This document shows positions 1 through 64,000 of a stretch of 64,000 nt of DNA, one piece after another. The stretch is taken from assembly GCF_020745735.1 (NCBI RefSeq), contig NC_083431.1, forward strand, positions 8,336,496 to 8,400,495, written 5' to 3'. The translations under genes were made by a program, and so were the position numbers. This DNA is from Hemiscyllium ocellatum. Taxonomy: Eukaryota. Numbering within the stretch: the first letter of the stretch is position 1; every line of letters begins with the position of its first letter. The notes under the pieces are model-generated. The model made no database searches and was not told the DNA's origin. It saw only the letters and a program-made list of their open reading frames with translations.

Positions 1-412
1 CAAAAGATTTCACTTTAAAGTTTTTTATATTTAGAACCAACATACATCAAATGTAAACAAATAGACAAAGAATACTTGAAATAAAAAGCTTACTTAAATA
101 TCATATACAACAAAGATGGACCTTACGAAACCACAAACACGTGCATCACTTTCATCTCATTGCACAAAAATAAAGAGTTTGGGCCTCTGGATTGCTACTG
201 CAGTGACACTTCTACTGTGTCACCACCCCTAATTATTGTGCAATGAAACAGGATTAATTATTGACCTTTGAATGCAGTCACCCCTCGGCAGCATAGGTGA
301 TGGAATTTTACATTCAATTTGAGGAAGACAGGAGTTGGGGGTCGAAGGCTATAGTTTAAAAACATAAATCAGGGCAATTATGAAGGCACGAAAATAGAGG
401 TGACTTGGAAAG

Positions 413-830
413 TTAGACTGATGTCAAAAAATGTGGTGCTGGAAAAGCACAGCCAATCACGTAGCATCTGAGGAGCAGGAGAGTTGACTTTGAGCATAAG
501 CCCATCATCAGGAATTTGGGTGGGGGTGTGGTGGGCTTAGAGATAATGGGAGGGCATGGGGCTAGGGCTGGGGAAGGTAGCTTGGAAGGCAATAGGTAGC
601 TGAAGGGGGAGCTGATAGCGATAGGTTGGAGGGGTGGGTGGAGTGGATAAATGGGAAGGAAGATGGACAGGTAGGACAGGTCAAGAGGGCGGTGCTGAGT
701 TGGAGGTTTGGACCTGGGATAAGGTGGGGTGAGGGCAGATGGGGAAACTGGTGAAATTGAGATTGATCCTGTGTGGTTGGACGGTTCCAAGGCGGAAGAT
801 GACATGTTCTTCCTCCAGGCGTAAAGTAGT
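413..830 (-). mobile_element. Penelope-like element 3' remnant (GIY-YIG C-terminus plus terminal repeat with degenerate hammerhead core)
   Basis: Minus-strand frame reads RLEEEHVIFRLGTVQPHRINLNF, matching the GIY-YIG tail EERLIFCHGTLQPQGINVDF at ~62340-62400. It ends in the CTGATGA-TGGGCTTATGCTC-AAAGTC...CCAGCACCACA terminal repeat shared with the 40348 and 51497 elements. Confidence 0.8.
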
Positions 831-1079
831 ATGGGTCGATAGAAATGGAGTGGCAGACAGTAAAGATGATATTTTAGAATATACAGCATACTTACAGTCC
901 AACAAGTAGGAAACATTTCAAGGAATGGACCCACTATCTGTGGTTAACCCGAAAGATTAAAGATTGTATTTAACTTAAAGAAAAAGTGCATAATTGTGCA
1001 AAGATAGGTGGCAAGTCAGCAGATTGCACAAAATATAAAATTGCAATGATCAAAAATAAACTCATTTTTCCTTTCGTTA

Positions 1080-2560
1080 AAGAGAAAGTATCTAAAAATA
1101 TAAAAATAGATAGTAAGAGTTTCTATTAATATTGAAAGAGAAGAGTTAACAAAGTGAGAGTGTTGCTTCTATAGAAAGTCAGACTTAAGAATGAGTAATA
1201 AAAAATGGCAGATGAATTGAACTCTAGTAAATCTTGAAGATATTTTTCATCAATCTTTACTATATAAGATATAAGCAACATCAAAAAGTAGTAACAAATC
1301 AGGAAGTGGAAGGGAGGGAGGAATGCAGGAAAATCAGAATGACCAGATAAGTGATATTGAGTAAACTGCTGGAGCTGGAGGCTGATAAATGCACAGGTCT
1401 CAATGGACTTCATCCTAGGGTCCTCAAGGAAGTGGCCAATGAGACAGTTGATGTATTGGGTTTAATTTTCCAAAACTTCCTTGCTTCCAGGATAGTTCCA
1501 TTGGATTGGAAGATTTATGAATGTAACTGTTTTATTTGAAAAGAGAAAAAGCCACAAAGCAAGAAATTACAGGCACATTAGCTAATGTATAGTGAGCCAC
1601 AGAGATCAGTGCTGGGATCTCAGCTCAATACAACTTATATAATTGACTTGGAAGAAGGCACAGAATGTATGGTTGCCAAATTTTCTGGCAATACACAAGT
1701 ATGAAAGTAAGTTATGAAAAGGAAATAATGATGTTACAAAAAGTTATTGATAGGCTAAGTGCTTGGGCAAATATGTGGTACATGGAGTGTAAAGTGGGAA
1801 AATGTGAAATGTCCAGTTTCACAGGAATAACAAAAAAAAACAGTATATTATCAAACAGTAAGATTGTAGAGTTCTGAGCTGCAGAGGGATATGGGTATCT
1901 TTGTACATGAATCACAAAAGGTTTGTATGTAGGTTCAGCAAGTATTGGAAATAGCTAACACAATGTTATCTTTAATAATGAGGGAAACAGAATATGAAAG
2001 TGAAGAAATTAAATCGAGCACTAGGGAGACAAATCTAGATAATTGTGCACATTATCAGCCACCTTATTTAAGAAAGGTCATTGGAGACGGTTCAGAGAAA
2101 GTTTACCCAAACAATATATGGAATGGGTGGGTTGTCTTAGGAGGAAAAGTTGGACAGACTGGCTTGTATTTGATGTTGTTTAGAGGAGTAAGGATTGAAT
2201 CAAGTCAAACATAAAATCCTGATGGATTTTGACAGTGCAGATGAGGAGTGAATGTTTCCTCTTATGGAATAATCTATAAATGGATGGGGGGACAGTTGTC
2301 ACTGTTTAAAAATCAGGCATCACCCATTTTTTAAAAAAAAAAAGAGATTGGGCAACAAACTTTTCTTTGAGACAATCATGTGTTTTTGGAACTGTCTTCT
2401 TGAACAATTGGTGGAAGCGGAGTCCTTGAATATTTTTAGGGCAGAGGTTGATTGTTTCTTGTTAAGCTAGGGATTGAAAGATCAGCCATAACAATCATGA
2501 ATGATAGACCAGGCTTGAGGGGCTGAATGACCTATTCCTGTTCCTGATTTGTATGCTGCA
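1080..2560 (+). mobile_element. Degraded CR1 LINE ORF2 and 3' end
   Basis: Fragmentary peptides such as KCTGLNGLHPRVLKEVA...PLDWK and DRLSAWANMWYMECKVGKCE resemble the intact CR1 RT at 12569-14182. Many stops and indels. Boundaries approximate. Confidence 0.8.
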
Positions 2561-2816
2561 TCACTTTCTGTGGACATGTGGCACCACAACTTAGCTAGGT
2601 TCACAAAAATCTACATGGCACAGATCCCCCAAAAACTCCTTTACCTTGATTCTTTAATAGACCCGATTAAAAGACTTTTTGACTTTGGTAAATCTAAGTG
2701 TCGTCAAATGGTCCATTTCACAATCCCCGCTATAACCCTGCCTTAAGTTATCTGGCTTCTTTAACTATACTTCACACACACCCCTCTTCATTAATATATC
2801 ATTTCTGTTCTCTTGT

Positions 2817-3130
2817 GGGCGGCATGGTGGCACAGTGGTTAGCACTGCTGCCTCACAGCGCCTGAGACCCGGGTTCAATTCTCAACTCAGGCGACTGACT
2901 GTGTGGAGTTTGCACGTTCTCCCCGTGTCTGCGTGGGTTTCCTCCGGGTGCTCCGGTTTCCTCCCACAGTCCAAAGACGTGCAGGTCAGATGAATTGGCC
3001 ATGCTAAATTGCCCGTAGTGTTAGGTCAGGGGTAAATGTAGGGGTATGGGTGGGTTGCGCTTCGGCAGGTCGGTGTGGACTTGTTGGGCCGAAGGGCCTG
3101 TTTCCACACTGTAAGTAATCTAATCTAATC
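2817..3130 (+). mobile_element. HE1-type V-SINE (tRNA-derived)
   Basis: tRNA-like head (TGGCACAGTGG...GGTTCAATT), V-domain TGTGTGGAGTTTGCACGTTCTCCCCGTGTCTGCGTGGGTTTCCTCCGGGTGCTCCGG, CR1-like tail GGGCCGAAGGGCCTGT and (TAATC)n end. Confidence 0.9.
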
Positions 3131-4811
3131 TTATCTGTTGCACCTCTCTTTGTATTTGACCACACAACTTTCAGTTTTAACTTACTTTCTACAAGGGTCA
3201 CCAGGTCACATAGATGTGTTTATTTTTAAATAATATCCATGAAAATTACAATTGATCCCAATTCCTAAATATCCTTTAAAATATCCTATAAAATAATCAT
3301 AAATTCCAAAAACCTTCAAAAGTAATTACAAATTTTCTTTTCAATATTGTTTCTGGGTCAAAAGGTTGTCACAACATGCCATCAAAAGTCTTGTTTAACC
3401 TATTATCATATATGTTTATCCACATTGTAAATTGCTTGGTTAACATTTCCATTCAATTATGCCATGTCAACTGTCACAATGTAATTGTAGGCTGTGGCCA
3501 CTAGGTGACTCTACATTTTCTCTAACAATTCTATCACCATCAGCTTGCTGTGGGCAGTTTAAGAGATCCATAAATTACGACAGTGAAATCAACTTTTTAT
3601 TTACTCAATCATGGGACGTGGGTGAGATTGTCTCGGCCAGTATCTATTAGTCACCCGAGGTTACCGTCAAGTTGGCAAGCTGCCTATCATTACTTGTTGC
3701 AGACATATTACCACAGCTACTTTAGTCTTGTATGTCACTGCTCTCTTCAGACAAACTGCAGGTTTGGAAGGGCACATCTAATAGTTCCACTACCTGCTAT
3801 GAGATAAAGAGTTAATTTGTTCTGCTGACCTGCAGGAATTGAATGTTCCAAGGCGAGGGTGGTATATCTCGGTCTTACAGGTAGAACGTAAGGAATTTAC
3901 ATTCCTATCCCTTGCCATTTAGAGCTATTTGCATGGCCATTTCCTAGCTACTCAAAGTAAAAGAATTACATTATCATCTCCTATTCAGAAATCAATATGA
4001 ACACAGCAGTTAGAATTCTGGCTACTCCATGCAGTTAAAAAATGCTTCACGACAGATTTGGCCATTAAGGGATGATTTATATTACATGTTTCTGGAGATG
4101 ATCAGGTCACTGCATTGTCTCGAGTGGCATGTGAGTGTGGGAGGATGGCTGGGGGCTGCCTTGTGGGCATTATTGATGTGATGTAAAGATTTTGTATAAA
4201 GTAAGGACTGTTATTTTTTGGTCAGTGAGATCTTTGACACGGCTCTGCAAGTCCTGCAAATTGTGTTAAAGGTTGCTCCAGAAAGGTTGTACTGTATTGT
4301 GCTTAATAAACCGTGGCTGTTCACAGAAGTTGGCGTGTTGCAGTTGCATCAAGTGTGTAAGAATCTCAAGAAAAAGAATGTAACAGCTATGTTCAACAAC
4401 TCAAATGACCAGAAGACACAAATTTCACATGCTCAACATGACATTTTTTTGACTCAAGCAACTTAATGACAATAATGCCTTCATTACATTCCCTACCACA
4501 AGCAACAAAAATAAATTGAGGACAGCATAGGGCAACCAGCAAATGCACTGACAACTAGTCTGAGTGTAAAAACTGAAACAAATATATGTTAGGTATGATC
4601 TTGAAATTATTTAAACTGACCTCGTCCCAGGTCTCAAGGTAATGGTTGTAAACAAGTCCCATTTTCTTGATTTGTGAGCTTATCTCAAAGCTGTCAAATG
4701 AATTTCGACTTTCAAATCCCACCTTTGTTATTACCCCCTGGATTTCAGATATATATCTAACTTGACAAGCCTACAGGGCACAAATAAACACTTTTACAGC
4801 CAGGATCTTAC

Positions 4812-5696
4812 CTGTGGTGTGAGTACAATCTGTAACGGGGCATCAGGAGCCACAATGAAAAGCCTCATAAGCTGGGCGTAGTGAGGCTTAAGGCCTCGGC
4901 CTTGAGATGGAGACAGGATGTACAAGGGCATGTCAGAGGAGAGGGCTTTGATGGCAGACTCTTTTGGCCCACTCCCCATTACCTTCATAATCTTTTCTGG
5001 CCCTGAGCACATGAATCTGCGACCCCGAGAATCCTCATATTCAAAGCCAACAAACGCCCGTGCGATGTCATCCCTCCGCCTGCCTCGGCCAATCACAGTG
5101 CCAGCCCGTTTGGTTGGCACGGACTTGTTGGGAGCAGGCCAGGAATTACTGTCCATGTCAACTTCATCCTCTGACCTGGTCTTGATGACTATGTCCCAAG
5201 GCATCAGGTAATTCGTTCCAGGAATGAAGCCACTCTGGTCCAGGCCTCTGTGAAAGTTGTAAGCTTTGGAAGGCCCCAGCTTGACGAAGGACCAACTTGA
5301 AAATTTAGGCAAAAGTCCCTTTGGACAGCTAGAATTTAACATGCCAGGCAGATATTCCACTGTGGATACCTGGCGATCCACAAGACTGGGTCTCTTTTCT
5401 GCTTTAGCTTCCCCTCCTTGGCCATGTGCATCTGGATTGTCTCCCCCTGCATGGGGGTCAGGGGGAAACGTACCTAGACTGTCAGTGGATTGTCCAAGAC
5501 TGAGTGCTAGACTGAGACTCGTGCTCTCTCCTTGGGTCTGAGCCTCTTTTTCTTTCATTTTCTCTCCTTCACCCTCTTGCGGGGGCAGTGATGATACATT
5601 TGATTCATTTTTTGCTGGGGCTGGGTCGGGAGTGCTGGGTTGAAAGACAGGAAAGTAGAAGTGCTCGAGCTTCCCACAGCATTTCTCCTCTTGAAG
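4812..5696 (-). CDS. SMG8: SMG8 (nonsense-mediated decay factor, SMG1 complex) coding exon 3
   Basis: 885 nt, acceptor ttgcag|CTT, donor CAG|gtaaga, phase 0/0. Peptide LQEEKCCGKLEHFYFPVFQPSTPDPAPAK...RAFVGFEYEDSRGRRFMCSGP...LMRLFIVAPDAPLQIVLTPQ is recognisably SMG8. Confidence 0.96.
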
Positions 5697-7059
5697 CTGC
5701 AACGGCATTTTACAATAATTAGATGACTTGATTTACAGCTTTCTCAAATTTAGCATTCAAATACATTCTGCTTTCATTCAGATCTCTGTTGCCTGCATCT
5801 TAATTCTCACCACATCTTGTTCACACCATCACTCCTCTAGTGTTGGTCTATGCTGACAATAACAACTTCAAAATTCTTATTTTTTTTTCCAGTCCCTCTA
5901 CGCTGCTCTCCCCTCATGTTTCTGTAACCTCCTCTCACTATACATTGCTCAGAGGCTGCTTGTCTCCAACAGTTCCGACCTATTGCATATCCCCAATTTT
6001 CACCGATGAGTGTCATCAATTGATTAGGCATTATGCTCAAATCCTTCCTGAAATCTTCCCACCCCTCTCTTCTTTCAATATACTCCTTACAATTACGTGG
6101 TTTGACCAAGATTTCCAGCCATCTTAAATTATTGTTATGGGAATAAATGCAACACCATCGCACACTGAAAGTCAATAACGAGATAATGTTGATTAAGAAC
6201 AGAAGAAACTAAGCCATGTGGGTCCTCAATGTTGGTCATTGACATCAACTTCACTTTTGCACTTTATCCCCAATAACTATTAGATATTCATTATATTTAG
6301 GTGGGTGGTATTAATTGGGGATTCATTATGTTCTTTCTTAGGGCTCTTGTGGCACAGTGACAGTGCCCCTATCTCTGAACCAGGTGGCCAAGTTCATGAC
6401 TCACCTGCTCTCGTGATGTGTAATAACATCTCTGTAACAGGTCAATTAAGAACAAAAGCTTTTGTTTTCTCTATTTCAACACAAGTTGACTGAAACTCTA
6501 TCTTATTTCAATACTTTTGTCTTCAGTCAGAACTGACCTTTATTTCTACTTTGGACTAAGAAATTATTCTTCATTAGAAACATTCCTACTCCCTTTACCT
6601 AATGTTCCATAACATCTTTTGGTCTCAATCTTTTCCTGATCCTCTCTTTTGTTCCACTTGCTCACCCCTTTTCTCAAGAGCGTGAAACCCATTGATCATG
6701 TTTCCAACTCTTTTCAGTTCTTATGAACACTCCTTGGACTTGAAATGTTAACTCTGTTTCTCTTGCCATAGATGATGCCAGACCTGCTCAGTTTCTCCAA
6801 CACTTTGATTTGAAGACTGAAATGATGGTTATTGGGTTTGGAGGTACAGGTTTGTTAAATGCTTCTCCTGCAAATAAAAGTTCATGAGCATGCAAGTGTT
6901 AGTCTCCAGTTCTAAATATTAATTATATTTACCTTTCCCAACCTGGTGATGTGGGACAGAAACCATATTCCTCAATTCCCCTTACTGCCTACTCATTCGC
7001 TGATCTCATTCTACTCAACATTCCCCGTTATAACAGCGAAGTACTGAGGACACTTAAAC

Positions 7060-7250
7060 TGATACAGAGAATGTTAGAGAAACTCAGCAAGTCTGGCAGC
7101 ATCTGAGAAGACAGAAAAAGTTAACATTACAGAATTGGAGAAGAGTCATACTGAAAATGAAATATTAGTTGTTTGCTTCTCTCTAGGTACTGCCTGACCT
7201 GCTGAGTTTCTCCAGCATTCGCTGTGTTATTTTCAGCATCCACCGTTCTT
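7060..7250. mobile_element. Degraded palindromic Penelope-type terminal-repeat insert
   Basis: Inverted arms GAGAAACTCAGCAAGTCTGGCAG / CTGCCTGACCTGCTGAGTTTCTC. Same family as fragments near 6720, 9785, 22900, 29150 and 58590. Confidence 0.6.
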
Positions 7251-7654
7251 TAGAAGACGAACTGCAATGATTCACTATAAGAAACTGACTAGCTCCTCCA
7301 AAATGGCGAGCCTCCTATCTTGAGATTATGCCAATAGCTCTGGGTTTTCCAGTCAGGTGAAACAACTCAGTATCTAACCTGTTTCAATTTTTTATATTGT
7401 TGAGAGGTAAAATGATGGCCAAGGACTCTGCTCTAACTTGAAGTCTCTCTGGAGATTTTTAACATTTGCCTACATCCTTCAAGAGGCTGAAGGGGTCGTG
7501 CCACAAAATCTCCGCTGAAGACTGGCAGCTTGGACAACACAGCATTCTCAGTACTGCACCCAAATGTCAGCCAGGACCAAGATGTTATCCTTAGTTTAGT
7601 GGTAGTCGACTCAGTTGTCAGAATTAGAATCAGAATTACTCCCGATCCAGAGTA

Positions 7655-7960
7655 AATAATTCAGGCTGATAGTTCAGTACAAGTTCCGAGTGGATGCTAC
7701 ACTGTCAGTGGTGGGATCTTTCCGAATGACCAATCTGCGCTCTCATGTGAATGAAAAAGCGATTTAGGCAATATTCATCCTTCAACCAACACTATTAGAA
7801 AACAGATTATCTGGTTATTAATTTGTTGCCATTTCTGGCACCTTGCTGTTTGGGAATCAATGTAAAAAAATGAGGCTTCTGTGCTTCCTACATTAGAACA
7901 GTGATCACACATCACCGCTTGCTGTAAATCATTTTTGGATATCCTGAGGTGGTGTAAGTC
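7655..7960 (+). mobile_element. SacSINE1/AmnSINE-like (Deu-domain) SINE remnant
   Basis: Motifs AAACAGATTATCTGGTTATT, CCTACATTAGAACAGTGA and TCCTGAGGTGGTG match the recalled DeuSINE consensus and recur at ~31255, 41480, 43010, 51010 and 62945. Confidence 0.65.
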
Positions 7961-8169
7961 TCTGTTTTATTTTTGTGCTTATTCTACAGAATATAAAGCA
8001 TGTTGCCAGGCTCAAAAAACCAGCCAGAAGAAGCTCTCTTCACTGCCTTCGCTGTAGAGTGTAGGAACTAAGTGATTGAGACAGAAATTGAATGGACACA
8101 GTAATCTCAAAAAATATTTGCCTCCTCATCCTTATATTGGTTTACCAGCTACAGGTATGCTTGCAATAC

Positions 8170-8315
8170 CTGATAGAAATCGTAGTTGCCCGCCTTGATG
8201 TCGAAGGGATCATCTCGAGGGGCTTGCCTGCGGCCACAGTTGCAGGAGCTGGTGGAGCGAGCACGGCTGTTGTGATACAGCACGGGCGGGTTCCTGTCAG
8301 GTTCTGGTTTTTCTC
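8170..8315 (-). CDS. SMG8: SMG8 coding exon 2
   Basis: 146 nt, ttgcag|GA ... CAG|gtattg. Phase 1 start fits the end of exon 1. Peptide (G)EKPEPDRNPPVLYHNSRARSTSSCNCGRRQAPRDDPFDIKAGNYDFYQ. Confidence 0.96.
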
Positions 8316-9272
8316 CTGCAAGACAGGGGCAAACAACACAGACACACACAAAAACAAAGTATAGGGTATTCAAGAATAACTCAACATGCCTTTTTTTTTT
8401 ATAGCATTTCAATCCATCATCAAAAAGGGTGAAAAAGGCATGCACCCAGGCTTGGTTAATGATGACGTGCTACTTGTACATACATTCCACTCGAAAATCT
8501 AAATGACTCAAAAAGATAGTTTCAATAAGACAATTAAACAACTTATAAAAGAGCAGCAACTTAATGTAGGTAAATGTAAATCCCACTCAGCATCAATAAT
8601 ATCCATGCAGCAAGACAGTGCTATAACTGGGAGTGAAGAACTTCATTTAAGCAGATACACGATACAAACTGGAATTGTTCTTACAGCAGAGATAGTTAAG
8701 GGAAGATTCTATTGAGGTGTTCAAGATCTTGAAGAGTTGATAGAATAAACAAGGAGAAACTATTTATGTGTCAACAGCATCAATAACTGGGGTTTGCAGA
8801 TATAAGGTGGTTGGCTATATTGAGGAAACATGTTTCTTTAAACAGAGTTGTTGTGATCTGGAATGTGCTGCCTGAAAAGGCAGTGAAAGCAGATTCAATA
8901 GTATTTAAGGGAATTGGAAAATAAACTGCAGTGTTATTAATTCGAGAACAGACAGAGGATTGGTTAGCTAACAGGAAATAGACAATAGGCATACATTGTA
9001 CAACACTGACAATGAACAGTGTGCCACAGGGATAAATGCCTCAACTAGTTACAAACTCTAATGACATGGATGCAGGGATCAACTATATGGTTGCTAACTT
9101 TACCTATCTTTATGTTATGAAGAGGACATAAACACTCCGCGAAGGAATATAAATAGGATAATTGAGTGCGCAATATTTCAGCAGATAAGGCAATTATTTA
9201 TTCACAGGATGTGGGCGTCACTGGCTAGGCTGGTTCTTATTGCCCATAGGGCAGTTAAGAGTCAACCACGTT

Positions 9273-9536
9273 AGTAAATTTGGAGAAGATTTGTAGCTCA
9301 GGTTGAAGTTCAGGATGTAGGTTTGCTCGCTGAGCTGGAAGGTTCATTTTCAGATGTTTCATCACCATACTAGGTATCATTAGTGAGCCTCTGGTGAAGC
9401 ACTGGTTTTATGACATAAATAGAAAGCAGGTCATAATACCAGTGCTTCACTGGAGGCTCACTGATGATGTTACTTAGTATAGTGATGAAACGTCTGAAAA
9501 CAAACCTTCCAGCTCAGCGAGCAAATTTACATCCAA
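9273..9536. mobile_element. Palindromic Penelope-type insert with hammerhead core, nested in a SINE
   Basis: Inverted arms about a centre near 9420. Plus-strand core TCA-CTGATGA-TGTTACTTAGTATAGTGAT-GAAAC-GTC-TGA (9458-9497). TSD-like TCAACCACGTT (9262-9272) / TCAAACACATT (9537-9547). Confidence 0.75.
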
Positions 9537-9837
9537 TCAAACACATTGTATGGGTATGGGATCACTTGTAGAGCCAGGTAAATGTACATTTCATTCTCGA
9601 AATTTCCTTCTCTTAGAGGACTGTGAGCCTATGAAACTCTTCCACAGAGAAAGGTGAAGGTGAGACCTTTGAATATTTTTAAGGCAAAGGTAGATTGACT
9701 CTCTTATTAGTCAAGAATTTACACATATGGGAGGAGAGTGGAGCTGAAGTCAATGTCAAATCAATGGTAATCTTATGGAGAATCAGAAATTACTGGAAAA
9801 ACTCAGCATCTTGACAGCATATGTGGAGAGAAAGCAG

Positions 9838-9876
9838 AGTTAACGTTTCGGGTCCAGTTGACCCTTCTTCAGAACT
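9838..9876 (-). ncRNA. Minimal type I hammerhead ribozyme motif (Penelope-associated)
   Basis: Minus strand reads AGTT-CTGAAGA-A-GGGTC-AACTG-GACCC-GAAAC-GTT-AACT: intact CUGANGA and GAAA core, 5-bp stem II, 4-bp stem I, palindromic ACGT stem III, GUU cleavage triplet. Confidence 0.7.
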
Positions 9877-10626
9877 GACTGTAGCTAGAAAAGGTATATG
9901 CTCGAGAAGGGGTTGGAGAGGCAGCCGGGAGTAGGGGGATTCTAAATAAAGGTCACTGGACAGCACCTGCTGAGTAATTTCGTGCAACTTCTGATTTTGC
10001 TTAATTTTCAGCATCCACAGCTTTAAAAAAATTAACTATCAGAAGAGCTTGAAGCCTGGTCCTAATTTGTATGCTTGCATTAGTCTAATGAGTTGAATAA
10101 TCTGATCAAAGAAATGGTAGAACACAATGGGCTAAATGAGATCCTTCTCTGCTACATTTCTAGAATTCTAGGAAATGAATGTCTGGCAGTAGGTTTGTGG
10201 TATCACTGTTTGATTTAGGCAGGACTGGACCAAGCATGTTTTCCTTTAAACAGATTCCTGACTTTGATTGATAACTGCTCCTGTGAAGGACCTGGGGATC
10301 TTTTTACAATATTAAAAGATGATTTATAAATGCACGTTGTTGTTAATGCTCACCTTGGGTACCACTGGCATTTTGATTCAAAGCCTCATTCAAAGGAAAC
10401 ATTGCCCTGGACAGCCAGGCTGTATTAGTGGTGCATTATTCGGCCTGTGGGCAACGAGGGGACTATTCCTAGTCTCTCACCAACAAGATAACAATGGCAA
10501 ACATTTGAGAGAGCGCGGATGTAAAAACAAATTGCTGGTGGAGAATCACCTAACTTTAAAGTCCACAGGTAAGCGACTCAGTGTTATAGACTCAGTGTTT
10601 TTGTTTTGGAGACAACGTGTACAGTC

Positions 10627-11598
10627 ATGGCAGCGCAGGCAGTGGAATGTTCCTCCTGCAGGATGTTTGAGGTAGGGGTGACCACCGATACTCCTGCCGA
10701 CTTCGTCTGCAGGAAATGCAGTCAGATCCTGCTCCTCACCGAATGAGTTAGGGAAGTGGAACTGGAGTTGGATGAACTGAGGATTATTCGAGAGGCTGAG
10801 AGGGTGATTGATAGAAGCTACAGGGACATAGTTACACTGGAGAACAGAGGTAGCTGGGTAACAGTTAGAGGTGGGAAGGGGAAGCAGGCAGTGCAGGGTT
10901 CCCCTGTGGTCGTTCCCCTAAACAATAAGTATACAGCTTTGGAAACTGCTGGGGGGGGGGGGGGGGGGGGGGGGAGACAGCCTGCAGGTGTAAGCTGCAG
11001 TGACGGGGGTCTGTGGCATGAGGTCTGGCTCTGAGACTCAGAAGGGAAAGGGGGAGAGGAAGAGAGCGCTAGTTATAGGAGACTCTCTAGTTAGAGGGAC
11101 GGACAGGCCGTTCTGTGGTCATGGGCGAGACTCTCGGATGGTTTGTTGCCTCCCGGGTGCCAGGGTTCGAGACGTCTCGGACCGTGTCTTCAGAATCCTT
11201 AAGGTGGAGGGTGTGCAGCCAGAAGTCGTGGTACACATTGGCACCAACGACATAGGTAGGAAGAGGGTGGGGAGGTCATTCAAGAGCTCAGGGAGTTAGG
11301 CTGGAAGCTAAAAGCTAGGACAGACAGAGTCGTCATCTCTGGGTTGTTGCCGGTGCCACGTGACAGTGAGTCAAGGAATAGGGAGACAGTGCAGTTGAAC
11401 ACGTGGCTGCAAGGATGGTGTAGGAGGAAGGGCTTCGGGTATTTGGACAATTGGACTGCATTCTGGGGAAGGTGGGACCTGTACAAACAGGACGGGTTGC
11501 ACCTGAACCAGAAGGGCACCAATATCCTGGGGGGTAGGTTTGCTAGCAAATTTGGCAGGGGGATGGGATTCAGACTTGTAGTCCAGAAAGTAAGCTAG
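10627..11598 (+). pseudogene. CR1 ORF1 (Zn-finger, coiled coil, SGNH/GDSL esterase), disrupted
   Basis: MAAQAVECSSCRMF...FVCRKCSQI, then LVIGDSLVRG, VVHIGTNDIG and DGLHLN motifs. In-frame TGA at 10744, G24 run at 10951-10974 and frameshifts. Confidence 0.88.
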
Positions 11599-11633
11599 CT
11601 GTTTGTCAGGATGTCCAAGAATGTAGGGAGGCT

Positions 11634-14444
11634 GTGGAGAAGGTAGCACTGACAGGGAATACTTGCGGACACAGAGATGGGCTCAAGTGCATATACTTCA
11701 ATGCAAGGAGTATCAGAAATAAGGTGGGTGAACTTAAGGCGTGGATCGGTACCTGGGACTACGATGTTATGGCCATCACGGAAACGTGGATAGACGAGGG
11801 ACAGGAATGGTTGTTGGAGGTTCCTGGTTACAGATGTTTCAGTAAGATTAGGGAGGGTGGTAAAAATGGAGGGGGGGTGGCATTGCTAATTAGAAATGGT
11901 GTAATGGCTGCAGAAAGGAAGTTTGAGGGGGATCTGCCTTTGGAGGTAGTATGGGCTGAAGTCAGAAATAGGAAAGGTGCAGTCACCTTGTTGGGTGTTT
12001 ACTATAGGCCCCCCAATAGCAGCAGAGATGTGGAGAAACAGATTGGGAAACAGATTTTGGAAAGGTGCAGAAGCCACAGGGTCGTAGTCATGGGCGACTT
12101 CAACTTCACAAATATTGATTGGAAGCTCTTTAGATCAAGTAGATTGGATGGGGCGGTGTTTGTGCAGTGTGTCCAGGAAGCTTTTCTAACTCAGTATGTA
12201 GATTGTCCAACCAGAGGGGAGGCCATATTGGATTTGGTACTCGGTAATGAACCGGGACAAGTGATGGGCTTGTTAGTGGGTGAACATTTTGGTGATGGTG
12301 ACCACAATTCTGTGACTTTCACCTTGGTTATGGAGAGAGATAGGTGCGCACAACAGGGTAGATTTTACAATTGGGGGAAGGGAAATTACGATGCTGTAAG
12401 ACAGGATTTGAGGAGCATAAGTTGGGAGCATAGGCTGTCAAGGAAGGATGTGGTGGAAATGTGGAACTTTTTCAAGGAACAGATACGACGTGTCCTTGAT
12501 ATGTATGTACCTACCAGGCAGGAAAGAAATGGTTGTGTGAGGGAGCCTTGGTTGACGAGGGAGGTTGAATGTCTAGTAAAGAGGAAGAAGGAGGCTTACA
12601 AAAGGTTGAGGAAACAGGGTTCAGACAGAGCAGTGGAGGGATACAGGATAGCCAAAGGGACCTGAAGAAAGGGATTAGGAGAGCTAAGAGAGGGCATGAA
12701 AAATCCTTGGCGGATAGGATCAAGGTTAACCCCAAGGCATTTTATGCGTATGTGAGAAACATGAGAATGACGAGAACGAGGGTAGGTCCGATCAAGGACA
12801 GTAGTGGGAGATTGTGTATTGAGTCGGAAGAGATAGGAGAGGTCTTGAATGAGTACTTTTCTTCAGTATTTACGAACGAGAGGGACCGTATTGTTGAAGA
12901 GGAGTGTGTGAAACGGACTGGTAAGCTAGAAGAGATACTTGTTAGGAAGGAAGATGTGTTGGACATTTTGAACAACTTGAGGACAGACAAGTCCCCCGGG
13001 CCTGACGGGATATATCCTAGGATTTTGTGGGAAGCAAGAGAGGAAATTGCAGTACCGTTGGCAATGATCTTCTCGTCTTCACTGTCAACGGGGGTGGTAC
13101 CAGGGGACTGGAGAGTAGCGAATGTTGTACCCCTGTTCAAAAAAGGGAATAGGGATAACCCCAGGAATTACAGGCCAGTTAGTCTTACTTCTGTGGCAGG
13201 CAAAGTAATGGAAAGGGTACTGAGGGATAGGATTTATGAGTATCTGGAAAGACACTGCTTGATTAGGGACAGCCAGCACGGATTTGTGAAGGGTAGGTCT
13301 TGCCTTACAAGTCTTATTGAATTCTTCGAGGAGGTGACCAAGCATGTGGATGAGGGTAGAGCAGTGGATGTAGTGTACATGGATTTTAGTAAGGCATTTG
13401 ATAAGGTTCCCCATGGTAGGCTTATGCGGGAAGTCAGCAGGCATGGGATAGAGGGAAATTTGGCCAATTGGATAGAAAACTGGCTAACCGGTCGAAGTCA
13501 GAGAGTGGTGGTAGATGGTAAATATTCAGCCTGGAGCCCAGTTACAAGTGGAGTTCCGCAGGGATCAGTTCTGGGTCCTCTGCTGTTTGTAATTTTTATT
13601 AATGGCTTGGATGAGGGAATCGAAGGGTGGGTCAGTAAATTTGCAGATGATACGAAGATTGGTGGAGTTGTGGACAGTGAGGAGGGCTGTTGTCGGCTGC
13701 AAAGGGACTTAGATATGATGCAGAGCTGGGCTGAGGAGTGGCAGATGGAGTTCAACCCTGTCAAGTGTGAGGTTGTCCATTTTGGAAGAACAAATAAGAA
13801 TACGGAATACAGGGTTAACGGTAGGGTTCTCAGTCAGGTGGAGGAACAGAGGGATCTTGGGGTCTATGTACATAGATCTTTGAAAGTTGCCACTCAGGTG
13901 GATAGAGCTTGTAAGAAGGCCTATGGTGTATTAGCGTTCATTAGCAGAGGGATTGAATTCAAGAGTCGTGAAGTGATGTTGCAGCTGTACAGGACTTTGG
14001 TTAGGCCACATTTGGAGTACTGCGTGCAGTTCTGGTCGCCTCACTTTAGGAAAGATGTGGAAGCTTTGGAGAGAGTGCAGAGAAGATTTACCAGGATGTT
14101 GCCTGGAATGGAGAATAGGTCATATGAGGATAGGTTGAGTTCTCGGCCTTTTCTCGTTGGAACGGCGAAGGATGAGGGGTGACTTGATAGAGGTTTATAA
14201 GATGATCAGAGGAATAGATAGAGTAGACAGTCAGAAACTTTTTCCCCGGGTACAACAGAGTGTTACAAGGGGACATAAATTTAAGGTGAAGGGTGGAAGG
14301 TATAGGGGAGATGTCAGGGGTGGGTTCTTTACCCAGAGAGTGGTGGGGGCATGGAATGCGCTGCCTGTGGGAGTGGTAGAGTCAGAATCATTGGCGACCT
14401 TTAAGCGGCAATTGGATAGGTACACGGATGGGTGCTTAATCTAG
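11634..14444 (+). pseudogene. CR1 ORF2 (AP endonuclease plus reverse transcriptase), two frameshifts
   Basis: APE motifs YFNARS, ITETW, GDFN, GDGDH. RT motifs YRPVSLTS, DFSKAFD, GVPQGSVLGP, FADD. Frame breaks near 12655 and 14140. Confidence 0.95.
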
Positions 14445-16219
14445 GATAGATGTTCGGCACAACATCATGGGCCGAAGGGCCTGTTCTGTGCTGTATTGTT
14501 CTATGTTCTATCTATGTTCTATGTTCATTGAGCTAAATGTTAACACTGTTTTGCTCTCCACAGGTAGTGCCTTCCTTGCTGAGTGTATGTAAAAATGTTT
14601 ATTTCCGATCCACAATATTTTTCTTTTTCACACTGTGCAAACAACTTTTAGAATTGTCATTAATATTCTGCAACTAGCCAATAGATGGTGAGGTGGAGTC
14701 AGAATGGCTATCCAACTTGTCCTCAAGGAATCATGCATGGTTCTTACACATCATCTCTTCATGACTAAGGTTAGTGACTCAGTTATGCACGGAATCACTA
14801 CATTGTCTGTGTTGGCATTACAACATTTACTTCATAGTTCTGCCCTCCCACATCCCCCCCAAAGCTCATTAAAAAAAATTGTGAAAAGTACCTGGTGTAA
14901 AGGAAGCCAATGTTTCTGGGACTTCCCCATTGCGGGACGGGTAATCTCCTGGGTCTCAACCTCTCTAAAAGGTCTTACTTTTGCTGCCAATTTCATACAG
15001 CTCTGGTGCTTCTTCTTATTCCTGTACTGTTCATTTGTCTTCAACTTCTATCGGTCAATCCCTATGCTCAGTCTTCTGTACTTCAGATTTAATTACTAGA
15101 TGAGCCTTCAGCCTGTGCCCTCCCAGTCAACTGGAGGTTCGCAAGACTTCCACGATTCTGGAAATTGGTCTCCCATGTATGGATGATGAGATATCAACAC
15201 TTTCTACTCTATAATTAATGTTAATAATGCAAACATGATTCGACTGACTCCTAGCACCATATAAATGTTAACATATCGAAAACTACTTTTTAACTGCTAA
15301 AATATTCCACATTACACTACATTTTTCTACTGAAAGCTGCAAAATCTGCATATATGCCTAACCCAAATGGAGTCGCATGGTAGGTCAGTTAGATGAGTTT
15401 TAAAGTCTGAAAAGAGAGAGATTGGGGTAACTTTAGGTTGAATTGGTGGGGGAGGAGATGAAGTACCTTCCATGAAATAAGTTCATGAAACAGTAGGCAT
15501 TTAGGACAAAATGGATGCATTTATGTTAAATGTGCTTTCCTGGTTGGGCCTACAAATAATCAGTTCCTGAATTTAATTTTATTCCTCACAATTTGTTCCC
15601 CGCTGGTCTAATACCAGAACATGATACTACTCAGTTGCAAATAAACGCTTATATGAACCGTTTTGGATTCTTATTTTCATGATATATTAAGCTTTGTTAA
15701 GAATATTGAGTTTAACACATCATAATGAACAGTCTATATAGTATATTATTGCTGCTGTACATCAAGAACACACTCTGTGCTATGACTGCTATTGAAAAGT
15801 CAAGATTCTTATCAATGTCAGCTGTCTTATCCATTCAATTATACTATGAAGCCATTCTATAGCAGTCAGAGTTGCTTCACTTCAATTAGCAATCCTAAAC
15901 TCTTGATATAAAGCTGGCTCAGGGCACAATGTTTAGGCAGTTGACCATAAAGTCCTTATTGCACCTGCTGATAATCCCAACTGCAAGACAAATTCACACT
16001 CAGTTTCCTATTGTATGTAAACTTCCTTTGACTAAAACGATAAGCCAAAATATCTCAAACATCCGTGTCGATATAAACATTATAAAGTAATGTCAGTGCC
16101 TCTCTCTTCTCTCCAACTGTCTGGGGTGTTTGTAATCTCGAAGAATTTGCTAATAATTTACCATTCTTTAGTCTCTTTCCTATTCCAATCAAGATGAAAT
16201 CTTTGAATTTATGACTAAC

Positions 16220-17732
16220 CTGGTTTAGGCAGCAAATGGAACTTATGAACACAGTGTTGATCTGTTAAGCTTCTCTCTTCGCACAACTGGTGCCCGTTAC
16301 TCCAAAACTTGTAGCAGTCCTCATGCAGCTGCATGGCATACTTCTGGAAGGCTGGCCCACGGGCATGCTGGCTGTAGACACGGAGGGCCTGTGCTAACTG
16401 GTTCTTATGGACAGTCGTGGTGTAATGGTGAGGTAGATTTGACTGGTAGGCACTATGTGCCAGAGGCAGGGCCTTTTGGCAACGATTTTCTGAAAACTTA
16501 TTATCTGCATCCAAGAACCCTTCAAGTCCTTTTAACTGACCCTGTATCTTGCAGGACAGATCCCCAGTAAGAAATCCAAGTTCCTCTTCCTTACCGCTTA
16601 GCATGACATCATAGAGTTTTGAAGCCACTGTTAACCAATTTTTATAAGCAGGAAGTTCAAAGTGCGATGGCTGTGGATTCCTCCCTACACTATCCTCAAA
16701 TCCTTTTTTAGTCAGAACCAGCTCGACATGTTGCCATAGGAATTCTTTCAGGGTGCAGTCCACCAGCTGCCCACTGGAACTGTTGAGGCTGCTTTCCAGT
16801 ACGAAGGATGGCTGGCGGACATGCCTCAGCATCTGATAGCGTCGTGACCCAGGCAGAGGGAGGGACTCCTGCTCCCTGATGGCACAAGTGCTTTTCAGCT
16901 GCCCAATCAACATACTGATCGGGTCATCCTCCTGCCCAGCCAGCACATAAACAAATGCCTGGTTGGCAGGAACAGTGAACAGACAGTTAATGCTCTGGTT
17001 GGTCAGGACCCTGCTCTTCCTGAAAATTCTGTAAATCTGATCCTCCAGGGCATGCTGGAGCCTCCTCTTTGGGGAATGCTTCTTGGGCTTATCCAGGTTC
17101 GAGGGATCGAGACCCTTCGGCTCAACCTTTAACGCCCCGTTGAGCTGGAAAATAAAGAGAAGTCTCGGGGGGCAGGGTCTACAGTTCAATCTCCATTCCT
17201 TCCCCACTGGGCAATCCTTAATCGCATTCTTCAGGTAGGGAAGGACCTTTTGCCTGAGGGTATCCAAAGCTCTAAAAAGACGGTCGTAAGTGATGTCGAA
17301 GGAGCAGGTGGGGTGGACCAGGAGGAGGATGTGGGAGACAGAGAAAAGGTAGAGCAGATGGATACAGTGGAGCTTTTCCTCGCCTTTCCAGAACTCGTGG
17401 GCCTCGGCGTGGGAAACCTCGTCGGCCAGGGCCCTGCAGGCCTGCAGCAGCTGCTGGTGGTCACAAACGGCGGTGAGGAGCAGGTAGAGGACTTTGCTGT
17501 CCTGGTTGTAGTAGCACTGCAGCAAGTTGTTGCCCTGATGATGGCCGCCGGGCAGCCCCGGGTAGAGGGGGAAGACCGGCTTGTCGCACAGGGTGTTGAT
17601 AATAGCATGTTTCTGCGCGCTCAGATCCGAGGTCTTGCCAAATATCCCCACCACGCACATCTCCTCATCTTTCCAGGACGCCTCCTCGCCGTCCGAGGCC
17701 AACACGGCTCCCAACGCCCTGGCCGCCGCCAT
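16220..17732 (-). CDS. SMG8: SMG8 coding exon 1
   Basis: ATG at 17732 in aagATGG context (the ORF-track start at 17786 is GTG). 1513 nt to donor CAG|gttagt. Peptide has CVVGIFGK, LLYLFSVSHILLLVHP, WRLNCRPCPPRLLF and YKFWSNGHQLCEERSLTDQHCVHKFH. Exons 1-3 join in frame (848 codons). Confidence 0.96.
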
Positions 17733-17860
17733 CTTGCGCACCGTCCCGTCTTCAAGTCCGTCCGGCGGAGGAACCGCCGCGCCCACAATCGTTCCAGACC
17801 GTAAGTCCCGCCGTTCATCTCATCCGGCCGGAAACAAAACGCTGACCCGCATTTCAGCTT
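17250..17860 (-). promoter_or_regulatory. SMG8 CpG island / promoter-proximal region
   Basis: CpG-rich within a CpG-poor genome. YY1-like GCCGCCATCTTG over the start codon (17725-17736) and ETS-like CCGGAA (17828-17833). Confidence 0.6.
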
Positions 17861-19178
17861 CAGGAATCAGTAGAGAATAATTGGATCACTCCTTCCCTTC
17901 CCATCTCCTGCCTCAAACCCCCACCCCACTTATTGTCCCCTTTCTGTAATGATCGGGCTGCCAGGTCTCTCGGCACCAAACCACAAAATGTTTTTGCTAA
18001 CTCTGGCATTTTTAATCTCCAGAAAAATATATTTAAAAAGACGATAGCTGACAGACCTGGCAGAGGCAACCTTTGGGTGTGAAATTACTCATAATAACAG
18101 GTTTACAACGTCACGATGGCTAATCACAAGTCTTACTCTTAACATTTTCCCAATGTTTACAAGGTCTGTTTTTTAAAAAGCTAAGTTTTTAAAAAATCCC
18201 TCTACCTTGCAGGACATCTTACCCGAATAAGACTAAATATTTCCACAAAGTAACACCCACTGAGCCACAACATTACCTCCTTTATTTTTGCAAAGGATCG
18301 TTCGCGAGAGACAACAATGCAATTAAAAATCAAGATTTACATATAAAACATGGATAAATATATTGTAGCATGAGTCATTGAAGGATGGGGTAGAAGTTAC
18401 AATTAAAGAGAACACAGGATAGTTAGATGATAGTTGAAACGCTACTGATTATCACGTGTATATGACTTGAATATGAATTATTCATTTGCAAAGGCTGTGG
18501 TTAAAAGAGGTCCTTTAGAATAAGCACTTAGGTAGTGTATCGTATCGTGTACCAACCATTATTATTTATTTTAGAAAATCGTAATACATTTTGCAATTGT
18601 TGGGAAATATTCTTCAGAAAACTAATACGGAATAGATGAGTTTTAGAGAAAAAAAGTATTTTGGAACGCAGTTTTAAAAAGTTGCTTTTCTCCTCTTAAC
18701 CTGTCTTCGTGACATCAAATTCTACAGGATATTACTTTACAGTTACCGTATACCCCTCTGCCATTTCACCTAAACGCGCACAATGGCCAGTTTTTTAAAA
18801 ACTGGAGCGAGAGAGCTCCCTGACGTGTAAAGTGTCTGATTACTATTTGTAACCAGGTTAACTGCATATTGTCAGCATAATCATGTAAATTAGCGCGTAT
18901 AGATTTCAAGTATTATTTCCTTGGTTAGATACTGATATTTTGGAATCACGTAATCTTGTTGTACAAGGCCATCTTATCTGTTATGGCTCTTTGAAGAAAG
19001 CATCAGTTACAACCATGCACTGCCCCACCCCAAGAGTCACACATTTCCCCCCCCAACTGTATACTCAAATTCCTTTTGAAAGTTACTACTGAAATCTACT
19101 TTCTACACCGTGTCAGGTGAGAATAGATGTGTATTCACAAAGCACCTTTCATAACCAGAGCATGTCCAAAACAGGTAA

Positions 19179-19396
19179 GATTCTGGATCAGTGGTGCTGG
19201 AAGAGCAAAGCAGTTCAGGCAGCATCCAACGAGCAGCGAAATCGATGTTTCTGGCAAAAGCCCTTTATTCCTGACGAAGGGCTTTTGCCCGAAACGTCGA
19301 TTTCGCTGCTCGTTGGATGCTGCCTGAACTGCTGTGCTCTTCCAGCACCGCTGATCCAGAATCTGGTTTCCAGCATCTGCAGTCATTGTTTTTACC
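19179..19396. mobile_element. Palindromic Penelope-type insert with hammerhead core and 13-bp TSD
   Basis: About 90-bp inverted arms. Core CTGACGA-A-GGGC-TTTT-GCCC-GAAAC-GTC (19271-19298). TSD CCAAAACAGGTAA (19166-19178) / CCAAAACAGTTAA (19397-19409). Confidence 0.85.
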
Positions 19397-19489
19397 CCAA
19401 AACAGTTAAAAGCCAATTAAGCATCATAATAAGGGAAATCCTCAAAAGTTGAACTTTTAGTTTTTGAAGGAGATAACAAACACGTGCGC

Positions 19490-19780
19490 TGGAGGCATAG
19501 TGATAATATCATTGGACTCATAACCCAGATCCCCAAACAAGTTCTGAACAAGTGTTTGAATCCCATCATGGATTCTAATGGAAACTAACCTAATGGTAAC
19601 CACGTTACTGTTGTTGATTGTTGGATAAACCACTCTGGTTCACTATTGCCATTTAGAAAAATCTGCCATGCATGGTTTGGCTGGTGAGAGACTCCAGGTC
19701 CCCCCAACATCTGATTGTTACAATAGGCTATTAGGGATACTTTAAGTGCTGGCTCAGCCAGTAACACCACGTCTCATAAA
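19490..19780 (+). mobile_element. Degraded tRNA-derived SINE (second family)
   Basis: tRNA-like head, CTGGTTCACTATTGCCATTTAGAAAAATCTGCC core, and GCTGGCTCAGCCAG tail shared with fragments near 9200, 33720 and 45670. Confidence 0.5.
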
Positions 19781-20395
19781 TGACTACAACAATGCTGATT
19801 TTATTATGTGGTGCAGTCCTGATGAACGGTTTAGCCTGAAAAGTTGACTCTCTCAATCCTCAGAAGCTGCCTGACCTGCTGAGCTTTTTCCAGTGCCACA
19901 TTTGATAAACCCTGACTTCACTAGTTTCTGCAGTCCTCACTACCTCCGATTAAGTGATGCAACTACCAAATTGCACTCTTTTATAGAATCATCTAAGTGA
20001 TGACATAAAGAATATTAAGGAGAGGCTTTTAAACTCCATTGATCTAGCTTTAAATTGCTGGCATTTGAATTCAGTCACTTCAGAATTCCAAACAAGAAAT
20101 TATTTTCTCACCAGTCTACATATTGGTGATTTTACCATTGAGAAAATATAACATGAAGCATAAGTGATTCCACTGTCTAGTTATTCATTGGACTAGGAAA
20201 GAATCAAACTCCAACTGAGAATAATAGAGAAAGATAACGTAATCAGCTTGAAGCTCACTTCTGACATTTAGATGATATAAACTCATTGTCCTTCACTCTG
20301 GCAACGGATGTAATAGTTTCAAATCTTTACAGAATTTTCACCACATCTGAAAATAGTCTGAAGAGAAAGAAAATAAAGATTACTCACAGAAAAAA

Positions 20396-20465
20396 GTGTG
20401 TGTGTGTGTGTGTGTGTTTGGGGTGGGGTGGGGTGGGGTGTTTGGGGTGGGGTGGGGCTGGGGGG
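20396..20465 (+). repeat. (TG)n microsatellite followed by (GGGGT)n G-rich repeat
   Basis: Directly visible in the sequence. Confidence 0.9.
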
Positions 20466-23400
20466 GAGAGAAGGTGTAGAGATGATGGTGATGGTGGGGG
20501 AAAGAGAGAAAGAAAATATCAAACCTGATTCTCTGATGTATCACAGCCCATGGTTGGCTTAAAGAAAAATGTCACCCAATGGAAGAAAACTATATATATA
20601 TCTGATAGGATTATAATTCAGTGAATATTGCACAAGCACAAGCTCAAACATAATTGCAAGATAAATAGCCAGCAATACCAGACAGTCATAGAGCACAGAA
20701 ACAGATTCTTCGGTACAACTCGTCCATACCAACTAAGTTTCCCATAGTTAATGGATGAAGTTTCAGAAGCTACTTGTGCAAGCAGACCTTAACAACAATT
20801 CAATAAGTTTTAAGGAGTTTAGAGGGAAGAGGTGTGAACAGCATATATCTACTGATTACTGTAGGTAGTTTTGGTGAATTTAGTGGAAGGCAAAAGAAAA
20901 ATAAAGTAAAAAATAATGGGGGTTTTAAATAATACAGGAAGCATTTCAAGACAGCAAACCTGGGAGTAACGGTCAGTAATCTCAATATCACAGGATAAAA
21001 TTATTATTATTATATGCTTGTAGATTTGGGGGGCGTTGTTTGTGTCTGTTTTCACGTATGTGGATGCAAGGTAGGGGAAGAAATTGAAATAGCCATGTTA
21101 TAGTATATCTGTACATAATCAAGAGTTTTATAAGTACTTAAACATGTAATCCACAAACTCAGCTTTTCACTTCTGTTTGGGAACAGCCATATCATTGTAG
21201 CAAATCTAGTTAGAACTATCTGCATTATGACCTGAACATTCACAATACATACCAATGCCACAATCTCATCCTTCTCCCAGGGCACATAACCATTAACTCA
21301 TTCTCCCTATTTAATATAACATTAACAAAAATATTATATATCTGAAAGTATAATGGAGTTTTGTTCAATTCAATGAGCCTAAAACAAAGAGGAAAAGGCA
21401 GTTGTATTGGAATTATAGTGAAGAAAAGTTTCTTTATTCAATCAGGTAACCTGCAGAAACATAAGGATGGTCAGATTGTTTCCATCCAATGTTCTCGAGT
21501 CATCCTTATCAAGTATTCAGAGAGAAAATAAATTGAGCAAACTGGCAACATTGCAGCTTTCATAAGAATAGTGGTAAGAAACTTCACTATGAATTTGATC
21601 AAGAAAGAAATTTTGATACAAGTGTTCATTGACTGTTTATTAAAACATTAAAAGTTGATATAATGCACTGGACTAGCATAACCCAGATTCAAATGCATTA
21701 TTACAAAGAAATAACTTGTATAAAAGCCATTTTTAAAAAATTAAGCATGTACAAAGTTAAAAATTGACAAAAACTATTTTTACCCTTTGTATAGTGCAAT
21801 TTTCAAACCTAGATTTACTTGGCTTTTGGTTTTGCAATAACTTTGCCAATGATGGCCACAACTTTCACTTCTAAATGTAAATAAGGTCAAAGATCTTAAT
21901 ATGAAACCATTTTGTAATAATTACATTTTTTTGTTCAAAATGTTCCACAATATAAAGAAGTACATCATTGCATTTTGCTTGAATTGTCTCTATAGCTCTT
22001 TTCCATGTGGCATGGCAACTACAAGATCAATTCTTAATGATTTCAGTTAAAATGACTCCAAGATAATGCCACCAATTGACCCCAAAATGGAGTAGTGCAC
22101 CCAGTCTTCTTGCAATTAGAAAATTTACATTCCAAAGACAAAAAGCACTCTTCTAATTTTCTAGACTGTACTGAACAGAATAGACACTCCAATTTCTTCA
22201 TTCAAGTTGAATCTTAGTAGATAAATTGATCAAGCATCTTAGAACTCTAACCCACTGGAATTCCATTTGGAACCGCAAGCATGAGATCAGAGAAATGAAA
22301 TCCCCACAAACTTTTCCCAATCATACAATTTCTTCATGGCTATACACAGTTAAGGATCACAGACAAAAAAAATTTAATCAGAACAACAATGGTGATTAAA
22401 TTTGTATTTGCAAACCAAAAACATTTTGTTCAGTAACTAGGCAAGCAATATAAACAAATTGACAAGACTTTTATCATAATATTACTCAGAGATATACAAC
22501 ATTTTAATACTGTTTCCATATCAATGGGGACAGGTAACAGACGCTTATGAGATTTTCACATAACTTGACAAACCTTTTTCAGATTTCCAAGCAACTGTCA
22601 AAATACATGCCTGGGAACAGCATAACATTGTTATAGGCAATTGATATTTTGAACAACAGGGTTACGGTTAGGATTTTTAAGAGAATCAGAAAGAGTTGTG
22701 AACGTTAGAAACTATTTCTAAAGTACACAAACCTGTTGAAAAGGAAAAATTGCTGCAGAGCACTTCTCAGGAGATGGGGTGCAGGTAATTATTATGTTAC
22801 TGGATATTGGGAAGCATTCTCCATTCACCAGACATACATAGAATCAAGGGCTTGTTCAGGGTAATTTATACCTGTTTATGTGCAATAAAATAAAACAAAA
22901 CTGTTCTGAAGAAGGACTTGAAACATTAACTCTTCTTTCCACATTTGCGGCCAGAGCTGCTGAATTTTCCCAGCAATTTCTGTTTTTGTTTCTGATTGCC
23001 AGCATCCACAGTTTTGTTTTCTTAGAAAAAAAACATAAACACCTATCCAGACAACCAAATAATTCAATTCCCAGCACCACTAAGACAGAATTTATAATAA
23101 TAAACAACACATCATTTGACTCTACCCTGACTACTTTGGAAGACAATCTGATAATTTACCCCAACACATTAAAAAAACACAGATGCAAGTAAATACACTA
23201 TAAGTAGATATTTACGTAGTTGAACATTAGGCAGTATTCATTTGCTTAAAAAAAACAAATTAAAACACATTCAGAACTGTATCCAGCAGCTCAGAAGTAC
23301 TTCATACAAGAACCTGAATCCAGAAAAGCACATCATCTAGAACTACGACATTTCAGTACTTAAGCTGAAGTTTATGAAAACATTAATTTCTGTATAAACA

Positions 23401-24775
23401 CTTTTTGAAATACAGGTACCATATATCCTTAAGCCTTGACTGATGGATAATCAATGATCTGGTGTATAAACTGATCCCCAACCTTTAGCAAAAAAAAACA
23501 AAAGATGATTGGCTTCAGGTGAGTGGGTAGTAAGTACAAACACATTCATTGATTACCACATCATTTTGGGTGACTGTTCAGCTCCTCATATCTGCACATG
23601 TCAAGGCTTCGTTTTTAGCAGGAAAAGTGTCCAATCTGGCAGCTCTGTGACAGTAAGGGTGGATCTTAATCCCTCAAAATTACTCATATAGAAGTTGACT
23701 CTCTAATTTTTAGCTAAATCATTACTCTGCAAAACTAGACTTTTACAAGAGTAAATGCAATACGTATTAATTGGATAGGGAATAAAAGAAAGACAAAAAT
23801 GTTTTGGGCACAAAGTTTCTTTCCATTTACTGAAAAAAAGAAAAGCTGATCATCCATATCTTTGAAATACACATCCAACCGCATCATGGAAATATCTTGG
23901 TTTTTGTAATAATGTTCTGAGAACCTCTGACATATTAACAGAAAATACATGTGAAGTGCAGATAGATACTAATGCTAGCAAAATATTTCAGATGACAGAG
24001 CTACAATTGTTTTATATTACAGTATTCTCCAATTACATTGTTATTAACCTGGAGATGGTAACCCTTAAACTTGTGATCCAGATTACTTCATCCCCATCAC
24101 ATAAAAGAGGTGGTAAGTACAAACAACTATTTATTTGCTGCCAGTGTACACTAAGACATTTATAGCATTTGCAATGCTACAAAGTGCTATTTAATGAGTG
24201 AATTTGCAGTATATTGGCATATTGACATCCTCTACTGCTGTGGTCCATTTGGGTTCACATTGGATCAAAGACCAAATATCTATCAACTCTGTAAATTGCA
24301 AAAATCAAACTTCAGGGCAAATCTACAGCTGAAGATGATCATTTCCACAATGGTCACAGGAATTCAATATTAATAGATATTTAATAAATGTAGGGGAAAT
24401 AGTATTAATTAAAAACAGAAAACCAAAAATATTGGAAAATGGAATACAATGAGCTTTTTCTACATTCTTAGATGGCAATTTAAAAAAAATTGAAAGCAGA
24501 GTTATATAAACAGATGACAGTATCACAGGTCAGGCAATTAATGATTACCATATAAATATGTATTTGGTGCTGAAATTTAGTTATTTGTCAATAAGAAACA
24601 ATTAAAATGTTGGACCATTTATAATGTGTCTTAAATTGGCTCAATCCTTTTCCTAGTCTTGAGGTTGCAGACTTGCTCTCAGGGGATAGTGTCCAAAAGG
24701 CAATTAGATTAAGGACATCAATGTTAAAAGTTGCAGTTTTAGAACTAAATACATTGCTCCAAATTAGCTTGAGTT

Positions 24776-24835
24776 TTACTCATCAAAGCTGGTGTTCGGA
24801 GTCAAGGAGCAAGGAGGACTTTTGGGATGGGCCAT
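24776..24835 (-). CDS. PRR11: PRR11 last coding exon
   Basis: tttcag|ATG GCC CAT CCC... reads MAHPKSPPCSLTPNTSFDE*, matching the recalled human tail LAHPRSP...SSFDEQN. Confidence 0.9.
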   Translation of the reverse strand: MAHPKSPPCSLTPNTSFDE

Positions 24836-26714
24836 CTGAAATAGAGCAGAAAATTCATTAACTCAGCTAGCAGCAGATACTTCAAAACATCGGTTAGACC
24901 AGCGCACTACTTTCTTCCTTTGACAAATCAAACAAATATTGGCTTCTTTTCATAAAGGTCAAAGTTCCCAATTTTTTTTTCTGCTGAGAGCAATTCAGAA
25001 ATTTGAGCAGGAACCCCCAAGTGCTGATATTATTGTTGAATTGTTTTCTCAACTTAAGATGATGTCAAGTGAACAGCAACAGAAAATTCAAACAGGGCAA
25101 AATCAATTATTCCTGACCAGAGCAAAGGACTAGGCAGAAAATATATTTCTGAGGGAAAGAATTTTTTCTCCCTCAAAATGGGCACCCTAGCGTTCATGAC
25201 ATTTCAGGACTTGATAACCAAGGAAGGTGCATTCAGGATACAGCCAAATAGGTCACATATTGTAAAAACTGTCTTTTTAAAAACAAAAAAAAATCAATTG
25301 TGGACTGAAATGGAAAAAGGACAGTTTAAAAACCAAGAACTGTGGAAAGGATTACAGTATTTTTTGATAAGCAATTTATTTTAAGTGCAGTTTAAGTGTT
25401 TTTAAATAAAGAATCAACCTGTTCAGTGAGGTTATTACACACGTCTGGAGCAGTTGGGACCTGAATCCAGGCCTCCTGGCACATAGATAGGGACATTACC
25501 ATTGTGCCACAGTTAGTGGAACCAAGGAGTGTGTACAAAGGGTGATTGGTCTGTGAAGTGGTGACCAATTGTTGATGAAGAAGACATGCTGTCTGCCAAC
25601 AACTATGTGATTTACTCCCAGGCAGCTGAGCAGTTTGTGTGTGAATGTTTGGTCAGAAACCAGCGGACCTCCAACAAGGAAGATGCTGTTCTCTTCTTTC
25701 GAGTTAAAAAGCCTCAAGTCTGAAGAAAGTCAGTTTCATTTGTCTCAAAAGTTGCTGCAAGCTGCGGCTTTTAGCCAATAAGTTGGAAATTTTATAAATG
25801 AGAACCTTGCGGTCCATGCATCCTACAAGCATGTAAAAGTAACTGGAAAAGGAAAATTGAACAGCAGTAAAATACTGATGAGTTAAAAACCTGCAGACAG
25901 GAACCATCGAACTGCTATCGCAATCCTTTCTCCAACCTATTATAACCATATGTTATTTGTGTTTGTCTATTTATAATAAATAGTAATTCTTGTTAAATAC
26001 TGAAACCTGGTCCATCATTTCAGTTTACCTTGGTCTAAGAAACAGGTGAATTTGAGAATTTTGCACATATTGAAGGTCAGAATGGCCTACTCCTGCACCT
26101 ATTGTCTATTGATAAAACCTTTAATTGTTGTGATGATTCCAAGAAGAGTAACACTTCATTTCTAACAAACTACCACTGTGAGGTTAACATTATCAACAAA
26201 TCTTTACAGCCCCTGCCACTGGTGTGGGATAAGAGTGGGAGAAATTCCTGGTAAGCCAACTGAAGGAAAGAAATTGGATCCTCTACCACTGCTGTAGGGA
26301 CATAACAAACCGAAAAAAAGGATTGTTCACAGTGCTTCAGAGAGAGAAAGTATGGTAACAACATGCTGCAATTTATTTCTCTACAAGGGAACCCATTAGC
26401 TCACTTTTTAACAAGCTGGAGCAGGGTACTTAAATTTCCTGAGGACAGACATTGCTTAGTGGACACATCGGAGTTTGAATAGAGTCAAATCAGAAAATCG
26501 TCCAGAAAACGGATAGTGCTGCAGCACCACCAATGGAGAAAACATATCTTACAGCTATTATTCAGTCTTCTCAGGTTCTCCATCGAAAGGTAGGTCTTGG
26601 ATTCAATTCCTGACTCGCTGGGGTGACCAGCGAGGTTTCTTCTCCTCAACGTCCCCTCACTTAAGGTGTGGTGACCGTCAGGTTATACTAGCAACCGATC
26701 CTGTTCTTGTTCTC

Positions 26715-27900
26715 TTGTAGATGTGATCTATATGGACTTCAGTAAGGCGTTCGACAGGGTTCTCCATGGGAGATTGATTAGCAAGGTTAGATCTCATGGA
26801 ATACAGGGAGAACTAGCCATTTGAATACAGAACTGGCTCAAAGGTAGAACACAGAGAGTGTTGATGGAGGGTTGTTTTTCAAACTGGAGGCCTGTGACCA
26901 GTGGAGTGCCGCAAGGATTGGTGCTGGGTCCTCTACTTTTTGTCATCTACATAAATGATTTAGATGCGAGCATAAGAGGTACAATTAATAAGTTTGCAGA
27001 TGACACCAAAATTGGAGGTGTAGTGGACAGCAAAAAGGGTTACCTCAGATTACAACAGGATCTGGACCAGATGGGCCAATGGGCTGACAAGTGGCAGATG
27101 GAGTTTAATTTAGATAAATGTGAGGTGCTGCATTTTGGGAAAGCAAATCTTAGCAGGACTTATACACTTAAGGTCCTAGGGAGTGTTGCTGAACAAAGAG
27201 ACTTTGGAGTGCAGGTTCATAGCTCCTTGAAAGCAGAGTTGCAGGTAGCTAGGACAGTGAAGGAGGAGTTTGGTATGCTTTCCTTTATTGGTCAGAGTAT
27301 TGAGTACAGAAATTGGAAGGTCATGTTGCGGCTGTACAGGACATTGGTTAGGCCACTGTTAGTATATTGCGTGCAATTCTGGTCTCCTTCCTATCGGAAA
27401 GATGTTGTGAAACTTGAAAGGGTTCAGAAATGATTTACAAGGATGTTGCCAGGGTTGGAGGATTTGAGCTATAGGGAGAGGCTGAACAGGCTGGGGCTGT
27501 TTTCCCTGGAGCATCAGAGGCTGAGGGGTGACCTTATAGAGGTTTACAAAATTATGAGGGGCATGGATAGGATAAATAGACAAAGTCTTTTCCCTGGATT
27601 CAGGGAGTCCAGAACTAGAGGGCATAGGTTTACGGTGAGAGGGTAAAGATATAAAAGAGACCTAAGGGGCAACGTTTTCACAGAGAGTGGTACGTGTATG
27701 GAATGAGCTGTCAGAGGAAGTGGTGAAGGCTGGTACAATTGCAACATTTCAGAGGCATTTGGATGAGTATATGATTAGAAAGGTTTTGGAAGGATATCGG
27801 CCGAGTGTTGGCAGGTAGGACTAATTGGGTTGGGATATCTGGTCGGCATGGACGGGTTGGAGCGAAGGGTCTGTTTCCATGCTGTACATCTCTATGACTC
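26715..27900 (+). mobile_element. 5'-truncated CR1 LINE (RT and 3' end)
   Basis: GVPQGLVLGP, KFADDTK and RGDLIEVYK motifs with stops; followed by a (TC)n tail. Confidence 0.93.
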
Positions 27901-28358
27901 TCTCTCACTCTCTCTCTCAAATGAGATAGCAGCCATATAGTCTGGTAAGACTTTATGACTTTACCTTTAGTCTGGAGCTTTGAATAGTGGTGGTGCATAT
28001 TTCAATTTTCTTTCCATCACATAGCTTACATAATCTCTCCCACTCTTACCTCCTGCCATTGGCATAGGTTAGAAAGATTTTCTGGTAGATACTTAACTTG
28101 TCTGGCCACATTTTGAACCCATCTTGGCTATCAAATCCTGGAACAGGACTTGAACCTGGAGCTTCTCTTCAGAATCAAGGAATCACTGCATTACAAATCT
28201 TTCCTCCATTAGTCATTAGCTACATACAATCAGCTCTGTTTCTGCAACCCCACAATCCAAACATTTACCAATAACCCCAAGTTTGGATATGTTTGAGTAA
28301 ATTAGATGGGACATTGAATGCTGGGCCAAACAGACTGGCCATGTCAGGCTTAAGCCAA

Positions 28359-28479
28359 CGTTTTGGAGGCTCACTGTTAACTAGTATGGTGACAAAATGT
28401 CTGAAAACAAACCGTCCAGCTCAGCGAGCAAACCTACATCCAGAATCTCAACCTTAGCTACAAATCTTCTCAAAACTTG
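28359..28479 (+). mobile_element. Penelope-type terminal-repeat fragment with 9-bp TSD
   Basis: Same family as 9273-9536. Flanked by TTAAGCCAA (28350-28358 and 28480-28488). Confidence 0.7.
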
Positions 28480-28571
28480 TTAAGCCAAGATTGCTAAGTC
28501 TGGCCGATTCTAGCCTTTGTTTGGTGGAAACAACCTGTCACTACCTAGTAACATCTACTTTAAAACTGCAA

Positions 28572-28678
28572 AGAGATGTGCCAAATAGTTGCCTTGCGAA
28601 ATACCACATCATTTAAAGGAACATTGGCATAATACTGGGCATAAACTATTTCGCAAGGAAACTATTTGGCACATCTCT
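28572..28678. repeat. 32-bp inverted repeat (1 mismatch) with 43-nt spacer
   Basis: AGAGATGTGCCAAATAGTTGCCTTGCGAAATA (28572-28603) versus TATTTCGCAAGGAAACTATTTGGCACATCTCT (28647-28678). Confidence 0.9.
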
Positions 28679-28917
28679 AATACCCGAGCAGAAGAACTGT
28701 TAATTGACAGTTACCTTCTAGCCCAGTAAATGAAGCTACATGGGAAGGGATTAGTGAGCACTCATGGAAAAGTTGGAAGGTAAAAATAAATACTTTTTCC
28801 TTGTATTTTGGGAAAAATAGATTATTTTGCATAGTTCTAAAACATGTTATGAAGTAGTTCATCTATGGGTGGAGGAAGAACATTTGAGGGAAAGCAATTT
28901 AATTGTTTTGCAATTAC

Positions 28918-29011
28918 CTTAAATTTCCGTTTTAGTGCTTGTGTCATAACTGGTGTTAGTCCTGTTCCAGTGTCCCGGTTCTCTTTATGAAGAGGTGTGC
29001 CACCAGGGCTT
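28918..29011 (-). CDS. PRR11: PRR11 coding exon (SPGGTP, KEN box, ALKRKF)
   Basis: 94 nt, gtag|A ... AAG|gtaatt. (R)[31 protein letters not shown] is near-identical to the recalled human PRR11 C-terminal block. Confidence 0.95.
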
Positions 29012-30271
29012 CTACAACCATTATTTCACAGGGTAAGTAATAGTATCCAACACCTTCCCAAAACACATTCTTTCAATTCAAAGTTACTTCTGGCATCATC
29101 TGTTTTATAGAGCAAGGTTCAAATGAATTACCAAGTTTTAAAACAAAAACAAAAAACTGTTGGAGAAATTCAGCACAGGCCTAGCAGCATTTGTGGAAAG
29201 ATAGTACAGAATTTCAGAAACCAGTTCTGCAGAAGCATCACTGGACTTGAAACATTAACTGATTTCCTCTTTCCAAAGATGCTGCCAAACCTGCCGCGTT
29301 TCTCCAGTAATTTCAATGTTTTTGTTTCGGGATATACAGCATCTGCAGTTGCTTTTTTCTCCCCAGGTTTTGAATGTCAGTTTTGATAAATGATGAAACA
29401 ATATTAATTTACAAAACTTCTGTTTCTGCTTCAGGCACTGCTAAGTACTGAGAGGATGGCATTTTAGGAAAAGTAATTTACTCCTCGATAAAAATGGGAA
29501 AGAACTGCGGATGCTGGAAATCAGAATCAAAAACAGAAATTGCTGGAAAGGCTCACCAGGTCTGGCAGCAGCTATCAAGAGAAATCAGTCAACATCTCAG
29601 GTGCAGGGACCCCTCCTAAAATTTTCCAACAATTTCTGAATTAGATTGGCACCTTACTTGGGAAGGAGCCAAACGTAGAAAGGAAAACTTCTGAATAACA
29701 GCAGGCAAGGGAAGACTGTAAAAGTGAAAAGGCTTCTTCTGGTTTACATAATAGAAGGAGCATGGGTATGCCAAAGATATAAAAATCTCCAATGTTTTAT
29801 TTCTAAACAATTGAGCGAGCCAATTTTAACAAGAATGGCAAGAGAGTGCCAGTATTGTTTAGCAGATGTGGAGTAGTGGTGAGACAACTAAGCAAAAGTC
29901 CCTCAAATATTAGTCAGGAACATCCTACTGGAAAGATGGAGAATTTTGGGATAATCATAATCAAACCTGACAGCAATATTCACCCTTAGTCAGCAACTTT
30001 CCAATGTTCACCACCTCAGATCAACTGAATAATGTAGGCTTAATACAGGAAAGAAACCAGTTTGATTAAAACTATAACTCAAGGTGGGAAAAATGTTTCC
30101 AATAATGAGGTGAAAAATAAAAAAAACAATTTTCCAGGTTATGATTTAAATGTCCAGTTATAATATACATGAAAGAAACAGAAGAGAACTTGCTTCATCA
30201 TTTTTATAACGAGTTGGCTGCAATATACCAGAATTACTATAGTTCATTATAGATTGTTTAAAAATATTAGA

Positions 30272-30626
30272 CAGCAAAATTGTATTAACTGGCACCTACA
30301 GGACCAGGAGTGTATCCAATGGATCAAATATTCTGGATAATCTAGAGGTCCATGTATTCAACGTTAAAATGCACATTAAGTTATAGAAATGCAATACAGT
30401 GGGTAAACACATCACTGTTATACTTTATTAACTACACGTCATTCAAATAATAACATAAACAAAACTTACTGGCAGATAGCCTTTTCACTTGCACTCTCAA
30501 CTGCCTACTTGGACATTGCGGAGATTACAATAATATGGTAAACTTTCAGTATTTCAGGCATATAATTTTTTGCCAGTTTATCGAGAGTGACAGTTCATTC
30601 GGTGTCAGTTAAAACAATGTTTGCTG
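30272..30626. mobile_element. Tigger/pogo-like MITE
   Basis: Imperfect TIRs CAGCAAAATTGTATTAACTGGCACC / GGTGTCAGTTAAAACAATGTTTGCTG, with TA on the right flank. Confidence 0.6.
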
Positions 30627-30668
30627 TATTTACAAAAGTGAATAATGACATTTATTAGCTAATATTAC

Positions 30669-30731
30669 CTTTCTATAGCAACCTTCTTTAGACGTTGCCG
30701 AAAATTGACCACAGGTTTATGTGGACTGTTC
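30669..30731 (-). CDS. PRR11: PRR11 coding exon
   Basis: 63 nt, ttag|G ... AG|gtaata, phases 2/2. (M)NSPHKPVVNFRQRLKKVAIE(R). Confidence 0.9.
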
Positions 30732-31254
30732 CTAATTAAGAACAAAGAAAATCCAAAAATTGAAGTTAAATTGAGGCAATTCTTCATTTAGATACGACCT
30801 TGAAATTTGGAATATTATGCAGACACCATAATTGTACAGCTAGTCCTTTAAAAAAAAATTGAAAAAGGCATCCACTTTTGACAAGATTTGAACCAATAAC
30901 ATCTTTTATCTTTGGCTCTCATTTCTAATTAACAGAAAAGTTCAAACTTAGAAGATCAAATCTTCATGGAAAAATAAGTTCACACAGAAGTATTCAACTT
31001 GTTACTTTGAGAAACAGAAGTAAACTTTGTTCAAAGCATAAAGCAAAATCATTACCATAGTTTGAGTGGGTCCCATAAAAGTTAATGCAATAAACTTCTT
31101 GCTGAGAGCTCTGACGATTAACATTTTGAAAACGTTGTCTTATTCAGCTATAATTACACCAAACATAAACAGTGTAATATTGTTTTGATGCATTGTTCAT
31201 TATTAAAACTTGCAATTCAGGGTGTGATAAAGATTTCCATCTGTGTCAGATAAT

Positions 31255-31590
31255 TCAAGTTCCACTCCAGGGCACTGAGGACATAATCTTGGATGACACT
31301 TCTTATGCAGTACTGAGGAAATACTTTGCAAGCAGAACTGCTGTACATTAGATGAATCATTAAACTGGTGCCTTGCACACCCTTGAACACCTCCCAATTA
31401 TTACCATTAACATTTATTTCTCAACTAGTATCTCTAAACAGGGTTTCTAGTCATAATCATATTGTTGTTTGTAGGATCTTTATGTGAAAAGGGCTGCAAG
31501 ATTTAAAATATAACAGACTGAACACATTTCAAAAGTACCTGTATTTTGTTATAAACCCTTGTCATGAAATATTATGTAAATCCAAGTCTT
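31255..31590 (+). mobile_element. SacSINE1/Deu-type SINE remnant
   Basis: TGACAC...TGCAGTACTGAGG, ACATTTCAAAAGTAC and AAATCCAAGTCTT motifs shared with the other copies. Confidence 0.6.
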
Positions 31591-31793
31591 CATATTTTCT
31601 ACTTTTTCCACAAATGCAAATGTTCAATTTGGAAATAAAAACCTTCAAAACTAAAGATTTTAACACTTGCTTAAAAGCATATTGCTGATTAATAATCATA
31701 CTGAAATGCTACATATAATTGAAATAATGGTTATTTTGTTACACTATTTAGGGATCACAAGATCATTGTTACGAAAGGACCTTACAGGCTTAC

Positions 31794-31900
31794 ATCATTT
31801 TTGCTGGTTTCTGTAGTTGGTTAGCTTTTGTCTGGAAATTAAAGCCTTGTAGATCAGAAATTGTGACTAAAGGAGACCTTTTCTTTTCTGGTGTATTCAT
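31794..31900 (-). CDS. PRR11: PRR11 coding exon
   Basis: 107 nt, ttgcag|ATG ... AT|gtaagc. MNTPEKKRSPLVTISDLQGFNFQTKANQLQKPAKM (recalled human RNPLVTVSDLQ). Confidence 0.9.
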
Positions 31901-32289
31901 CTGCAAACAAAGAATGCATCGTAGTACTTCAGACAATAACAATGAAGTAACATGAACATCCACACAACCGAACTTCCAGCCACATCAATGGTTAGGAATA
32001 TCTGTAACTTATTGGACATATTATGCAAAGTTTAAAAATATACACACAGCACAATTCTGAAGTGAAAAATCTTCCCGTTAAATATCATTTTCATGATCTG
32101 GCCAACCAGAGATAATTATTTGTTTGCAATTATGGTCTATAACTTAGCTAAAACTTGTAATCATTATTTTGCTAATTACTTTGATACAAGTAATGCAACA
32201 GCAGGACTAATTATCCTCTGTTCCTTCACATATTGTTTTGAAAATTCCAGAAAGATTTGCTTGAATGGAAATTTGTACACAGTTCTCAC

Positions 32290-32388
32290 CTCTAGTTCAT
32301 TTACTTTGTTCTGCGTCTTCCTCAGTTTCACTTCAAGTAAATCCTTTACCGTCACAGATAATGATCCACCTATCCTCTCAGGATCAGT
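32290..32388 (-). CDS. PRR11: PRR11 99-nt exon, duplicate copy B
   Basis: ttcatag|ACT ... GAG|gtgaga, phase 0/0. TDPERIGGSLSVTVKDLLEVKLRKTQNKVNELE. Confidence 0.88.
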
Positions 32389-32463
32389 CTATGAATGCCA
32401 CAAAGTGTTAGAAAGCACAGTCTGTAATAATAAAACAAATAGCCTCATAATATTAACACCAAC

Positions 32464-32562
32464 CTTTTTTATTTCAAATCCGTCTGTAGTCTTCCTTAGT
32501 TTTACATTAATCAAATCTTTCATAGTTATGGACAGTGGTCTGTTAATTTCCTTAGACAGCGC
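32464..32562 (-). CDS. PRR11: PRR11 99-nt exon, duplicate copy A
   Basis: ttcatag|GCG ... AAG|gttggt, phase 0/0. ALSKEINRPLSITMKDLINVKLRKTTDGFEIKK. Confidence 0.85.
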
Positions 32563-33069
32563 CTATGAAAGCAAGGAGACAGCAATGAAAAAAATCTACA
32601 AGTCACATTATTATTTTGTTTAGAATTGCTTCAGATTATGCTCAAGATAATCGCTGTCATATTTAAAACTTCCGGAGTTGAGAGATTGACATTTGTTGGC
32701 TCCAAATTAAGCAACAGACAAGAGATTACAATGAATTTTAACATTGGTGAAAGTGAATAACAATGAAAGTTAGGAGTCGTATATCAACCAGATTTCCATG
32801 GCTTAGTACAAGGAAAATTACCCTAATTTTACAGGATGAAGTAAGTGAAGGCAGAAAGTGAATTTTCTCTTTAAAAGCTGTCCACAGTAATTTGTCACTT
32901 GCAGCTTCAATGCAACCAAATATCCCATAATTTCCTCAGACTCTTAGTTAATCACTCAATTTTCTCAATATTAGTTGTTCCATCCTAGTTGCTATTTCAT
33001 GATGATTCTGTTGCAAGAGAATTGGCATGGAATGGCATGTTGTGTCAAAACATTTTAACTCTCAGATTT

Positions 33070-33382
33070 GGGCGGCACAGTGGTTAGCACTGCTGCCTCA
33101 CAGTGCCAGAGACCCAGGTTCAATTCCCGCCTCAGGCGATCGACTGTGTGGAGTTTACACATTCTCCCCTTGTCTGCGTGGGGGTTTCCTCCGGGTGACC
33201 CGGTTTCCTCCCACAGTCCAAAATGTGCAATTCAGGTGAATTGGCCGCGCTAAATTGCCCGTAGTGTTAGGTGAATGGGTAAATGTAGGGGAATGGGTCT
33301 TGGTAGGTGGCGCTTCGGCGGGTCGGTGCGGACTTGATGGGCCGAAGGGCATATTTCGACACTGTAACTAATCTAATCTAAT
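33070..33382 (+). mobile_element. HE1-type V-SINE
   Basis: Colinear with 2817-3130, including the (TAATC)n tail. Confidence 0.9.
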
Positions 33383-34061
33383 TCAAGAAAACACCATGAA
33401 TTTTCTTAGTTCCCAACTCCCTGCTAATGGGAAATGCTCTCTCCTCTTCCTGTTTTCCAACTTTGACAACAATGGAACAGAATGGATTTGGGCTTGAATC
33501 TGGTCAAATGGTGGCAATAATAATAACTCCTCATTTTTCAAATTCTGCCACTGCATACTTCATGGCCTCAGCTCAACCTGACCCACAATTATACCACTGT
33601 TGCTTCACAATCCCAGGGTCAAAATCCTAGAGCTTTCTTCTTAACAGCACTGTGGATGTACCAAAATCACATGGACTAAGTGGTTCGAAAAGTCAACTCA
33701 GTGATGTCATCCCAAGGGCAATCTGGGATAAACAGTAAAGGCTGGCCTCGTCAATGATGATCACATACTCAAGTCCTAGAATGATACAGCACGAAAATAT
33801 ACTGTTCGGCTTAACTCGTCTACAGAAGCAAAGGGTCATTGTGAGAGTTGACTCCATGAACAGATGCAGGAGTATCAACAGTGGATCAAAGTTGACACTC
33901 TGCAGCTTTGGACTTCAGAGTTAAAGCATCTTAGAGACTGCTTCCTCATCCTATAACTGAGATTAGATTCAAGTATATAATTTATGTAGCCATCTACATC
34001 ACATTAGCATCTTCTCTAAACTCAAGATTTAGAGTTAAAAAACCTTAAATATTGCAAGTTC

Positions 34062-34272
34062 AGAAGTCATACAACACCAAGTTATAGTTTAACAGGTTGT
34101 TTTGAAATCACAGCCTTTCAGAGCACTGCTTCTTCAGCCGATGAAGTCACTTCAACTGATGAAGGAGCAGCACTCCAAAAACCTGCGATTTCAAATAAAC
34201 TTGTTGGATTATAACCTGGTGTTGTGTTACTTATGATCTTGTCCACAGAGTCCAACACTGTCCATCATGGCT
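34062..34272. mobile_element. Palindromic Penelope-type insert (further family) with degenerate hammerhead core
   Basis: Inverted arms ACAACACCAAGTTATAGTTTAACAGG / CTTGTTGGATTATAACCTGGTGTTGT. CTGATGA-AGGAG-CAGCA-CTCC-AAAA at 34156-34180. Confidence 0.6.
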
Positions 34273-34422
34273 GAAGTGACTCAAGTAATAATTCTACAAA
34301 AGTTCTGTAATTATTTGAAAACAGAATGAAAATTTCTTGATGATTACAAATAAGCATTAAGACTGCAATTTACATCTTAATTTTTATTTTAAATCTCATT
34401 CAATAGCTTAACACACACTCAC

Positions 34423-34668
34423 TTGCAAAGAATTTTCACTCCTAGTTTTCCGCTGAATCTGCAGTGGTTTCTGCACAAACACAGAAGGTGGTGGTAATGG
34501 AGGAGGGGGTGGTGGAGGTGGAGGCTGGGGAGGAAGGGCTCCAAATGGTTTTTGTGGTAAGGTACGACTCATGATTGGCTGGACTGGCCACACTGGTATT
34601 TTTGTGGGGCCTGGAGAGAAATCAACATATTTTCGATAGGAACATGAATCTTTTGAATTATTAGACTC
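34423..34668 (-). CDS. PRR11: PRR11 proline-rich coding exon
   Basis: 246 nt, ttacag|GAG ... CAA|gtgagt. ESNNSKDSCSY...LPPQPPPPPPPPPLPPPSVFVQKPL...SLQ. Confidence 0.92.
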
Positions 34669-37407
34669 CTGTAAGAGATAAAAAGAGAAAAATTCAAGGT
34701 ATTAGGAACTTTTTTTGGGGGGATGTGGGATAGGGGAGGTATTTAAAACTACCAACTGACATTGCCCATCAATATACACAAACACAAAACATTACACTGT
34801 ACTGTGTAATACAATTAATTATTCTATTTATTGTGCAAATATATTCCTGTTAAATTTACACATTTGGTGCAGCCAAAACCTAAATAAGTTTTACAAATTT
34901 CCAGACAAAAACAATTAAAAATAAAAATAATAAAAATAATGAATTATGCAAATATGAATTGGTGTGAGACATAATGGAGAATGGAAAGTTCACATTTTGG
35001 GGATCTAATGACAGTCTGAATCAAGGTTACTTTTGCATTGATGTGCACACCAAACTACTTTGGATTCAGTGTTGACTTGTGTTCACAATCTTGCAGAGCA
35101 TACGTACATGTTCCTTACTAACCCTGCTCATGTACATGACACTACATTTACCTGTATTATAATCTGCCAAAATTATGGGCAGTTCCTCTCAACCTTCATC
35201 CAGTTAAGATATAGATTGAGAAGAGTAAAATGTCATGAGTGACTGATTCCCATGCAGGTCTGCTGTCATTAATAACAAATATCTGCATTCAGGAATGCTA
35301 TCAATTTCTCGACCAACCCAAAATTCACTCCTACTCTCATATGATGTTAATCTTTTTGAATAGCCTATTAGGCTATTAGCAGCTTGACTTTTGAAAGGCA
35401 GAGTAAATATTTTGATCAGATCATCTGCCTCTGCTAAGGCTAATAATTTCCTCAACAAATTTAACAAGACACTATTTTCCCCCTCAGAAATCATGTTAAG
35501 TGTACCTAACCTCTGGTGTTGAGGTGTTCAATAATACATCTGCAATAATCATATCTAACAACATGCCTTCAACAAAAGCTAATGACAATAGGCATATAAA
35601 TTTTGTGTTTTGACTAATAAACTCAATAACTGTACCAGTTCAGCTTTTCTTCAGTCCATGGGAACAATCCTGGACCTTATAAAGTAGTTAAATATATTAA
35701 ATAGTGCAGGCTCCCCTTTCTTTGAATTTATCTAACATAGCTCAATCAGGACCAACAGTTGGATACGTTCAGAAAACCCCTTATTCCAACCTGGATTATG
35801 TCAGTATTTATTTTCATACTTTCAACTTTAGCATCAAAAATACAATGCAAATCAATATCTTGATAACATCACCTTCTATGGGAATACATGCAAAGTAGCC
35901 AATTAAAACCTGTGTTATTTTGTGGAACCTACTCAAAGGACTCAATCTCTTTGTGTAATCCTAGACACATAGACTTCAGAACATTATCAAGATCTATAAA
36001 CAAATAATGCAGAACATCTACTTTAATTTAAGGGACATTTCAAGTGGCAAAACATTCCCTCAGTGGATACAGATCGACTACATCACAAAAGATAGATTTT
36101 CAAATTGACAAAGCCAGTACTTTATCCACCAGTAGTAGCCTATTCCAGGAATTAGTGAATAAGAATGATTAAATGTGCAGCTGAGCTTAACATTGAGTTT
36201 GCATATTCAGGTTTTGCATGAAGTAATTTTAACCATTTCCCAAAACACTGAACACATCCACTCAAAATTTCCCCCTCTCAAATTACAATAGCTTCAACTT
36301 ATTATCCCCTCTTCATAGCTGTTTTCATCTCTATCTTTTCATAAACATAATATAATAGTACACAATATGATTTCCTGACCAATATATCCCTCATCCATTT
36401 TTACACTCATACCTGTATACAGGTTGGCATTCAGATTTAATTCGAAATTTACTTTCCCACTTTGTCAAGTCTTTTTGCAGGCAATTAAAAAGTGCTTTTC
36501 TATTCTAACAACAAAAATTTTTATTTCTTCACTTAATTGGCATCATTTACTAGAAATCAGCATTTTCAAGCCCTCAAAGATAACTTATATATCAGCATTG
36601 CACAAGGACATCAAATATCTGCTGCTATATGCAAGTCCAATTAGATCTATAACCCTTTGACATTACTCTGTTTTCTATTATTTAGCCAATTTATAGAGGT
36701 TCCACAGATTTGTGCTCCTTGAATATATTTTTACTCATTATATACATTTTTAATTACTACACATCTAAAAACTACTCTGTTTACACTATAGAATTAAATG
36801 CTAATAAGACTCTAGTATCTGGAGGTGAGAGGAGAGAGTTTTAAAAAATATTTGGAGGGATATGCGCCAGGGACAGGCAGGTGGGACTAGTTTAGTTTGG
36901 GATTATGTTCGGCATGGATTGGACAGACCCAAGGGTCTGTTTCCGTGCTGTATGACTCTATGAATCACGTCTCGATAATTCTAAAAACATAGGTTTTTTT
37001 TCTAATGTAGCTTGTTAGGAACAGCATTGCAAACACAAACTTCAACTGCAGTGTCCTTTAGTCTTATTTGGCCCATTAGCTTAAGAAATACATGATGTTT
37101 TTGAAAATGTTGTAGCAGAGTCATTTAGATCTTGATTTTTACTTCTCTAGAGCTTGGTGATGGTTTCTGTAGAGAAAGTTAGCTGACAATCTTAATATTC
37201 ATGACACATTACTTAATCATAGAAACACTGGTGATCCAAATTGTGGAAATTTTCTATTGAGTCTAATGATTTGATGATGCTTGTTATTTGTCCATGTGTT
37301 TTCACCTAACACAAGGATTTCAACATTTAGTAAACAGAAGCATTCTATATTGTGGATACACTGCACAAAACATATCCTGATTGAGGTGATCCATTTACCA
37401 AGTTTAC

Positions 37408-37530
37408 ATTGCAGATTTCTTGCAGTTGTACTAGCTTCATCTCAAGTGCCTCAATATGTTGTCGTAGTGCATTCAGTTCCCGTAAGTAAACACGAGAAGG
37501 AAATAAAATGTCTTTCATTATTTCTAAACC
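37408..37530 (-). CDS. PRR11: PRR11 coding exon (coiled coil)
   Basis: ttacag|GGT. GLEIMKDILFPSRVYLRELNALRQHIEALEMKLVQLQEICN (recalled human SLEVLKDTIFPSR...KLQE). Donor AAT|gtaaac; a second in-frame donor lies 9 nt further, so the 3' edge is uncertain. Confidence 0.9.
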
Positions 37531-37999
37531 CTGTAAACACAGAAGAAACAAATCATTGGCAAAGCAATAAGATACAATTGTTTCATTTTTGATTCATTTC
37601 AATTGCTGGTCAGTCAAAATTAATAAGCCCTGGGTTTCAGCCTCAAAGCGTATTGAATTGACTGACTGCAATTGAATGGCACAAAGGGTAATACAACAGA
37701 CTTAGTTATCGTTACAATCAGGAAAGGGGAGGGGGAAGGATGGAAAAAAGGAGAGAGCCATGACTAATATGGTAAAGATGGTGTTAGATTAAATGAGAAG
37801 GCTACGACAGTTGCAATCCTCAGGATTGGTAAAATTTTAGAATCTAGTAAAGAAGGGCCAAGACATTGTTAGACAAAAAGAGAAGAAAACAGGATCGTAA
37901 AACAGCCAGAAACATAAAAACACATCATAAAAGCTTCTCTAAGGTATGTAAATCTGGAAAGGTGTTCAAAGATAGATATGTACAAGCAGAAACAGGAGA

Positions 38000-38486
38000 T
38001 CAAAGTTTGTGAGAAGATTTGTAGCGCAGGTGCTCGTTGTTGTGGTTCTGCTCGCCGAGCTGGGAATTTGTGTTGCAGATGTTTCGTGCCCTGTCTAGGC
38101 GACATCCTCAGTGCTTGGGAGCCTCCTGTGAAGCGCTTCTATGATGTTTCTTCCGGCATTCATAGTGGTTTGTCTCTGCCGCTTCCAGTTATCAGTTCCA
38201 GCTGTCCGCTGCAACACTACTATTATAGGACAAGCCAAACAGAGAACAGCCAGGGAATTCCTAGAGGCATGGCACTCATCCACAGATTCTATCAACAAAA
38301 CACATCGACCTGGATCCAATATACCGGCCACTGCAGCAGACAGCTGAAACTGAGAACCGGAAGCGGCAGAGACAAACCACTATAAATGCCGGAAGAAACA
38401 TCACAGAAGCGCTTCACAGGATGTCACCTAGACAGGGGACGAAACATCTGCAATACAAATTCCCAGCTCGGCGAACAGAACCACAA
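38000..38486. mobile_element. Penelope/Poseidon-type insert with inverted terminal repeat, GIY-YIG tail and 13-bp TSD
   Basis: Plus-strand peptide NTTIIGQAKQRTAREFLEAWHSSTDSINK. Minus-strand hammerhead-like GCA-CTGAGGA-...-GAAAC-ATC-TGC (38075-38114). TSD CAGAAACAGGAGA (37987-37999) / CAGAGACAGGAGA (38487-38499). Confidence 0.8.
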
Positions 38487-38689
38487 CAGAGACAGGAGAG
38501 TTGAAAATAGAGAAATAACAGTGAAGTTGAAGTCCTGTGTGTCTATCTTCAGGGAAAGAAGTATCTCTGAAATAATTACGATGAAAGGCTCTCATGAATT
38601 GTGGATGATATTTGGATATTGCAATGTTTTTGCTGAACAGATATAGTGATTTTCTATAGCATGGGGTTGCAGAGGAACACAATTGTCGT

Positions 38690-40060
38690 ATTATAGCAAA
38701 ACGACCTGAAGTGTTGGAAAAGATAGTTAGAGATGGAGGTTCACCAGTGCATCTACTATCAAAATTCTATTAATTTTGCATTGCTGGCTGAAGATTAGAA
38801 AGTTGCAAGAGTTTGTTAAGTGAGAAAGAAAACAAAAAACTACCCTTAAGTCTGGCATCAGGAGGGAAAATACAAGAATCTATTATGGATGTGATTACAG
38901 ATATGAAGAGAACAATTGTCTGATATGGCACAGATGAAGCAGATTTGAGGGGGAAAAGCTTGATTTTTTTTGTGAGGATGTTGCTAGCAGAATCATTTAT
39001 ATATTTGTAAAGATTAGTCCCATAAATGACACAAGTAAACAAAATTAAAGTGCATAAGATCAGAGCTCATACACGAGCAAGGATTAAGGATTGGTTAACA
39101 GGCAGAAATCAGGTAAAGATAAATGGATGTCTTAATTTTGGCAGTTTGTAATGAGTACAGTACAGTAAGAATCAGAGCTTGGGCATGTGGTGTTCACAAT
39201 TTATCAATGATTTGGGGACCAAAAATAATATTTTCAAGTTTGCAGGTAATATAACATTTGTTGGGAATCTAAGTTATTTGAGGCCTGGGGATATTTAGAT
39301 GGGTTGAGTGAGTGGACAAGAGCACAGGAGATGGAAGATAATGTGGATGAATGTGAGGAGCTCCGCTTTGGTAGGAGGAACAGAGATGCAGATTATTTAT
39401 TGAATGATAAGAGATTGGAAAGTGTTAATATCCAAGGACACCTCAGTGTCCTTGCTGGTATGCCACTGATAGTTAGTATGCAGATACAGTAAGCAATTCA
39501 GGAATCAAATGTTCTTGTCAGTCTTGATTGCAAGAAAATTTGATAACATAAGAACATAAAGGAGTAAAGAAGTCTTGTTTCAATTGTATAGTACAATGGA
39601 GAGATTGCATTTGGAATATTGTGTGTAGCTGTGATCCCTTTGCCTAAGGAAGGATATACTTGCCATAGAAGGAGTACGATGGAGATTCACTGGATTGTGA
39701 TGGTGAACTGTCCTATGAAGACAGATTGGGAGGCTGGGCCTGTATTCTCAGGAAGTTGGAACAACATGACAGAAAGGACAGTCCCCCAGCTATGTGGTCT
39801 AGAACCAGGGGACACAATTTCAGAATAAACAGCAGGCAATTTGGACTTGAATCAAGGCAGAACATCTTCACTCAGTGATGAGTTATTAGAATTCTCTATT
39901 TAGGAGGGCTACAGAAGTTTAGTCATTAATTCAAGATAGCAAATGATAGACTGCTAGCTATTAATACATCAAGGAGTATGAGGATTACATGCAAATATGA
40001 TGCTGAAGTAAATGATCATCCACGATCTAGAACGGGAGAATAGGCTTGAAGGTTTGACAG
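38690..40060 (+). mobile_element. Highly degraded CR1 LINE
   Basis: Remnants of RT motifs (GATTGGTTAACAGGCAGAAATCAG, TTCAAGTTTGCAG, LSEWTR...NVDECEELRFGRRNR). Boundaries approximate. Confidence 0.65.
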
Positions 40061-40347
40061 CCTGATCTTCTACTTCTTAATACTACGTGACCACTTATTG
40101 TAATTTGATTCAAAACCTCTTGCATCTCTACTCCCACAGCCTATATTCTAAAATTTTCAATTTTCCATTGCATCTGCGCCACTTATATATATTGTAGAGT
40201 ATTTTAAAAATACTAGAGAATATAAATTCAAAAATGAACCTGCTTAGAGTAGGGATTTAAGGATAAATATTTTAAATGGTGAATAGCCTGCAAATTTAAA
40301 TCAAACTTGAAGTCTGGGATATTGAAAGGAAGATGGGGAAGAGAAGG

Positions 40348-40572
40348 GTTGAAAAGTGTGGTGCTGGAAAAGCGCAGCAGGCCAGGCAGCATCCAAGGAG
40401 CAGAAGAATCGACATTTCAGGCATAAACCCTTCTTCAGGAATTCTGAAGAAGGGCTTATGCCCGAAACGTCGATTCTCCTTCTCCTCGGATGCTGCCTGG
40501 CCTGCTGCGCTTTTCTAGCACCACACTTTTCAACTCTGATCTCTAGCATCTGCAGTCTTCACTTTCTCCTAA
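40348..40572. mobile_element. Palindromic Penelope-type insert with hammerhead cores on both strands and 12-bp TSD
   Basis: Centre TTCTTCAGGAATTCTGAAGAA. Plus core CTGAAGA-A-GGGC-TTAT-GCCC-GAAAC-GTC (40444-40471); minus core CTGAAGA-A-GGGT-TTAT-GCCT-GAAAT-GTC. Perfect TSD GGGAAGAGAAGG (40336-40347 / 40573-40584). Confidence 0.88.
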
Positions 40573-41124
40573 GGGAAGAGAAGGATCAAGCTTTGAAGAG
40601 ATTTTCACCCCAGATTGTGCTTATTCACCTACAGTGCATCGGGTACTGTCTGGCTCATGTAAAAACTAAAGTACACAAGAATGTGAGAAGCCAAAGAGTT
40701 CTCAGAAACAGGACTCTGGGGTCTTGAAACCATGGAGATTGGAGCATGAAGTCTCCAAGTTGGGATGGAACGGCTGAATTCTAAAGATGGAGAAGGAGAG
40801 ATATGATCAAACTGTGTGCTTGAGCATCTAAGAGGCTTGCAATCAATCAGCCTCATCAAAAACTATTTTGAAGAGGTAACTGAAGATTCTCAGATCAAAC
40901 TAACAAGGAATCATTTTGAGGCAGAAAATTTGAGAGATTTTGTGACCACCAGGTCCCAGTATACAAAATAATTTTAAAATGAAAACTGCAAAATCAAACC
41001 TGCTTAAGGTGTTCACATACAGAATTATAGTCAATTGCTGGAAAATAGGTAAAGTCACAACTGGCTGTGGGAAATCAAAATAATCTTTAACATGTGAATT
41101 AGAGATCTAATTTTGCATTTATAC

Positions 41125-41278
41125 CTGATTAATGTTGTTCAGCCACCAATTGCACAAGGACGAAACTACAGCTTTAAGAGGATTCAGCACATTCCTCACA
41201 CTCACTAAAGAAACGAGCCCAATAGGAACTGGTTCATGCTGGGAGGAGTTGCTATTAGACACTGGTGCTTCTTTCTTC
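41125..41278 (-). CDS. PRR11: PRR11 coding exon
   Basis: 154 nt, tccag|G ... CAG|gtataa, phases 2/0. KKEAPVSNS...VRNVLNPLKAVVSSLCNWWLNNINQ (recalled human IRDAIKLW...YSWCQNCITQ). Confidence 0.85.
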
Positions 41279-42231
41279 CTGGATTTAAAACAAAAAAGAA
41301 ATGCAACGAAACCATGCATCCTGCAACTGGTCCACAAAGTAAGAACAAATATTAATGTCAAATACTTTATTTGTACTAAGTAGCAGCAGGCAAGTCTTGA
41401 GAAATGTTGCACATTGTCACATACACTCAGGTAAATTGGGACATAACAAATTTACATTTCTATAATTTCTTATGCATCTTCAGGATGCAAAGGACACTTC
41501 ACAGTCAATGAAGCACATTAGATTGTGGTCAATGTTGTAATGCAGAAACACAGTAACCAATTGGCACATGAAAATACATTAGAAAAAGTAATTAGATAAA
41601 TTATCAAACAATTTTAGTGATGCTGATTGAGACACTAATGACTGCCAGGACATCAGGAGAACATCAACCCCATTCTTCAAATTGTACCAATCAAGAAGTC
41701 AAACTGGAATTTGGTTGATACCTAATCCAAATGTGCAATACTACGTTAAAACTGTACTGTGGTGTCAGCCTAGACCGAGATCCTTCAGCCATCACCTAAC
41801 AACTATTAAACTGAAAACTTAAACAATTCATTAGCAATTCCCAAAGTGGATTGGAACCATTTGAATCAGGTATGTTCTGGGCAGTGGGAAGACCACTGCG
41901 GTTAGCAGAAGCATTCAAAGTTAAGATCCAAATGTCATCATAACTGAACAGGGTGGGGTGCAAGTGAACAGAAATTTGGGGCTATGGTGGGGGAAGAGAA
42001 AGAGAAAGAGAACTAATGATCAGATGTGTCATTGTCTATAACAGTTATCAAACCAAAATCAATTGGGGGATCTTTTTACGGAAGTTATAAATACTAATTC
42101 AATACATTTCTTTGTGGGTGGACAGAAGACAATAAAGGAAATTAATATTGTTCATTCACAGTATAATTTTCCAAATTATTCAACCATTGTAACAAGCTAG
42201 CCTTGCTAATTAAGGTCAGAGAACTGCTCAC

Positions 42232-42383
42232 CCTGCTGTTTCAGCAGCAGTTGGCTTCGTCTTGTAGACATTCCTTTTGTTTTTTGCAAGCAGACGTCGC
42301 TTACTATTATTCCATGCTTTTTCCATAGTTTGCCGTTTTCTCATGATCTTCCACTTCCTGCGACGCTGACTCAACCTGAGCAT
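42232..42383 (-). CDS. PRR11: PRR11 first coding exon
   Basis: Acceptor ctgtag|TC ATG. MLRLSQRRRKWKIMRK... (recalled human MPKFKQRRRKLK). Donor GG|gtgagc. All ten coding exons splice to 1197 nt (398 aa plus stop). Confidence 0.88.
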
Positions 42384-42475
42384 GACTACAGAAGAAAAGT
42401 TATAGAATGCTAAAATGCTGTGTTGCAAAAATCAAGCACCTTAAATCTGGATATTGCTGTTTCAAAACACTCAAC

Positions 42476-42741
42476 GGCAGCACGGTGGCTCAGTGGTTAG
42501 CACTGCTGCCTCAAAGCACCAGGGGTCCAGGTTCAATTCTCACCTCAGGAGACTGTACATGTGGAGTTTGCACATTCTCCCCATGTCTGAGTGGGTTTCC
42601 TTCACAATCCAAAGATGTGCTGGTCAGGTGAATTGGCCATGCTAAATTGCCTGTAGTATTAGTCAGGGATAAATGTAGGGAAATGGGTCTGGGTGAGTAG
42701 CTCAGAAGGGTCTATTTCCATACGTAGGGAATCTAATCTAA
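42476..42741 (+). mobile_element. HE1-type V-SINE (internally deleted)
   Basis: tRNA head, V-domain and (ATCTA)n tail. Confidence 0.85.
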
Positions 42742-43209
42742 CTGATAAGTACTGGTTGACCAACAATAACAATGTTGGGATATTCAACTTTGCAGAAAAG
42801 AGATTCCAGGAAGACTTGCAATTCCACTACAGCATCGCATTGATCCCTTTGGGGGGTTGAGGCTTTTTGTCATTCATTCCTGCATCTCCTAACAACACAA
42901 CTTTTATCAATGCCGAGCTGAAACTGTGCTCCACCAGGAAATGCATGAACATGTCAGATCAGTGGAATTACGAGAACTTATATTCAAGTTCACATTAAAA
43001 ACACTGTCCTAGTCAATATTCATCTCTCAATTCACATCTAAGAACAGAGTACTTCGCCACTATTATATTACTGTTGCTGGAGCTCGCTCTGTGCAAATTG
43101 GCTGCGTTTCCAGCTAACACTAATGACTAAACTTCAACTAGTACTTTATGCATCAGGCACTTTGGGATGTCAAAAGGTCATGAAAGATGTAATCTAAATG
43201 CAAGTTTTG

Positions 43210-45420
43210 GAAAAATTATATATTGTGAGGACAACAGTGTAGAACTCCAAAATGACATTGACAAGTTAGTGGAGTGAGCAGATAGGTAGCAGATGAGGTT
43301 CAATCAGAGAAATGCAAGGTGATTCACTTCGGTTCGAAGAATATTGAAAGACAATACAAAATAAAGTGTACAATTCTAAAGGAGATTCAGGACCGGGGTA
43401 CCTTGATTTTTGTGTGCATAAATTATTGAAATTATTAAATTATTAATAAAGCATACAGTGTTCTTAGCTTTATTAAGGCAGTATAGAGTATCAGAGCAAA
43501 AAGATGATGTCGAACTTACACAAGACACTTGTTAGACCTAGCATATTGTGTATGGTTGTGGACATCACATGATAGGAAAGAATACATTGGAGAGCGTGCA
43601 AAAGCAATTTACAGTATAGTTTCAGGAATGGGAAATTTCAGTCATGAGGCTAGATTGGGACTGATCTTGCTGGAGAGGGGAAGACAGGAGGAAATTTGAT
43701 AGAGGCTTTTAAAAATCATGAGCAGACTGGATAGAGTAGAAAGGGAGAAACAGTTCCTGCTCATAAAAGGTAAAAGTACGAGGAAGACAAATTTAAATTG
43801 ATGTGTAAATGATGAAAGATGATGTGAAAAAATATTTTTCACGTAGCAAGTAGTTAGGATATGGAATGCAGTTCCAGGAAATGTGGAACAGAGGGGTTCA
43901 ACTGAGGCATTCAAGAGAGCGTTGAATGATTATTTGAGTAGAAATTGTGTGCAGGGGTATATGGGAAGGCAGATGATTGACATTAAGTGTGGGTGCATTA
44001 GGCTGAATAGCCTCCCTCTATGCTATAACAATCCTGTGAAATTTTTCTTTTATTTCTTAAATGAAAATCTTTCAGACTTTGGAAGCAGGTTCATAGTTCC
44101 TTGAAAGTGGAGTCATAGGTCGGCAGGGTAGTGAAGAAGGCGTTTGGTAGGCTTGCCTTTATTAGTCAGTACATTGGGTATAAGAGCTGGGAAATAATGC
44201 TGTGGCTGTACAGGACATTTGTAAGGCCACTTTTGGAATAGTGCATTCAATTCTGGTCTCCTTGCTATAGGAAATATTTTGTAAACTTGAAAAGGTTCTG
44301 AAAAGATTTACAAGGATGTTGCCAGGGTTGGAGGATTTGAGCCATAGGGAAAGGCTGAATAGCCTGGATTTATTTTCCCTGGAGCATCGGAGGCTGAGGG
44401 ATGACCTTATAAAAGTTGATAAAATCATGAGGGGCATGGATGGGTAAATAGTCGAGGTCTTTTTCCAGGGTGGAGGAGTCCAAAACTAGAGTGTTTAGGT
44501 TTAAGGTGAGAGAGGAAAGATTTAAAACAGACCTAAGTCACACCTTTTACATTGCATAGGGTCGTACATGTATGCAATGAGCTGCCAGAAAAATGGTGGA
44601 GGCTGATACAACTATGACATTTAAAAAGCATCTGAATGGGTAGGAAGAGTTCAAAGGGATATGGGCTGAATGCTGGAAAATGTGCCTAAATTAATTTAGG
44701 ATATCTGGTTGGCATGGATTGAGTTGGATGAAGGGTCTGTTTCTGTGCTGTACATCCATGTGACTCTCCAACTTAAATTGTACAGCAATATAATAAAAGT
44801 CCCAAATCACTTCACAAAAAAGTTATGAAACAAAGTGTGCCATTGTACCATTCAAGGTGGTATTAGACCAAGTAGCTTGTATGGAGCATCAAGAAAGAGG
44901 AAATGAAGATGGAGAAGTAGCAAATTTTAGGCGGGGATCTCTAGAGTTTAGGGCCCAGGCAGCTGACAAATGGAGGTGGCACATTTGAGTCCTGGGGTTG
45001 AGAATGTTGATGAGTGATTGAATAAAATGTATCTTGAATGTCTGATGTTTAAAGGAATGAGCAGATCTCATTGTAACAATTAAAATTCTGAGAAGGTTTA
45101 ACAGGGTAGATGCTGAAAGGCTGTTTACTGTGGTTGAAAACTCCAGAACAGAAGGTGCTTACTTTCAGGTTAAATGGTTAGCCCTTTATGATTGAGCTGA
45201 GGAGACATTTTCATTTAAATGTTTTAAATCTTTACTCCAGATGTAGATGTTCTGTTTTTGTGTATATTCAAAAACTAAATTTGATATTTTTGGAATCAAA
45301 GGAAATCATTGCTTATGGTGAGTACATGAGAAAGTGCTACAGAGGTCAAAAATCAGCTCAGATCTTAGCTATTGGTGCACCAGACTCAAGGGGTTTCATG
45401 GCATACTCCTACACCTATGT
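43210..45420 (+). mobile_element. Cluster of CR1 LINE 3' fragments
   Basis: Repeated RT C-terminal and 3' UTR motifs (GGCTGAGGGATGACCTTATA; GAAGGGTCTGTTTCTGTGCTGTAC) homologous to 26715-27900. Confidence 0.8.
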
Positions 45421-45779
45421 CATAGAGTCATAGAGATGTTTAGCATGGAAACAGACCCTTCAGTCCAACCTGTCCACGCCGACCAGATGTCCCAACTCAA
45501 CCTAGCCACACCTGTCAGCACCCGGCCCATATCCCTCCAAACCCTTCCTATTCATATACCCATCCAAATGCCTTTTAAATGTTGCATAAGTTTATTTGGA
45601 GGGGAATAACCTCAGCTTCTCCACATAAAGACATTTCATCCTTGGTGCCATTCTACTCAGTACTTCTCAAGGGCAATAAATGCTGGTTCAGCCACTAAAA
45701 ACCCAAATACCAGAAATTAAAAAGCAAAAGCTCCTACCATCAGCAGTGTGATTTTACCATTTTACTTTTTAGTGAAAGC

Positions 45780-47140
45780 AAAGTACTACTGATGTTAGAT
45801 TTGCCCTGGTTTATGTGTACAGGACATATCTTGGCAATTTTACACATGGTCAGGTAGACAGATGCTAATGTTGTAATTGTACTGGAAGAACTTGGCTAGA
45901 GGAATGGCAAGTTCTGTAGCACTCATCTTCTACACTATTCTCAGAATATTGTCAGGGGCCATAGCCTTTTCAGTATCCTGTGTCTCCAACCATTTCTTGA
46001 TATAAAATGAAATAAACTGAATTGGCTGAAGACTGATATCTGTAATCTGGAGACCATTGTTGGGAGCCAAGATGGATCATTCAGTTGGCACTTCTAGTTG
46101 AAGATTGTTGCTTTATCTTTGGCATTGATTTGTCGGACTCTTCGATAATTGAGGATGGGATATTTATGGAGTCTTCTCCTCCAATGAGTTGTATAACTGT
46201 CCAAGACCATTCACAACTAGATGTGGCAGGACTGAAGAGCTTAAATCTAACCCGCTGCTTATGGGATTGCTTAGCTCTATCAATCACTTGCCACTTTTGC
46301 TGCTTGGTATCAAGTATGGTAGCTTCACTAGGTTTACACCTCATTTTCAGGTACGCTTGGTGCTGCTACTGGCATGCCCTGTTGTACTATCTTTTAAACT
46401 GAGGTTGATCCCCTGCCTTGATGATCATGGTTGATTGGGAGATATGCCAGGCCATGAGATTAGATTGTGATGGAGTACAATTCTGCTACTGTTGATGGCC
46501 CACAGTGCCTCATGATGCCCAGTGTTGAACTGCTAGACCTGTTTGAAGTCTGTACCATTTAGCAGGGTGATAGTGCCATGCAAGGAATGAGTGGTGATCA
46601 CTCTTACCAATACTGTCATGGACAGATGTATCGGCAGCTGGCAGATTGAGGTCAAGTACAGTCTTCCTTCTTGTTGGTTCTCTCAGCACTTGCTGCAGAC
46701 CCAGTGTAGCAGCTGTATCTTTTCAAATCTGACCAGCTGGGTCAGTAGTACTGTTACTGAGCTACTCTTATTGGTAGGCATTGCATTCCCCACCCAGAGA
46801 ACATTTGTGCCCTTGCCATCCTCTGTGCTTCATCCAAGTGTTGTTCAACATGGAAGAGTTACGTGGTAATCGGCAGGAAGTTTCCTTGCCCATGTTTACC
46901 CTGAAGCCATGAGAAATCATGGGGTCCAGTCAATGTTGAGGACTCCCAGGGAAACTCCCTTGAGACTGCATACCACTGTACTGCCACCTCTGCTGGGTCT
47001 ATCCTGGTGGGACAGGACATATCCAGGGTTGGTGATAGGTCCATTGTCTACAGGGTATGATTCCATGAGTACAACTACGTTAGGCTATTGTTTGACTAGT
47101 CTATGAGATAGCTCTCCCAACTTTGGCCTCCAGATGTTAC
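45780..47140 (-). mobile_element. Degraded LINE ORF2 remnant (CR1/L2-group, different family)
   Basis: Minus strand yields PLAKFFQYNYN and KIAKICPVH-like pieces typical of the region N-terminal to a LINE RT. Family assignment uncertain. Confidence 0.55.
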
Positions 47141-47990
47141 ACATGACACCAAAACTGGAGGTATTGTGGACAGCAAAGAATGTTACCTCAGATTACAATA
47201 GGATCTTGATCAGATGGGCCAATGGGCTGTGGGTGGCAGATGGAGTTTAATTTAGATAAATGCGAGGTGCTACATTTTGGGAAAGCAATTCTTAGCAGGA
47301 CTTGTACACGAATGGTAAGGTCTGAGGGAGTGTTGCTGAACAAAGAGACCTTGGAGTGCAGATTCATAGCTCCTTGAAAGTATAGTTGCAGGCAGATAGG
47401 ATAGTGAAGACGATATTGGTATGCTTTCCTTTATTGGTCAGAGTATTGAGTACAGGAATTGGAGGTCATGTTGCAGCTGTACAGGACATTGGTTAGGCCA
47501 CTGTTGGAATATTGAATGCAATTCTGGTCTCCTTTCTATCAGAAGGATGTTGTGAAACTTGAAAGGGTTCAGAAAAGATTTGCAAGGATGTTACAAGGGT
47601 TGGTGGATTTGAGCTATAGGGAGAGGCTGAACAGGCTGGGGCTGTTTTACCTGGAGCATCAGAGGCTGAGGGGTGACCTTATAGAGGTTTACAAAATTAT
47701 GAGGAGCATAGATAGGATAAATAGGCAATGTCTTTTCCCTGGGGTCAGGGAGTCCAGAACTAGAGGGCATAGGTTTAGGGTGAGAGGGGAAAGATATAAA
47801 AGAGACCTAAGGGGCAACATTTTCACTCAGAGAGTGGTACACGTATGGAATGAGCTGCCAGAGGAAGTGGTGGTACAATAAAAAAATTGAAAAGGCATTT
47901 GGACGGGTATATAAATAGAAGGGATATGGGCTGAGTGCTGGCAGGTAGGACATCTGGTCAGTATAGCCAGGTTGGACGGAAGGGTCTAAT
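47140..47990 (+). mobile_element. 5'-truncated CR1 LINE
   Basis: Highly similar to 27000-27870. QFWSPFYQKDVVKLERVQKRF...RGDLIEVYK. Confidence 0.92.
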
Positions 47991-48127
47991 ACAGGAGCAA
48001 TCTGAAGGGGCCGAACGACATACTCCTTTTATGTATAATTTAATCTCTAACATTCACAATTGTTTATTAATATTATCACTGAGAGAGTTTCCCAATACCA
48101 CCTACCTAAAACTAACCGTAGACTAAC

Positions 48128-48170
48128 CTGAACGCAGCGGCGCGACCAGAGCCCAACGGCGGCCAAATTT
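48128..48170 (-). other. PRR11: PRR11 putative non-coding first exon (start site approximate)
   Basis: Consensus-like donor CAG|GTTAGT at 48128/48127 at the edge of the CpG island. The next exon has only 2 nt before its ATG, so an upstream exon is required. Confidence 0.65.
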
Positions 48171-48588
48171 AAAATTTAAAAAACCTCTTGTCAGCCATCC
48201 AATGGGACCCGGCCTTTCACGAACCACAGCCATCTGCCATCCTCGACCAATCGCATCAAGCTTCTCACCAGCAGGCCCAATCCGAATCCGACCATTCAGA
48301 GAGCACCAGCGGTTGCTATCCAATGCCATGCTGCGTCTCGAACACCAATGGAAGACCAACTTGTCCCGGCTGTCCAATCCAACAGGTCGGCCTGGCTGTT
48401 GTCCAATCGGAAAGCGCGTCCTAAACGACAGTAGGTGGTGGGAATGCTTTATCCATTCAGGAGACAGGTCTCCGTTTGATCCAATTGGAATACAGAATCC
48501 GTGCAGTAAGCGACCAATAGGATGCTACGTATCATCACGTCCGCGAGCCCCCTTTATCGGTTTGCCTTTGGAATGTCAACTATTCAAT
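48165..48588. promoter_or_regulatory. Bidirectional PRR11/SKA2 promoter: NF-Y CCAAT array and CHR-like TTTAAA elements, within a CpG island (~48130-49280)
   Basis: CCAAT at 48199, 48247, 48277, 48320, 48345, 48374, 48403, 48481 and 48514. TTTAAA at 48168 and 48175. Head-to-head gene arrangement as known for human PRR11-SKA2. Confidence 0.85.
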
Positions 48589-48621
48589 ATGGAGGCCGCG
48601 GTCAACAAGCTGGAAGCGATG
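48589..48621 (+). CDS. SKA2: SKA2 (spindle and kinetochore-associated 2) coding exon 1
   Basis: aatATGG start, MEAAVNKLEAM|gtaaga (recalled human MEAEVDKLELM). Synteny with PRR11 and the intronic miR-301. Later exons not found in the window. Confidence 0.9.
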
Positions 48622-50105
48622 GTAAGAGGTTTAATAAAAAATATTTAAAAAATTATTGAATGGAAGGGGGCGAATTTTAACGTAAGAAACCTATTGCATT
48701 GGGTAGAGTAAAGCCTTGTGGTCGCGGGAAAAAAGTTTTTTAAAACCCTTCGCGAGCGTGTTGGGTGTTTTTTTTATGGTTAAAACTTTAATTTGTTTGA
48801 AAGCCCCTCGTCTTGATTTGCATCCGGGTAACTGGTGCGAAAATGGCGGGAGTGGGATTTCTCTCTCTTCCCAAAGCGGCGGCGGCGCCCTCTCCGACGT
48901 CTCTGTGATTTTTTTTTTCTCTCTCTCTTTCGATCGGAATGGCCTGGATCCAGAGCATGGGGTTTTTAGTCGGTATTCGGGGAATCAGCAGCTATTCTGG
49001 TGGTGAAACGTGCGGAAGAGGGGAGGGGTGGGGGTGGGGTGTCTGCGAGGCGTTCCCGGCGTTTGTCGACGCTCGCGCCCGTTCCTCGCCGTGCGCGCGC
49101 GCGCCTTCGCGTGGTGGGGATCGCTTGCTCTCCCGGAGTGCGGGACGACGCGGCGGGCGGGCGTGCGCGCGCCCACGCTTCAACTGCGCGTCGCTGCTGT
49201 AACCGCCCGCCGAGCTCTTCGGTCGACGCCCCCCCCTCGTCAACAGGACCCGCTCGTTTTAAACTGTCGACCCGATCTAATCGGGATAACCTTTTTTTCA
49301 TTTTTTTTTCAAAAATATTCTCGTAGAAACATTTTGTTTTTTATTTCGTACCTTTTCCTTGTTTTTGTGTTTTTTTTGCAAGTGGCAAAACTGATTTAAA
49401 GACAAATGAGCTGCGGTGCATCTTTTATTAACCGGATTGTGTCCGAAGGCAATTCTCCTCCACCCCTCCCAAAAAGTAGGAGAAGCTTGTCCGCGCGCCC
49501 CCGAGGGGTGCCGTAGTGGTTGTATGTTTTAAATGCTTGTTTGCAGCATTTCACAGTTATAAACTATTCTCCCATGGATTTGCACCCGTTCCTCTGAATT
49601 GCACCATTTCTGTTCACCATTTTCTGTGCTCAGTTAGGCATTTGAGCTTCAGAGCTGATTTAGTCGAGTGGAACTGCCGGCTTTGGACAAACGAAGTGTT
49701 GTTTTTCCTTTTTTAAAATCGTCAACTCCACGAATAACCTTTCAAGAGTTTTTTTTAAAAAAAGGTGTACAGTGTTCCTGCTCAATAAGGCAGTGGCATT
49801 TGTTTTAGACCTGCTGCTTACATTCCCTGAGCCATTCAGAATGCTCAATCCAGACATACACACGAAATATTGGCACGTTATTTGTCAAACATTTTTACTG
49901 AGAACTGCTTGGATCTGTGACTAAATTTGATTCTTCCAACAGTGAGAGGAAGCCATGGAAGTTTAGGATTTGATCTGGCAATTGTGGAGGAAATTTAAGA
50001 GTTTTTTTTTAAATCAGTGCTCTTCAAACAAAAAAGATTTAAAAACTGTTGTTAAATTAAGTCAAACTCTCATTTAATTCAAAGCAATCCACTAATTAAA
50101 TACAG

Positions 50106-50382
50106 GGTGGTTCAGTGGTTAGCACTGCTGCCTCAGGGCACCAGGTTCGATTCCGGCCTCGGGTGTCTGTGTGGAGTTTGCACATTCTCCTTGTGTTTGC
50201 ATGGGTTTTCTCCTACAGTCCAAAAGATGTGCAGATCATGTAAATTGGCCATGCTAAATTACCCCATAGTGTTAGGTCAATTAGTCAGAGGGAAATGGGT
50301 CTGGATGGGTTACTCTTCGGAAGTTGGTGTGGACTGGTTGGGCTGAAGGGCCTGCTTCCATACTGTAAGGAATCTTATCTAA
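50106..50382 (+). mobile_element. HE1-type V-SINE (degraded)
   Basis: GGTGGTTCAGTGGTTAGCACTGCTGCCTCA head, V-domain and GGCTGAAGGGCCTG tail. Confidence 0.85.
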
Positions 50383-51496
50383 GAGTCCAATGGTGGGAGA
50401 GCATTATAATGCTGCTGAAAAGCTATTTCTGTGTATGCTTCTGGGGAGATTTTGTAACCTTTTGAAGTTCTTTAAAGAAACATTCCATGCGCATATTGCA
50501 AAAGTTAATACGTTAAGTGTTGAGGTTATAGATAGCTATATTGTACATATATGGATGCATGATCCTTTTCTGGTTGGCAGTATCTAGCCAGGATTGTGTG
50601 CTTGTTTTGATAGGCTGCTATTTGTAGAAATATCTACTGTTTCTAGCTGATAAGTTTATAAATTATATACTGCCTTTACTGTAGTAAAATGTTGCAAAGT
50701 GCTTCAAAGCAGAGTTCAGAATTTCATACTAAGCCACGTGAGGTTGTTTTAGAGCTTCTTTAGAGGTCAGTGATTTTTTTTAAAGGAAGGTGAGATAGGT
50801 GGAGATGCAGGGGAACTTGGGGTCAGAGCTTGGGGTCTGGCCATCTCAAGGAACAGCTGCCAGTGGTGGAGATATGAAAATCAGAGAAACCCAAGTGACT
50901 AGACTTAGGTGAGTGCAGTTTCTTAGAATTGGGTACCTTTCAGGTTAGAGGTATAAACAAAGCTTCATTTATCTCAGGCAGCATTGTTTTGGGGGAGATC
51001 AAAATTGGAACTTATTCCTGGTGTGCTGGCCAATTCCTCAATTGACGTCAAAATTTTGTCATTACCATGTTACAGTTTATGGGACTTTGCTGAATGCAGA
51101 TTGACTGCTGCAGTTCCTACATTACAATGATAACTACACTTTTAAAAATACTTCAGTCAAGTGCAGGAGAGTTGAGGCTATGAACTAATTTAAAATTAAT
51201 GAGCAGCACTAAAATTGATGTGTCGCTTCACTGAGAGGGAGTGTGTGTCAGCAACTAATGGGTTGATGGTGTAAATGGAGCTTTTGAGTAAGGACATGGG
51301 AACCAATGTTTCAATGACCTTAGTTTTGAGCAGAATAGAAATGTTTGGCCAGTTAGCGGTGTGCTGAAATAGTCAAGTCTCAAAGTAAGATGTGTAGATT
51401 TCATCAGGTGAGTTAGAATCAGGAAATGCTGTTTCAGTTAATCATTCTACTTGATATGTGGTTGAAAGATCTTCTCAGTGTCAACACCAACAATGT

Positions 51497-51708
51497 TAGG
51501 AGAAAGTGAGGATTGCAGATGCTGGAGATCAGAGTTGTGTAGTGTTGGAAAAGCACAGCAGGTCAGGCAGCATCCGAGGAGCAGGACAACCAACATTTCG
51601 GGCATAAGCCCTTTATCAGGATTCCTGATAAATGGCTTATGCCCGAAACATCGAATCTCCTGTGCCTTGGATGCTGGCTGACCTGCTATGCTTTTCCAGC
51701 ACCACACT
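51497..51708. mobile_element. Palindromic Penelope-type insert, both hammerhead cores mutated
   Basis: Centre ATCAGGATTCCTGAT. Cores read CTGATAA...GCCC-GAAAC-ATC. Same family as 40348-40572. Confidence 0.8.
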
Positions 51709-53659
51709 GTCAAAGTTACAAATGGTCTGGTTCAGTCTCACACTTGTCCAAGAGAAGGATGACGTTAATGGCAAGGAGCAAATACAATGTCTTCATCTTT
51801 CCAATATTTAAGTGGGGAAATTTCTGCTCCATTTTTGAAAATGCATGAGGGAAAATAAAAATTGAAACGTTGCATCATCAGTTTTCATTAAACTTTTGAA
51901 AGCAGTGATTTGCAATATTTGTTTCTCTCTTTGAGCATTCATTTGGGCAGGGGAAAATACCTTCTCATGTTAGTGTTTTGATGAATTTAGTAAATGGAGA
52001 TTGTAGTGAGAAATGGTTGTAATTCTTCATTGTTGCTACAGTAACTGTCAAACCATTCCTGACTTGCAGTTGCAAACATATCCACATGATAATGCAGAAA
52101 TATTTTAGTAATACAGTATTAAGTAAAACAACTTGAGTCCCCTTATCATGCTGAATCTATTTGAATTCATGCAATCCTTTTTGATAGGTTTTGTCAGCTA
52201 ACAGAAAGATGAAAAACCAGTAAAATGTATGCGGATCCTAATATTGGGATGTTTGTTCTTTACAAAGTAATAAGTTTGAGTTGAAGAGCACATTTCATGT
52301 TTGATTTTAAATAAAATCTCAGCTCGAGGTCATTGAGCTAGCCATTTTTTTTTAGGATTCTGAAAACAGTAAATAGTAATTACCAAAATTTGAGAAGTGT
52401 TTGATGCTCCAATCATCAAAAATGGAGATGGGAAGTTAGATCAATAGTCATCTTCCTGATAAATTAACATGAGGCCATGTCTTCCTGTGACAGAAATTTC
52501 CAGGATACGTTTCAATGAGCAGGAACTTATTTTCTGTGTTATGACCTATTTCCCTGCTTAACATAATTTAAAAGATCTATTGCTGAATCATTATAACTGA
52601 GGCATTGACAGATCACCTGTTTTAGATCATGAAGTCTGTGTTACTGATGAATTCTGTTGCCATTGTTGAAATATATTTTGGATCTTTTGCTATGTGAAAA
52701 TGGCAGATGTTTGTTCATGTCCTTTTTTTTTAAACCTTAATTGATGTACTTTGCTCTGTTTTCATTCCATTGTTTATACAAGGATATGAGTATATTATGT
52801 AATGTTTACTTTTAAAATGGATTAATTCAGAAATATATTAAATTTTTGCAGATACTGTGCAAATACTGTGTGTTTCTTGGATATAACTGAAGCAGGATAG
52901 TATCCTTAAATAATTTGTCAAGATGTTAAAATGTTTGTTTATTAATGACTTGGCTAATCTGTCCAGCAAGCATCTGAGCTTTACAGTGGAGGTTCACGGC
53001 AGATGAGGTGCTGCGGGGGACTTGGGAGCTATAGACCAAGATGGGGCCTCTGTGGGATGGTGTGATGGTGCTTTATTCTGACATGTAGCCTGCTAATGGT
53101 TGCTGTTGAGTCTGCTCTGAATAACAAACAACATGGATGAGAGACTTAAGCATTGAACATCCTTCTGAAATTAAATATTTAAGAAATTAATAGCTTCAGG
53201 AAAGTATTTTTATTAACTTGAGTATGTGTTCTGAAAGTAAGCAAATAATATTTTTCGGTGATGGTCTTGGTGTGTCCAGGTTTTTCGGTATTCTGAAGTT
53301 AGGCTATTAAATTTTTTTGTTTTTGGCAATCTTCATCAAATTTTAAACTGTAAATTGTGTTTGCGTCTTTTTCCAATTTTAAAAATAAGTTCTTCCAACA
53401 CAACTGAACTATTAAACCTTTTTGTTTTTGTTCTTGTTGAATTATTAGTGTATTAAGAATATGGAGAGTGCTGCAGTTGTGGCAGTATTCTTTTCTGTAG
53501 TATCTGACTGACACTAGAACATAGTTCAAAAGGCTTGGTTATCCCTTCCTGAATAATTGAAGGTTGTGCCAAATTAAAGCTGATTTGTTTTCCAACTTTG
53601 ATGTTTTTGATGTCTGTTAGAAATTCCCTACCATCAAACTTGCTGCCCTTTGTCCGTTC

Positions 53660-53735
53660 GTCCAGTGCCCTTTTTATGTTGTACTACTAGTGATAACAGA
53701 AAAAAGCAGTGCAATATTAAAAGGGCATTGGCTGG
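53660..53735 (+). ncRNA. MIR130C: miR-130-family pre-miRNA (miR-130c type)
   Basis: 3p CAGTGCAATATTAAAAGGGCAT (53707-53728) and 5p GCCCTTTTTATGTTGTACTACT (53667-53688) pair as a hairpin; seed AGUGCAA. The paralogue letter varies between species. Confidence 0.93.
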
Positions 53736-54329
53736 CGATGAGATCAATGCCTATAGGAGCTACAGTTCAGTGGGCATTTCTTCCCCAACCACCACTGCCC
53801 CTCCCCCATCCCAAAAGGACTTTCTTGTGAAGGAGCAGATATTTACCAGTGAGAATTTCATTGGTGGGTAAGTTGGAGCTGATGGTACTTTTTTTATATA
53901 CTGAAGTAATTTTGAAGAAAATTTTTAAAATCTGGTGCTATAAATCAAAGTCATGAACCTCCATTTTGAAACATTTATTAATTTTGTTTAAAAATTCTTG
54001 AATGAGTGATGCCATGTATTCGTTATATATGTTATCCATTTTATCACAATTTTATCCTTTCTCCAAACTGGTTTTAGAATTGCATGGAAGTTATTTCTGA
54101 TCTGACGTGTAGAATCCCTATTTTTGCACCACATCAGTGTTGGTGCGAAGCAATTTTAAGCTTGCATTTATTGTACTTATATGATATGTGATCTGAAGTC
54201 CCCTAACATGAGATGGATCAGAGTTTTCAGATTTGAAATATTGAATGCATTGAAATCAATGATAAATTAGTTCATTGGGCCCATGGATACATGCTTCTCT
54301 GGCAAATTAATTTTAATTTTGGATCATAC

Positions 54330-55100
54330 CCCTGCTTTCTGCAGTAGTGAATTCCACAGGCTCACCGCTCTTCTTGAGGTGAGGAGAAATTCATGTAGTT
54401 CTAAATGTTTTATTATGTATCCTTTGACTGTGAGCTCTGATTGATTTTGGACTCCCCTGTCATGAATCTATCCTGTCTAGCCTTGTTAATATTCATATTT
54501 CTATTAAATATCCTCCACTGCCACTATTCTAAACAGCAAATGTAATCCTAATCTATTCAACCTGTCCTCATGTGTCAGTCCTACCATCCCAGGAGTCAGT
54601 CGGGTAGACCTTTGCTGCACTCCTAGCAAGAATATCCTTCTTCTGATTGATAGAGATGAAACAGCTCACAATTTTGAAGATGTGATCTCTCCGATGCCCT
54701 ATATAATTGCAGCGAGGCATCCCTGCTCCTGTGTTTGCATCTCGCTATGAAGGCCAACATATTTACCACCTTTAGTGTCTGCTATACCTCAGTGACTGAT
54801 GTGCATGGACATAGGTTTTGTTACACATTCCCATCTGATTATAGCCATTCTGAATTCCTCCTCAAATGGATAATCTTGTATTTATCCACATTGTACTGCA
54901 TCTGTAATGGATTTATCTGCTCACTCAGCTTGTGCAGATCACACTGAAGCATCTCTGCATCTTCCTCCCAGGTTGCCTTCCCACTCACTCAGTCATTTGC
55001 CAGTTTGGAGGTGTTATGTTTAGTTCTTTCATCTAAACAGTTAATGTGTATTGTGAATAGTTGGGAGTCCTAGCAGTGATTTCACTGGTACCCCATCAGT
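54330..55100 (-). mobile_element. Degraded CR1 LINE (antisense to SKA2)
   Basis: Reverse complement of CR1 RT C-terminal and 3' motifs (GTGAATTCCACAGGCTCACC, CTACCATCCCAGGA, GCCCTATATAATTGCAGC). Confidence 0.65.
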
Positions 55101-55940
55101 CAGTATCCCTACTGCCTGTCAGGTGGATTTTCGTTTTGAGATTGCCAACCATTTGCACGAAGCAATTATATAATTTTGTCTGGTTTGTTGGAGCGCACTC
55201 CAAGCAGCCAGGATGCAGCCGAAAGTTATTTACTACTTCGAAGTAGTAAAACTCAAAGTGTAGAATATGGAAGGAATTGGGTTATACCCTGTGTTAGAAC
55301 ACCAATAGGAGTTATGAAATAATAAGTTTGGAAATCTCTCACATTTCTTGTGTTTATCTTTCAGCTGGAGTTGCTGTTGAGAAAGGCCAAGAATTACTGT
55401 AGATAGTCTTTACCTCTCATCTGTAGACCAGGTGAGAAGGTGCCTCTTAGTTTTTTCATGTGGAGTATAATTTAATTCATAAATTTTAAATTTGTTTGTC
55501 CTGTGGTTCATGAGCTTTTACAGTTTATGCTTACATTAATATGACAGCAAAAAAGACTTCCTACCTAGATTTGAACCTCAAATTAAATTTTCTCTAAAAC
55601 CCGATAACTCTAAAAATCTAACCGGATTCTCTAAAAATCTGATCACCACTCCCAATGTATTAGGATGTTAAGTTCAGTAATAATGAGATTAATTTTTCTG
55701 GGTTGACATCTCACTATCAGGTTATTTTTAAAATAAAATATTACTTTTAAACTAAATACTAATGAATGTTCATAGCTTGATAATTGAGTTTTAAATCCTA
55801 TCTAGAGAATATTATTTTAGAAAATATTTCAACAAACATTTTAGTGACTAATGTACATAGAAATTGGCTAAGATTGATTGCTTTTACAGATCAGTTTGTT
55901 GTAGTGGGACAGTTGAAAGTTCTCCAGTTCTCCTAGGCTT

Positions 55941-56026
55941 GCTGCTAACAGATGCTCTGACTTTATTGCACTACTGTGTTTCACAGCTAGCAGTGCAATA
56001 GTATTGTCAAAGCATCTGAAGGTAGG
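55941..56026 (+). ncRNA. MIR301A: miR-301 pre-miRNA
   Basis: 5p GCTCTGACTTTATTGCACTACT (55954-55975) and 3p CAGTGCAATAGTATTGTCAAAGC (55991-56013) match recalled miR-301a. Located in SKA2 intron 1 as in mammals. Confidence 0.96.
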
Positions 56027-59000
56027 TCAGATCATCGCGGCGGAGAATTTGAAATCGTCACCTGGCCATGGGCAGCACAGTGGATTCTTTATGAGCACAG
56101 GTTTTTGTGTTCTTAAACTGCAATCTGGCACCAAATGTTGTCATGAGGTAGGAGTATAGTAAGACAGCAGGAGTAAAATTTTCGTCTTGTGAATTCTAAG
56201 AAGATTGCATACTTTTCTGCTTAGTTAAGTGTAAAATTGCATACAGAAATGGTTAGAGCCAGATGAGGCTTTTAGAGCATTAAGAATGCTATGTGACAAG
56301 ATCTATGCAAAACAACAGGCTATTGAATCACTTGTTTTCTTAAAATGCTATTGAAATGTGAATACCATAAGGCAACATGCACTTGTGACATTCAAAATAG
56401 ATTTGACATTGTTTCATTGCAAATAGTGGTATGGTGGCAACCTCATTGTGAGTTTTCAGGTTTTTGACTTACTTCATCTTAACATGAACATGGGAAGATG
56501 GGCTCTTTGATGTGGGAGAGAGAATTTAAACGCTTTCTCTAAATTTTACATCTATTAAAATAAATTGCACGTGCTTGGTGCATTGATTGGAGTTCAAAGC
56601 TGTTATGCTAAAATGTAGATTTAGGATAGATTTTTAACTAGAGTTGTTGAATGCTGTAACTTTTTACTGTGGTAGTAAATTCTTTGGGTATCCTCATACT
56701 TGTGGACATCAATTTTGAAGTTGAATGGATTTAATGGATATAGGTTTTCTGCACGATAATTTTGGATTTTTAGTAATGATCACTGAAATATAATTTCACA
56801 CAAGCATTCATTAGAGAAGTGCAATTCATAATCGGGTGTTGGAGTGTCGTTGTGCTTGCAAAATTATTTCTACTTTTTTAAATACCCTCAATCTGGAATT
56901 CCAGTTATGTATTTCTTTGATCATGCAAATACTGTTTGGCTGTTCAATACTCTTAGTCCATTCAGATGTATATTTCTCTGCAATTGTGTATGCAAAGAAT
57001 ATAGAACAGTATAGCACAATACAAGCTCTTTGACCCTCGATGTTGTGCTGACCTTTTGCCAAGATAAAGAAATTTTTTCATTTTACATAGTGATTGTTGT
57101 GATATAAAATACATTGCCTGAAGGGATGGTGAAGGAAGATTAAATAGCATCATTCAGAAGAAATTTTGATTAAAAATTATTTGGGGAGAAAATTACTGTA
57201 CAAATTGAACAGCAAAGTGGGGTTCAATTTGCTCTCCAAGTCCCGGTATAGGCATTATGACGAAACAACTACCTGCACGATTCTATAACTTTGGTTTCGT
57301 ATTGGTATTTTCACTTCGCAGTATTCAAATTTTAATGTCTGTTATTGCAATTAATCAAATCTTTTACAGGATCCTGCAGCCACAGAAAATCCAGTGTCTC
57401 GTCTCAACCAACATCTTGGACGTGGGGTTTTGGAATCAAGAGAAATGTTACAACTTGAATGTGTTTGCTGCAGGTTGCATTGTGATTGTGGGGTGCACTA
57501 TACATAAGAGTGATTAACTTCATAAAGTTGCAATTTCCTTGGCTATACAGTCCATTGCACACTTAATTTTTAAGCTATAGTGCATACATTGGGATGCTGT
57601 TTGCAATAAAAGAATGATTTAGCTGTTTGGTTTTGTCGCTGTTTATCAGTAATATCTGCCTTTTCACACAGAAAGACTGTTTGAACTGTCTGACTCTGCA
57701 GCAGTCTTAATTGCAAGAAATCTAACTTCTGTACTTATTGTCCATTATTGGATTGATTTCTAAAGACATATTTAGTAAAACACTTCAGATCCTATTAATC
57801 ATTTGTGAAATCCTGACTATTGTCCCTGTTACGGATTCACTTAAGCAAAAGTGCCAGTATTTCACCATTTGCTCTCTCAAACCTGCATATAACTTCTCTG
57901 CTTCTATTCAGGTTTTTTCTCTCAAACTTGCTTATTGCACTGTATAAAATTATGGGAGAGGGGCTTTTATATTTTAACATTTTTCTTAGTGGCAAAATGT
58001 TATGTTTCTATGGAAGTTCTTTTAAATGTATGCAGAGTATTTAATAGGCAGTATTGATCATATTGTATGGTATTTTGCAAATTGTTTGTTTATTTAGATT
58101 ATGGGTTAACCCTGTACCTGTGTACAGTATATGTTGTTTGATGTAAATGTTACATTCTATACCTCTTCCTCCCTAAGATTAATTTGGCTTATTTTCAGCT
58201 AACCTGTCTTAGTTTATTTCTTTTTGGGTCAAAAAGGTTATTTGGCTGTATTGACTGACCAACCTCTTCTGTCTCTTTATAAACTGTTCTCTAAATAAAA
58301 ACTCTTATCTTTGCATCTCATTGTGTAACAGTGTGGTTAAGATCAGGAGCTTGAAGACTTCTGACTGTATTGTTCAAATTTCATAGCATGGTATGGCCAC
58401 CTGTGCTATAACAGTATAATAAACTGCAACACACCAGTTTGCATAAGGCATTTTGAGATAATGCACCAAATGTTATACCTGCTTCCAGCACACTAAGATC
58501 TCACTGCACTATCATTTCGATGTTCATTTGCATCCTAATTCACTAAATGCAGCAAAAATCTGATGGATTTATACATCTGGATTCTAGCAGAGCATCTTTC
58601 AGAAGTAGTTCTGAAGAAGTCTTGACAGACTCAATTCTGTTTTTTTTTGTCTGCAGCTACTACAAGACCTGCTGAATTTCTCCAGCATTTTGTGTGTTTG
58701 GTCAAGAGTTTTCTTCTTTCTGTCTTCCTCCATTTTTGAATAGAAGTGTTATGTTTGAGGTTTTCCAATCCACTGGAACCCTTTCAGAATCCTGAGTATT
58801 TTGGAAGATTGTGATAAATGCAAACATTATCTCTGAAGCTGCTTCCTTTTAGACTCTAGGATAAAGGGCATGAGATATATCCAAGGGACTTATTAGCCTT
58901 TAGTCCCATTTGAGGCTGTTGTGGTGCAATGATAATGTCCCTCCATCCGAGCCAGCAGGCTAATTTTCAAGTCCCACCTATTCCTGAAATGTGCCATGAC

Positions 59001-61610
59001 GTGTCTCAAAAGGTTGATTAGAAAATGGTTTAATCACATTAGCTTTATTAATACTTTTTTTTCTACTGACTGTTTTAAGTTCTTTTCCCTTTTGTCCCTT
59101 TTTTTAACTATTCCTAGGATGCCTCTACTGTGAAGATGAATACAAGATGCTTGTTTAAAGTCTTCTCTAATTTCCTTGGTTTCCATTAATTCCCCAAACT
59201 CATTCAAATATGCTGTTTGAAACTTTTACTGTAATTTTCCCAGTCCACTCTGGCCTCAACCTGTAATTGTTTTTCTATTAAAGTTTAAAGCACTAGTTTC
59301 AGACCCTAATTTCTAATTTTCGTAAACTGAATATGAAACCTTTCAGAGATCTTTTTCCTGTGAGGTTTCCAGTTAATCCTGTCTCATTACATATTATCAG
59401 GTCTGGGTACACTGCTCCCTGGTCAGTTTCAGCGCACACTGTGCGAAGAAACTAAACTCATCATTCAGGTTATGTTTATCTCCAGTTTTTATACATGAAG
59501 ATTAAAATTGTCCATATTTATTGCAGGCTTTTCTTTACAGGCCCAATTTATCTCTTGACCTGTACTCTGTCCTACAGTGGGTCATATAAATCACTCCCAG
59601 TGACTTTCCTTTATTTCTTACCTTATTTATAAATTTATGCCCTAATTTTGACAGTCAACAGCAAAAATTGGAAATTTATTTTTCACCACCAGATGGATGT
59701 ATTGTTCAATCTGCAATTCAAATTGCTAATCAATTACAGCAGTTCTTGTTAAAAGGCATTTATGGATCCTTGGGGAAGGGAGGGCTCACAGATGAAGACT
59801 TGTGCAGCTGTCACTGTTAGAGAACCGGACACTGGTGTCATTTTCTTATTGGAGAAGTTACTAAGTTCTTGAAATGAAAATAGAAAATTGAATCTGAGGC
59901 TTCCTTCAAGCTTGGGTGATGCCAGGGGCCTGTGTCTGTTCAGGGAAGGCTGGATAGTGCAATCATTGCATTGTTCAGATGTGATTCTGCTATCAGAACA
60001 ATGTTGTCTGTCTGCTTTACAGTGCCCAATCTCTCCATGTCATTTCCCTGTATTTATCTGTATCTGGTGGATTCGTGTTATGCAAAAATCAAGAGTGTCC
60101 GTGCAAGATTGGAATTGATTCTGTCAATCTTATGTGGATAGACCTATCTTTGCAACTAGCTGCAGAATGTTCTGTTGATTTGGACTGTCATACTACTGAA
60201 TCCTTGGAAAGTTTATGCAGAGTAGCTGTTTACCAGAAGTTCATTAGGCAGTGGTTCATATGTGAAGTTCTCAAGGTCCTGTGGAAAAATAATGATTCCC
60301 TGAGCGGACTATCAAAGTCACTTGGTAGGATGCCTCGTGGTCAGAACTTTGAAACGAATTTCAAGATGTAGCTTAGTTTGTGGTGAGAAGGAGTTTCTGG
60401 TAGATCTTTGTGTGCCTGGAATCTCACTATCCATTTGGACCTCAAGGCCACTGGCTGTAGAGAGGAAGAGATTTTTGTACATCTCCTGAAATGTACCTTA
60501 GCAAAACAGAACTGGAAAGGCAAGCGATGATATTGTTGTGGTTCATCCTGAGAAGCTCTTTAGCAATGCAATTCTGTGACCTCTGCAAATAGTCTGTGGA
60601 GTATAACGTGCATACAATGACCGCTGCTGGAACACCAGTAACCCAGTGAAAGATGCTTTTTGGTCTATTCAGAACATGTTGGTCATCCATTGCAGAGAGT
60701 TGTTCATGGCTTAGTTTTACAGACTGATGCATTCAAAGATCCAGGACCATGTTCTGAGGGAACCTCTTAAATCATGGAATAGCCATGCAAAGACTCCATC
60801 AGGATCAGTCACATTCTAATGTGCTCCAACCATGTTGCGCTGACAAGCTGGGACCTACATAAAACTTTTTTTTCCCCAGCTGTACATAGCCGTCTGTATT
60901 TGACATGAAGTGAATATAATCTAATTACAAATAGAAGTACCTCATCACATACAGAATTGAAAGAAATTGAAATATATTATGCTTCTGTGTAACGTGGAAA
61001 CTGGGATATTTAATAAAATTTTCCAGTGGTAGATTACTTATGAAATTTTTTTTTGCAGTGAGGATAAAACCTGAGTTTTTAAACATGCACTAAATTATGC
61101 TGTAAATCTAATTGTAAGTTCAATAATTAGTTGGCAGATTTTCTTTTATTTTGTGCTGTGTTACATGAGAGAAGATATTCATGAAAGCCAATATTCCAAC
61201 CACAAAAGGATCAGTTTAAATTCCAAACTTGCAGTTTTTAGCTAGCAGTATAGAAACCAGATTACTGGTTTTTGTTTTTTTTTTGGCTGGGGAGTCAAAA
61301 TGGTGGAAGGAATTTGGAGTTTAATCTCACTTTCAAGTACTAATAACTTGGTGGAGGGTATGTTGAACAAATGCAATTAGAGTTGACTGTATACTGATCG
61401 TGTCAGTTTTTAGGTATTCAGCAATACAGTCCTGGGGGAAAAAACGCCATTTTATTGATCAAAAATCTTGAAATTGTGATTATAATCCTCCATTTGTTTT
61501 TATTATTGAGGTTTAGTAGAACCATCATAATGTTGACCTTCAGTTTCTGTAACCTTAACTTTCCTGTCTTTTTGGTGTAGCGTTTTAGCATAGGAGCTGT
61601 ACCAATGTTG

Positions 61611-62729
61611 TATAGGGCAAAAGTGAGGACTGCAGATGCTGGAAATCGGAGTTTAAGTTAGAGTGGTGCTGGAAAAGCACAGCAGGTCAGGCCGCATTCG
61701 AGGAACAGGAAAATCAACTTTGGACAAACTCCCTTCATCAGGAATGAAGGCAGGGAGCTCTGGGTTGAGAGATAAGTGGGAGGGGGATGGGGCTGGGGAG
61801 AAGGTAGCCTAGGCAGGTAGGACAGGTTCATGAGGATGGTGCTGAGCTGGAAGGTTGGGACTGGGGTAAGGTGGGGGCACGTCTGTTGACATTTCCACTA
61901 CCTCCAAATGGACCCCACCAGGGATATATTTCCCTCCTCACCCCTTTCCGCTTTCTGCAAAGACCGTTCCCGCTGACTACCTGGTCAGGTCCATGCCCCC
62001 CAACAAACCATCTTCCCCTTCCACCGCAAGAATTGCAAAACCTATGCCCACACCTCTCTCCTTACCTCCATCCAAGGCCACAACGAAGCCTTCCACATCC
62101 ATCAAAGTTTCACCTGCACATCCACCAATGTCATTTATTGTATCCATTGCTCCCGATGCAGTCTCCTCTACATTGGGGAGACCGGACGCCGCCTTGCAGA
62201 GCGCTTTAGGGAACATCTCTGGGACACCTGCATCAATCAACCCCACTGCCCCATAGCCCAACATTTCAACTCCCCCTCCCACTCTGCCAAGGACATGCAG
62301 GTCCTGGGCTGCCTCCACTGTCACTCCCTCACCTTGGGGGAAGAACGCCTCATCTTCTGCCACGGAACACTTCAACCCCAGGGCATCAATGTGGACTTCA
62401 CAAGTTTCCTCATTTCCCCTCCTGCCACCTTACCCCTGTCCCAACCTTTCAGCTCAGCACCGTCCTCATGACCTGTCCTACTTGCCAATCTTCCTTCCTG
62501 CCTATCAGCTCCATCCTCCTCTCTGACCTATCACCATCATCCCCACCCCCATCCACCTATTGTGCTCTTTACTACCTTCTCCCCAGCCCCACCCCCCTCC
62601 CATTTATCTCTCCATCCCGGAGGCTCCCTGCCTTCATTCTTAATGAAGGGCTTTTGCCCCAAACATCGATTTCCCGCTCCTTGGATGCTGCGTGACCTGC
62701 TGTGCTTTTCCAGCACCACTCTAATCTAG
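61611..62729 (+). mobile_element. Truncated Penelope-like element (Neptune-like) with GIY-YIG endonuclease and inverted 5' terminal repeat
   Basis: Frame through 62100 reads NCKTYAHT...FTCTSTNVIYCIHCSRCSLLYIGETGRRLAERFREHL...PIAQHFN...EERLIFCHGTLQPQGINVDF. 61615-61875 is an inverted copy of the 3' end. TSD ACCAATGTTG (61601-61610) / ACCAACGTTG (62730-62739). Confidence 0.9.
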
Positions 62730-62944
62730 ACCAACGTTGGCCATTTCAGGCTTTAACTGATCAATTCCTGTGTACTTCACAAAAAAAAGCTTGGGCAAAA
62801 TACACCAGTAAGCTGTCTAGCTGTTCATTTTGTTCTGTTTGGGTGGATTTATTGTATTTCTTCTGTCATTTTCATGATATTATTTGGCTTTTAAAACCAG
62901 TTGAAGTGCGTTTTATACTCTGAGTATTGCTTTTGTTTTTGTCG

Positions 62945-63245
62945 GCCTTGCATCTGAATCAGAAAATTGTGGTGAAAGCCCCATTTTACAGAGTTGAGTA
63001 TATAATCAAGACTTATCCAGAAGAGAGCTGCTAGAAGTATCAGAAGTGTTGTCATTCACATGAAATGTTAAACCATGACCCCTATTGTGTGGAGATTTAA
63101 AAAATCCCATAGCACCAGTTTGATGAAAAAAGGGAAGCCCTCTGATGTCTTGGCCAGTATGCATTCCTTCAGTCAACATCAAAATCTGTATTTGGTCAGT
63201 TATTTCATTGTTCTTTGAGGCCTGGCTGTGTGCAAATTGAATTCA
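62945..63245 (+). mobile_element. SacSINE1/Deu-type SINE remnant
   Basis: CCTTGCATCTGAATCAGAA head, ATGAAATGTTAAACC, ATCCCATAGCAC and GCTGTGTGCAAATTG motifs. Confidence 0.6.
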
Positions 63246-64000
63246 AATTGACATTATAACAGGGCTACACTTTAAAAGTGGTTCCAAAGCAATGACAATT
63301 CTTTCATCCAAAGACCATGTACAATTTCTTTTATAGATTATTTTAATGAACCAGTTCAGAAATCTTATGACCCCTCTCTGGAACAGGTGGAACTTGAGCT
63401 CCTGCCTTCTGTCCCAGAGGTAGGGCACTGCCATGATGTTTTCTATTGATTGATTGATGATATCATTATAGCAAATGGTAACCAAAACACACACAAAAAA
63501 TGCTTCATTGGCTGATGTTTGTATCCACATATTTCTCACTGCAATATTTTCCTAATTATCAACAGTTGACTTGTTTAATGTTGATTTTAGAAAGCTGTTA
63601 ATAACCTTGACTATAATTTGACAAATATTAACTGTTAAATTTTCTGGCTCCCATTATCCCTTTTCAATGATTTCTAATTAAGATTGGAGCTTGAATTGAA
63701 AAGCAGTAGTAACAAGTTAGTATTTTTATTGGAGAGTGAGGTTGGGAGTAGTTTTGTGTTAAACTTTACAAGCCCAGCATGTTCATGGTGATTTTATTAG
63801 GAGAGGCCTATACATTCATTTGGAATTCATTTGTATAGGAGGGAGGAATAATAGATGCAGAATTTCAGGGGTTTAAGTCAAAGTGCAAATAACCCATTTG
63901 AACAGTATTACAACTGTTTACCAATTCAAGCACCTTAATGTTCAGAATAGTAGCAAAGGAGTCCACCAATTCGGAATGTTTTAAAATCAATGGCTTTTGA

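Follow-up and report, generated by a model that had tools for sequence, protein, structure and literature searches.

In its PRR11 gene, Hemiscyllium ocellatum carries two adjacent exons of 99 nt each, which in our view most probably (a probability of roughly 0.8) result from an ancient tandem duplication of one symmetric exon, with both copies being kept and the downstream copy being used as an optional cassette. The exons, termed c1 (upstream) and c2 (downstream) in the following, are located in a window of 64,000 nucleotides, i.e. the whole stretch of DNA that was analysed. An earlier note on this sequence had described two phase-0 99-nt exons that are separated by a 75-nt intron and both have a ttcatag acceptor, and this anatomy is confirmed on the window sequence. 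The features that are relevant here are listed below.

24776..48329, (-) strand: whole annotated coding region of PRR11, 11 coding exons with GT-AG introns, relatives being PRR11 orthologues
34423..34668, (-) strand: PRR11 coding exon 5, 246 nt, phase 0-0, with the poly-proline tract directly upstream of c1
32464..32562, (-) strand: PRR11 coding exon 6 (c1, upstream copy), 99 nt, phase 0-0, 33 aa corresponding to residues 297-329, core S-I-T-M-K-D-L-I-N-V-K-L-R-K-T
32389..32463, (-) strand: intron between c1 and c2, 75 nt, donor gttggt, acceptor ttcatag, ending in an in-frame TAG
32290..32388, (-) strand: PRR11 coding exon 7 (c2, downstream copy), 99 nt, phase 0-0, 33 aa corresponding to residues 330-362, core S-V-T-V-K-D-L-L-E-V-K-L-R-K-T-Q
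31794..31900, (-) strand: PRR11 coding exon 8, 107 nt, with a degenerate related motif, P-L-V-T-I-S-D-L-Q-G-F-N-F
30669..30731, (-) strand: PRR11 coding exon 9, with the last motif, F-R-Q-R-L-K-K-V-A-I-E, continuing into R-S-P-G-G-T-P of exon 10

The PRR11 gene and its neighbourhood

An 11-exon GT-AG model built from the window translates exactly into the annotated 469-aa proline-rich protein 11 of H. ocellatum, XP_060703740.1 (P0015), every segment of which is 100% identical to the window in a tblastn search. This bears out the earlier naming of the gene as PRR11. Both 99-nt exons are part of the annotated model and lie within a run of coding exons, 4 to 7, that are all phase 0-0. The relatives of the protein are likewise named PRR11 (E values from 1e-138 to 1e-269), in line with membership in this orthologue group. 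Downstream of PRR11 and on the same strand, exons of SMG8 are found at 16215-17786 and 4794-5708, an arrangement that matches Stegostoma and alligator.

The first annotated coding exon (48128-48329, (-) strand) adds 67 N-terminal residues as compared to other shark PRR11 proteins, which begin at M-L-R-L-S-Q-R-R-R-K-W-K, a site within exon 2. Either the annotated start of H. ocellatum PRR11 is doubtful or this exon is an alternative first exon within the GC-richer promoter region. The window also contains mobile elements: a pair of LINE ORFs that overlap each other, coding for an Exo_endo_phos endonuclease domain and an RVT_1 reverse transcriptase domain, respectively, is situated between the two large SMG8 exons (11634-14182, (+) strand), a reverse-transcriptase fragment (26858-27433, (+) strand; RVT_1, E 1e-15) lies in the last PRR11 intron, and a short interspersed repeat, recognised by its similar ORF translations, occurs twice in PRR11 introns (at about 33027-33253 and about 42407-42645).

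Two tandem 99-nt exons

The peptides encoded by c1 and c2 are identical at 13 of 33 positions, 11 of which fall into the 16-residue stretch L-S-x-T-x-K-D-L-x-x-V-K-L-R-K-T, so that the peptides and the identity given earlier are reproduced exactly. At the DNA level 52 of 99 nt are identical, with a saturated pS of 0.71 and a pN of 0.41. The use of differing synonymous codons at conserved residues, which had been pointed out before, holds for 9 of the 13 identical residues. When aligned without gaps the two peptides reach a BLOSUM62 score of 64, as compared to 19.4 +/- 3.9 and a maximum of 39 in 3000 shuffles (z ~11). The two exons are thus adjacent, equal in length and phase, and similar beyond chance, i.e. 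they show the features by which a tandem exon duplication is recognized. The related motif in exon 8 reaches no significant similarity to c1 and c2 on its own in the shuffle test.

The splice signals of the two exons are alike in part. Both c1 and c2 are preceded by the ttcatag acceptor, and their donors read AAG/gttggt (c1) and GAG/gtgaga (c2). The polypyrimidine tract is long in front of the c1 acceptor, whereas it is weak and interrupted by purines in front of c2.

Distribution among elasmobranchs and amniotes

Two strong copies (50-70 bits each with an HMM of the units) are present in at least one PRR11 isoform of 13 aligned elasmobranch species, comprising sharks and rays. Sharks with both copies are Heptranchias, Cetorhinus, Rhincodon, two Chiloscyllium species, Hemiscyllium, two Scyliorhinus species, and Mustelus; among rays and skates both are found in Rhinoraja, Amblyraja, Mobula, Narcine, and Hemitrygon, and additionally in isoforms of Hypanus sabinus and Mobula hypostoma. 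In the 13 species each copy retains its own conserved flanks, E-E-I-x-R-P-P-S-I-T ... K-T-A-D-R-F-E for c1 and D-G-P-x-S-V-T-V ... R-K-T-Q-N-K for c2.

All of the 102 amniote PRR11 proteins, in contrast, contain a single strong copy (24-39 bits), which in 101 of them scores higher with the c2 model than with the c1 model (mean margin 7.6 bits) and which MAFFT aligns to c2, leaving a gap of 33 residues opposite c1. In alligator this copy is encoded by one 99-nt exon (L012:6854-6952), and no second copy is found in the introns that flank it. As the one amniote copy resembles c2, c1 is the extra unit relative to amniotes. Otherwise amniote PRR11 is much like the shark gene, sharing the exon order, the SMG8 neighbour, the succession of poly-proline tract and 99-nt exon (I-T-x-K-D-L-L-x-V-K-L-K-K-T-Q) and the downstream elements V-T-V-S-D-L-Q, L-K-K-V, and R-S-P-G-G-T-P; it differs in having one 99-nt exon instead of two, the 33 additional residues of elasmobranch c1 coming after the poly-proline exon and before the conserved copy. 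Hence, a 99-nt symmetric exon is common to cartilaginous fishes and amniotes and is present twice in elasmobranchs. Human PRR11 had been said to have a single such segment, which is in keeping with the mammals and other amniotes retrieved here. The idea of an extra unit in the lineage of H. ocellatum stands as far as the comparison with amniotes is concerned, but the unit is not specific to this species, being found in 13 of 13 aligned elasmobranchs.

These relatives were gathered by a search seeded with skate PRR11, which returned sharks, rays, birds, reptiles, and mammals, i.e. the comparison covers elasmobranchs and amniotes, no PRR11 of holocephalans, bony fishes, amphibians, or jawless fishes being among the sequences retrieved. 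On this basis the second copy may have been gained on the elasmobranch or chondrichthyan stem, or it may stem from an older duplication that was lost in the amniote line. A region-limited search with the two-copy segment returned only sharks among 46 candidates, missing even the rays, and is thus uninformative as to other vertebrates. When a profile of both peptides was compared with 1.84 billion representative sequences, it retrieved a single PRR11 cluster, in which two stretches matched, a fragment from a skate, and two repeats that match by chance; the skate PRR11 used as seed had likewise been matched in two stretches by this profile. Our literature search found no description of a PRR11 exon duplication, the feature being implicit in public gene models.

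Conservation of the locus and decay of c2 in the zebra shark

The order of c1, a short intron of 75-79 nt, and c2 is kept in Rhincodon and in the skate Rhinoraja, and the introns can be aligned (window 32389-32463; L021:12479-12553; L023:16969-17047). Between Hemiscyllium and Rhincodon, i.e. between two shark families, 70 of the 75 intron positions are identical (93%), the intron being conserved at least as well as the flanking exons. Across four species including Rhinoraja 43 columns are invariant, length and much of the sequence being kept in Rhincodon and Stegostoma and less so in the skate. The intron may harbour signals that guide the splicing of the optional exon. Heptranchias has a longer intron of ~800 nt, owing to an insertion between recognisable ends.

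The zebra shark, Stegostoma tigrinum, which belongs to the same order as H. ocellatum, has lost c2. At the corresponding site (L011:23354-23519) the AG of the acceptor has become AA (...cacaa for ...cacag), and the D-L-L codons are missing owing to a deletion of 9 nt that leaves the frame intact; the remainder is ~90% like Rhincodon. The annotated PRR11 protein of this shark lacks c2, which is a decayed pseudo-exon there. The earlier note had named the disruption of one copy in related sharks as an observation that would speak against its reading. This is borne out in part, i.e. for c2 of Stegostoma. From the loss in the zebra shark it follows that two copies are not essential.

Splicing of the exon pair

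In the single gene model of H. ocellatum c1 is joined to c2, and the same direct junction recurs in all elasmobranchs for which the gene model is complete, all long isoforms containing both copies. Pairs of isoforms whose only difference is the 33-residue segment of c2 are annotated in S. canicula (X1/X2), C. plagiosum (X1/X3), C. punctatum (X1/X3), and M. hypostoma (X1/X3), whereas no isoform without c1 occurs among the annotated elasmobranch isoforms. According to the annotation, joint inclusion is thus the default, and in four further species c2 is a cassette exon that can be skipped without a change of frame; both statements are based on NCBI gene models and, additionally, on the sharing of 31-letter words. 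In two H. ocellatum sequencing runs, the RNA nature of which is a guess, all 5 sampled words of c2 are found along with 11 of the 23 words of 32290-32562. The six words beyond the five of c2 must come from elsewhere in this stretch, and about half of all words are missing. This is the pattern expected of c1 and c2 without their intron, although the evidence is indirect.

Joint inclusion, skipping and mutual exclusivity had all been put forward as options for the two phase-0 exons. The gene models agree with the first and, in the case of c2, with the second, but exclusivity finds no isoform in its favour. A mutually exclusive pair, in which the short intron sterically blocks the joining of c1 to c2, is suggested by the mere 75 nt of this intron and by its CTAAC element, which occupies intron positions 53-57 and places the putative branch A, as counted on the sequence, 56 nt from the donor, the distance stated earlier, and 19 nt from the acceptor. 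However, in textbook cases the minimum distance between donor and branch point is ~50 nt, which is less than the 56 nt found here, the full elasmobranch models splice c1 to c2, and no isoform has c2 without c1. We therefore consider such an arrangement extremely improbable, and the exons were rejected as a mutually exclusive pair, since long isoforms carry both copies and short ones lack c2 only. PRR11 resembles tandem exon duplications in general in the adjacency, equal length, symmetric phase and significant similarity of the copies as well as in the annotated optional presence of one copy in the mRNA, but it differs in that the copies, according to the gene models, are used together by default and not in a mutually exclusive manner.

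Age of the duplication and selection

As both copies are present in sharks as well as in rays, the duplication predates the split of the two groups, which occurred several hundred million years ago. Moreover, pS is higher between the paralogues c1 and c2 (0.71) than between orthologues of shark and skate (0.36-0.49), in agreement with the duplication being the older event. The claim that the duplication is old is thus upheld both by saturated synonymous sites and by the presence of the two copies in sharks and rays.

In a comparison of 38 units, taken from sharks, rays, and amniotes, T13, K15, L17, V20, K21, and L22 are invariant, whilst D16, L18, and T25 vary only rarely. Pairwise pN/pS of the whole exons amounts to 0.3-0.7 for both copies. 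In the core of c2 (codons 10-25) 1-4.5 non-synonymous differences per ~36 sites are opposed by 4-7 synonymous differences per ~12 sites, corresponding to a pN/pS of ~0.1-0.3, all of these estimates being noisy as they come from a small sample of 33 codons. The core of c1 is held less tightly than that of c2. Purifying selection on both copies, as proposed before, agrees in direction with the invariant core and with pN/pS values below 1, but with 33 codons the test is weak.

Alternatively, the second copy could be redundant, i.e. invisible to selection and persisting only because elasmobranch sequences change slowly and an in-frame repeat of 33 residues is harmless within a disordered region. 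This would be compatible with the skipping of c2 in annotated isoforms of four species and its decay in Stegostoma, with whole-exon pN/pS values only moderately below 1, and with an intron that is itself 93% identical between two shark families. Redundancy is nevertheless quite unlikely to be the explanation, as six invariant and three nearly invariant core positions are found in both copies throughout the 38 units, the copy-specific flanks persist across 13 species while the synonymous sites of c1 and c2 are saturated, and non-synonymous change in the c2 core is well below synonymous change.

Thus, we favour retention of an ancient tandem duplicate and propose the following course. A single 99-nt phase 0-0 exon of PRR11 would have been duplicated in tandem before sharks and rays diverged. 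This exon encodes T-x-K-D-L-L-x-V-K-L-[KR]-K-T, predicted with low confidence to form a 13-residue helix in a disordered stretch that follows the poly-proline tract. Both copies would have been retained since then, each with its own flank signature, c2 probably being the conservative one with respect to amniotes and c1 the additional 33 residues. The default mRNA would contain c1 and c2, and c2, with its weaker polypyrimidine tract, would act as in-frame cassette in several species, yielding a protein with either two or one strong motif copies; in the lineage of the zebra shark it has been lost altogether. The anatomy of the exon pair, its phylogenetic spread, its conservation and its annotated isoforms are observations, and any functional consequence is inferred from them.

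Relation to WH2 motifs

The earlier note had read the duplicated segment as a WH2-like actin-binding motif. We cannot support this assignment, for there is neither an HMM match nor a structure match, the spacing differs and only the LKK[TV] element can be aligned. If c1 and c2 were nevertheless WH2/beta-thymosin-type G-actin-binding motifs, elasmobranch PRR11 would be a regulator with a poly-proline tract and tandem WH2 motifs, having one unit more than its amniote counterpart. Several observations are in favour of this reading. The motif ends in K-L-[KR]-K-T, which is nearly invariant in the 38 units and corresponds to LKK[TV], and it comes after a poly-proline tract, an order also known from WASP-family proteins. 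For c1 as well as c2, AlphaFold2 (40-sequence alignment, mean pLDDT 54) predicts that the 13 residues [MV]-K-D-L-x-x-V-K-L-R-K-T-x form a helix, albeit with low confidence. In a comparison by hhalign with a profile of eleven WH2 sites from the shark's own genome, x-V-K-L-K-K-T was aligned to G-x-K-L-K-K-V over 10 columns with a probability of 54%, a kind of comparison that, with such tiny motif profiles, is too weak to separate WH2 likeness from MTFR likeness. In addition, human PRR11 is reported to associate with Arp2/3 and to promote F-actin assembly and the formation of filopodia, the latter requiring its proline-rich region 2 (PMC8720695; review PMC9775115).

On the other side, neither the two peptides nor the C-terminal halves of shark and mammalian PRR11 match Pfam WH2 (PF02205) or Thymosin (PF01290) at E values up to 10. 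A scan of the whole genome with the WH2 model yields 16 sites (21.6-42 bits), none of them in the window, and a search of solved structures with the profile of the 38 units returns neither a WH2 nor a thymosin chain at E values up to 10. In the hhalign comparison the upstream helix part is not aligned with the WH2 profile, and the hydrophobic L-L pair precedes the Leu of LKK by 4-5 residues in PRR11 vs. 9-10 residues in the WH2 sites of the same genome, i.e. the spacing is ~5 residues shorter. Our literature search found no paper that mentions both PRR11 and WH2, and it found "mitochondrial fission regulator" together with WH2 in one unrelated review only. A co-fold of the 66-aa tandem with shark actin (residues ~43-375), for which alignments were unused, gave a score of 0.00 and a partner pLDDT of 31 and is evidence neither for nor against binding. 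The PRR11 motif is thus similar to WH2/beta-thymosin motifs in its basic L-[KR]-K-[TV] element after hydrophobic residues, in the poly-proline tract upstream and in being part of a protein linked to actin assembly, but it differs in matching neither HMM and in the distance from helix to LKK. Judged by these comparisons, there is a real resemblance, but it is confined to the LKK[TV] element and does not extend to family membership, and we regard tandem WH2 motifs in PRR11 as unlikely.

As a separate observation on shark actins, the genome of H. ocellatum contains several intronless, intact actin-like ORFs (L007-L010), located on contig C4 beside clustered genes for conventional actin that have two exons each. 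Those of L007 and L008 share ~61-64% identity with conventional actin.

A motif shared with the MTFR family

Another relationship is suggested by the mitochondrial fission regulators. Shark PRR11 is hit by the Pfam model Mito_fiss_reg (PF05308) in a segment that takes in the coiled coil, the poly-proline tract, and c1, with an E value of 3e-4 and 21.5-21.7 bits, i.e. under the gathering cut-off of 26.3, and in the protein atlas MTFR2 is the nearest other family to PRR11 (0.91). The genome of H. ocellatum encodes three MTFR paralogues, the Pfam domains of which end in M-L-D-V-L-K-D-I-D-K-V-K-L-R-S-V, M-M-D-V-L-K-D-M-Q-N-V-K-L-K-V-V, and M-M-D-I-L-K-D-M-N-R-V-K-L. The motifs and the PRR11 stretch with which they were compared are located as follows.

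L013:1639-1716: motif of an MTFR paralogue
L020:1492-1569, (-) strand: motif of an MTFR paralogue
L036:425-502: motif of an MTFR paralogue
window 28918-30731: PRR11 stretch compared with MTFR

A poly-proline run precedes the motif in L013 and L020, and there is none in the part of L036 that was read. In the one paralogue checked for it, L020, the next exon encodes R-S-P-G-G-T-P ... A-L-K-R-K-F, matching the C-terminus of PRR11. The two families hence have an architecture in common that consists of a poly-proline tract (on the MTFR side in L013 and L020), K-D-x3-V-K-L-[KR], and R-S-P-G-G-T-P ... A-L-K-R-K-F. By its position the motif in exon 9 of PRR11 is the counterpart of the MTFR motif. As a comparison of profiles restricted to the motif is weak (probability 24%), the link to MTFR rests on this architecture. 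MTFR1, MTFR2, and MTFR1L (PF05308) resemble PRR11 in the K-D-x-x-x-V-K-L-[KR] core and, in two of three cases, in the preceding poly-proline run; they differ in that MTFR genes have one copy of the motif and PRR11 an array, and the Pfam score of PRR11 is sub-threshold. Taken together, these similarities suggest that the PRR11 and MTFR families are related and that the K-D-x3-V-K-L-[KR] core is a module common to both, of which PRR11 carries an array, with one more unit in elasmobranchs. No paper joining PRR11, MTFR2, and "paralog" was found in our literature search.

One may go further and speculate that K-D-L-L-x-V-K-L-K-K-T of PRR11 and MTFR is an unrecognised compact relative of WH2/beta-thymosin. 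PRR11 would then be a multi-motif actin assembly factor with a poly-proline tract, the number of its actin-binding units in elasmobranchs (one or two strong ones) being set by exon duplication and cassette splicing. We give this idea only a small chance of being correct.

Implications

Exons that were duplicated in tandem and of which one is optional are a common phenomenon, and the case of PRR11 changes no general principle. In PRR11 itself, a protein associated with cancer and with poorly defined domains, the duplication marks ~13 residues that have been protected by selection for several hundred million years. The presence of the motif in mitochondrial fission regulators suggests one shared peptide module in both families. 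Finally, with their cassette isoforms and a zebra shark that has lost c2, elasmobranchs offer a natural contrast between PRR11 with one copy and PRR11 with two copies of this motif.
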